64,000 nt of DNA, taken from Macrostomum hystrix. Lineage: Eukaryota; Animalia; Platyhelminthes. The stretch covers positions 434,001 to 498,000 of the forward strand of contig CATNEN010000039.1 of the NCBI GenBank assembly GCA_950097015.1, in the 5' to 3' direction. The position numbers and the translations under genes were made by a program. The notes under the pieces were generated by a model. That model worked only from the letters and a program-made list of their open reading frames with translations. It ran no database searches and was not told the origin of the DNA. Of the stretch, positions 1 to 64,000 are shown in pieces; position 1 is the stretch's first letter; each line of letters starts with the position of its first letter.

Positions 1-899
1 TATACTTACGAGTATATATGGTCATTGTTCCGGAAAAAACCCAACCACTCCGCAAATACTTGACCATGAGTTGACAGAGTACGCAGTAAAGCAGTTTGTT
101 GGAACTTGACCTCACCGACCACCACTGGCGAAACGGAGAGCTGAGCGTCAGTGTAGCTGACTACCTTTTTTGAGACTCTACAAAACGCATGCAAATTAAG
201 GCTCGAAGCCATGTAAATCAATCCACTAAAGATAGAAGATATGCCAGAGACATCCGAGGTGAGGGAAATATCTGGCGAGGGACATGCGAATCATTTACGG
301 TACACTAGACCCTACCTGCGGCGGCGTCACAGATTTAGCAAATTCAATCAAAACGGCCATTTTCGAGTCCCTGAGACAGCTCATAACTACAGAAAGTACA
401 ACAGTTACTACCGCGATCGCAACTACAAACACGTCGAACTCAACAGCCGCGGAAATAGAGTATGATTCGGCAAGCAGTTGGTTTACAAGAGGCGGCGGGA
501 CACTCGCAGCCATGGCTGGTACGGTCAAGACCGATCGCTACCTCTTGCTGAGAACCGCTCGCTGAGTCACCACATCGGTTTCTATGGCGCCCGCCGTTAG
601 TGCGAACATCAGCGGCAAGATCGAAGTGGACGGGGGAGAATCGGAGCGGAGTGGGCTCCTGTCTTCTGTTATCCTACCTTGCGATTGTCGAACTACTTAA
701 CTCTAGAATTCAGCCGAATCCCGCTTTGCATTCATTCATTTTTCAGTTGTTATTCTTCTCTCATTTGCTACCTATTTATTTCAATAAGGAACACGTCAGT
801 CAGCAACGCAGAATTTAACTCCCAAACGCGTCAGCTAGCACAGGGCAGTTGGCACTCGTTAAAACACACAAGGGGAAGACAGCTAATTATTTCCAGATG

Positions 900-3085
900 G
901 CCTGACTATTAACGGTGTTTCACGGAGGTCTACTAGTTGTTTCACTGAGCAGCGGGGAAATAGACATTGTTTTCTTATGCGAAACACGTAGCAAGCACGA
1001 TGCATCGGATGCTAATCTACACCCAAGTTTCTTTCATCAGCTTCGGAGCAGATGAAGTAAAAAGGAGGGGAATTAACAGGGTTTGGCTTTCGAACGGGAC
1101 AGCATTTTTAGTTAAAAAATCTCTGTTGAGAATGGTCTCTCTGACACAAAGTGAGTTTTCATTGGTTCTTAAGATAAATCAATCATCAAACTCTGATCCC
1201 ATTCATTATTATTATCGGGTGCTATGCGCCCCCGGAAATCTCCAAATACTACAAAGAAATTTGATTGATATCAAGAACATCATTCCGATGTGTTCTGGGG
1301 ATGGAATAGTACCCACTGTTGGTGACTTCAATGCGACGACTGGGTTCCAAAATATGACTCCAAATTCCTAAATCAAGCCAGGATTCTGGGAATAATAATC
1401 ACGGCCTACACTTTTTAGAGATGTGCTGTGAGACCAAATCGATAATATTAAATGGAGCAACAGAGGGTGACATATTTGTGCCCTGGGGCGCATCACCATC
1501 GATTATGCTTTGGTTTCCTCAGATAGCCTTGACATTGTGGACGACCTATTTATTCACCCGCAGAGCTTGCTCTCAAAAGCATTGTCCCTAAACTGTCATC
1601 TTGCGAATGCGTAACCCGGTTTCATTGCATAACGAACACGAATTTTCAGCTGAAAACTTTCAAAAGACGCCATTATGGTACCCTGATAGGCAGCAACAGA
1701 AAATCGATTCTCTTAAGACTAGAAGTTGAGGTTTTATTCAAGACAGTCTAGACTGGGGAGAAGCAGAAGAGAGTAAGTAACTCGTTTGTTGAACAGCTTT
1801 CATCAAAACTAAACAAATTGCTGCAAGAGTCAACCATAGTGGGTGAAACAAAGAAGCTAATTCCCAACAAGTTTCGGTTCATTGAAGAAAACGCTGAGAG
1901 ATTTAGCTAAATCCTTAAAATATGTAGCAAGGAAAAAAGGCAAAAGCCAGAAGATAGATTGTTGGCAACTGAGCATGAAGATCTTGTAAAGAATTACCGA
2001 AAGGGGACAGTCGATACCCACGCCATAGAAGTTAGCAAAAAGTGTTGCTACCCAATAATACGAGTCGTCAGTCGATGGCGATGCTGTATGACCAATTTTG
2101 CTGCTGGCCTTGACTTGGTGTAACTCTACCCCTTACGCCTTGTTCTAACTTTAGTCATAACTTTTAAATGAATTGACTTTTTTACTTGATTTAAAAAGCT
2201 TTGGAACTTTCGAATGTTCATTTATCAGTGACGTGAGTTTCAATAAATTATGTTTTACCAGTAAGCCTGTGCATCGAGCTTTTCCCACTATTTTTGGACA
2301 CCCTACGTATTTCATAGAAAATTGGCAGGATTCCGAAAAGTCAAATTTAAGCAGCTAATCCTGTTCTACACAGCCATGATAGAATGGATAGTCCCGTATG
2401 CCTCAGAACCCTAAGGCACCTTTGTTTCCTGGAACTGGGGACCCTGCGGATCGAGCAATAATACTACAGCTCAGTCAAACGTACTGACAGCAATGGGCGC
2501 GATCGAACTGGGTATAGACTGCCTCTATTGTATGATATACTTATCTAATACCTATGCTTCCAGTTCTGGCCATCCCTATCTCATCGCCCAGACCCCATTA
2601 TATCTAAGCTTATACTGCATGGACCCGGAATACGGGTTTCGCCAAATGATGTGTAGGCCTGCTGAAATTTTTTTACGAAGTATTTAAGCTATATTTCGAT
2701 ATCCACGAAAACAAAGGAGCCGATTAGGTTCGATTCAGCTGAAAGTTAGATTTGATAATCAAGGATATGCAACTGGGACAATAGGATGATTGACCCTTAA
2801 AGGCCAACACTCAGACATATTTACTGTAAATAAGAACAATAGTTATTGGGATGTAAATCTCAGCGTCGAACTAGCCATGATAAGCAATTGGTTGGGCTCG
2901 GGACTACGTGCGTCATTCGGGCAATTTAGGAAATCTAGGGAGAATGTAGGAACAATCCAAGACCAGGGTGGGCACGCGAGCTCAAGAAAAGTTCTGTTAA
3001 TTAGTAAATTAATGGAATTGTCGATGGCCAAGTTGGCAATCTGGGAGTCCTCAATAGATTTGGTTAGCAAACGGCTGCGCTGATG
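900..3085 (+). mobile_element. Degenerate non-LTR retrotransposon (LINE) remnant, APE endonuclease and downstream ORF2 fragments
   Basis: VGDFNA motif at ~1318-1335, followed by YTF and TIDY-like motifs (~1405, ~1495) typical of APE endonucleases. Broken by many stops and frameshifts. Boundaries approximate. Confidence 0.55.
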
Positions 3086-3248
3086 AATAGATTGCTACTT
3101 GGCCGGCAATATGCTCAGTATATTTTTATGAAACTGTCAAGTCTCCCAGACTGCCAACATGGTTAGCCATAAAGTTAGCAGGCGATTGAGAATAATCACT
3201 GACGATGCCTGTAGATTACTTCCTGGCTCCGGCTGTCGCCAGCAATTC

Positions 3249-7181
<3,933 letters not shown>

Positions 7182-7838
7182 ACTAATAAAAACGTTTTAA
7201 TTAAATGTAATATATTTTTATGTATGTTTGACTTATGCACCGTTGACTTGTCTACAGGTGTTATGTAGTGTCAAATTTTTTTAAGCCTGAAGCGATACAA
7301 TGTAACAATGACAGATAGACAATGACAATGAGATAACCGATAAACTTTTTAGAAAAATTGAAGACAAATACGAGCGCGCAACGCAAAAGGACTTCAAATT
7401 AAAATTGAGGCTTTTACAAATTACAAATGTTAAGTGGTTAAAACTAAATGCAATAGCCAAATTTACAAAAGAAAGTACTCATGACTACTAGCTATAAAAA
7501 GTAAATTTTAAATAGTTAAACACCCTTTCAATAAAAAGAAAAGTTCACATTTTTAAAATAAATATAACTTTTTGATTTAAATAAATTTTGGAATTACTGA
7601 GCACAGCAGCAAAAATGCAGTTGCTAACTTTAACTGCGTATTCTCAGTGGTTTACGTATTATGATTCACCAGATTTACCGAAGCTGGTATCGGCGTGTTC
7701 TTCAATTCCATTTATTGCATATCTCTATTCTCCACAATGTATGGTTTATGACTGTACTACGTTTTGGCTGCTATTTGTATTATGTATGTATTATGTATTA
7801 TGTATTTTGTATTATGTATTTTTATCGCCAGTATCGAA

Positions 7839-8457
7839 TGTCGTAGGGCCCTTTTATCTTCTTGCTTTTCCTCTATTAATCTCTAATTACTTAAGGTTTA
7901 GTTTGTAACTTTTTGGTAGGATTATCTTAACTATGGGTTTATTTATTCATAAATGACTTCTAAGTATCAGCTTTTGAAAGGAAAGACCTCTTGTTGTCTG
8001 TTATATCTATAGGTAGCGATTTACGTGTGTCCGAGCGGCAAGACACTTAATTAATACTGGTCATAACGCACAAACTTTATTGATAAATTTGCTACAATAC
8101 GTACTGATTTGAGTTTTCCAGTCCTAATCAGGTTACCAATGGACTAGAGTTGCCCAGTCAATTACACAATTTGAATAACTCCTGGCTTTTGGTTCTATTA
8201 CAGCTTGGCTTTATCTCAATAGGAAGGTATGAAATGAGTAAGACACTTTTAACGATAATATGTAAAACACTGTTTAACTCGCGAGTGAGCGCGGAACTCA
8301 GGTTGTCTTTCTCCTAAAATTCCCTCTATATTTATAGGATCACATTGGGGTGGCGTACCCCACTAAAACACGGAACCATTTAAACAAAAATTATACGGTA
8401 ACATTATTTCGCGCCAATTTGACTTTAAAATGTTTTGATAATTATTACGCTGCCTCA
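7839..8457 (-). repeat. 3' LTR
   Basis: Direct repeat of 16269-16887 with no differences seen by eye; preceded on the minus strand by the PPT. Confidence 0.97.
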
Positions 8458-8471
8458 ACTGGCTTCCCTAA
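8458..8471 (-). other. Polypurine tract (AGGGAAGCCAGT) abutting the 3' LTR
   Basis: Purine-rich sequence directly before the TG of the 3' LTR on the element strand. Confidence 0.85.
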
Positions 8472-8715
8472 GGTAAATTTTTTGAACGCAGAAGTACAAG
8501 TGATAAAAATTACCAAAACGCAACTATAAAAGAATGTAAGTACAATTTAAGCTAAGGTACAATGACATATAAAAATAGTACACATAAAGAAGATTTTAGC
8601 AAAAGAAAAACACATACTACCTCGTGCAAAGACATTCCATAAAACATGAAACACATAAAATGACAGAATATGATAGGCATACCTAATAGACTAAAACTTG
8701 CCTACACACTAAAAT

Positions 8716-10143
8716 TCAGATAAAAAGGCATTCGCTAGGAACTGGCATAACACGTGGCCAACCCACAATGCGGGCTAGCCAGCGAATTTCAATATTAAGA
8801 ACAATGTCATTAAATTGGTACTGATTTGACTCAATCGAATGTTTAGCGTATTGTACGGCCCGACGCCAAGCTGCAACGGCGTATTCGCCATTGAATTCGT
8901 CCAGTACACGGCGAACCACCGGCTGAACGTCCTCCCGCTGAGGGAATTTACGATCGAGACGAGCGTACGCCACGGACATGAGATACTGTTTAAGCAGCTG
9001 TACGTGGTGCTTGTAATAATCAGCACGGCTCGGGGTCAGATTCCGTAATAGAGCCGGAAAGTCTTCTCCCAGGCGATTGTTCGCCGGCGATTGCTGTTGC
9101 TGCTGCTGTCGACGCTGCTGCCGCCGGTGCCGCTGCTGCTGCCGATGCTGTTGCTGCCGATGCTGTTGCTTGAGCTGCAGGCTCATTAGAGGCTTTGGCT
9201 CTGGCAGCGGCTGACTCGGCTGATGTACTGCAGAGTGTCGATGCAACCGTGGCTGCCTATGCCTGGGCCCTGGAGCCGTCGGCGACTGTGATGGTGATGG
9301 CAGCTCCAATTCTTCTGGTGTATCGCCCTCCGAATCCTGTTGCGACGATGACGGCTGCGACAGCGGTAGCTGCGGCTGCTGCGACGATGATGGCTGCGAC
9401 AGCGGTAACTGCGGCTGCTGCGACGATGATGGCTGAGACAGCGATGGCTGCGGCTGCTGCTGCGATGACGGCTGCGACAGCGGTAGCTGCGGCTGCTGCG
9501 ACGATGACGGCTGCGACAGCGATGGCTGTGGCTGCTGCTGCGGTTGCGGCTGTGAGGGCTGCCGCAGCGGCTTCGGCTGGATCCGGGCAAATCTCTTCTT
9601 GCCCTCTTCGACAGCCGGCTGCGGGACTGGTGCTGGTTTCGGCGCTATAGGCCTACAGTACGTACGATTTGGCCGTTGATCCTGAGCAGAAGCTCCAGGG
9701 ATGGTGATCAGTATTGCGGCTTTAGAGCTCATCGGTTGACGTCTGGCCATTGATTCAGCAATCGGCACCTCCGTCTCCGCCTGGTCCTTCAGGATTCTGC
9801 AGCGTTTGACGGGGTCTACCGGGACGGGCAACCGTGAATTCGGTGCGGACCTCTTGTGAGAACCTCCGGCTTGCGGAACATTACGTCCTGGTGATTTTGA
9901 CACTAGCCTACCACTTACATTGGCTAGCCGAGGAGCAGTTCGCGTCCGGAGTGGGGCTTCATTTTCTTGATCATCCATGATCTCCACAATCTCACTCTCG
10001 GCTGGGACTTCTGCCTGAGTGATAATGACATTTTGCTCTGTTGGATTAATCTCAGCATTGGAGCTGAATGGGGATAGGTCTATTGTTACTGCTTCTAGCA
10101 GTCTATCAAATTCGTCGGGGTCCAATATATCTTGTTCGGCCAT
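8716..10143 (-). CDS. ORF3 of the LTR element: 475-aa non-envelope protein of unknown function (acidic N-terminus, Q/P/S repeats, predicted helical C-terminal domain)
   Basis: Intact ORF from ATG 10143 (MAEQDILD...) between pol and the PPT; no signal peptide or transmembrane segment seen. Confidence 0.8.
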   Translation of the reverse strand: MAEQDILDPDEFDRLLEAVTIDLSPFSSNAEINPTEQNVIITQAEVPAESEIVEIMDDQENEAPLRTRTAPRLANVSGRLVSKSPGRNVPQAGGSHKRSAPNSRLPVPVDPVKRCRILKDQAETEVPIAESMARRQPMSSKAAILITIPGASAQDQRPNRTYCRPIAPKPAPVPQPAVEEGKKRFARIQPKPLRQPSQPQPQQQPQPSLSQPSSSQQPQLPLSQPSSQQQPQPSLSQPSSSQQPQLPLSQPSSSQQPQLPLSQPSSSQQDSEGDTPEELELPSPSQSPTAPGPRHRQPRLHRHSAVHQPSQPLPEPKPLMSLQLKQQHRQQQHRQQQRHRRQQRRQQQQQQSPANNRLGEDFPALLRNLTPSRADYYKHHVQLLKQYLMSVAYARLDRKFPQREDVQPVVRRVLDEFNGEYAVAAWRRAVQYAKHSIESNQYQFNDIVLNIEIRWLARIVGWPRVMPVPSECLFI

Positions 10144-10228
10144 GACGGCAATTGAAATGTAAAACACACAATTAGTGGGGAGGTTCAAGACGAACGGACA
10201 GTTGACATTTGCCCGCCTGCTGTTCTCG

Positions 10229-10373
10229 TTTATATAGGCGACAAAACTAGGGGTTGTCGACTCCCAATTGGTTGACTGAAGGTTTCTTCAAATTTTACTG
10301 GCTCCTTGGAAGACCCTTAATTCTTGAATTCTATTGGCTCGCTTACTATCCCTTGGTTCTCGGTTTCTATTGG
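10229..10373 (-). promoter_or_regulatory. Putative internal Pol II promoter for ORF3: TATATAAA plus three CCAAT boxes
   Basis: Minus-strand TATATAAA at 10236-10229; CCAAT at 10271-10267, 10337-10333 and 10373-10369 (the last two as AGCCAATAG); variant CCAGT at 10301-10297. Confidence 0.6.
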
Positions 10374-10453
10374 CTTGTGAGACTTTCCCATATAGTCATC
10401 CCTTGACATCGTGCGAGCTTGCTTTCACCCCTGTTGCGTAATCATCCCCTCTC

Positions 10454-13400
10454 TTAAATCTGTATAGTTCCCAAAAGATTGAATACAGTGATAAGCCTCT
10501 GTAAATAGCCTTGATACCTAGCAGGGGGTCTGACTTGCCTTCTAGTATTGTATGGACGCTCAGATGGCCTCTGTTCATTGTTCTCCTCTTCGCTGTTTTC
10601 GTCTGAGGTGGATGCCTCCTCACTATTGATTGTGGTCTCATTCTCTTCTTCGCTTGCGCCTTCTATGGGCTCTGATTCACTCATTCCAATTTCTACTTCT
10701 GCTCCAATATCGAGTTGCTCACCTTGAATTATACTCTGCTCATGATTATTGCAATGCCAATTTATTCTTTCCTCTTCGGATGATGACTCTGCATCGAATG
10801 GTTGTTCCTTCTTTCGGGACTGGCTTCCCTTAATTCTTGCTTCTGTCCTAGTCTTTTTCTTGGTGGTCTGCTGGCTTCCCTTATTTTCTATTTCTGCTTT
10901 CTTGTTATTGACAACAGGCTGGCTTCCCTTAACTAATTCCTCTAGTTTTTTTACTGAATTGGGCACGGGTGTCAAATTATCGCGGTGTACTAGCATCAAA
11001 TTTCCTACTAGGATTCCTTCTTCCTCTTTCTGTACCTTGAATACTACTTCAGAAATACATTCTATCACACGATAAGCAGATCTCTGCTTGCGATGGAATT
11101 TATGTGATTCTTCCGTATCTAGCTGTGGATTATTGATTAGAGCTAAACTTCCTAGCAAGATCTCTTTCGGCGGCTTGTTGATTCTGGCCGCTGCTTGTCT
11201 TTGTTCCACGACGGACTCCAATTTCTTCTTTACTATTTTCTGGGCAGTTTCTAATCTTTCTACGTGTTCAGCGACATAAGATGGATAGCTAGAAAAGGAC
11301 TTAGCTTCTTTGATCTGGGTATCTAATGGCAATACGGCTTCCCTACCGAATAACAGGTAATGAGGGGTGAAGCCTGTTGTTTGATTTACGCTTGTGCGAA
11401 CTGCAACCAATGCAGCTGGAATCATTAAATCCCAATTGTTGTGATCCTTTTCAATTAAACAAGTCACAATGGATTTTATTTGCTTGTTGAACCTCTCTAC
11501 TAAGCCGTTACTTTGGGCATGATATGGGGTGGTGAACGTATGTTTCACATTGTACAAGCTGCAAAACGCCTTAAATTGTCTACTTGCAAACGTTTTCCCA
11601 TTATCAGTGTGAATCCAGTGACATTGACCAAATTCTGTGAATATTCTCTCCTGTAGAATCTTAATGACAGTGTCTGCCTTTTGATTTCTCACGGGGAACG
11701 CAAATGGGTACTTTGTGGTACTATCGATGACCGTAAGTACATAGCGGTGCCCTCTCCGACTTTCCTTTGATATTGGGCCGATCAAATCGCAGTGGAGACG
11801 ATAGAAGGGTTCGCATATAGGGAACGATTGAATTGGGGCCTGGATTCGGTGTCCTCGCTTGCTTTCATGACAATGGATACATTCTGCAATGTACTTTTCG
11901 ATAACTGTGACCAGACCGGGTCTCCAGAATCTCTGCTTGACTTTCTGCACAGTCTTATCTCGTCCTAGATGTCCAGACAGTGGGCTCTCATGCAAATCAG
12001 TAAATATTACTTGATCGAGGGCCTTGGGTAAAACAATCTTCCAGTCCTCTTCTTCTTGAATTATCAGCATGCCATTCTCGATCGACATTTTCTCATAGGC
12101 TTTGCTCATCTGCCTGATCTCACTACTAGAATGATCTGTTATCTGGGGATCACTACACTTTTTCTTCCAATCAATGAGGGTACTAATCGTAGGATCTTCC
12201 TGCTGAGCTTTAATTAATTGTTCGTGCTTCAGGGGCATGGGTAGATAATCTGTTAATAACTTTTCACACTTGCCATTGATTTCTTGCAGTGTTTCATTTC
12301 GCTGTGGGGGATTGAATTCTTTGGCGGCCGGATTCAATAGCATTACGCTGACATCCTGAGGTCCTTCCTGAATTCTTTCCTTCTCTAATCCTGAAACTGT
12401 AGATGGGATCCTAATATTGGGATCAATTGTCATTGTCTCTCCTTCGAATGGCAAAACAGTCTGTGGCTTGGTCAAGCTAAGGGAGCTATCATTGGCCATT
12501 TCCTGTTCGGGTTTCTCATTCATACTGCTGTTCTTCAATGACTGCTCTATGACTGGGATACCTTCGGGGACTTCGGCTGGTCTTCGGGATAAGCTGTCGG
12601 CGTTTTGATTTTTCGCACCGCTTCTGTGTTCAATATCGAACTTGAATTCGTTTAGGCGCTCAATCCACCTGCCTAGTATACCTTGTGCTTCAGTCTGCCT
12701 AAGTAACCAGATAATAGCTTGATGATCGGTTCTGGCTAGAAACTTCTTGCCTAATAGATAAAATCTAAAATGTTTCATTGCATCGACTAGTGCTAATAAT
12801 TCCTTCCTAGTGATGGGGTAACGCTTTTCCGATTCTTTCATTGCGCGACTGAAGTAAGCTAACGGCCGTTCTACACCATCTGACTGAATTTGACTTAAGA
12901 CTGCGCCGATTCTATCATCACTAGCGTCTGTATCCAACACCATTTTCACACTTTCATCATCGATAAATTCGGGATAGGCTAGCACTTCTGTGGACATCAT
13001 ACGGGTTTTAAGTGATTCAAAAGCCTGATCATGGATCTCACTCCATTTCTCCTTAAAGTTCTGAACTCCCTTTCGAGTCAGTTGAAATAATGGGTGGGCT
13101 GCTTCCGCATAATTTTTAATAAAGCGACTATAATAATTACACAATCCTAAAAAACTTCGTAACTCTTTGGCATCTTTTGGCTTTGGCCATGTCTTAATTG
13201 CTTCGATTTTCTCTTCATCGGTGCGAATGCCTTCTATGCCTATAATATGGCCTAGGTATTTTAATTCCTTGTGAAATAAATTGCATTTCTTCGGTCTAAG
13301 TTTCAAACCTGCAGTGATTAACCGTTGAAATACTTCCTTAAGATGGGCCAAATGGTCATTAAAGTTCTTTGAATAAGTAACAATGTCATCAATATACGAC

Positions 13401-14128
13401 ATTGCGAATTTATGTTGGATTCCTAAAAGTACAAGGTTCATTAGTCTTTGGAACGTTCCGGGAGCATTTGATAAGCCTTGGGCCATGACCTCATATTGAA
13501 ATTGGCCTCTTGTCAGGGTGGAAAAAGCTGTCATGTGCTTATGCTCTTCTTTTATTGGCACTTGCCAATAACCGGAATTTAGATCTAGACTACTAAAATA
13601 CTGACTTCCTGTAAGATAAGAGAATGTCTGATGAATATTAGGTAATGGGTAGGGTACATAATCGACTTTAGAATTCAATACTCGGAAATCACTAACGATC
13701 CTGATAGAACCATCTTTCTTCGGAACAATCACTAATGGAGTACTATAAGTAGAATAACATGGTCTGATTAGATTCTTAGCTAACATATCATCTAATTGTA
13801 AGTCGACTTGTTTTTGTAAATGAGGTGGAATTCGTCTGGTCGGAATTCTTACAGGTGTTTCGTCATTCAAAGATATCTCATGGGTAATGAGGTGGGTCAA
13901 TCCCATGTCTAGATCATTCTGTGAAAAGGCATTTCGATGTTCTTTAATCAATTCGATGACCGACTGTTTCTGCTCACTGGAGAGTTCTGACCCGATTCTG
14001 ATCTCCTCAATCCAGGCATCTTCCACAGTTTGGGTTTGGTTGACTTTTCCGGCTGACTCAGGATCGGCTTGACTGACTGATTTAAAATAGGCTAAATCAC
14101 TGGCTTTCACCGGTTTTGCCAATCCTAC
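10454..14128 (-). CDS. pol: Pol: reverse transcriptase, RNase H, integrase, with acidic C-terminal tail
   Basis: LDLNSGYWQ, YIDD, LDTDAS, TDHQA, NADSLSR, HHCC zinc finger (HESPLSGH...CIHC), D,D35E core (CDLIGP, TDNG, NGLVERFN). Confidence 0.97.
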   Translation of the reverse strand, partial: VGLAKPVKASDLAYFKSVSQADPESAGKVNQTQTVEDAWIEEIRIGSELSSEQKQSVIELIKEHRNAFSQNDLDMGLTHLITHEISLNDETPVRIPTRRIPPHLQKQVDLQLDDMLAKNLIRPCYSTYSTPLVIVPKKDGSIRIVSDFRVLNSKVDYVPYPLPNIHQTFSYLTGSQYFSSLDLNSGYWQVPIKEEHKHMTAFSTLTRGQFQYEVMAQGLSNAPGTFQRLMNLVLLGIQHKFAMSYIDDIVTYSKNFNDHLAHLKEVFQRLITAGLKLRPKKCNLFHKELKYLGHIIGIEGIRTDEEKIEAIKTWPKPKDAKELRSFLGLCNYYSRFIKNYAEAAHPLFQLTRKGVQNFKEKWSEIHDQAFESLKTRMMSTEVLAYPEFIDDESVKMVLDTDASDDRIGAVLSQIQSDGVERPLAYFSRAMKESEKRYPITRKELLALVDAMKHFRFYLLGKKFLARTDHQAIIWLLRQTEAQGILGRWIERLNEFKFDIEHRSGAKNQNADSLSRRPAEVPEGIPVIEQSLKNSSMNEKPEQEMANDSSLSLTKPQTVLPFEGETMTIDPNIRIPSTVSGLEKERIQEGPQDVSVMLLNPAAKEFNPPQRNETLQEINGKCEKLLTDYLPMPLKHEQLIKAQQEDPTISTLIDWKKKCSDPQITDHSSSEIRQMSKAYEKMSIENGMLIIQEEEDWKIVLPKALDQVIFTDLHESPLSGHLGRDKTVQKVKQRFWRPGLVTVIEKYIAECIHCHESKRGHRIQAPIQSFPICEPFYRLHCDLIGPISKESRRGHRYVLTVIDSTTKYPFAFPVRNQKADTVIKILQERIFTEFGQCHWIHTDNGKTFASRQFKAFCSLYNVKHTFTTPYHAQSNGLVERFNKQIKSIVTCLIEKDHNNWDLMIPAALVAVRTSVNQTTGFTPHYLLFGREAVLPLDTQIKEAKSFSSYPSYVAEHVERLETAQKIVKKKLESVVEQRQAAARINKPPKEILLGSLALINNPQLDTEESHKFHRKQRSAYRVIECISEVVFKVQKEEEGILVGNLMLVHRDNLTPVPNSVKKLEELVKGSQPVVNNKKAEIENKGSQQTTKKKTRTEARIKGSQSRKKEQPFDAESSSEEERINWHCNNHEQSIIQGEQLDIGAEVEIGMSESEPIEGASEEENETTINSEEASTSDENSEEENNEQRPSERPYNTRRQVRPPARYQGYLQRLITVFNLLGTIQI

Positions 14129-15286
14129 TTAAGTGGACTTGGTCAGTTTCACGTCTACTGGATGATGATTCACAATTTCCACTACGGCCGTGCCATCTCT
14201 CATAGTGACTAAAGTTGGCATCATTTCCAACATCATTTCTTGAGTCTTCACTCCTTCTCCAATGGTTTCTACTGTCATAGGAGTTCCGTGGTTGCACTCA
14301 GCATTCTTAGCTAGTCTAACTGGGACTCGCAATGCACTATTAGCTGGGATCACGGTTTTCTCCTGGGTGTACACTCGACAGACTTTTACTGGCAAATGGG
14401 TGAATTGCATTGGGATTCGTGATCCTTCTTTCAGAATGAGCATTCCTTGGGCTAAGCTTATGCTATCACAGCATTCAAGGAAAAACTCCATGCCAAGGAT
14501 ATTGTCACACTCATGACTGCATAGCAAAAAGTCAATTTCGGCTTCTATATCACCAAATTTCACAGTGAGACAACTTTCTCCTTCTAGCTGAACTCGGGTT
14601 CCGTCAAAGGTGGAAATTCTCTTATTCGTACTTTTAATTTGGTCGGACTTTACTAATTTGGTCCAGACTGATTTACTTAGGAAACTATTTCTAGCTCCAG
14701 TATCCAAGATAAACTTAACATCTTGCTTTTTAATGGTTCCTATAACGACTGCTTCATAACCTTCTGGCTTTACTAACTCTACTTTAGCATTAGAAGCAAA
14801 AATTTTAGATTGTCTCTCACGTGTCCTTTGACTCTTGATTAGCTTCTTCCTGGCGGACTTCTGTGCTGGCGTGTCGTCTGCTGATTCTCCGGAATCTGAG
14901 TCTGTCTCATCGCTGGGTGCTGACACTGTGGATGCTGACATAACTGTTGGTACACTGGATGCTGACATAACTGATGCTGACGCGAATGGTGCTGACACAA
15001 CTGGTGCTGACGCGAATGGTGCTGATACGACTGGTGCTGACGCGAATGGTGCTGATACGACTGGTGCTGACGCGAATGGTGCTGACACAACTGGTGCTGA
15101 CGCAAATGGTGCTGGTAAATAACGAGCGGGTGCTGAAGCGTTCCGTGCATTACGCCATTTAGATTGGGAATAATAAATTTGAGTTTTGACAACTGGGTGT
15201 TGTCCATTCAAGGAGGCCTGGTATTCGAACAAGGTTCTTCTGGAGGGGCGTGGCCTCTGCTTCCGTCCCTCGAATCTCAGTTTCCC
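14129..15286 (-). CDS. Protease region of pol, entered by -1 frameshift from gag; ends at an in-frame TAA (14131-14129) in the same frame as RT
   Basis: Aspartic protease ILDTGA and ILGMEF motifs; frame is open from the slippery site. Confidence 0.9.
   Translation of the reverse strand, partial: GKLRFEGRKQRPRPSRRTLFEYQASLNGQHPVVKTQIYYSQSKWRNARNASAPARYLPAPFASAPVVSAPFASAPVVSAPFASAPVVSAPFASAPVVSAPFASASVMSASSVPTVMSASTVSAPSDETDSDSGESADDTPAQKSARKKLIKSQRTRERQSKIFASNAKVELVKPEGYEAVVIGTIKKQDVKFILDTGARNSFLSKSVWTKLVKSDQIKSTNKRISTFDGTRVQLEGESCLTVKFGDIEAEIDFLLCSHECDNILGMEFFLECCDSISLAQGMLILKEGSRIPMQFTHLPVKVCRVYTQEKTVIPANSALRVPVRLAKNAECNHGTPMTVETIGEGVKTQEMMLEMMPTLVTMRDGTAVVEIVNHHPVDVKLTKST
14973..15115. repeat. 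30-bp coding tandem repeat (APFASAPVVS x~5) between gag and protease
   Basis: Visible in DNA and translation. Confidence 0.9.
15243..15286 (-). other. Programmed -1 ribosomal frameshift signal: G GGA AAC heptamer plus 3' hairpin
   Basis: Gag ends CAG GGA AAC TGA; the -1 frame reads KLRFEGRK...TLFEYQ into the protease ORF; GAGGG...CCCTC stem starts 8 nt downstream. Confidence 0.8.
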
Positions 15287-16209
15287 TGCTGATTGAACTG
15301 TGGTCTGTATGGGAATCGATTTTGACCGTGTTGGGGCCTGGCAGAGGAATACCTTCCTTGGTAGTTCTGCTGCGGTCTCTGACCATAGGGGGCCTGTGGT
15401 CTATACCGATTTGGTTGGTAGGGCTGCTGAAAGCGCGCTTGCTGCTGCATAAGCGGCTGGGGCGGCTGATACTGCCTTTGATTTTCTGCTCTCCTTTTCT
15501 CCTCAATCAAATTCTGAATTAGTTGCTTCTGCTTACTAATCTCCTGTTTCTGCTGCTGGATCACTTCCTCTAACTTGTCCTGCTGACTCTCGCTTTCTTC
15601 TCCCTTCACCATTCTGACTCCACTCTTATGGGATAGGTGCCATGCGGCTTCAATCCTACGCAACATCCGTCTTGCTTCTTGCAGGGTCGCGGGCTGTGCA
15701 AATATCAACTTCTCTCTTGTCTCAGATGGGATCCTAGTTCCTTTTAGAAACTGTTCCACAACTTCCTCCTCTCTTTGCTCCGCGTTCATGTTAGGGAATG
15801 CCCTTGTTGCTAGCTCAATGAGGGCGTCGGCAAACATGTCTGTTGGCTCATTACGTCCTTGCATTCTTCCACGAAACTCCTCTCTAAATTCGGATGCGCT
15901 TCCTATTCTTCCAAATCGCTCTATCAGTCTCTCCCTAAACTCCTCATAGGTTAGATCGTCGGGTAGATTTAGTCGTTGGACTGCAGCGAAAGCTGTTGCT
16001 AGATCAAGGTTGGCTAAGAGCTCATTCTTTCTGTGCTCGTCCTGATTTAAACCTTCAGTATCGCACCTTTGGTCAAATGCAGTTAGCCAGATTCTAATGT
16101 CTTGACTTGGAGTGTACTTTTGGATCTTAATATGCCTCATTGGCCCTAGTTCAAGTCTATTTCTTAGCTCTTCGGCTAACAATCCGATAGCGTCATTTAT
16201 TCCTGCCAT
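15277..16209 (-). CDS. gag: Gag (310 aa)
   Basis: First ORF after the PBS; retrotransposon gag-like motifs (W...F, L.ERF, R.QG..E....F...L..LA..AFP, EQFL.G). Confidence 0.9.
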   Translation of the reverse strand: MAGINDAIGLLAEELRNRLELGPMRHIKIQKYTPSQDIRIWLTAFDQRCDTEGLNQDEHRKNELLANLDLATAFAAVQRLNLPDDLTYEEFRERLIERFGRIGSASEFREEFRGRMQGRNEPTDMFADALIELATRAFPNMNAEQREEEVVEQFLKGTRIPSETREKLIFAQPATLQEARRMLRRIEAAWHLSHKSGVRMVKGEESESQQDKLEEVIQQQKQEISKQKQLIQNLIEEKRRAENQRQYQPPQPLMQQQARFQQPYQPNRYRPQAPYGQRPQQNYQGRYSSARPQHGQNRFPYRPQFNQQGN

Positions 16210-16251
16210 TACGGTCGGTCTGTTTGTGTGTTTGACTGAATTCTAATCCTT

Positions 16252-16265
16252 CACCGCTGCTACCA
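16252..16265 (-). other. Primer binding site TGGTAGCAGCGGTG, probably tRNA-Leu
   Basis: Starts with TGG 3 nt inside the 5' LTR; near-complementary to the CACCGCTGCCACCA 3' end of eukaryotic tRNA-Leu (one mismatch, recalled from memory). Confidence 0.75.
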
Positions 16266-16268
16266 AGT

Positions 16269-16887
16269 TGTCGTAGGGCCCTTTTATCTTCTTGCTTTTC
16301 CTCTATTAATCTCTAATTACTTAAGGTTTAGTTTGTAACTTTTTGGTAGGATTATCTTAACTATGGGTTTATTTATTCATAAATGACTTCTAAGTATCAG
16401 CTTTTGAAAGGAAAGACCTCTTGTTGTCTGTTATATCTATAGGTAGCGATTTACGTGTGTCCGAGCGGCAAGACACTTAATTAATACTGGTCATAACGCA
16501 CAAACTTTATTGATAAATTTGCTACAATACGTACTGATTTGAGTTTTCCAGTCCTAATCAGGTTACCAATGGACTAGAGTTGCCCAGTCAATTACACAAT
16601 TTGAATAACTCCTGGCTTTTGGTTCTATTACAGCTTGGCTTTATCTCAATAGGAAGGTATGAAATGAGTAAGACACTTTTAACGATAATATGTAAAACAC
16701 TGTTTAACTCGCGAGTGAGCGCGGAACTCAGGTTGTCTTTCTCCTAAAATTCCCTCTATATTTATAGGATCACATTGGGGTGGCGTACCCCACTAAAACA
16801 CGGAACCATTTAAACAAAAATTATACGGTAACATTATTTCGCGCCAATTTGACTTTAAAATGTTTTGATAATTATTACGCTGCCTCA
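16269..16887 (-). repeat. 5' LTR (TATAAATA at 16766-16759; AATAAA at ~16511-16506)
   Basis: Direct repeat of 7839-8457. Confidence 0.97.
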
Positions 16888-17039
16888 CGAATGAGTGAAG
16901 CAATACGTCTATCTCTGTCCATTGATAACTAGGCCATGGCTGCAATAAATTCCGGTTAAATTAATGTACTAAATGAGGGGGCCTACATATTACATGAAGT
17001 TAAAAAACTATTCATAATTTAAAAAACAATTCGGTTTTG

Positions 17040-18252
17040 AGCTTAGAAACTTTGTCCGACTCGGAATATTCCGACAGTTAATATGTTAGGCTTATACATT
17101 ACCTGTCGGCCACCCGACGGCAATAGGCTAGGCTGGAAAAAGATCAAAATATCTCCAGGTTTGCCTTGCAAAAGCTGCGCTTTCCCACTTTCTTCCAGGT
17201 ATCATTGCCTGGGAAAAGTCAAAGACAAAGATTTATTCATATTAGTATTAGCACCAATATTGTTTCTACTATGCTTATGAAACCTAACTCAAGAGCTTAG
17301 TGACTTTTAACTCAAAAGCTGGGTTGTCCATTGCTAGGTATTCTTTATCCCAGTCAAACTAGACCCTCTTCATTTTCAACAAATTTATATTTTATAAAAG
17401 GTAGGCCTAGTTGTTATTTGTCCAGTTAACCAGACAAATAGCCATTTGATTATATCCGGTTAATATGTTAACCACCCAAGGACTTAATTTCTCCCCTTTC
17501 AACGAGCAGGAGCAACGATCCTCCCAAAGACCACTCTTGCCTTACTGAGAGCCATCTGGAGTCTTGACTTCACAAAGACCATACTATACCCTTGAACAAA
17601 GTTAGTCCCTGAAACAACCAAATTTCTGGAAAATGTTTTAATTTTTTAATTAGCTGATAAGCAAAAATAATTTGAGACACAAACTTCAAATCTGAATGAC
17701 TGTCCTTTTGCAGCTTGTTAATTATTTTATCTTACAAATAATAGAGGTTCTCATGGTAGTGCTACAACCCCTTATAACTTAGTTATAAGTTATAACTCAG
17801 TTAACCGGACAAATAATCAAATGGCTATTTGCCCAGTTAACCGGACAAATAACAACTGCCTTTATAAAAAGCTATCCCTATGCATTGCATCAGAGCTGCA
17901 CTTTTCCTAGGCAATGATACCAAGAAAGCGGGAAAGTGCAGCTTTTTCCAGGCAAGCCTGGAGATATTTTGATATTTTTCCCAGTCTAGTCTATTGCCGT
18001 CGGGTGTGTCGGCATATTCTGACAGTTATTCTAACTCAAAATTACATGCATGTATGTAATAAGCTCTCAGACAGATATTCCGACTCGTAATTAACTCGAA
18101 GTTTCAAGTTGGAATAACTGTCTGAGTGTGTATTTAAACAAACTGACTTTCAAGTCGGAATAACTGTTGGAATATGCCGACAAGTAATGTATAACACATT
18201 AACTGTCGGAATAAGTATTGGAATATTCTGAGTCGGACAAAGTTTCTAAGCT
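17040..18252. mobile_element. Non-autonomous foldback/MITE-like DNA transposon, Mutator-like
   Basis: Ends AGCTTAGAAACTTTGTCCGACTC...GAGTCGGACAAAGTTTCTAAGCT; 9-bp TSD TCGGTTTTG (17031-17039, 18253-18261); internal arms also inverted (~17110-17220 vs ~17900-18006; ~17390-17460 vs ~17800-17870). Confidence 0.9.
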
Positions 18253-19752
18253 TCGGTTTTGGCATCCTCAAATTTCAGAGTTGAAAAATGTAAATTATAT
18301 ACCTGAATTAAGCACTTCAAGCTCCTTCCGGGAATATAAATCTTGTCCCTCAATCTTGAAAAACAAAAGCACCATTCACAGTTGAAATTTAGTTGTTTTT
18401 TGCCCCAAGAAACTTTCAATGAGTACAATATTTTCTGCCAACTTTAAGAGGCCTACCAATTTAATCAATTGAATTTGGAGTGCACTAGTCAATATGCAGT
18501 TGTATATTGAACAAATCAGACCTATCACATACAGATACACATCATATGTAGACTCACATACCCTCTTTCTACAAATAAACAAAGGCAGTTAAAATGTGCA
18601 AAACCTACTTTCCACCCTATTAACTACTGCTAACCTCCACTTAAGAGAAAATATACTAGACTGATAACACAAAATGTTGGCGCAACTCAAAATGTTAAGC
18701 CAATTTGTCTTAGCAGGAAGTAGTTGGCCTTGCTGATACAAAAAAATGTTTTTTTTTCGATGATCATTTCAAGTATCATTGGCCTTATTAAAAATCGTCC
18801 ATGCTCTATAACCTTCCTTCCAAAATTTCTTTCCTCACAATTGGATTTTTTGAAACAAAGTTCATGGACATGCAATAGGCAACTGTAAAATTCCTCTCAA
18901 AAGAATGCTATGCAAGGCTAACAACTGGCCTGTGCAACCATATAAGAAGAAAACAAAATGGGGTGCTATGCCATGCTATGTCAAGCCATACTACTCAATT
19001 ACATGTGGCACCAACTATAATTAAAAAATGTGCTTGACATATGTTTAAAATGTTGTGTTTTCCTATCTATATATATAAAAGTGAAAACTCTGTCTGTCTG
19101 TCTGTCTGTGTGTGTGTGTGCAACCTTTTGTCTTTATAGACGCCGAAACCGCTCAACTAAATCGCACCAAACTTTGCACATACCTAAAACCACCTACGCT
19201 GAGTGCAATAGGCTACTCAAATTCCCGAAAAATCATTTCCTTCCTGCTCAAAAGTGCAAAAAACTGCTCAAAAATCGTCAAAAAATCACTCAATTCGACA
19301 TATCGTCGCCCCACTTTGTCAGATTTTCTCCAAATTTGATCCACTTACACTTTACATGTTTTCCAATAATGCTGTCAATTTTGAACATCTCTACTCAATC
19401 CAGAGCAAAGCTGCATCATCTCAAAGTGAGTCACTTTTTGTTTTCCGAAGACAGCCACCCCAACTCCCCTCCGCCACTCTGCGGGCCAAATTTTATTACA
19501 GCCACCCCCTCCCTTCCCCGGGCGCCGAAGCCCCAGACTGTACATTGTATTTCAAGCCGTGAATGTACACAGCCCAAACCCCTAGACTGTCTCTCCAGTC
19601 GATATTTCTCTACAGCCAGCCTGGGATAGAAGAAAGAGAGAGGCTGGCGTACAGTGCTTTGCTAAAATAGAGGCTTAGCCTTTCCCACTGAAGATAAGAG
19701 AAAGATTTTTCAACACAGGTCCCCTGTCATTCGGACTACTTCTAACTTTCAG

Positions 19753-21430
19753 ATGCCACCTAAGAAAAGTTTTTTAAGTCGCTTGACTAAAGCAGCTCGA
19801 CGAGCAACAGCAAGGCCAAACGATGCAGTAGAAGACGGCGCAACAACAGCAGTACCTAGACCAAGCACCTCAGCACAGCCACAAGCAGCTTCAAGTGAAA
19901 ATGAAGCTGAGCCAGTCCAGCCCTATAACCTTCGACCTCGGACAAGAGCACAGACATCAGGCACCAGTGGAAGCAGTGCTGGAGCTGCAATAAGTTCTAC
20001 AGCCAGTCACGGCAGAGACGTAGATAGGCGACGAGAGCTTAACAGAGAGCGAACTGCCGAGGCCCGTCGCAATGAGACTGCAGTCCAGACACAGCAGCGC
20101 CAAGAACAGAACAGAGACCGGACTGCCGAGGCCCGTCGCAATGAGACTGCAGTCCAGACACAGCAGCGCCAAGAACAGAACAGAGACCGGACTGCCGAGG
20201 CCCGTCGCAATGAGACTGCAGTCCAGACACAGCAGCGCCAAGAACAGAACAGAGACCGGACTGCCGAGGCCCATCGCAATGAGACTGCAGTCCAGACACA
20301 GCAGCGCCAAGAACAGAACAGAGACCGGACTGCCGAGGCCCGTCGCAATGAAACAGCCAACCAGGCTGAAGTGCGTCGGCAGGATGATCGAGAGCGGCAT
20401 AGGGAACGCGCTGAGACCTTCCAATTTGTTGGACCACCCCCGGCCCCAACAAACCCCAACGTTGACGAACCTGATCAGCCAGCTGGCCCACGTCCTTGGG
20501 CACTGAATGCGGCTCTGAGTTATGATCCCACTGTTGTCTATGGTGTCCATCCTAAACTTGCGATGGCGAGAATGTTGGTCAAATGCGCACGCTGCAATGC
20601 ATTAAGATGGGCCAACGAAACTCCAGGCATGTGCTGTTCCAACGGAAAGGTCATACTTGAACCTTTGAACGAGAACCTGCCACCATGCCTTCGGCATCTG
20701 TTGCTGGGTGAGACAGAAGAATCTGAGCACTTTCTGTCTAATATCCGGTGCTACAACAGCTGCTTTCAAATGACTTCTTTTGGAGCTAAAAGTATTGTCC
20801 GTGAGCCAGGGTTCATGCCTGCATTCAAAGTCCAAGGTCAGGTGTACCATGACAGGATCATTGCTACCACTGCCTGGAGAGGAGCCAAAGTTCCAGCAGA
20901 TCTACTTCATGGGAGATCATCAAGAGCAGGTTGAGCGCCGATGTAGAATCGCTCCAGGAGTGCGTGCCAACATTGTATTTGAGTTACAGGAAGTCCTGCA
21001 CGAGAAAAATAATTATGTTCGTCAATTTAAAACTGCCATGGAGAGGTTGCCACGGGACACAGAGGAGCACAGAGTAGTCATTCGTGCTGATAAACGGCCT
21101 GCAGGCCAGCATGAGAGGAGATATAACGCACCAGTTGTTAACGATGTCGCAATTCAAATTGTTGGGCAGGAATTTGAGAAGCGAGACATTGTTCTGCAGC
21201 TGCGAAGCAATCAGTTGCAAAGGATTTCTGAGCTGCACAAAGCCTATGATACATTGCAGTATCCGCTTATTTTCTGGGACGGAGAGGATGGGTACCACAT
21301 CAACATCAGGCAAATTGACATTCGCACTGGAAACCCATCGGCGACAAAGAATGTGTCAGCAATGGACTTCTATGCCTTTAGGCTAATGGTCCGAGAAGGA
21401 AGCTTCCTGGATCTGCCACTGACTGTATAG
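19753..21430 (+). pseudogene. Truncated, frameshifted Helitron RepHel N-terminus
   Basis: CxxC...CC..GKV, NIR.YNS.FQMTSFG, FKVQGQVYH, GSLLP, RRYNAP, YD.LQYPL.F..GEDGY, VSAMDFYAFRL; frameshift near 20850; no HUH or Pif1 helicase motifs. Confidence 0.88.
20041..20351. repeat. 69-bp coding tandem repeat (RRNETAVQTQQRQEQNRDRTAEA) in the Helitron ORF
   Basis: About 4.5 near-identical copies. Confidence 0.95.
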
Positions 21431-22551
21431 AGGAGTGGCTAAGAGACATGTTTCTAAAGAAGTAATCAAGAGGGGGCTGTTTGGACAAACTTTTCACTTA
21501 TTTTTTACTTAAAACGCACTTAAACAAACTCTTCACTTTTCATTAATGCAGTAAATAAATAAATGGTGACCTTCACTATAAAGTTAATACAGAGACGTGA
21601 ATTGCTTACTGCTTTGCTTTAAATTTCTGCCCCAAAAACAACGGGCAAAAAAAAGCTAGTATAGTATATAAGTTTCATCATTGAGTTGCCAAAACTTTAG
21701 CAAGTGGTATCAAAGTGACATATACACAAACAACAAATATGAAAGTGAGTATGTTTAGAATACATTTTTCTACCCTTTAGATCTCTAAGCAATACCAACC
21801 ATGATTTAATATGATAGACTAGATAGCTGTCCTGTCCTTAATATCTTGTTCATGTCTTGCTTTTGGATATAACAGCCATGTACCTAAGTTCTAGAATTAT
21901 AGACATGACCACTATGTTTATAAGCAAGTCACAACTCTGTTAGGAATTAGGACATGACAACCCTTGTGATTTCCATAATTTTGAAGTTTATTGGTAGGGC
22001 TTAGTAGTCATGCCCCTGGCCATAGACCCTAAGTGTGGCAAATAAATCAATATCAAGCTGGCCCAATATAATAGTTTATGACTATATTGCATAACTTGTC
22101 TAGCTGAGTAAAGATTTTAGGTTTATCTACTATCTATAATACTAGACCTATAGTATATAGTATACAATATTAGTTAATAATTATATTTTCAAAATTTAAA
22201 TAAGAAAAAGTGATGCTAACTACTCCCAAAATAAGGGTATTTGTTAGCCATAAGTAATTTTTCAAGTTTCTAAAATGGTTTTAAAGTGTACAACCTTGTT
22301 TTTGGCTTGTTAGTTAATAAATAGTTTATACAAGAAAACAATACTTGATACACATATAAACTAGCCAATTACCAATCAAGAAGTGGAACTGCACCTTAGC
22401 ATTTAGGTAACTTTTAATCTAACAGATAAATATTGAAATAATCAATGGGAGTACTCATAATTTTACTCCTTTCTACATTTTTTCTATACTTTGAGTTATG
22501 CTTTTGTGGACATAGCTGTCATTTTTCTACTGGCTAACATCCTAAAACTGG

Positions 22552-23583
22552 AGGCTGCAGCTTCAACTGTTGTCAGTTTTCAGAGTCTTGCTGAAATCCT
22601 TGTGTGTTTAGATGGCTAGACTTCACATATAAAGAACTCCTAAAGCCACTTGCTGTTTCTCTGACCAACTTTATAATTCTAGTCAGGATAGAAGGTTGTG
22701 TCAAGAAGTCTAAGTAAAAGATCAATTTTTACCAGATTTTAACATTTCAAATATGTGGTTAACTTGCCCCCCTTTAGAGCAAAGAACCCTTTAACTTGTA
22801 TGCAAAAAATATTGACACTTTATTGTCATATAGCTAGCTATTCATTTTTTGTCATATAAGTTAATTTCCAATATAGTTACAACCTCAGTAAGTTCATAAA
22901 AGTTAAAGGATTCTGGATCAGTATTAGTCAATGCTTAGATATCAGTCATTGAAAGGATTCATATTTTCAGGATTTAAAGTCATGTCTGACCCCTAATTAT
23001 TAATGACATCCCACTAATAAGCAACAGGTCTCTCTTCAGTCAAGCAGAGAGGCTGTAATTTTATTTTGTGTCCTAAAGTAATTATTTACACTTGGTTCGA
23101 TTAAGTATGAATATATGTATAATTTTATATGGATCAATTATATAATTGATTGTGGTGTGGGCTGCCCTGCCCATGCCAAAGCTGGCTGTATGTGGAAGGC
23201 CTGCTAAGTTTAAATGCTGCTTTAATACCTATCCCTCCTGTGGAGTAATATTTAAAGTTTTCAAATATTTTATATTTGTTATATTTCATTTAATATGTTG
23301 TATTATGATCATAGTAAGTATAAACTTAGAAAACTAGTTATTTTAAATTTTTTAATTAATTTTATTTTTTTTAAAATAGTTTGCTGTTTGAAATATTTAT
23401 CAAAATCTGGTAAAATTGCTATTTTTCTTAGCCTTAACCTTCTATCATGACTATAGTTATAGAGTTGGTCAGAGTAACAGCAAGTGACTTTAGTAATACT
23501 TTCTATGTGAAGTCTAGCCATCTAAACCCAGAAGGGTTTCAGCAGGAAACTCTGAAAACTGACAACAGTTGAAGCTGCAGTCT
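22552..23583. mobile_element. Degenerate non-autonomous DNA transposon with ~200-bp terminal inverted repeats
   Basis: aggctgcagcttcaactgttgtcagttttcagag... (22552-~22752) is the imperfect reverse complement of ~23386-23583; TSD not resolved. Confidence 0.75.
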
Positions 23584-24008
23584 GGCATTTGTGCTTGCCT
23601 TGGCATTTTTATAAAATATATTTGCTTCATGTACTCATACTCCAAACCATACGCATCATCAACATGGAGACATGAAAACCATGGTTGTAACAAATAATTG
23701 ACACATTATTAAGCAAAATAAAGAAAAAGAAATAGCTATTCTATTTTTACAAATTAAGCATCTGTCTACTGCATATTTTTAATAGTCACTCTTTAGCAGA
23801 TTTTTTCCAACTGCAGCCACGTATCTCCTTTCCCATATTGTCTTTGCTTGCAGTCGCTTGCGAGTTATCAATCTGCAGTGTCGGGTTCCAAAGCAGCGCA
23901 ATCCACATTGACTGGAGTCTTCAAACTGGGCATACAATATTGGCCCTTTTCACAGACGCATCATTGAGGACTGCCGCCTGACCTCCGGGGCTGACCTCCG
24001 GGGCTGCG

Positions 24009-27000
24009 ATGACTGACACTGCGGCAACTGCATTGACTGCTGGATTGGAAGAACTTCAGGCCGATGGAACTGATGAATCGGATCTGCTCAAAGTACAGCC
24101 CGCCGGTCCTCAAGATCGCTTAGTGGAAACCAAGCTTTCTGCTGCAGAAGACGGCGTACCAACGATCCAGGCCCCAATAGTTCAGGAAGCTAAAGTCCAG
24201 CCTACTGAAGCAGACATTCGTCCCTCTGAAGCTGAGGAAGATAACATCCAGGCTACTGACGCTGAAGTTCATCCAACTGCAGCTGAGGAAGATAACATCC
24301 AGGCTACTGACGCTGAAGTTCATCCAACTGCAGCTGAGGAAGATAACATCCAGGCTACTGACGCTGAAGTTCATCCAACTGAAGCTGAGGAAGATAACAT
24401 CCAGGCTACTGACGCTGAAGTTCATACAACTGCAGCTGAGGAAGATAACATCCAGGCTACTGACGCTGAAGTTCATCCAACTGAAGCTGAGGAAGATAAC
24501 ATCCAGGCTACTGACGCTGAAGTTCATACAACTGCAGCTGAGGAAGATAACATCCAGGCTACTGACGCTGAAGTTCATCCAACTGAAGCTGAGGAAGATA
24601 ACATCCAGGCTACTGACGCTGAAGTTCATCCAACTGCAGCTGAGGAAGATAGCTCAGAAGCTCAGAAAGCTGAGATCAAGGCTACTGACGCTGACATTCA
24701 TGCCACTGAAGCTGAGATACAGGCTACTGACTCTGGCATTCATCCCATTGAAGCTCAGGAAGCTGAGATCCAGGCTACTGAAGCAGAGGCTGCTCTTGAA
24801 AATGACGTCACTAAGCCAGACACCACAATTACAGAGTCAGAAGTTAAAACTAGAGCACAGGCCGAAGACCAAGTTATGAGTGATTCCGCTTTGGACTCAA
24901 ATAATCATGCAGAGACGGATATAGGTCTCACTGATGCTGCATCAGCCGAGATCCAAGAGGCGACTGTGTCAGAAGTAGCGGTTGCATCCATTATGCTGTC
25001 ACAAGGCGCGGCAGACTTAGATGTTAACGACACCGAGGAAGTCATGGCTGATTCAGAGATGTCCGAGACATTTGGCGAGGCGTCAGAAGCGGCGCTAACT
25101 GAGGTTGCCAATGAGACGGACGATGCCATTATGGCCGAGGCCGAGGCCGCGCTGAACGAAGTTGAGGCACAGGCAGCTGCAGCAGAGGGCACCGTAGGAA
25201 CCGAAGTGGGTGCTGAACCTATGGATGCAGACGCTGAGTCAGCAGCAGCTGAAAAGTTTGAGACTGGCGATTCGGACAGTGTTGAGCAGCCCGCCTCTGC
25301 TGGTGCCGGAACCGCTAGAGCTTCGATTCGAACGCCTTCAATCGCGGCTGCTGTAGCCGCAGCCGCCAAGGCAGCTGCTGCGGCGGCAGCTGGAGGCGGG
25401 CAGGTGTCGACGCAGCGGCCGTCCAAGCCTCGCAAGCCCATCGGCACTGGGAGGCGATCGCGCCAAGCCAGGCGGGACCCTCTGGAGCCTGTAAATCCGC
25501 GTTCCGCCTACACCATCTTTGTGAAGGAGAAGATGGAGGAGCTGGGCGTGCACATCAAGGACACGCCGGATCTAAAGCTGAAGGGCAAGGAGCAGATTAA
25601 AGTGGTCGCGCAGCAATGGCGGGACCTATCTGCGGAGGAAAAAGAGCGCTATCAGCAGATGTTCACAAATGCTTTCGCGCATTACGAACAGGAACTAGCC
25701 GCCTACAAGCAGACGGAGTCGCACCGGCTGTTCCAGGTGAGCTGTATGCAGGTATACATTTTTAGCACTTTAAAAAATCACAGTGGTATATAAATAAATA
25801 TCCTCCTGCTTTTAATTTCCATCGCAGGAGAAGCTGAAGGCAATGGATGCAGAGAAGGCGAAGAACAACCCGTCCACTTCGTCTGCGCCAAACCCGGCCA
25901 ATGCGGCCGCAGCTGCCGCCGCCGCCGCAGCCAAGAAAAAAGCAAGCAGTGGTCTCGGAGGCGTGACGGCCAAGATCGCTGCTGTTGGCGGCGGCGTCAA
26001 TAAGGTGACGTCATCGGCTGCCGTTACCGCTGCACCGGTCGTGGCCGCAAACACTGGAGCCGGTATGGTTCGCGTGAAGGAGGAGATGCCCATCCAGCAG
26101 CAGCAGACAGCCCAAACAGTCTTACCCCAACAGTTGCTGCAGGGCATTGTGCAGCTGCCACAGGGCCTATCGACCATGTCTGCAGCACCTGTGTCGGTGT
26201 CCGGGGCTCCTGGCCAGCCACTACTGACGGCCACCCCAATCCCGCTAAACTCGCTGAACCAATTCGTGTCCGTGTCCCAGCTGCAGCATCTGTTGCCACC
26301 AGGCACCGTCACCCTGCTGGCTGTCACGCAGCAACAGCCGCAGCAACTCCAACAGTCGCAGCTGCAGCAGCAACTAGCCGCTCAGCTACCTGCGCCGTCA
26401 CAGATGCATCCTCAATCGCAGCTCCAGCAGCAACAGCAGGTGATCGTTTCTTCGCAGGCTTTGCTACCCAGCTTCCCCGAACTCAGCCAGCCGGCCTTGC
26501 TGGCCTACGGCGGCGCCCAGCCTGCGCAGCTGCAGCAGCTCCAGCCCCAGCAACAGCAGCAGGCGTCAGTGTCCTACGCATTCAGTGGCGCCAGCGTCCC
26601 CCTGCTGGACTCTTTTGTGCAGAGCAGCTCAGCTGGTAGCGGCTTGCTGGAGATGGACAGCAAGCTGGGGCTGGTAGTGAGCCAGCAGGCGCTGCAACAG
26701 CCAGACATGAAGCCCCTGGTGAGCGTGGCCAACCTGCAGATCGTGAACGCAGTTGCCGCGGCTAACAAACCCATGCAGTACATGACTGAGATTGTGGGCA
26801 TGATCCAGCGCATCGCACAGGCTATGGACCGCAAAGCATCGGGCCAGCCGACTCAGGGTCTGGAAGAGGCCGTGATGCAGCTGCGGAACAAGATGTTTGA
26901 GGCACAGAACTTCTACCAGACCACGGGCCGTGACTTTGTCAGCGAGCTGCAGGCGCAGATCGACAAGATCCTACCATCGCTTAATGATGTGCGCAACGAG

Positions 27001-27063
27001 GTTCTGTACAAGCTACAGGACGTCATCCGGTCCATGATCTTCTCACCGCAGCAGCAGATCTGA
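24009..27063 (+). CDS. HMG-box protein (HMG20-like box) with acidic repeat N-terminus and Q-rich region; exons 24009-25736 and 25828-27063
   Basis: RDPLEPVNPRSAYTIFVKE...VAQQWRDLSAEEKERY...YEQELAAYKQTE HMG box; phase-0 GT-AG intron joins the two ORFs. Confidence 0.85.
24232..24650. repeat. 51-bp coding tandem repeat (AEEDNIQATDAEVHPT[A/E]) x~8
   Basis: Visible in DNA and protein. Confidence 0.95.
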
Positions 27064-27939
27064 TTTAGCCTCCAATGTCACCGCTTCAGTCTGCTCTCTG
27101 GCTTCTTACTGACTGTTTTGTGCTGGGCTGCCTTCATACCAAATCTGACTGGAAAGCCGCTTGCACCAACCGCCTGTGTAAATCTCCTGTCCTACCGCCC
27201 TGTGTTGTACCTGAGCTCTTTTTTACTCTCTAATTTAGCCGCAGCTTGTCTGGCTGCCAGTGCTAGTGACTGGGCACCCTTCAGCAGCCGACCCGTTGCC
27301 GTTCATCCCTGCTTGGCAGCTTGCTCGCCCATTGCGCACTTTGCTGACTAGTTTGACTAAGTTTCCTGCTGTAACTTTTGCTTACAATGTGGCATCTCCT
27401 GTACAAAGACGAACAGCCGAGTGCAGTTTTATGCTAATTAAAAGCGTTATTGTTGACTTTGTCATTGCATCATCAGGTTTGCTTTAGAGATTCCCTTGTT
27501 TCCCACGCCTTTCCCTTACTCTTTTCACTGTTTGTTTGCCTGGTATTTAAACTGACGCCCGTCTGCCACTAGAAATGTGGACCCAGTTTTCACAGCAACC
27601 GAACTCATCGGCCTGCTGAGCTGTACATAGAGACCTTCTGTGTGCCCCCAGCCCCAATTTCCTGCTATGAACTGCTTGTAGCAATGCATTAAAGCTGCAG
27701 CAATTCTATTTATCAATGAATATTTGCGACCGCAACCATTTTTTACGATCCTCTTTAAGCCCGGCACTAGTTGTTTGTTTCTCTTGTTTTTCTGTCAGTG
27801 CGTCTCTTTATCATCAGTTTCTTTTCTTCTGATCTACTACTTACTCTGCTGTCTTATAGCAAGTGAAATATATTTATCATCCGCGACTGTACCACTGGCT
27901 CCTGTGGCTGCTGTCTTTCTTCCTCTGCTTTGCGAGACC

Positions 27940-28912
27940 GCTCATAGCTAGGGCTCATAGCTAGGTCACTGATGATGACATAAGGTGTGCTTCAGGGCTC
28001 ATAGCTAGGTCACTGATGATGACATACGGTGTGCTTCAGGGCTCATAGCTAGGTCACTGATGATGACATACGGTGTGCTTCAGGGCTCATAGCTAGGTCA
28101 CTGATGATGACATACGGTGTGCTTCAGGGCTCATAGCTAGGTCACTGATGATGACATACGGTGTGCTTCAGAGCTCATAGCTAGGGCTCATAGCTAGGTC
28201 ACTGATGATGACATAAGGTGTGCTTCAGGGCTCATAGCTAGGTCACTGATGATGACATACGGTGTGCTTCAGAGCTCATAGCTAGGTCACTGATGATGAC
28301 ATACGGTGTGCTTCAGAGCTCATAGCTAGGTCACTGATGATGACATACGGTGTGCTTCAGAGCTCATAGCTAGGTCACTGATGATGACATACGGTGTGCT
28401 TCAGAGCTCATAGCTAGGTCACTGATGATGACATACGGTGTGCTTCAGAGCTCATAGCTAGGGCTCATAGCTAGGTCACTGATGATGACATACGGTGTGC
28501 TTCAGGGCTCATAGCTAGGTCACTGATGATGACATACGGTGTGCTTCAGAGCTCATAGCTAGGTCACTGATGATGACATACGGTGTGCTTCAGGGCTCAT
28601 AGCTAGGTCACTGATGATGACATACGGTGTGCTTCAGAGCTCATAGCTAGGTCACTGATGATGACATACGGTGTGCTTCAGAGCTCATAGCTAGGTCACT
28701 GATGATGGCATAATGTGTGCTTCAGAGCTCATAGCTAGGTCACTGATGATGACATACGGTGTGCTTCAGGGCTCATAGCTAGGTCACTGATGATGACATA
28801 CGGTGTGCTTCAGAGCTCATAGCTAGGTCACTGATGATGACATACGGTGTGCTTCAGAGCTCATAGCTAGGTCACTGATGATGACATACGGTGTGCTTCA
28901 GAGCTCATAGCT
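27940..28912. repeat. 44-bp minisatellite (gctcatagctaggtcactgatgatgacatacggtgtgcttcagr) between the HMG gene and PSMA2
   Basis: About 21 near-identical tandem units. Confidence 0.97.
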
Positions 28913-29053
28913 GCTATACGGTGTGTTGCAGGGCTCTAAGCATCATTCGCCTTATCAAGGTACACTGATTCTGTCAAAGTGAATCATATTTAGATGCCGT
29001 GCCGGATAGTAATTTCCACACTCACCCCGCCCTCAGCTGCGCAGCCATCGGCC

Positions 29054-29948
29054 ATGTCTGAACGCTACGGGTTCTCACTGACCACATTCAGCCCCAGCGG
29101 CAAGCTCGTACAGATCGAGTATGCCCTGAAGGCCGTGGAGGCCGGGGCGCCCAGCGTGGGCATTAAGGCCACCAATGGAGTTGTGCTAGCCGTGGAGAAG
29201 AAGTTCTCATCCGCTCTTATTGATGCATCCTCTGTGCACAGGTGAGCTCAGTATTTCTTTTGCAGCAGCAGACGCTGTTCAAAAAACACCATAGCCTTGC
29301 CATTAGTGTGAGCGGAAATGCACAGTTTAATTCGCTGCTCCCCAGAATCGAACCTGTGACCCGCCACTGTGGCATGGTGTACAGCGGCCTGGGTCCCGAC
29401 TTCCGAGTGGTGCTGCGGGATGCCCGCCGCTCCGCTGTGTCATACGAGCTGGCCTACGGGGAGGATATCCCGCCCGAGCAGCTGGTGCAACGGGTGGCCG
29501 CCCTCATGCAGGAGTTCACGCAGAGCGGTGGCGTTCGGCCGTTCGGCATCTCTGTGCTGCTGGCAGGCTGGGATCGCGACTCCAACCGCCCGCTGCTGTA
29601 CCAGTCCGACCCGTCCGGCACCTACTTTGCCTGGAAGTCCACCGCGCTTGGCAAGAACCATGTCAACGGCAAGACTTTCCTGGAGAAAAGGTGCGCACAA
29701 TTCATGAATGCTCTGCTGTGCTTTTGTAGGTGTGAAAATGTAGCTCAACCAATGGCAAACGACCCCACCTCAGATACAACGAGGAGCTCGAGCTCGAGGA
29801 CGCGGTGCACACGGCCATCCTTACGCTCAAGGAGAGCTTCGAGGGCCAGATGACGGAGGACAACATCGAGGTGGGCATCTGTAAGGCGGAAGGCTTCAAG
29901 AAGCTGAGCCCCGCCGAAATCAAGGACTACCTGGCCGGTATCCAGTAA
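29054..29948 (+). CDS. PSMA2: Proteasome subunit alpha type-2; exons 29054-29241, 29346-29690, 29774-29948
   Basis: [69 protein letters not shown]; GT-AG junctions in phase. Confidence 0.97.
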
Positions 29949-30576
29949 CAGTCGGCTGTTGAGTTCGATGACCAGCCGGGCTGCTGACTACTCGTTCGCG
30001 ATTGTGTTTGACATTACCTGTCCGACCTGCTTGGCGGGTCAGCTGACTCACTTAGGGTCCGTTTCTCGCAGTCGCTGCCTGTATCTATCCAGTCCGCCTC
30101 TGCTCTGTGTCCTCTTTGTGCTCAGAGCGCAGTTCTTATCACTGAGCGAATATTTAAAGTACATTTCTCTGCTGCTCAGGCCTGCTGCAGTGAGCGGCCT
30201 GCGGCATTTCTCTTGTGTTGTGCGGCCCCAGCACCAATAAAACCCCACCCTGCCCCAGCCTTCCCAGTTGCTCTGTCTATCCTGCAGCCAGCGCCCTGCT
30301 GCTCGAGAAATAACAAATAGCGAATACAAACCGGTAGGAATTCGTGCGCCTTTGTTCTGCTTGTTCATAATTGCCTTGCTAATTTCTTATTTGCCGTAAG
30401 TAATAGTTACTAGGCTTTAAGCTCCATTAAAACCCTAGCCAGCTTGAACGCTAGTATCACTATTAATTCTCGTTGGTCACCGGCCATACGAGCTAGAAGC
30501 ATTGCGTACTACGGCTCCAGGCTGAGTGCTCCGCCTTGCTAAAGTGCTCTGCTCCCCATTTCAGCCGCAACCAATC

Positions 30577-32920
30577 ATGCCTTGGCGCTCTCTGCTGGGC
30601 CTGGCTATGTTTGGCATCTTGTTGCTAAGCAGCTGCAGAGCGGACATTTACCTGCACTATCCGCGCGGCTCCAACAACCGGCTCAACGAAACCTCGGCGG
30701 CCCGGGCCAACGCCAACCGCCTGTTTGACTCGCAAAACAACAACCGCGGCGGCTACAACGTTGGCGATTACGGTGCCGGCCAGTTCGATGAGAAATACTT
30801 TTATGGCGCTGGCGGGCTCAGCCACCTGACTGTGGAGTGGACCATGCAGCACGGCTGCAGGGATGGCCGACAACGTTGTCGGGTGGTTGTGCAGGCCATG
30901 TGCCAGCCGCTGGTCACCTCCGGTCTCGACACGCTGCGCAATGGCAACTCCACGCAGACGCAGGGCTTCCAAGCTCCGGCTGGGGTCAACCCAGTGGGCG
31001 AGCCTCTAGACAGCTTCCTGGCCAGGAGGGCTGCCTCCGTCTCCGCTGAAAGGGGCCTGCATGAGCCCTTCGAATGGTGAGGCTGTGGCCTCCTCTGTCA
31101 TTCCCTGTTGCATATAGTATATCGTATCGTAGCATACGTATCCGTGTGCCCTGTGTGTTCAGTGGAATAAGCAGAACTGCCTGCCAAAGCTGTGATTTAG
31201 TTACATTTCACCGCCTCAGGTACGATGCTTGCAATACTCGTGAGCGGAACCGCGGCTTGTTCACCGCTGACCAGCGTCTGCAGGCCGGCAGCGCCGCTTA
31301 CACCAGGCAGAACCCTGCCGGCACCCGGCGCGGCTACGAATGCCCCGAGGAGCGGGATTATTATCCCTACTGGCACCCCACACCCTGGATGGACGTAGCC
31401 GTATTAACTGACGACTTGGATGAATGTCCCGCTCTGGTGGCAGCTGCGGCCGCTCCGACCCACGCCTGCGTGCGCACCTTCGCCAGCGAAAGCAGCCGAC
31501 GGCTATGGGCCGTGCCTGAAAACAATGAATTCGACTGCGCCAAGAATGGAGGCCGCTTCCTGGCCTTCTACCCCTACCTTGAGGTGAGCTGCCCTCTACC
31601 CCTACCTTGAGTGAGCTGCCCTTTACCCAGCCTTCTACCTTGAGTGAGCGGCCCCTCTACCCCTACCTTAAGATAAGCTGCCCTCTACTCCTACCTTAAG
31701 ATAAGCTGCCCTCTACCCCTACCTTAAGATGAGCTGCCCTCTACCCCTACCGTGAGTTTAGCTGCCCTCTAACCCTACCTTGAGTTAAGCTTTTGAGCTC
31801 TTTGAGCTCAGTTGAGTTAAGCCTTCTACACAAAATTTATATTTTACATCCAAAGGTCTCCGACATCGAGACCGAGGCTGCCTGCTTGGCCCGTGGCTTT
31901 CGCTGGTCAGTGCCACACCGGCACAGCCTAGCCAGCCTGCAGCCCGCCTGCCTGGTGCCTCCGCCGCCTCTGGACTGCCGCCTGGCACCCGCCACCCGGG
32001 ACAACCACCTTGGCGACAAGCTTGGCGGCGGCCCGGCTGCGTACAACTGGCGCTTGCCCAGCTTCCCCTCCGGCCAGGCCCAGCGCTGCGTCCTGCGGCT
32101 GCGCTACAATTTGACCTCCTCCGACTCTGAGCCGGCGCTGCAGCAGAACCCGCTGGTGCAGCCTGGCTTGCAGCTAACAGTTAACACCAACCAGGTCGGC
32201 CGGGTGTTTCAAGACCGCAGTCACGTGTTCCAGCTGCTCCGCGTGCCCGTACCGGTGCCTGGCGACCTCCACCATGTAGGCATCCGTGGCAAGCGAGGTG
32301 AGCAGCCGGACTTGATTTTTATTGGTGCCTCGTGACCCGAAATAATTTCCTATGTGCCCGTGACCCTTGCAGGCAACATAGTGCAGGTGTACCCTGCAGT
32401 GGAGTACGACTTCTCGCCCACGCGGCTGTCAGTGCGAACTGGCGACCACTTGTTCGTGCAATGGTCCGGCTCCAACTCGCACAACAACGGCGCCCCAGCT
32501 GGCGATGGCCAGGCGGGCGATGACGGCGCCGGCGCCAGCGGCACAGACCGAAGCAACCTGGTCGAGGCGGGGCACGCCAGTCACAACCTGCCGCTGCCCT
32601 GGGAGGCCTCCAGCTTCCTCAGCAGCGGCGCCGGCCGCATTGTGTGGGCCTGGCATGGCCAGCTGAACGGCCTTGCGCCACGCGACTTCGGCCTGACGCT
32701 GGCCTCTGCCGGCTATTACCGCTGCTTCGCTGCTGCGACCTGCGGCTCCGACAGCGAGGAGGTCAAAGCGCCGCTGGACGCCGAACTTAACGCGGCGCCG
32801 GCCAGCTTCCCGGGCCTTATTATCCGCCTGGACCGGGCCGGCCAGTTCAGTTTCGTCTGCACCCGCAACAACAACTTCTCGAACAGGAGCCACAAGTGGC
32901 TGCTCACCGTCATCGACTGA
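30577..32920 (+). CDS. DD3-3-like secreted protein; exons 30577-31076, 31220-31583, 31856-32297, 32373-32920
   Basis: Signal peptide, then [89 protein letters not shown], motifs I recognise from the DD3-3 family. Confidence 0.88.
31568..31790. repeat. ~28-bp degenerate tandem repeat spanning the DD3-3 exon 2 donor site
   Basis: Unit ctacccctaccttgag(g)tgagctgccct, about 8 copies. Confidence 0.9.
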
Positions 32921-33407
32921 CCTTCGATTCGCAGATATTTACCTATTCAGCCAATTTAGTGATCCCTTGACAATGTGATTTGCATATCTCAGGTCAGCCC
33001 ACCTCTATACTGTTTTTTAAGGCCGCAGATGTGTTATTTTCCTGTCTTTCATGTTTCATCTGGTGCTGATTTAAATAGCCAATATGCATAGTGAGTCCAC
33101 CTGTATTGATTCTGCTAATCGAAACATTTCTAGAGTCTCCGCTCCTTTGATTTCCCAGTCCACCGAGTACACCATTTATATTACTTTTTTGTCTCACGAA
33201 TAAAATGTAACGAATATTGGCATGAGCATTGCCATAAACAATTTTACTTTCAGGCCCTTGATTCAAACTTCACAGCCGGTGAAAATGCTCTGATTCAGTT
33301 TGCTTTCACGCGATTATAGAGACGGCAGTGTCTCACAGAGATGGCAATAATTAGTATAGATAATAAGCAATACCGGTATATTAAATTTCCTAATTTACTT
33401 GTTTTAA

Positions 33408-33545
33408 GGGCCCATTGTCTTGGGGTGAAAGCATTTCACTGGGTTATTGCAGAGGACCCATTGTCTCTGGGGATGAAAGCATTTCACAGCGTTATTGCAG
33501 AGGGCCCATTGTCTCTGGGGATGAAAGCATTTCACTGGGTTATTC
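33408..33545. repeat. ~48-bp tandem repeat x3
   Basis: cccattgtctctggggatgaaagcatttcac...gttattgcagagg. Confidence 0.85.
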
Positions 33546-33717
33546 ATTACTCAGCACCAGAGAGGTCAGACTTTGGGTTCAATTATTTTAATTTATAAAA
33601 TGTCTAAATTGGAGTCTTTCCGTGCTAAAATAGATGAAATCGAAGTAAAAATTAAACGGAAGACCAGCCGCTATAATTAAAATTTGCCTCAGTCATGTCT
33701 AGTAAACTGCAGTTGAC

Positions 33718-34092
33718 AGGGAGTGAGTGGCGGGGCTGTTAACGCGTTCCACCAAGGTCCTTGAGCTCGATTCCGCGGCGAGGCGACATTTATTTAGGGC
33801 GCGTAGATAAGGCTTGGGGGCTTGTCGTGCAATTTACGCCCTTAAGGGCCAAGGACCTTAAGAACCTCCAAGGCACAGTGGCACTGTACATTGCCTAACG
33901 ATGAGAAAGTCAGGGCAGATAGATGTACACACCTGTGAGCGTGTGCTTGTGTCCGGTATCTGTGTGCGTTTGTGCTCAGGTGTCAGCGAAAGACAATTGC
34001 CTCCTCACTGGTTTCGGGTCTTGTGTCACCTAATGTGCCATTAGCTATGGCACATATTGCCATAGCCCTCCTTAAATAATATTTATTTTTAC
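33718..34092 (+). mobile_element. Putative tRNA-derived SINE (~375 bp)
   Basis: A-box-like TGGCGGGGCTG and B-box-like GCTCGATTCC in the head; AT-rich tail; 15-bp TSD with one mismatch (taaactgcagttgac 33703-33717, taaactgaagttgac 34093-34107). Confidence 0.7.
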
Positions 34093-34384
34093 TAAACTGA
34101 AGTTGACTGCGTTTTGCTTGCTAGTAGCAAGTCGATTGGCCTTTCTTGTGAGCTAATATGGCATCGAAGCCGGTGGATAAGCGAGATGCCAGCTGTGTCT
34201 TCTTTATTTGCCTACTGACTAAAAGTTCGAATTTTAGAGAACTCCTACCTGCTCCGTCTGATGTGGGCGAGAGAAGCAGTCTAGTATATGTCCTGACTGC
34301 TCAGACCATTCGACGGCGTATCCGAGAGACCATGGGCTAGACTAGGAAGAAAGAAAGGCGACTGCGGATAAGCTCAATGGCCTG

Positions 34385-35088
34385 TTACTGTGAGGTGGTT
34401 GTGGGGTGGTTGAGAGATTGCTGTGAGGTGGGTTGGCATGAGGGATTGCTGTGAGGTAAGTTGGCATCAGAGATTGCTGTGAGGTGGGTTGGCATGAGAG
34501 ATTGCTGTGAGGTGGGTTGGCATGAGAGATTGCTGTGAGGTAAGTTGGCATCAGAGATTGCTGTGAGGTGGGTTGGCATGAGAGATTCCTGTGAGGTGGG
34601 TTGGCATGAGGGATTGCTGTGGGGTGGGTTGGCATGAGGGATTGCTGTGAGGTAAGTTGGCATCAGAGATTGCTGTGAGGTGGGTTGGCATGAGAGATTG
34701 CTGTGAGGTGGGTTGGCATGAGAGATTGCTGTGAGGTAAGTTGGCATCAGAGATTGCTGTGAGGTGGGTTGGCATGAGAGATTCCTGTGAGGTGGGTTGG
34801 CATGAGGGATTGCTGTGGGGTGGGTTGGCATGAGGGATTGCTGTGAGGTGGGTTAGCATGAGAGATTCCTGTGAGGTGGGTTGGCATGAGAGATTCCTGT
34901 GAGGTGGGTTGGCATGAGAGATTCCTGTGAGGTGGGTTGGCATGAGGGATTGCTGTGGGGTGGGTTGGCATGAGGGATTGCTGTGAGGTGGGTTGGCATG
35001 AGAGATTGCTGTGAGGTGGGTTAGCATGAGAGATTGCTGTGAGGTGGGTTGGCATGAGAGATTGCTGTGAGGTGGGTTAGCATGAGGG
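34385..35088. repeat. 28-bp minisatellite (gagattgctgtgaggtgggttggcatga)
   Basis: Visible tandem array. Confidence 0.97.
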
Positions 35089-35549
35089 ACAAATTGAAAG
35101 TGCAGGGCTCTGAAGCAGTTGGTGTGCAAGGAGTATATAAACTACAACTGATTAATATCATAAGTTTCAGATTCCCAGCCCCTGGCGCAGAGCGGACTTG
35201 CAGAAAACACGTCCAGCTCTGCGCTATCACGAAGCCCTGCGAAGTGTTTCAATAGCATTGAGTTGCAGCAGTTGCTGACGGACAATCGGCAGAGCCAGTC
35301 TGCTCGAATACCTCGGCTAGGCGAGGTGGTCAGAGTATCAATTTATTTGTGTTGTCGATAGAAAACTAAAGCAACAAAATTGCGAACGCAGCTCCATCTG
35401 CGGTCAGTAAGACGTGAGGCTTTGCAAGGCTGGGCGCAGACAATACGAGAAACTATGACTATTTGAACAAAGTCGAGCGATTAGGGACATTAGAAGCGCT
35501 AAGAGCAAGCTCTGTAAGGAATATTGCAGTGGGGATTCCAGCCCCGAAG

Positions 35550-35830
35550 TGTCACTCCCGCAGTTCACACTATGGGATTGCTCTTCTCAAGTGTGGCTGT
35601 CACACTCCCGCAGTTCACACTATGGGATTGTTCTTCTCAAGTGTGGCTGTCACACTCCCGCAGTTCACACTATGGGATTGTTCTTCTCAAGTGTGGCTGT
35701 CACACTCCCGCAGTTCACACTATGGGATTGCTCTTCTCAAGTGTGGCTGTCACACCCCCGCAGTTCACACTATGGGATTGCTCTTCTCAAGTGTGGCTGT
35801 CACACTCCCGCAGTTCACACCTTGGGATTT
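35550..35830. repeat. 50-bp minisatellite x~5.5
   Basis: cacactcccgcagttcacactatgggattgytcttctcaagtgtggctgt. Confidence 0.95.
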
Positions 35831-36065
35831 CCACTGCTTCGCTAGCCTTAAAAAGCAGTGACAGACTAGATGCTAGCCTGAGGGAGAGGGTGGCAGTCAT
35901 CAAACCCGAGTGCAGAATGAAAGCAAAATAGGAAAGCGCACTGAAGAGAGAAACGAGTAGCTGGAGTGGGGTGCGAAGCCACGTGCCAAAAGACGCCGGC
36001 TAGCAAAGCCCAGGCATTCAGCGCAGAAGTTTATGACACAAATCAGTGAGTTCCAGAGCCAGCTA

Positions 36066-39000
36066 CTACTCCGCATCAAGTGCAGCTTCAGTGACGCGCC
36101 TGGCCAGCTGTTCCAGGTCCGTGTCGATGGCCAGCTCCATCTCTCGCTGGTCCGGAGGCGCCGAGTGGGTCCGCTCCAGAGACCGCCTTTGTTGGTCAGC
36201 TCCTGGAAGCAGCAGCGACTGCGGCGAAGGAGAAGCGCCAGCAGCAGCGTAGGAATTGTGCTTCAACAAAACTTGCTGCTGCTGCTGCTGCGGGTACCAC
36301 TTAGCAGAGGGTGCCAGCGGCAGAGGAAGACTCTGTGCCTGACCCGCAGCGGAAGGCGCTGCCGCAACCGACGTCGCTACTGAAGACTTTTGTGGCGGGA
36401 ATTGTGACCATTGCGGCTGCGGTGGCACAGAGGAGGTCGAAACTACGACAGCTGCCGCGGCTGCAGCGGTTGAGCGAGCAAATCGCGGCGCGGGTCCGCC
36501 GCGGACAGCGGCCAGCTGCGGCTTCCAAGAGGCGCACAAAGATTTCTGGCGGTGTCCAAAGCCGGAATGACCGGCCACAATATCCAGGAGGCCGACAAAG
36601 GAAGCGTAAGTATCGTCCTTGTAGCGAGTGAGGAGCAATTGCGAACACACACGGCGCAGGCAGACCACGAGCAGGTCAGGCAGGTCGGATTCTGGGTCAA
36701 CGGGGGCAGCTATGGCGGCCCGCAGGTCAGTTAGCAGGGAGCGCATCTGGCACCCGCTGAGCGCGCCTTGCCCGTTCTCTGCAGCCGCCAGCGCCCGATC
36801 GCAGGCCTGCAGCAGCAGATGGCGGTCTCGCAGTCGCCGCAGGCTGAGCAGAATTTTGTTCCTGGCACCCTTTGTGACCAGGCGGGCCTCCAGCCAGTCC
36901 TCACTGACCCGCAGCATGTCGGAGTAAGTCATGGCCTGGAAAAGATGAGCGTACTTGTGCAGCCGCAGGCTTTTTAACCAGGATGGTACCTCTCGCATGC
37001 CGGGCCGCCAGCTGGAGGAGGCGCTGACGACGCTCGGCTCGTCCGCAGGTTCCACGGCTGCGACTGCAGCGGCGGGGAGGCCTACAGGCGAAAGCGGGCT
37101 ATGCTCAGCGCTGGCGAAGCCGCTGCTGCAGTTTGGAGATAGGCGGCTGGGACAAAGCTGCTGCTGCTGCTGCTGCTGCACGGCACAGCCGCTGGGTGAC
37201 AGCAGGCTAAACTGCTGTTGAGCCTGTGCTGGAGGTTGGGAGCGGAGGGCCTGGGCAAACCGGGCCCGCTCTGGCCCGTTGAAGGCGGGGTGCAGGAGGG
37301 CCAGGCTGGCCAAATTGCGCCGGATGGCCTCGTCAGTGCGACCGCAGTGCAGAATCCGCTCCACCAGGCTGGCGTGGACCTGGGCCGCCTCGCTGCCAGC
37401 CTGCAGCAGCGGTAGAAGCGACAACATCTCCTTGGCAACTTGTTCTGGCAACTCGGCCGAGGTCGCTAGCAGCTCCTGCATAGCGCATGCACTGTTTGCG
37501 CGGAACTCCAGCTCAGCGAAAAGCAACTGCCCGCCTGACTGCGCAGCTTCTGCTATGCCTGCAGCCAGGCTGGAGTACAGCGGACGAAGGTTACGAAGTA
37601 GACAGGCCAGCACTGACACCTGCGGATTGGGGGAGTGGGTTGGCCAGCACTGACACCTGTGGATCAGGGTAGTAGGTTAGGTTAGCCAGCACTGACACAA
37701 GTGGATCAGGGTAGTAGGTTAGGTTAGCCAGCACTGACACAAGTGGATCAGGGTAGTAGGTTGGGTACGCCAGCACTGACACAAGTGGATCAGGGTAGTA
37801 GGTTGGGTACGCCAGCACTGACACAAGTGGATCAGGGTAGTAGGTTGGGTACGCCAGCACTGACACAAGTGGATCAGGGTAGTAGGTTGGGTACGCCAGC
37901 ACTGACACAAGTGGATCAGGGTAGTAGGTTAGGTTAGCCAGCACTGACACAAGTGGATCAGGGTAGTAGGTTGGGTACGCCAGCACTGACACAAGTGGAT
38001 CAGGGTAGTAGGTTAGGTTAGCCAGCACTGACACAAGTGGATCAGGGTAGTAAGTTAGGTTAGCCAGCACTGACACAAGTGGATCAGGGTAGTAGGTTAG
38101 GTTAGCCAGCACTGACACAAGTGGATCAGGGTAGTAGGTTAGGTTAGCCAGCACTGGCACAAGTGGATCAGGGTAGTAGGTTAGGTTAGCCAGCACTGAC
38201 ACAAGTGGATCAGGGTAGTAGGTTAGGTTAGCCAGCACTGACACAAGTGGATCAGGGTAGTAGGTTAGGTTAGCCAGCACTGACACAAGTGGATCAGGGT
38301 AGTAGGTTAGGTTAGCCAGCACTGGCACAAGTGGATCAGGGTAGTAGGTTAGGTTAGCCAGCACTGACACAAGTGGATCAGGGTAGTAGGTTAGGTTAGC
38401 CAGCACTGACACAAGTGGATCAGGGTAGTAGGTTAGGTTAGCCAGCACTGGCACAAGTGGATCAGGGTAGTAGGTTAGGTTAGCCAGCACTGACACAAGT
38501 GGATCAGGGTAGTAGGTTAGGTTAGCCAGCACTGACACAAGTGGATCAGGGTAGTAGGTTGGGTACGCCAGCACTGACACAAGTGGATCAGGGTAGTAGG
38601 TTAGGTTAGCCAGCACTGGCACAAGTGGATCAGGGTAGTAGGTTGGGTACACCAGCACTGACACAAGTGGATCAGGGTAGTAGGTTGGATACGCCAGCAC
38701 TGACACAAGTGGATCAGGGTAGTAGGTTAGGTTAGCCAGCACTGGCACAAGTGGATCAGGGTAGTAGGTTGGGTACACCAGCACTGACACAAGTGGATCA
38801 GGGTAGTAGGTTGGGTACGCCAGCACTGACACAAGTGGATCAGGGTAGTAGGTTAGGTTAGCCAGCACTGGCACAAGTGGATCAGGGTAGTAGGTTAGGT
38901 TAGCCAGCACTGACACAAGTGGATCAGGGTAGTAGGTTAGGTTAGCCAGCACTGGCACAAGTGGATCAGGGTAGTAGGTTGGGTACACCAGCACTGACAC

Positions 39001-40293
39001 AAGTGGATCAGGGTAGTAGGTTGGGTACGCCAGCACTGACACAAGTGGATCAGGGTAGTAGGTTAGGTTAGCCAGCACTGGCACAAGTGGATCAGGGTAG
39101 TAGGTTAGGTTAGCCAGCACTGACACAAGTGGATCAGGGTAGTAGGTTAGGTTAGCCAGCACTGACACAAGTGGATCAGGGTAGTAGGTTGGGTACGCCA
39201 GCACTGACACAAGTGGATCAGGGTAGTAGGTTAGGTTAGCCAGCACTGGCACAAGTGGATCAGGGTAGTAGGTTGGGTACACCAGCACTGACACAAGTGG
39301 ATCAGGGTAGTAGGTTGGGTACGCCAGCACTGACACAAGTGGATCAGGGTAGTAGGTTAGGTTAGCCAGCACTGGCACAAGTGGATCAGGGTAGTAGGTT
39401 AGGTTAGCCAGCACTGACACAAGTGGATCAGGGTAGTAGGTTAGGTTAGCCAGCACTGGCACAAGTGGATCAGGGTAGTAGGTTAGGTTAGCCAGCACTG
39501 ACACAAGTGGATCAGGGTAGTAGGTTAGGTTAGCCAGCACTGACACAAGTGGATCAGGGTAGTAGGTTGGGTACGCCAGCACTGACACAAGTGGATCAGG
39601 GTAGTAGGTTAGGTTAGCCAGCACTGGCACAAGTGGATCAGGGTAGTAGGTTGGGTACACCAGCACTGACACAAGTGGATCAGGGTAGTAGGTTGGGTAC
39701 GCCAGCACTGACACAAGTGGATCAGGGTAGTAGGTTAGGTTAGCCAGCACTGGCACAAGTGGATCAGGGTAGTAGGTTAGGTTAGCCAGCACTGACACAA
39801 GTGGATCAGGGTAGTAGGTTAGGTTAGCCAGCACTGGCACAAGTGGATCAGGGTAGTAGGTTGGGTACACCAGCACTGACACAAGTGGATCAGGGTAGTA
39901 GGTTGGGTACGCCAGCACTGACACAAGTGGATCAGGGTAGTAGGTTGGGTACGCCAGCACTGACACAAGTGGATCAGGGTAGTAGGTTGGGTACGCCAGC
40001 ACTGACACAAGTGGATCAGGTTAGTAGGTTGGGTACGCCAGCACTGACACAAGTGGATCAGGGTAGTAGGTTGGGTACGCCAGCACTGACACAAGTGGAT
40101 CAGGTTAGTAGGTTGGGTACGCCAGCACTGACAGTTGGAAAGAAAGCACTGTCAAGAGCTTGTCTGAATTGGGATTTCTCACCTGCTCAGGCCCACTTAG
40201 ACTGCCAAACCAGTTGGCAACATGGGCTGCCTCAGCCTGGAAGCTGGGCACTAATAGAGGTGCAGGTGATGGTGAAGGGATTCGTGGCTGCAT
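36066..40293 (-). CDS. SAMD4: Smaug/SAMD4 RNA-binding protein; exons 40293-40183 and 37619-36066
   Basis: N-terminal Smaug region (VANWF..LSGPEQ|VSVLACLL), SAM domain GMREVPSWLKSLRLHKY...VTKGARNKI, RTHSAP and C-terminal LEQLARRVTEAAL; phase-0 GT-AG intron. Confidence 0.92.
37606..40132. repeat. 42-bp minisatellite (~60 copies, several interspersed variants) filling the Smaug intron
   Basis: gccagcactgacacaagtggatcagggtagtaggttaggtta and variants. Confidence 0.98.
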
Positions 40294-42039
40294 TCTCAGG
40301 ATTGCTGACTAGGATGCAGAGATCTGGTGATAGTTGATGATGCCTTGCCCTATTCTGACAGCTGTCAATGCACAATAGATGTAGACAGCAGTGTCAGGTT
40401 GACAGTGTTCAGCTCACTGAAGCAAAAGGATTGAATAAAATAATACAATTCCACAGTATATTAGATTTGTATTTGACAATAGACACATCTCAGAAGTGAA
40501 TCAGCCAACACATTTGTTGGCATATAGGACAAAAAAATAAATGAAAAGACATTATATCAAATTTTTATCAATATACTATTCTTCCTATATCTGATTGCAA
40601 TACAACCAATAGATATTGTATTATATATGAAATATAAAAATTGCAATATCTCAAAATATACAACTCAAAAGCACAAATTTTAAATGTATTTCTAAAAGTA
40701 CTCATGGGGAATAATTCTAATTTAATAGACTTTAAAAATATCAAAGTGGCTAAAAGCTTGGGCCTATCTTAGCTATAGATTTGTATTTAGCCAGGGCCTA
40801 CTATGACAAAATTGAAAAAATTATATGACAAATTAAAAACATTTGGGTAGCTAGGCCTTAATAATTTAAATTCATAACTGTTGCACTTGATACCAACATT
40901 TCAATAGGTTTTTTACCACAATTAAACTTTAAAGCCTTTAAGCTTTTCACCCAAAAATTTGGTGCCATTTGGTACCTTGGGTCAAAATCAGAGTAGGGGG
41001 CCTACCTATTGGCACCTGTCAAGTGTTTATTAAATTAGTTTCTTAATTCCCACACTCATCAATAATCAAGCACAGCATACTCTAGCCTACTCTTCATATT
41101 AATACATTTTTAATGTCATCAGACTTACAACATCATTTTTCATTATTTTTTGCACTGAGACTACACTTACTATTTACATCTAAAAATGCATTGTGATATT
41201 TTTGCACTAGGCCTATCATCAGGTCCAAATACAGAGAGCCAAAAAACTATGTGCCATGGCACAAAGTATGCTCATTGCACAAAAAACCCAGACCAGACAG
41301 ACTAAATTAAAACATTTGTAAGTTTATGTTTTAATTTTTTTATCTCATGGCCATGAGTTACTTTATTTAGCAATTTTAGCTAGGCCCCTAGTCTAGTCCA
41401 ATTTAACAAGATACTACCATAAGGTTCAATAGAAACCAGACTGATACAGGTGAGGCAGAGGCAGACCCGTTTTAATACCGTATAAATTTTAAGTCAAATT
41501 CCCGCCAAAACATTTATTTTACTCGAAGGGTTTGTTTAAAGTGTTAACGTTCTCCCCTCTCCCTTGTGGGGTCGGGGAATATAAATATAACCGCTCGCGG
41601 AGGCAAAAAGGCGGACCTTGACATTTTGGCTAAAAGGCCCCTGAATAATAGCCGTGTAATAAATCAGATTGAAATTGAGTACTGTGTTGATTATTTCTCA
41701 GAGTTGAAGGTTGATTGGACAAAGTCATACGCTAAGAGTCAAATTGAATAAAGGAAGGAATGTTAAATAACCAGATTGAAGCAGGGGATAAAATCCAAAT
41801 TAAGAAAGGAAATTCCAGAGTGAGTGCTATACGTGCGTGGAGACTGGGCAATTTCTATCCATTGGGAGCCTTTAAGGACTGAACAGATTGCCAAATGGTT
41901 AGAGGATAATAATTGGAGTGTCTTGCCGCTCGGACACAATCAATATACGCTACCTAGAGATTTGTTTTCAGGCAATTTGCACCAGTGCATTTAAATCAAA
42001 TTGATTTGGCATAGGTGAATACATACATACATTCGCCTA

Positions 42040-43712
42040 AGAACGGCGTCGATGAGGCTACGAGCCTACGGTGGGAAGCTGATCGCCCTAGCTGGGATCG
42101 CAACAGTGCCCGTCAAGCACCACAGCCGTGAGCTCCAACACGACTTCTACGTCACGAGGTCTGGCGAGAACCTCATCGGCCGCGACCTGATGGAGAAGCT
42201 AGGCTTCCGCGTGCAACTGCAGCCGCCAGCTGAGATCGGTGCCGAGATCGCCAGCGTAGACATCGAACGAGAGTTCCCAACGGTCTTCAGCGGCTCGATC
42301 GGTCTCTGCAAAGGCGCAGTGCACAAACCGAGGATTAACGCAGCGGTGCCACCAGTGCAGCAGCCGCTCCGTCGACTTCCGCTCGCTAAGCAGCAACAAG
42401 TCGGCGAGGAGCTGGACCGTCTGGAGGCCATGGGAATCATCGAACGGGTGAATTCCAGCCCATGGATCTCCAACTTGGTTGTCGCTAACAAGAAGGACGG
42501 AAATATTCGAGTCTGCATTGACGTGCGAGAGCCGAACAAGTCGCTCGTCATCGACCGGCACCCGATGCCGCAGCTGGACGAGATCTCGGCCAAGATCAAA
42601 GCGGCCGGAGGCAGCGTGTTCTCCAAGATCGACCTTAAGGCAGGATACATGCAGATGAAGCTGCACGAGTCATCACGTGACCTGACAGCATTCATTACTC
42701 ACCAGGGTCTGTATCGCTACTGCAGGGTGCCGTTCGGCCTTGCTTCTGCACCGGCGGCATTCCAGAGGATGCTGGACGACCTGGTGTCTGATCTGCAGGG
42801 TGTTGAGCACATCCTGGACGACTTCATTGTCTTCGGAGCAACTGAAGCCGAGCACGACTCGAGGCTGCGAGCACTGCTGAAGCGATTGGAGGACGCCGGT
42901 CTCACTGCCAACAAGGACAAGTGCCAGCTGCGGAGGACTGAGATTGAGTTCTTTGGCTTCATCTTCTCAGCCAACGGCATGCGACCGTCTGAGAGTCAGA
43001 CCAAGGCCTTCAGCGAGCTGCGCCCGCCGACCAACAGGAAGGAGCTGCAGGCGTTCCTGGGATCCGCCAACTATCTGATGCGGTTCGTGCCCAACTTCGC
43101 GGAGGTAACGGCGCCACTGCGGCCTCTGCTGAAAAGCGACGCGGTGTTCGAATGGTCGACGGAGTGCGAGAAGGCATTCGAAACGTTGAAAGCGGCAATC
43201 TGCAGTCCGCCGGTCCTAGCCCACTTCGACCCAGGGGCCGAGACGATCGTCACTAGCGACGCCAGTGCAGAGTCCCTCGGTGCGCAGCTGTCCCAGGTCC
43301 AAGATGGCATCGAGAGGCCGATCGCCTTCGCCATGAACATCATCCAGCTACCAGACACTGCGATGCCTCCGGTACGGGTTGTTACCCCGCAGCAGCTAGC
43401 GATAGCCACAGCCGAGGATGCGGTTCTGCGACAGGTGATTCAGCACGTCACAAGCGGCAACTGGAGCTCTTCATCGGATAGCGAGCTGCAGCCGTACTTC
43501 AAGGTCCGCGAGCACCTCAGCGTCTGGCAGGACGGCGCCTGCCTGGCTTTCCAAGAACGAGCCGTCATTCCCCTGCAGCTGCGGCGCGAGCTTCTGGAGG
43601 CGGCCCATTCTGGACATCCGGGGGTGGTGCGCACCAAGCAGCAGCTCCGCGAGTTCGCCTGGTGGCCAAAGATGGACGCCGACGTCGAGACGTTCGTCCG
43701 AGACTGCGGATT
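42040..43712 (+). mobile_element. Ty3/Gypsy (Mag-like) pol fragment: end of protease, RT, partial RNase H, start of integrase zinc finger
   Basis: NLIGRDL, FSKIDLKAGYMQ, RVPFGLASAPAAFQ, ILDD, TSDAS, ERPIAFA, AHSGHPG..WWP...C; no LTRs seen. Confidence 0.92.
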
Positions 43713-43720
43713 GGTGAGAC

Positions 43721-45069
43721 TCATCACCAATAGCCATCAAAGCAGAGATGGAAGCATGTTCATCACCAATAGCCATCAAAGCAGAGATGGAAGCATGCTC
43801 ATCACCAATAGCCATCAAAGCAGAGATGGAAGCATGCTCATCACCAATAGCCATCAAAGCAGAGATGGAAGCATGCTCATCACCAATAGCCATCAAAGCA
43901 GAGATGGAAGCATGCTCATCACCAATAGCCATCAAAGCAGAGATGGAAGCATGCTCATCACCAATAGCCATCAAAGCAGAGATGGAAGCATGCTCATCAC
44001 CAATAGCCATCAAAGCAGAGATGGAAGCATGTTCATCACCAATAGCCATCAAAGCAGAGATGGAAGCATGTTCATCACCAATAGCCATCAAAGCAGAGAT
44101 GGAAGCATGTTCATCACCAATAGCCATCAAAGCAGAGATGGAAGCATGCTCATCACCAATAGCCATCAAAGCAGAGATGGAAGCATGCTCATCACCAATA
44201 GCCATCAAAGCAGAGATGGAAGCATGCTCATCACCAATAGCCATCAAAGCAGAGATGGAAGCATGTTCATCACCAATAGCCATCAAAGCAGAGATGGAAG
44301 CATGCTCATCACCAATAGCCATCAAAGCAGAGATGGAAGCATGCTCATCACCAATAGCCATCAAAGCAGAGATGGAAGCATGCTCATCACCAATAGCCAT
44401 CAAAGCAGAGATGGAAGCGTGCTCATCACCAATAGCCATCAAAGCAGAGATGGAAGCATGCTCATCACCAATAGCCATCAAAGCAGAGATGGAAGCATGC
44501 TCATCACCAATAGCCATCAAAGCAGAGATGGAAGCATGCTCATCACCAATAGCCATCAAAGCAGAGATGGAAGCATGTTCATCACCAATAGCCATCAAAG
44601 CAGAGATGGAAGCATGCTCATCACCAATAGCCATCAAAGCAGAGATGGAAGCATGCTCATCACCAATAGCCATCAAAGCAGAGATGGAAGCATGCTCATC
44701 ACCAATAGCCATCAAAGCAGAGATGGAAGCATGCTCATCACCAATAGCCATCAAAGCAGAGATGGAAGCGTGCTCATCACCAATAGCCATCAAAGCAGAG
44801 ATGGAAGCATGCTCATCACCAATAGCCATCAAAGCAGAGATGGAAGCATGCTCATCACCAATAGCCATCAAAGCAGAGATGGAAGCATGTTCATCACCAA
44901 TAGCCATCAAAGCAGAGATGGAAGCATGTTCATCACCAATAGCCATCAAAGCAGAGATGGAAGCATGCTCATCACCAATAGCCATCAAAGCAGAGATGGA
45001 AGCGTGTTCATCACCAATAGCCATCAAAGCAGAGATGGAAGCATGTTCATCACCAATAGCCATCAAAGC
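43721..45069. repeat. 39-bp minisatellite (~34 copies) abutting the pol fragment
   Basis: atcaccaatagccatcaaagcagagatggaagcatgytc. Confidence 0.98.
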
Positions 45070-45720
45070 AAAGAAAAAAGTTATCAGATAGTAATCAGAA
45101 GAACTGCTAGAAAGCAAGTGATCGAATGGCTCCCATTTACATGCCAGTCCGTTTCCTCCCTGGAAACATTCCAGTACTTCTTGACTGCATTGACTTGATC
45201 TGCGGAGCACCCTGCAGCTAAGTCAAGTAAATCAAGGCTTGACTGGATTCGTTCAATTTCAGGCCAACTGAATTTCAATCATTAATAATCTTTAGTTATG
45301 CTGCTGAGATTTCTCTGATTTATTTATCACGCTACCGATATTTGGACAAGGATTGTATTTGACGTTAGTCATTGGGCGATTTTATGCTAGACATAAAATA
45401 GTTGTTAGAAAGTTGTGGCAGCGGACTCGAAATACAGTACAGTGAATTTTCATATGCAGAATTCGCAGCATGCAGATGTCCTTACTATTTTTTGTATTGA
45501 CTGGCTTTGAAAATCGAGTCGGTCTGAAATAAAGTTTAGGATCGCATGCAATTCAAAGCAGTAAATATGAGCAGAAATCGCGAATGTCACACAGCCTGCG
45601 AAGCTCAGAGGCTTATTGGAGCCGTCAACTAGGGCTCGAGGACGATAAAAAGACACTGATAGCTCGCACAGATTTGAAGGGAATTCGGCATTGTAAAGCA
45701 TCGTGACAAAAAGCAGAAAT

Positions 45721-47148
45721 TCAGTCGTTCTCTTCCGATGCCGCGGCACCGAATGAGCTGTTCTCCTGGAAGCTGGGGTTCCACACAGCGTCCTGCATAT
45801 CGATCTCGGCGCCTGGGCTGAAGATAGGCTGCTGCGAGCGGCTGCGCCTTAGGCCAAGCGCGCTGCTGCTGCCTGCGAAGCGGACACGCTTAGTCACGAA
45901 AACGATCGCCATCGACACGGCCGCGAGCAGCAGGACCGCCGCCACCACCCCAGCAATGATAATTCCAGCATTCGCACCCGGCGCTCCCGATGCCAGCGCC
46001 GTGGCTTGTTTTCCTGAGTTTTTGGTGGCCGAGGAAGTGGGTCCCGAGCTCTGAGTATAGACCAGGGTAGTCAGTTTCTGATTTAACTCTGCTGTCGTTC
46101 CTGCCATTCCACTGGTTCCTGTCGCATTCGATCTTGATAACTGGTCTCTTGGGGTTGTTGCTGTTGAAATCTGCCTTAATTTTGACGCGGTTCCTGTCGA
46201 AACCACAGATCTAGTGCTTTTAAACTTCGTCATTGCTGCAGACGTCACTGTCGTCCCAATGGAAGTTGACTTAATACCGGAGGAGCCCGCGCACGCGGTG
46301 ACTTGTCCGAGCCTTCGAAAGCAGCTGGCAGTCCGCGATTCGGCTCTGCTGCTAAGAACCAGGTGCAGTCTGCGTGTTGCAAAGTATGAGCAGTTGAGGC
46401 CTGCCGTAGCTGAGATCTGCAACTGTCGTAGTCGCTGGAGGCCGCAGAAGGTGTCGGCAGCTACTGCCAGCTGCCCTGCTCCCGGACTACGAAGGTTAAT
46501 GGTTTCCAAAAGTGGTGAAGGGGCAAAAGAGGCCGCATCTAGACTGACAAACTGATTTTCCGGCAGCTCAAGAATGCGCAGAGATGATAAGCCACGAAGC
46601 AGCGATCCATCGAGGTGGTCGATATCCAGATTGGCCAGGCTCAGCCGCTCCAGATTCCGCAGATGGCTGAAAGCACCGGGTACAACCTCGCTAATCTGCG
46701 GCGTCTCCAGCTGCAAGCTCCGCAGGCGGGCCAACCTAGATGTAAAAACTTCTCCTGGAACACGGCTTTCTGCAAGCCGAAGCCGCAGTGTCAGTCGCTC
46801 TATGTCTCCCAGTGAGTCCAGGCAGCCGGGCAGCAGGCGGCAGTGGCCCTGGCCCGGTGTAAACTGGACACTGAGGTACCCTGGTGGCAAAAAACGAGGC
46901 ACAAGGCCCTCCAGACTGGCTATGGAGAAGTCCCTCGGACCATCCGGCAGGCTAAGACTTACTTGTACTTGAAGTTCTTCGCTGTGGTGCTGAAAGAAGT
47001 AGGCTTTATTATAGCTTTCATTGACCTTGACGCTGCAATTGATCACGCCTGACATCAGCTGACAGGGCATTCGGGTTTCAAACCCTGTAGATGCCACCAG
47101 TGAGGCAAGCAGGCTTGCGGCGCCAAGCAACTCAAGTAAGTTAAACAT
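45721..47148 (-). CDS. Single-exon leucine-rich-repeat type I membrane protein (475 aa)
   Basis: Signal peptide; LRRs (LRSLQLE, FSHLRNLERLSL, LRGLSSLRILELPENQF); S/T-rich stalk; TM IIIAGVVAAVLLLAAVSMAIVFV. Confidence 0.88.
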   Translation of the reverse strand: MFNLLELLGAASLLASLVASTGFETRMPCQLMSGVINCSVKVNESYNKAYFFQHHSEELQVQVSLSLPDGPRDFSIASLEGLVPRFLPPGYLSVQFTPGQGHCRLLPGCLDSLGDIERLTLRLRLAESRVPGEVFTSRLARLRSLQLETPQISEVVPGAFSHLRNLERLSLANLDIDHLDGSLLRGLSSLRILELPENQFVSLDAASFAPSPLLETINLRSPGAGQLAVAADTFCGLQRLRQLQISATAGLNCSYFATRRLHLVLSSRAESRTASCFRRLGQVTACAGSSGIKSTSIGTTVTSAAMTKFKSTRSVVSTGTASKLRQISTATTPRDQLSRSNATGTSGMAGTTAELNQKLTTLVYTQSSGPTSSATKNSGKQATALASGAPGANAGIIIAGVVAAVLLLAAVSMAIVFVTKRVRFAGSSSALGLRRSRSQQPIFSPGAEIDMQDAVWNPSFQENSSFGAAASEEND

Positions 47149-48838
47149 AGCGAATAAAAATGCCTGCGGAGTTTTGACTCGAAAATGACAGATTGAAAAC
47201 TTTGCGAATCGCCCTCGGAATTGGATGCCGCTTGCCTGTCACCGGTGCTTTATGCTGCTGCCAACTATATTATACTTGCCATCGTTATCAAGATAGCCCT
47301 CGGAGGTTAAGTGATAAACATTCGTGTTGTATCATCTGCGTACCCCTCGACCTGCGGGAATACGCATGCTCGTTGGTAAGCAGAATTTCGCAACGCATCT
47401 GTGGTTACTCGCGCCGCTTATCAGACGTTTGCTGAGCTTGCTTTCCGGTTGTGCAACCGGCCGCTACAGGCCTTCTGTTGGACAAAACGCTGGCCCAAGA
47501 GAGCCAGCTAGGCTATGTGTGGAATCTACCAGCAATATTTTCCATTTAGATTTTCTTCGCCAAAGCGCGTTAGTGTTGAAATTCGGATGACCTTCTTCTT
47601 AAGCTCGTCAGCCACTCGGTATTTTCTCCGAGAATGGGACATTCCGGCCGTAGAAGCGTGCATAGCTGCATGGCTCTGAACTCAAAGTATAATAGTTTGA
47701 ACTTGTCTTCCTTTTCCTGCGACCAACTCCAAGAGACTGTCTATGTGGCTCAATAACATGGAAATGTCTCCGAATTTTTTGCCGCCGCCCAGAGCTGTCC
47801 TGTACGAAAAGCACTTTGATAGCTCTGACATCGTCATCATGCAACAAGGGGCTCAGTCTCCTGGTAAGAGCCGAAAGCGACTCAGACCAAAATCTGTGCC
47901 CAAGCCGAGACCTCGAGCTGACAACCAGTTGGATGCTTCAACCACAGAGGAGTCACATCATCCAATGACGAATCAGAATCGTAAGGAATCAATGGCAAGT
48001 CGGGTAGAGCAGAAGCTGACTCAAAAGAGTGTTTGCAAAAGCTGAAAATTATTTTTCTTGGACAGTGAAGATTACCAGCAGATGCTAGGCATGTTTACTT
48101 TCGTATTGCTTCTGAGTACTGGATTCTGTTCAAGCTAATTCTTGAAGACAATTTGTTTCGCAATGCATTCGTTTTAAGTTTTTTGTTTCTATGAATTACT
48201 ACATGAACTGACAGCAATTAGTTAAATGTGTTTTATGTTTTTTCAGCAGAATTTAGTGCTGCCTCTTATTTTCCATGTATATAAGTATTCTCTGTTCCCT
48301 TTGGCTGTCCCTTTTGCTATTTTCTTCACATATTGTTTTCTTTGTACGGAACGACTTTTGTATATACACTGTAAAATATACCGTATCACCGTATTGTATC
48401 ATTGACAGGATTTAGATTTAATCGTATGACTTGACCTAATATACAGATGGACGCAGAATTCATATTTTGCTCAAAGCCTTACATGCGGTTTCCACTGGCA
48501 TTATAGTCACATAGTCCATGATAGTACTTTCAGAGGGGGACGAAAACGAGTTTGTCTATGGCAGTCACGAGCCAATAGGAAGGAACGGGGGGAACGGGAT
48601 GTTAAAAGTGAAGATCGAGCGAAACAAAAATAACCGGCTCAGATTGGCACTCCATTCTATTCTTTCCTCCATGGTTTTGCCTCGTCAATTTGAACGCTGC
48701 CATTAATTTTAAACATATTCGACACTCGATTTGTCTATGGAAGAAAGCCGCGCACTGCCACAGAAGAATATTTGTGGCTTGTCAAAGCTGGTTTCAGATG
48801 TATGAATCCAAAGCACAAATTAAAAAACGCTCACAGTA

Positions 48839-51800
48839 ATGAATTTTAGCTTGCTTTGCCGCACATCTGTAGCTGGTATTCTGCTCATCATCTTCTGCGG
48901 TTCGCTCAGACTTGGAATTCTAGCACAACCTCCGGGCATGCGCTTCTGCTTAGATAATGAAACCAACGCAAAAAGTGGCCAGGATATTCCACCTCAAAAT
49001 GATAAGAATAAAAATAGCGCGAAGCAGCGGGTTCAATCAGCAATGGGGCGCGATGTGGCCAAGGCGTGCCTGGAGGGGCTGCATGAGATGGAGCAAGAAG
49101 GTAACCACTTCTATGTGTTTGAGGCCAACCAGTCAGCCATCCTTGAGAGCGAGGCCTGCAGCGAAAGTGAAGATGAGGTGCTTGTAGTTTCATTGTAAAT
49201 GACTTGGTTGTAGAGAAATCAATGCAGAGCGATTGCTGCAAATCGTCTCTTTTAGCTTGAATCAAGATAGCCATAAAGACTGTACTTTCTAGAGTGGTCG
49301 AGTTATGATCGAAGTGGTCTTAGGTTATCGTTAGCGGATGTCACGACGGGGAGCGAATAATCCAAGTAAAGCTCAATTAAACAATTATCATAACGATTTC
49401 CTCCCGCAGCTATCAAAACTAGTCAAAGCGATGAACTGGGAGGTTGCACTGCGCTCCAAGAACCGGAACAGGCCTTTGTTCAATTTCCCAATAAAGCAGG
49501 GAAATTGGGTGTTTAATAGACCGGAGATTTCCAGTTCGCTACTGTGGACGCCCGTAAACATACTGCCGAACAAGGACGACCTGTGCGTAACAAGGAGCGG
49601 TCAGCTTCGTTTTATTCTGTTCAAGGTATGAACTGCTACACGGACTGGCTCTGATAATTCTGATGGTGGCATGCTTTGTTTAAGGTATGTCTGACTGCTT
49701 GGGACTGGCTCTGATACTTTTGAGAGGGCATATTCATGTTCGTACTGTCCCGAGGGATTCTGTATTCAAAATTTTCTGATGTGCTGAACTCCTTGTCCTG
49801 TAGTCGGTAATTCGATTCGATGTTTTTACGATGGTGAATCTTGACCATTATAGGAATTTGATTTGCAACTCAGTGCTACAACGGATCCCCCTCCCACCTC
49901 CCGCGCTATCATGCAAACACAAGCCGGAGATGGCTGGGACCTACGCGATCCGGCCTTCTTTTTACAAACCAGCCCTAGCACCAAAAAGCATAGGGCATAA
50001 AGTTCTCAGTAGTCTTTACTCAATCTACCATCACGTGGATTTTTTATATGACTCACTGGAATACTTTGAGCGCAATCCGGTGCGACAAAAGATGCCGCCA
50101 CTGGCGCCGAAAGTCAACATGACGCGCAGGTTCAGCTCGGAGCCCAACATGCGCTACCAATACCGCTCATTACCAGACGCACCTAAGCCAGGCCCCATGG
50201 ATGCCGTGGAGTCCAACAACACAATGAAGGGCGGTCGACCGAAGTATCGCTACCCTCCAAAGCTGTTTAAAAACTTGACAATACAGATGATGTGGACGCC
50301 TCCACCGGAGCTTAATCAGTTCAGCAGCTGGACACCAATGTGTGGTGAGTCACTTGATACAACCTACTGCTCCTGCTGCTGCTGCTTAGCAGGTTTGAGC
50401 AATCAGGCGAATGGAACCTATTTGATTATACTTTCAAGATGCAGCTTTTAACTAAAAAAGCTTTTCAGACTTCAAAAACTGGGATACCAAGCCGAGGGTA
50501 TATGAAGTCGCAATTCGCTTTCGCAATTCTAAGAGCTAATAATATGCAGCGTCTTTGTTGCCTAGCTGAATTTTGTAATTGTGTGCTTGTGCCTACTTTG
50601 TGCAGGCCTTCAAAATCTTCACAAGGAATTTGAATTCAAGACTAAATTACCCAGATACTATCTGAGTAGATGCCTCGATAATTTCATAGCAAATCAATCG
50701 CGCCCCACAGGAATGAGGATCGTTCGCATGCGGTTTATGAAGTGCGCAATCGATCTGGATCTCCCTAAAATCATTAAGCGTCTCGGCGAGTACCAATACA
50801 ATTTTAATCTGCAGAGGGATTACGAAGGTAAAAGAAGGCAGATGTTTTTCTCTGAGGGCCACGGCTTGTCATTGCTCTGGCTTTTGTACAGCTTGGCCAG
50901 ACGACTGAAGGTTCAACTTGTTGTGAGTATAACTTTCTAACTGACTTAGACTTATGAGTTAGGATGCTGAGTTGAAGATTAACTTAGCTACTTTACATGT
51001 TTTTTGCTAATGCTTTTGACCAGGAGCTGAGCTTAAGATCGTGTTATATGCTCTAGGATTGATTGGTTCCTGACTAGTTAAGGCAATTAATAGCTGAATG
51101 ATTCTGCCCCTGGCTTGAATTCAAGTGTCACATTCTAATAACTAGACGCCTAACCCACCAACTGAACAACGTTGCGTAGGACGAGGCGAGAGAAGCTTCT
51201 GAGAACCGCCCACTCTATTTGGCGGGATTCTTTCGGACTAAGACACGGATTAACAAGGACGGTACGGCTGAGCTGCAGAGTCTGCGCATACCGTGCCACT
51301 ACACCCTGCTGCACCACCTGCCCAACAAGACATTGATGGAAGAAGGCATGGCCAGCCTTGAGGTGTACAAGATCAAGAACACAGGCGAACGAGAACAGGC
51401 AGTCCGGCCGTGCGGATTCTCCGATCCAATGGAGCTGCTGCGTATGATGGGCGAGCTTCTTGTAGCACAGCTCAGGCGCTTGGTCAACATGGTCCGGCGG
51501 CGTCCCGTGGTGCCCCAGCGCAGCGTTATCAGCAGGTATTGTGGGTGCGCTGATAGCAACTCGAGCAGGGTTTCCGATTCTTACAAAAAGTTTAGAATGC
51601 TTTTATTTTATAATGTCGGAATTCTAATTCCCGCACGTACTTCGAATTTGCGACCGAATTCGCGCTATATCTATTTTTTTAATCTCAGATATTATGCGGA
51701 ATTTGCAAATTGAAAGTTAAATTAGTTGGTGATCATAGCATTCACATTAACCCGTGGCAGTGGCAAGACTCTGTACATGAGGTGCCCGGTCGATATGATC

Positions 51801-52817
51801 GCTTTCGAGAGACCGGCATGCAACCTACCTGACAGAGATGACAACATAATGTGGACTTTCAACGGCAAGACATTGCGCTTTTTTCCTGCTGAGGTGGAGC
51901 GTGGCCCCCGTCTGACCAAGGAATGCAGCCTTGTCGTCACGAATATCCAAATGAACGACGGTGGAGAGTATGCATGTCACCGAACTCGCAAGGGTGAGCG
52001 GTCAGGACTAATTTACCTTAAATTTTCCAGTTGCTGCGAAATAGCGAAAAAAATCGGTATTTTTTAGTATGTTTTTAAAGCATTCAGGTATGGCCTAGCG
52101 GTGTGGTTTTGACGTTGTGAGACTTCGTGCACGCTAAATTTGCTATTTCAAAGAGACATCGGGGAATTACAGGTACCACGTGCCGTGTTACCAAACGAGG
52201 GGCGTGTTATGGCCACTGCAATTTTATTTCATTTTAAGTGCAATGAAATACTCATGATATGGCAAATTCACGGCTCCATGACCACAATTCTCCAATCACT
52301 TGCAGGGTCGCACGTGATGGAGGAAACACCGGCTTACCGCCACATCGTCGCAGTCGTACGTCCAGATTACGATCCGCCCCCAGTCGAGGAAGTTTACTTT
52401 GGCATGGCTGTTTGCATCATTTGGAACTTAGTCTTGCTACTGATTTGGTCGGTCATCTCAATCATCCGCAACTTGTTGAGCTTGCTGGGCAAAGAGCCGG
52501 AGGGCCCCATCAAAGAGGTGTGGACCAGCTTCTTCGATGAAGATCCTTCCCTAGGTGATCTGGATGAGGACGACGAGGAGGAGGAAGAAGAAGAGAAAGA
52601 GGAGGATGAAGAAGTGAAAGAGGAGGATGAAGAAGAAGTAGAAGAAGAGGAACCACTGGCTGAATCCAACAGTCTGATGGGAAAACCGAAGAGCCCACCC
52701 GAAGAGCCCAAAGCCAAAGCTGCTGGGCAAGACGAGACCACAGGCAGCAACCGAGGGCAGCACAACAGGCACCGCTGGGGGCGAAAGAAACTCTGGACCA
52801 AAACGAAGAGAGATTAA
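48839..52817 (+). CDS. Multi-exon Ig-domain type I membrane protein with acidic cytoplasmic tail (exon structure approximate)
   Basis: N-terminal signal-like segment; ORF blocks bounded by AG/GT sites (~49336-49626, 49874-50344, 50607-50827, 51180-51535, 51726-51993, 52306-52817); Ig motif C...W.FNG...SLVV.NIQMNDGGEYAC; TM VYFGMAVCIIWNLVLLLIWSVISII. Confidence 0.62.
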
Positions 52818-53605
52818 TGTGACTGTAACTCACGAGAAGTAATATCGGTCACCAGTGAGACTTTGTGACATTTTGAATTAGTACATTAAGAGCAAATGGT
52901 GCTCTTTACTGACTCATCAACCAAGCTTTCGAATAATAATAGACTTACGAGTAGAAAGGGGCGGTAAAAGTAAACTAATGAAGCCCCGATAATATATCTA
53001 GTAAATATACATATTTTAGTATAATTGATTAGCTTAAAAACAGTAAAGCTTTTCTCTGTAGTAATAAAATTTCTCAATCTTTAGAGATACAATTTTTTAA
53101 AAGTCAGTGGGCCGTTTGCAATAGATATAGTGAGTCCGCAGGGTCACACTAGGCAAAACGGAAATATCTTTATTGTAAAAGTGCAGCGCAATACAAAAAC
53201 TCATAAGCAGCATAGGCACAGTTGTGTGTAAGGGACTGCAGAGTCTGCTGATCGACAGACCTTCATATCGAATGCTGCCGGGATAACAAGACCAAAGCTT
53301 GATAAATGTGTGCCCTGGTGCAGAAGGTGCTAAAAGCTAGCTGGCTATTCGATAGCTTCATACCAGAGTGAATTGGTGTCCAGGCCTGCGTGACTTATCA
53401 GTATCATAAAGCTTGCTGGCTTTTCATACAGTTTCATACTTGTGAAATGGTGTTAAGACCTGCGTATGTTAAAGCTGGAGAGCTTAACACACTACTAATT
53501 GGTTAGGTTTTACTACACCAGAAAAAGTATAAACTTCACAGAACAGTTTGTGCGGGTCCTAACCGAACATGCTTCAGTTAGATTCTCAGACTCTGCCATT
53601 CCAAT

Positions 53606-56600
53606 CTAGCCTAAGTTGTAGCTCTCAATCTGCATGGTCTTGTAATAGGCCCAGTAGATTGTGTTGAACAGCAAGAACACGGCTGGGAAGATCCTCTTTG
53701 CGAGAAAGTCAACGAACTCGGCGTCGGTCATGCTGGATGGCTGCGGGGTCTTGTGGCACAAACAGCGCAGGCCCAACCAGTGCGCGATGTCGTCCTTGTG
53801 ACGGAAAATCCAGCCGAGATCCTCAGCCGTAGGCCGGTTGTTGTCGTCCTCATCCTTCGGACCGTGAACTGTAGAAGAGTCACCGCTAGTGTCACATTTG
53901 ATAGCAACGCCGCTCATGTTGTTGACGCCGGCATCACAGGCATCACAGCTCGGCTGTTCGGTTTCCGCAGAGGCTTTAACGATCGGACTTGCGGCAGCGG
54001 TTGTCGCGGCGACTGCGTTCTGAACGGAGAGGGCAGGGCAAGTTGATGATTTATTTGCTATGCCCAATCACCATACTGGTCTGATTCTGAGCTGCACACT
54101 TTAAATCATATCGGGCCAGGTTGTTCTGGGTTACATTACAGTCGTACGTTCGATAGATACCGATTAATATGATGGCATGGGTGCAAAGTGGTAACTAATA
54201 TCGCAGCTTAGCTTGTAGATCAAGCTGCCCAGTGTTTTCAGTTGGTTCACATATTTAACAAAAATGTCAGTGCGTGGATAGCACGTGCACTAAACAGTTC
54301 GATTCAAGTTTCAGAAAGAGAGCCCGCTCGAACTCTACATGTTGTCAAGTTCCAGAGAGAGCCCGCTCGAACTCTACATGTTGTCAAGTTCCAGTGAGAA
54401 CCCGCTCGAACTCTACATGTTGTCAAGTTCCAGAGAGAGCCCGCTCGAACTCTACATGTTGTCAAGTTCCAGAGAGAGCCCGCTCGAACTCTACGTGTTG
54501 TCAAGTTCCAGTGAGAGCCCGCTCGAACTCTACATGTTGTCAAGTTCCAGAGAGAGCCCGCTCGAACTCTACATGTTGTCAAGTTCCAGAGAGAGCCCGC
54601 TCGAACTCTACATGTTGTCAAGTTCCAGAGAGAGCCCGCTCGAACTCTACATGTTGTCAAGTTCCAGAGAGAGCCCGCTCGAACTCTACATGTTGTCAAG
54701 TTCCAGAGAGAGCCCGCTCGAACTCTACATGTTGTCAAGTTCCAGAGAGAGCCCGCTCGAACTCTACATGTTGTCAAGTTCCAGAGAGAGCCCGCTCGAA
54801 CTCTACATGTTGTCAAGTTCCAGAGAGAGCCCGCTCGAACTCTACATGTTGTCAAGTTCCAGAGAGAGCCCGCTCGAACTCTACATTTTGTCAAGTTCCA
54901 GAGAGAGCCCGCTCGAACTCTACATGTTGTCAAGTTCCAGAGAGAGCCCGCTCGAACTCTACATCTTGCAGTTTTGTGCAGTGCGCGATTTCTGAAAAGG
55001 TTAGTTTAGTGTCACAAGCGTTGGTGAAGATTATTCTTTTCTAGCTGCTGCTAGCTAGTCTTTGCCTTCAAGCCTGCAAACTTTGCGTTTGCTCCTCTGC
55101 CCGAGAAAGTTAAGCTGACTCATAAGAATCAGTTTACTTGGAGACGAAAAAAACTAAAATTCTAGATTCACAAAGCAAATCTAGGTGCATAATCGAGGTT
55201 GAAACGAAGTACTGCCCGTGTTTTGGTGTGCTTCAAAATCAAATTCTCACTCATATTTCCATTCACAAGGCAATAAATCAGACAGGGCTGGCCATCAAGC
55301 AGAAATCGAAGAGAAAAACAAGACATGCCAGGCGACTGAGGAAAACCTCTCAGGAGGCAGCCGTTGGATGAATCGGGCTGAGATGCTTAAAGAGGAAAGG
55401 TCGCGAGGCAAGGGTGGCCGACTTGGTGACATTTGAAATGAAGCGCCAGCAAGGAAAGGGCTTGAATTTCATCGATAGAAGAGAAATCCGACTCACATAT
55501 TGGGATTTAAATTACACAGAAATGTAATTTTCGTCAAGTGCAAAGCTAGAGTGGGACAGCATGTTTTGCTAAAAATCTATTTCGACCAGTTAGGTATACA
55601 AAGCGAGGCCAGCGCCCACCTCGGGAAACGGACGAACTTGAGCTAAGCTCATCTGAAAGGAAAACGATCGGCCAGTGAGTCCTCCATCGGTTTATCGATT
55701 TTCTACCAATATTTCTACCAATATTTTCATTATTAGTCTATCAATATTTCATCAATTTTCGTCAATTTAACTAATATCCATTAATATTCATCTGTTTTCA
55801 TCCACATTCAACCGACTTCCATCAATATTTTTCTTTAATACTATCAATATCAATTCTACCAATTGAGGAAGCATGCCAGATTGCTTAGTATGTCTATTGT
55901 ACTGTAGCAGCTAAATCGACCTGGAGAGCTGTACCATGAGCTTTAGCGCGGCCATTCAAAATCTGTATGCAGTATTCATGCGTGGGCTGAGGCCTGACTC
56001 ACCCGCAGAGTGGTAGCAACTTCCAGCAGCTTCTTGGGCCGCTGCCACTTGTCAGCGGTACGCAGCGTGCCGGACTTGCGCTGCACCACGTTCACTACCG
56101 CGTACTCGATCAGCGCCATGAACACGAAGGTCAGGCAGCCGGTCAGCCAGACGTCGATGCTCTTGATGTAGGAGACTCGAGGCATCCCGGACCTGCCGTT
56201 TGCAGCAAACAATCGAAGCAGGCAATGCAATGCAATGCACCAATCAGTGCGAGGCTGTGTGAATGCATTTTTATCATTCTAGCTGCTGTGGAAAAGTATC
56301 TGCAGCATCAAGCATGCCGTCAGCATTAGAACCAGCTGATGGATAAAAAACTCCCAGTGCAGTTGGGATAATGGCATAAAATAGCATAGAATAGCAATAG
56401 CATATTATGCCAACATTGTTATCTTTGAATTGCGATGGAAGCGATGCAAGCCTAGCCATGACTGAGCATCTCGTCTGACACGTCTAGGCAGGACGGGTGT
56501 TTGAGACCCACAGGCTGCATAAGCCGCAGGGCAACTGTGGCAATGAAATGACAGTCCTACCTAATCAAACAGTAGAAAATGGCCTGAACTGTAAACCAAA

Positions 56601-59600
56601 GGCCGATATCTTAAATGGTGAATTAGAGACAGTGAATTAAATAGAAGTTCTTTCCATTTCGAACCCGCTTCTATATCTTAAATCAAACTATTCAAGCATA
56701 CAGCATTTACGGACCAACTGTATAGTAGTGAGTGGCGGAGCGGTACCACAATAACTTCATGTAGAGGGGTCAGTGGCGGAGCGGTACCACAATACCTTCA
56801 TGTAGAGGGGTGAGTGGCTGAGCGGTATTATAATACCATCGATTTAAGGGGTCAGTGGCGGAGCGGTATCATAATACCTTCAAGTAGAGGGGTCAGTGGC
56901 GGAGCGGTATCATAATACCTTCATGTAGAGGGGTGAGAGGCTGAGCGGTATCATAATACCTTCAAGTAGAGGGTGTCAGTGGCGGAGCGGTACCACAATA
57001 CCTTCATGTAGAGGGGTGAGTGGCTGAGCGGTATCATAATACCTTCATGTAGAGGGGTGAGTGGCTGAGCGGTATCATAATACCTTCATGTAGAGGGGTG
57101 AGTGGCGGAGCGGTATCATAATACCTTCATGTAGAGGGGTCAGTGGCGGAGCGGTATCATAATACCTTCATGTAGAGGGGTCAGTGGCGGAGCGGTATCA
57201 TAATACCTTCATGTAGAGGGGTGAGTGGCGGAGCGGTATCATAATACCTTCATGTAGAGGGGTCAGTGGCGGAGCGGTATCATAATACCTTCAAGTAGAG
57301 GGTGTCAGTGGCGGAGCGGTACCACAATACCTTCATGTAGAGGGGTGAGTGGCTGAGCGGTATCATAATACCTTCATGTAGAGGGGTCAGTGGCGGAGCG
57401 GTATCATAATACCTTCAAGTAGAGGGGTCAGTGGCGGAGCGGTATCATAATACCTTCAAGTAGAGGGGTCAGTGGCGGAGCGGTATCATAATACCTTCAT
57501 GTAGAGGGGTCAGTGGCGGAGCGGTATCATAATACCTTCAAGTAGAGGGTGTCAGTGGCGGAGCGGTACCACAATACCTTGATCATGTAGAGGGGTCAGT
57601 GGCGGAGCGGTATCATAATACCTTCAAGTAGAGGGTGTCAGTGGCAGAGCGGTACCACAATACCTTCGAGTAGAGGGGGTCAGTGGCGGAGCGGTATCAT
57701 AATACCTTCAAGTAGAGGGTGTCAGTGGCGGAGCAGTACCACAATACCTTCGAGTAGAGGGGGTCAGTGGCGGAGCGGTATCATAATACCTTCAAGTAGA
57801 GAGGTGGATTTTTTCCGATAAATATTCGAAAATGCAGTGAGCGATTATATTTGTGTAGCGTACACAAAGTCTTTAATAATATTTGCAATGGGTTCGAACT
57901 CTGCTTATAAAACTCAGAATATATATTTTTTTGCATATAAAACAACGCATCGTGATTAGCATTGAGTCATGTTATTGCAATTTACAATGCTATGTATCAC
58001 TCACGTAACGCTTGAGCTCTGAGTGGTAATTGTGAGCACCGTGAGCAGACTGAGAGTAATTCTGGCTGGAGTGGCGTGGTGGTCAATCCAGAAAGACACC
58101 CAGGACAGCACCACTACCAGGGTGCTCGGTATGTACACCTGGATCAGGTAATAATTGAATTTGCGCCGCATGTGCAGACTCACGCGAAGGCAGGTGTATC
58201 GGCCTGTGTTGGAAGTTGGAATTTATCATCAGACATGTTCGCAGAGTTTTACATATCTGAGCCTAAAGGCTGCGAGTTAATGTGTATTTTGGCTTGGGTA
58301 AGAGACTTGACATAAAAAACATGGAGACTTTCCTCAATTTGTAAAAAAGAGGCGAGAGATTTCGAGGGAATAAAATACAGAGTCAAAATTCAGTATCAAT
58401 CATCATCATCATAGCATTGAGCAGGAATCCACTCACCTGTCACTTCATATCCTGTCGTACAGTCGTGCAGAGTGGACTTGACCACATCGTACTCGGGCAG
58501 CGACTTCGCCACGTCACTGAGGACCACGGCAGCCGCATCGTTCCAGCGCAAGATTACGTCACTGGTGCGGTAGCCGTCTGCGGGGAGTCAGTGGGCTGTC
58601 TGGCTTGCTGTGCGAACCTGCTGTCTAGCAGTGATGACAGGGCTTTCGGAGTGCACTGACATCTGCGCTCCTAGGCCCAGATGAGCACCAAATGAGCACC
58701 AAATGAGCATAATACCTGCTGATCAGATTTCGACCAGTTTTACATTTTCATATATGTTGGCTTTTCTACATTTGTGCATTTGTTTATTCGCGTGCAAATG
58801 TGAGGGCTCAAATGAGAGAAACCGCAGCCGACTCAGACAAGCACAGAGCCTCTGAAGTGTGAAAAGTTTGTGGCTTGCCTATCTTTGAAACTTACAGCTG
58901 CCAAACTCGATGCTGCAGACCTGGCTGTCCATGGGGTACAGCTCCAGTTGAAACTGGCAGGACAGAGACAGCGTGTACCTGTTTCAGGTTGTGAGTGATT
59001 AGCACTCGTAGAGCTATGAGCTGCTCTGTGCGAACACTGACAAGCCAACCGAACAGGGGCGGGTGAGTGGTTTGGGAAGAGGAGGGGCGGGTGAGTGGTT
59101 GGGGAAGAGGAGGGGCGGGTGAGTGGTTGGGGAAGAGGAGGGGCGGGTGAGTGGTTTGGGAAGAGGAGGGGCGGGTGAGTGGTTGGGGAAGAGGAGGGGC
59201 GGGTGAGTGGTTGGGGAAGAGGAGGGGCGGGTGAGTGGTTGGGGAAGAGGAGGGGCGAGTGAGTGGTTGGGGAATAGGAGGGGCGGGTGAGTGGTTGGGG
59301 AAGAGGAGGGGCGGGTGAGTGGTTGGGGAAGAAGAGGAGCGGGTGAGTTAGGGTGAATCGTGGCGTGGAGGGTGAGTCGGGTGAGTTGTGAGTCGGGTGA
59401 ATGGTTAGGCGGCTGAGTGGTGAGTCGGGTGAGTGGTCGGGCGGGTGAGTTGAGAGGCGGGTGAGTGGTGAGTCGGGTGAGTGGTGAGTCGGGTGAGTGG
59501 TGAGTCGGGTGAATGGTTTTGCCGGTGAGTTGAGAGGCGAGTGTGAGGTGATGTCAGAGTCCGTGGCACTCACTTGGTGCTGAGGATGACACGGCCGTCG

Positions 59601-60443
59601 GGAGAGACCTGTAGCAGGATGTTAGGCACAGCGATGGTATGGAAGACGCCAGCCTTCTCGTTCAGGAAGTAGATGTCGGGCTGCCATACACGATCCACCA
59701 TGAAGCCGATGCTCAGCACGTCGGTGAGTGAGCTGTTGTAGGTGAGGCGGTCATCGTACCAGATCCTCCGGAAATACATTGACGTAGAGAAGTCCTTTGG
59801 ACGCACGGTTGATGCCCAATTGGGGGCAATATTAAATGATTGAGAAGGTTTTAATACTTTATCTATATTCAGAAACACCTGTTTCATAGAATCATATCAA
59901 ATCTACCCTGCTTATGTACCTTGCATGTACGCACGTATTTTGAAATGGTTCCTTGGCCTGGCTTCCAATTTTCATCATTATCTCTAACTATCGTGTCTGA
60001 AAAGTGCGTATATTTTCCCTTCTTAGCTCGTAGAACCTGAAGCTAATTGGCCGCAGTTACGCATGAACAGCTGCTGAATATTTGAACAATGAGAGCAACT
60101 CAGCCTGCTCCTGCGCCATTGGAGCCCTAAAAAGGTTCTACGCAGCCACTCTACTGGGGCAGAGCAGCTGGGCGCTCACCATATTCACTTCATTGGTGGC
60201 GGTAACCTCGATGATGTAGATGCTAATGTTGACAATGACGGGCACACGCTTGTCCAGGTCGGGCCGCACCTGACTGTTGTAGGGCGCGGCCAGCAGGCTG
60301 GTCGCTAGACTTGTCAGCACGTGCGACTGCAGGCTGCGAGTCGTGGGGCTCGCCGAGGCAGGTGCCAAAGTAGTGCTGGCTGCTGCAGAGGTCATCAACA
60401 GCAGCAGCAGCAGGACCGGTAACTTGCACGATTGGCCATGCAT
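53606..60443 (-). CDS. Cys-loop ligand-gated anion channel subunit (GlyR/GluCl-like); exons 60443-60180, 59794-59574, 58978-58896, 58577-58437, 58203-58005, 56192-56003, 54019-53606
   Basis: [19 protein letters not shown], Cys loop [15 protein letters not shown], loop-C cysteine pair, M1 YIPS...SWVSFW, PAR anion filter, P.VSYIK.IDVW, M4 [12 protein letters not shown]. An extra M3-M4 loop exon cannot be excluded. Confidence 0.93.
54317..54964. repeat. 39-bp minisatellite in a channel intron
   Basis: gagagcccgctcgaactctacatgttgtcaagttccaga x~16. Confidence 0.97.
56728..57803. repeat. 41-bp minisatellite in a channel intron
   Basis: gtggcggagcggtatcataataccttcatgtagaggggtca x~26; unit contains the inverted repeat ggtat...atacc. 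Confidence 0.97.
59056..59550. repeat. G-rich 28-bp minisatellite plus degenerate (ggtgagt)n tract in a channel intron
   Basis: ggggcgggtgagtggttggggaagagga units. Confidence 0.9.
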
Positions 60444-60692
60444 GCCGAGGGAAGCGGTCGTCCTTCTGTAGCAATTAGACAGTCAGAGCGGGCTTTAGTT
60501 GGATGTGTGGCTCTTGCGTTGCTTGTTCTCAGCGCTGCTGCTCACTCATCCATGCGGGCAGCGGACATGCAAAAGGCCTTGCATCAGCTCTTTAAGAGTT
60601 ACTCCGCTCAGCAGGTGAGTTTCAATGAAAATGCGCATGGGAGGCCTGTTTCCTCACAGCCCACTGGCCGCGCTGCTCTGACAAATCAGAGA

Positions 60693-61222
60693 AAGGGGAG
60701 CCGCGGCCACCGTCTCTGATACGGAGAGAACAGTGAGAATAATGCGTGCAGACTGAGGAAGGGGAGCCGCGGCCACCGTCTCTGATACGGAGAGAACAGT
60801 GAGAATGATGAGTGCAGACTGAGGAAGGGGAGCCGCGGCCACCGTCTCTGATACGGAGAGAACAGTGAGAATGATGAGTGCAGACTGAGGAAGGGGAGCC
60901 GCGGCCACCGTCTCTGATACGGAGAGAACAGTGAGAATGATGAGTGCAGACTGAGGAAGGGGAGCCGCGGCCACCGTCTCTGATACGGAGAGAACAGTGA
61001 GAATGATGAGTGCAGACTGAGGAAGGGGAGCCGCGGCCACCGTCTCTGATACGGAGAGAACAGTGAGAATGATGAGTGCAGACTGAGGAAGGGGAGCCGC
61101 GGCCACCGTCTCTGATACGGAGAGAACAGTGAGAATGATGAGTGCAGACTGAGGAAGGGGAGCCGCGGCCACAGTCTCTGATACGGAGAGAAAAGTGAGA
61201 ATGATGAGTGCAGACTGAGGAG
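60693..61222. repeat. 63-bp minisatellite x~8 upstream of the channel start codon
   Basis: Visible tandem array. Confidence 0.97.
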
Positions 61223-62614
61223 GGGGTCAGACACGAAGACTTGCGCGTTAAGCGATGGGATTGGATTATGCAAAGGCATTTGCGTAGGCTGTGGTTGCTC
61301 GCGAGCAGCAGATACACGGAAGGATAGTAGCTCGAGAATAGTAAGACTGGGGTAGCAAGTGGGACAGAGCGCATGGGAATGGGAATGGGGGTGTTGGAGA
61401 GAGCTCTGTGGACTCTGCGCCTCACTCTGTTTGAATAGCAAAAGTTCACTCGTGACAGGCGCTCTGCAAACCCAAGAATGATTTAAAGCACGAAAAATCT
61501 CTAAGACCAAATTCTGTTGCGGACCATATGTAGCCGCTAAATGCGAATGCAGCGTTGCAACAAAAAATGTGTTGACTTTCGTTTAGCTATAAAGGCCCGT
61601 TCACACAGCCATCAAATCAGTCGTTTTCGGCGCAAATTGACTAGAGGTTCAAATGAATAGTCGATAAAAATAATGTACAATCGCGTGTTCAAGCCTAGTT
61701 TGATGGCACTTGTGAATTAGCCTTAACGTGAATATTTAACGTGAGTATAAGGACCGCCAAAACCAAAACAACCTTTTGTCCTCCAACCCGTTTTCCCTTT
61801 GCACGAATCGGGACCTGGGAGCAACTATTTCCCAGGAGTAAAAAAGTCTGGGAAGTCTGCAACAACATGGAAATTTGATCATGGAAAATTTCAGAATTCA
61901 TTTAATTAAAAAATGAAAAAAACACGATACTCAAAACCAACAATGGGGAAAACAAACTTGCAAAAATGAGCACTAGATTGCCAGCTTCTATGATAAAATT
62001 GTCGCGGGATGTTGTGAAATCTTGGTAGAAAGCGGGGAGCAGGGGCAAGACCCGAAACCAAATGGCAGCAGAAAGTGCCAAAAACACACAGACAGGCGCA
62101 GCGGAAAAAACTGCCGGATCTGCTTTCGCCTGCAAAAATGGAAGGCTGGACTCAATAGCGGGCATCGACGTGAGCGACAGGCTGGGCGAGCACTGCGAAT
62201 AACAGAGCTCCTGCCGCTTAAATATTTCCAGCTGGCTAGTAAAGCAGCAAAAGTATAAATAAAAGCCTTGCTGACATTAACTTACAACTGAAAAACTGGT
62301 GGAAAGCATGCAGAAAAAACTGCTTGGGAAAACAGCGTGGGAACAATGAGACTGTGACCGACGTTAAGACGTAAGAATGTACAACATGAAGGTGAAGCGA
62401 ACCACCAAATCCGGCTGACAATTGAAGTACTTAAACAGCCGTCTCGGCGTTAACAATGACAGAGGAAAGGGAAAGGGGCTAAAGACAATATTTGAAAGTT
62501 GTCTCTAAAATCTATGCCATGGCAGTCAGCGCATTTTGTCAGCTGGTCGGACAATTGAACTTAAGTAAGTGATTCTATAAGGAAACAGAGGATTATGGGG
62601 TTCGAATCTGGCAT

Positions 62615-63538
62615 TCAGTTGGCCCGCGTGTTCAGCCGTCCGAAGCCGGTGGAACCAGCGGCTGCGAGAGCCTCTGCAGGGCTCTTGTGACTCATGAGGT
62701 CTGCCATCATCTGCTCTAAATTGTCGCGACTGTCCTCATCAGCCAGTTGTTGCTGCTGCTGCTGCTTCTGCTGTGGCTGCGACAGGCTCGCTGGAGCAAT
62801 TTCCAAGCCACGTATCATCTGCTTCACCGGCGTGAAGTCCGGCCAGCCACCCGCACCAGACCCGGCGCAAGCGGCTGCGCTTCCGCATGCGCCACCGGAG
62901 AGGCGAGGGTCTGGCAGCTCGGAGGCGCGAAGGTGCTGTGGCGGCGACATGAACGAGCCCAGCAAAGCAGCGGTAGCTGCCGCCGAGGTGCTGACTAAGA
63001 GCGGCGGTTGCGGCTGTGTCGGCTGGGCCTGGAACGCGCCAGACAGTGAGGTGGGTGACAGCTCGCAGGCCAGGTCGCAGGAGGCGGATGGCACAGGCTG
63101 CAGCTGGTCGCGGGCAAGCTCTTGGAGGATCTCCTCGTGGGAGAGCGCGGGCTCGGTGGAGTAGGCGGTCTGGTAGGCCAGGCGGGCCACGAAGTCACTG
63201 CACAGCAGGACAGTGGCGCGCTGGTTGCGACCTCGGGTCTGGCACACGTAGGACACGGCGGAGATGAGCGAGGCCAGGGAGGGGTAGCCGTAGTTGGAGG
63301 GCCGCAGCGGCACCCCGAAGTAGCGCTCGTAGTCTGGCTCGAGCTGGCTGAAGGAAATGCGACCCTGGTTGGCCTGCAAGAGGGAGCTGAGATCGCGGGC
63401 GAACAGCACCAGCGGGCGCAGGGCAATGCGCTGCCGGCCTGGGCACAGAGGGTCGGTCGACACAGTCAGGATGTCCGAGAGCTCGCGTTGCACCCAATCC
63501 AAGTTCAGAGGAGTGCGATAGGCGCGCAGGAAGTCATC
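62615..63538 (-). CDS. MARF1: Last coding exon of a MARF1/Limkain-b1-like LOTUS (OST-HTH) domain protein; the gene continues beyond the window
   Basis: LVLFARDLSSLL...YERYFG.PLRPSNYGYPSLASLISAV..V...RG......V.L resembles the last MARF1 LOTUS domain; acceptor ccgcccag at 63540-63539. Confidence 0.75.
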   Translation of the reverse strand, partial: DDFLRAYRTPLNLDWVQRELSDILTVSTDPLCPGRQRIALRPLVLFARDLSSLLQANQGRISFSQLEPDYERYFGVPLRPSNYGYPSLASLISAVSYVCQTRGRNQRATVLLCSDFVARLAYQTAYSTEPALSHEEILQELARDQLQPVPSASCDLACELSPTSLSGAFQAQPTQPQPPLLVSTSAAATAALLGSFMSPPQHLRASELPDPRLSGGACGSAAACAGSGAGGWPDFTPVKQMIRGLEIAPASLSQPQQKQQQQQQLADEDSRDNLEQMMADLMSHKSPAEALAAAGSTGFGRLNTRAN

Positions 63539-64000
63539 CTGGGCGGTTGGGATGAAATTTTTTTGAGCACTGTGAGCGATACCTGAGCTTTCGAAGCTCA
63601 CGTATATGGCTACGAGCTTACGAGTGGATTGCAGAGCAATGGAGGGAGCAGCAGGCTGGCAGAACTGACTATAACAAAGGCTTTGGAATGCAAAGGAATG
63701 GGAGGGAAATAAAGGAGGAATAGCTGAGAATGACTACACTGGCAGCAGAGGCAGCGAAGGAGCAGATAAAGTGCAGAAGAGAAGTTGGAGACAGAAAATA
63801 TGGGCCGCATCAATAATGAGAAAGATGTCGGAATAGTTATCTTTCTTCAGGATCATATAAATCAATACCACGGGATTTGAAAGGCTTTGTAGAGGAGGAA
63901 AAACCAAGGGAACGCAAATATGAATATTGAAAAAAGCGAGCACTCGAAAAGAAATTAAACAGTGGTTTACAATATTTCATCGAATCAATTAATAACCCCA

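Follow-up and report, generated by a model that had tools for sequence, protein, structure and literature searches.

The window, the whole stretch of 64,000 nucleotides (64 kb) of Macrostomum hystrix DNA that was analysed, carries a Ty3/Gypsy LTR retrotransposon on its minus strand. The element has paired TG..CA LTRs, a target-site duplication and, by Pfam, pol domains in the Ty3/Gypsy order of protease, RT, RNase H and integrase (PR-RT-RH-IN). Outside its third gene, it consists of the following parts:

16888-16891, no strand: first copy of a 4-bp target-site duplication, CGAA on the plus strand
16269-16887, minus strand: 5′ LTR of 619 nt, TG..CA, containing a single CCAAT at 16778 and, at 16766, a TATA match
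16252-16265, minus strand: PBS-like tract starting with TGG, 3 nt inside from the 5′ LTR
15277-16209, minus strand: gag-like ORF1 of 310 aa, gag by position
15280-15286, minus strand: slippery heptamer GGGAAAC where gag ends; here the -1 frame opens into pol
10454-15286, minus strand: pol frame, PR-RT-RH-IN, interrupted by one in-frame stop (14129-14131) and containing a 15-nt tandem repeat (14930-15147)
8458-8469, minus strand: short, purine-rich PPT-like tract preceding the 3′ LTR
7839-8457, minus strand: 3′ LTR, an exact match to the 5′ LTR, with AATAAA at 8081, 7947 and 7943
7835-7838, no strand: second copy of the 4-bp target-site duplication

The two LTRs align with identity at 619 of 619 positions, TG..CA ends included, and are bordered by the 4-bp duplication, so that their identical appearance, remarked on in an earlier note on this DNA, holds at every position. 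The same note described the element as full length. This is correct insofar as the element is complete between its LTRs, yet it is not intact as read, because the pol frame contains a single in-frame stop (14129-14131) between the protease and RT. The copy is therefore young but not autonomous as read. The stop, in spite of the identical LTRs, would be a recent mutation, an error in the assembly or else a trait of the family. The primer is presumably a leucine-like tRNA, which is our candidate for the PBS-like tract. ORF1 has no Gag match in Pfam. Expression of pol from gag would occur through -1 frameshifting at the GGGAAAC heptamer, downstream of which no stable RNA structure is found (z=0.18). 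The 15-nt tandem repeat (14930-15147, minus strand) lies in the N-terminal part of pol, before the protease, and encodes a spacer rich in Ser, Ala, Pro and Val. At the other end of pol, the C-terminal tail of the integrase (10454-10900, minus strand) is long, acidic and of low complexity, with no chromodomain match. No heat-shock element is found in the element by regex, and Rfam returns no matches across the 64-kb window.

The element resides upstream of a class III alcohol dehydrogenase gene split by introns (3598-5902, minus strand), approximately 1.9 kb from the first exon seen; this gene is adjoined by a 35-nt tandem array (3402-4109). Just beyond the 5′ LTR there are nested inverted repeats (17040-18252), which suggest a foldback or MITE-like DNA element. 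These are followed by frameshifted plus-strand ORFs with a 20-aa repeat (19666-21430), which we take to resemble the N-terminus of a Helitron Rep/helicase, and by a plus-strand host gene with a 19-aa acidic repeat (23982-27063), after which comes a segment that we presume to be HMG-box-like. A second Gypsy-like pol fragment (42019-45198, plus strand) continues into a tandem array of 39-nt units (about 43700-45000).

The third gene, ORF3, comes after the pol stop (10454) and before the 3′ LTR (7839-8457), in the same sense as gag and pol:

8716-10143, minus strand: ORF3, 475 aa, ATG in the context GCCGTCATGG, without a TM segment or family match
10069-10143, minus strand: acidic/hydrophobic N-terminal segment (residues 1-25, net charge -7); the homolog P0004 has a start of similar character
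9568-9654, minus strand: RPIAPKP and RIQPKP motifs, in which the sister-contig changes, among those listed, are all synonymous
9298-9570, minus strand: Q/P/S linker, 39-nt tandem repeat
8719-9114, minus strand: basic Q/R patch and conserved C-terminal domain (residues 344-475), predicted to be all-helical at low confidence, with a gapless identity of 26-27% to P0002/P0004 up to the last residue

The intact 475-codon sense ORF that the earlier note placed in the env position is borne out: its frame contains no stops, and the other five frames of the same span contain 14-24 each. The product does not resemble an envelope protein. Its highest 19-residue Kyte–Doolittle mean is 0.83 and residues 1-25 carry a net charge of -7; on this basis there is no TM- or signal-like segment, in line with the earlier description, and neither a signal peptide nor a C-terminal TM anchor is found by hydropathy and N-terminal charge. 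The protein has three cysteines in 475 residues, and a Cys-rich F- or gB-type fusogen ectodomain is not found in it by this count or by Pfam and PDB sequence searches. The missing TM and signal segments, the few cysteines and the lack of a fusogen match speak against an errantivirus-like Env. The other motifs quoted in the earlier note are present, but its two RxIxPKP motifs are in fact one strict copy (RPIAPKP, residues 164-170) and a second (RIQPKP, residues 187-192) that is one residue short. About a third of ORF3 is of low complexity, and residues 1-25 are a candidate activation helix.

Coding constraint on ORF3 was assessed on contigs from DNA or unlabelled sequencing runs, the four main runs (X1-X4) all belonging to one study. 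Six such runs contain part of the stretch, none of them recorded as RNA; four were compared with the element and four, including one additional run, with the ORF3 region. Four near-identical contigs of run X2 tile the entire ORF3 with 8 differences and no gaps, and the near-identical pieces from runs X1, X3 and X4 are listed without a gap inside it. Among the within-family differences listed in ORF3, 6/10 are synonymous (24% expected, p=0.017) and none is a stop, in a count without positions 9122 and 9125, where unrelated contigs with CAG repeats dominate, and without three sites that fall outside ORF3. A diverged sister contig of 1,476 nt, again from run X2, shows 104 differences and 29 gaps over 9545-10206. 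Of these differences 26 are listed, spanning 9566-9697, of which 14 are synonymous (25.5% expected, p=0.002) and 15 fall at third positions; site 9566 is counted in both sets. With sites classed one at a time, these 26 listed sites in 44 codons yield a dN/dS of about 0.22 for this part of ORF3, which is not near the value of 1 that the earlier note associated with neutral evolution. The third-position bias is seen both before and after a listed gap of 1 nt at 9600, suggesting paired gaps or a recent break. The synonymous bias, along with a gapless distant homolog, supports ORF3 as a real, protein-constrained gene. Runs X1 and X2 also contain a diverged contig that joins the integrase region to the PPT (positions 8469-11403 of the window) with sequence of unassigned nature between them; its source may be either a related family without this ORF3 or one with a far more diverged copy.

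The homolog in question is the single match, P0002, returned by phmmer among 1.84 billion representatives (E 6.7e-6, 27% identity, ORF3 residues 344-475); no host-gene homolog is found in this set. In BLASTP the two proteins align over 134 residues at 26% identity, gapless to the last residue. P0004, a cluster mate of P0002, is an unnamed protein of 251 aa, present in Logan only, which extends to an acidic start. It has the following layout in common with ORF3: an acidic/hydrophobic start, EAPLR, RxIxxKP, a basic patch and the conserved domain, with an Arg-rich patch immediately before the domain in both. The N-terminal similarity is not significant in single local alignments (p=0.42 and 0.24); the motifs chained in order give p=0.008.

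Further relatives of ORF3 were not found in a variety of searches. In Pfam, neither the complete protein nor its C-terminal 114 aa matches a family at E<=1, and P0004 matches none at E<=5. The one NCBIfam match (E 0.036), which scores 12.9 bits where the cut-off is 550, is not credible, and the best E in a PDB sequence search is 0.31. Word-index searches confirm none of 83 candidates for residues 350-475 and, with the homolog alignment, 0/2,197 at the longer range and 1/102 at the near range, the latter being P0002 itself. Locus scans find no relatives in metagenome contigs or viral contigs. The sole locus of a degenerate motif scan (L001) was rejected because its match is flanked by stops and reaches an E of 0.22 at best. 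Unnamed ESM Atlas clusters (0.92-0.93, about 150 shared features, one 12% Peptidase_C48) were treated as noise, and P0002 has no matches there. Two AlphaFold runs on the conserved domain predict five helices at low confidence (pLDDT 48.7 and 40.8). With the first model, a BFVD fold search gives no matches at E<=0.001 and a wide PDB fold search reaches a top Z of 5.7 (rmsd 4.4, 89 aligned) to generic helical bundles; with a model of such low confidence these searches are uninformative, and novelty of the fold does not follow from them. The earlier note proposed an undescribed family, distinct from known env proteins and described domains. With one unnamed cluster as homolog, and no match to ORF3 or its C-terminal region in Pfam, NCBIfam, PDB or, for the low-confidence model, BFVD, the family does appear to be undescribed. 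The literature covered, with most subscription journals and Repbase outside its scope, yielded no description of this family, of the RPIAPK motif or of a Gypsy-encoded transactivator.

The spacer from the pol stop to the ORF3 ATG is 310 nt in length and holds one further feature:

10229-10373, minus strand: predicted internal promoter, with three CCAAT boxes (10373, 10337, 10271), one CCAGT variant (10301) and TATATAAA (10236)

Relative to the ATG, the CCAAT boxes are found at -230, -194 and -128 and the CCAGT at -158, in steps of 36, 36 and 30; a description of such spacing was not found in the literature covered. CCAAT boxes bind NF-Y. The TATA box, TATATAAA, starts 93 nt before the ATG, which itself is a strong Kozak start (GCCGTCATGG). 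Across the 9,049 nt of the element's sense strand there are three TATAWAWR matches, one in each LTR and the one in the spacer, which is the only non-LTR match. When the spacer is shuffled 5,000 times with its dinucleotides preserved, three CCAAT occur in 0.84% of cases, a TATA in 2.9% and both in none, for patterns that were picked after viewing the sequence. The two strands of the window contain 35 triple-CCAAT clusters, 33 of them in one tandem repeat, and the spacer is the only one of the 35 with a TATA after it. By a crude regex, no strong splice acceptor lies ahead of the ATG. Given the three CCAAT boxes, the only non-LTR TATA and the strong Kozak start, ORF3 probably has its own promoter in the spacer; this is a prediction from patterns chosen post hoc. 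The predicted promoter tilts the likely role of ORF3 towards that of a transactivator.

The earlier note regarded a non-env ORF3 as unusual, a premise that is overstated, since the available text of the sources already describes CERV of Caenorhabditis elegans Cer1 (PMC10309623), the ORF3s of bdelloid rotifers (PMC5408684) and the plant aORFs (PMC7264820). The bdelloid ORF3s encode GDSL, DEDDy, coiled-coil and TM proteins. As far as that text extends, they resemble the present ORF3 in being family-specific and non-env in animal LTR elements, and differ from it in being recognisable enzymes or TM proteins (PMC5408684), whereas ORF3 has no Pfam match and no TM; neither an SGNH (GDSL) nor a DEDDy catalytic domain is found in it by Pfam. 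Maize Grande gene23 has an antisense promoter of its own and codes for a nuclear protein (PMC7264820, PMC9289625). Similar to ORF3, gene23 and the plant aORFs lie after pol and ahead of the 3′ LTR with their own promoter, which for ORF3 is predicted. The gene23 product is nuclear and, in the text available, without assigned function, while ORF3 is nuclear only as a prediction; the plant ORFs also differ in lineage and in being antisense, with no homology found (PMC7264820). In Oikopleura, the env of Tor4b has an internal promoter, Penv, in the space after pol. According to the portion available, Tor3b and Tor4b thus resemble ORF3, by prediction, in a third ORF that is expressed without splicing from a promoter in pol or the space after, but their product is a transmembrane Env glycoprotein (PMC4402516). 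Planarian Burro elements also carry accessory ORFs (PMC6431247). The available text of a survey of metazoan env-bearing Gypsy elements (PMC13524379) and of the Troyka paper (PMC12440569) contains no ORF3-like protein, and that of a Macrostomum LTR survey (PMC12801592) mentions no extra ORF. A non-env ORF3 is therefore a known kind of feature; the protein family and the reading as promoter plus activator appear to be new.

An LTR-independent promoter, an acidic start, a disordered linker with motifs, a basic patch and a conserved domain would best fit a nuclear regulator. From its motifs, ORF3 may be localised in the nucleus and serve as a transactivator or in anti-silencing. The leading proposal, to which we assign a probability of roughly one in three, is that ORF3 is a nuclear transcription activator that boosts the element's own promoters in the manner of Tas. 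In foamy viruses, an internal promoter drives Tas, a poorly conserved activator of the acidic class, which then turns on the LTR; the Tas response elements are themselves poorly alike (PMC3798896). As described in the text available, these viruses are similar to the element in having a TATA-containing internal promoter before a 3′ accessory gene (predicted here) and a product with an acidic activation segment (a candidate here) and a second domain, and both Tas and ORF3 are poorly conserved in sequence. They differ in belonging to the Retroviridae and not the Metaviridae, and in having the promoter inside env; a bel2/Bet is not present here. No sequence or fold link to Tas/Bel1 is found (Pfam at E<=1 for ORF3 and E<=5 for P0004, presence of a Tas model in Pfam being unconfirmed).

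Several points count against an activator, among them the post hoc choice of the promoter patterns and an N-terminal similarity to P0004 that is not significant in any single local alignment. There is no recognisable DNA-binding fold in ORF3, as judged on unreliable models. No element common to the spacer and the opening 160 nt of the LTR exceeds chance (38/40 and 35/40 shuffles scored just as high). Finally, CERV, the sole characterised animal Gypsy precedent, serves RNA export and is dispensable for transcription. The wider proposal, that a Gypsy element independently evolved the foamy virus circuit, with a CCAAT/TATA internal promoter producing a self-encoded activator of a new family, whose new helical domain would bind DNA or a factor and which would turn on the LTR and work in trans on defective copies, is doubtful.

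The CERV precedent leads to a different role, in which ORF3 would be a CERV- or Rev-like nuclear RNA-binding adaptor for the export or stability of unspliced genomic RNA, binding RNA through the Arg/Gln patch that precedes the helical domain. CERV, a nuclear protein encoded in the env slot, is required for the export of Cer1 genomic RNA (PMC10309623); no other functional precedent comes from an animal Gypsy. In the available description, CERV and ORF3 are both lineage-restricted non-env ORFs in this slot, CERV being nuclear and ORF3 predicted to be so. The Arg-rich patch directly before the domain in both homologs would suit such an adaptor, as would a 120-nt segment (9103-8984) that folds at z=-3.1, although this is the best of 21 segments with 30 shuffles each. 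However, no leucine-rich NES is matched by regex in ORF3 or P0004, and the acidic N-terminal helix is left unexplained. CERV is also made from a spliced mRNA sharing gag exons and contains a Cys loop as well as H, M and GTPase-like G domains (PMC10309623, available text), whereas ORF3, with its own Kozak ATG, predicted internal promoter and one helical domain by prediction, is set apart by description. On whether it has an M ring or GTPase-like G domain, the all-helical predictions are of the low confidence given above and the fold searches uninformative. An export role is rather unlikely.

It is unlikely, too, that ORF3 acts as an anti-silencing factor or host-factor decoy, whose motifs and helical domain would bind or titrate repressors (chromatin, SUMO, piRNA) and de-repress the family indirectly. 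A long disordered region with motifs kept despite rapid divergence is consistent with this, and an LTR-independent promoter, as predicted, would permit expression while the LTR is silenced. Regex matches to SIM-like (VEIMD) and CtBP-like (TIDLS) motifs are present in ORF3; yet such short patterns often match by chance, and P0004 lacks the CtBP-like match and has its SIM-like match at a different position. No known suppressor is matched in Pfam or in the BFVD fold search with the low-confidence model.

Another job, as a capsid or pre-integration-complex adaptor (in nuclear entry or integration targeting) or as a manipulator of the host cell cycle, is quite unlikely: the basic patches would suit it and plant aORF products have been proposed to act so (PMC7264820, available text), but there is no direct sign of it, and Pfam finds no chromodomain or other reader domain. 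A passenger, whether a piece of a host gene picked up by the element or a frame that is open only on account of a young insertion rich in GC and repeats, is very improbable and already largely refuted, for while the insertion is young, about a third of ORF3 is of low complexity and the dN/dS rests on few sites, the synonymous bias appears in two comparisons, the other frames are full of stops, the gapless 26% homolog ends at the same residue, a host-gene homolog is not found among the representatives searched, and promoter motifs and a Kozak context precede the ORF.

The proposed activator would function as follows. The CCAAT boxes would give the internal promoter a basal activity, resulting in a short mRNA that ends in the 3′ LTR. 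The basic patches would carry the protein into the nucleus, where the conserved helical domain would bind the element's DNA or else a host factor already bound to DNA. Coactivators would then be recruited by the acidic helix at the N-terminus and by the short linear motifs, which would thereby raise LTR activity at the level of transcription, as in the internal promoter and Tas system of foamy viruses. The protein could work in trans on defective copies, including this one.

LTR retrotransposons are usually thought to depend on host factors for their transcription. If the activator reading is true, a Gypsy element that encodes an activator of its own, with a separate promoter for it, would be a “complex” element like the foamy viruses. 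It would also provide a compact, testable case of an element timing its expression or evading silencing. Short of an activator, ORF3 extends the list of non-env ORF3s by an undescribed constrained domain and by a candidate promoter whose position is mapped.
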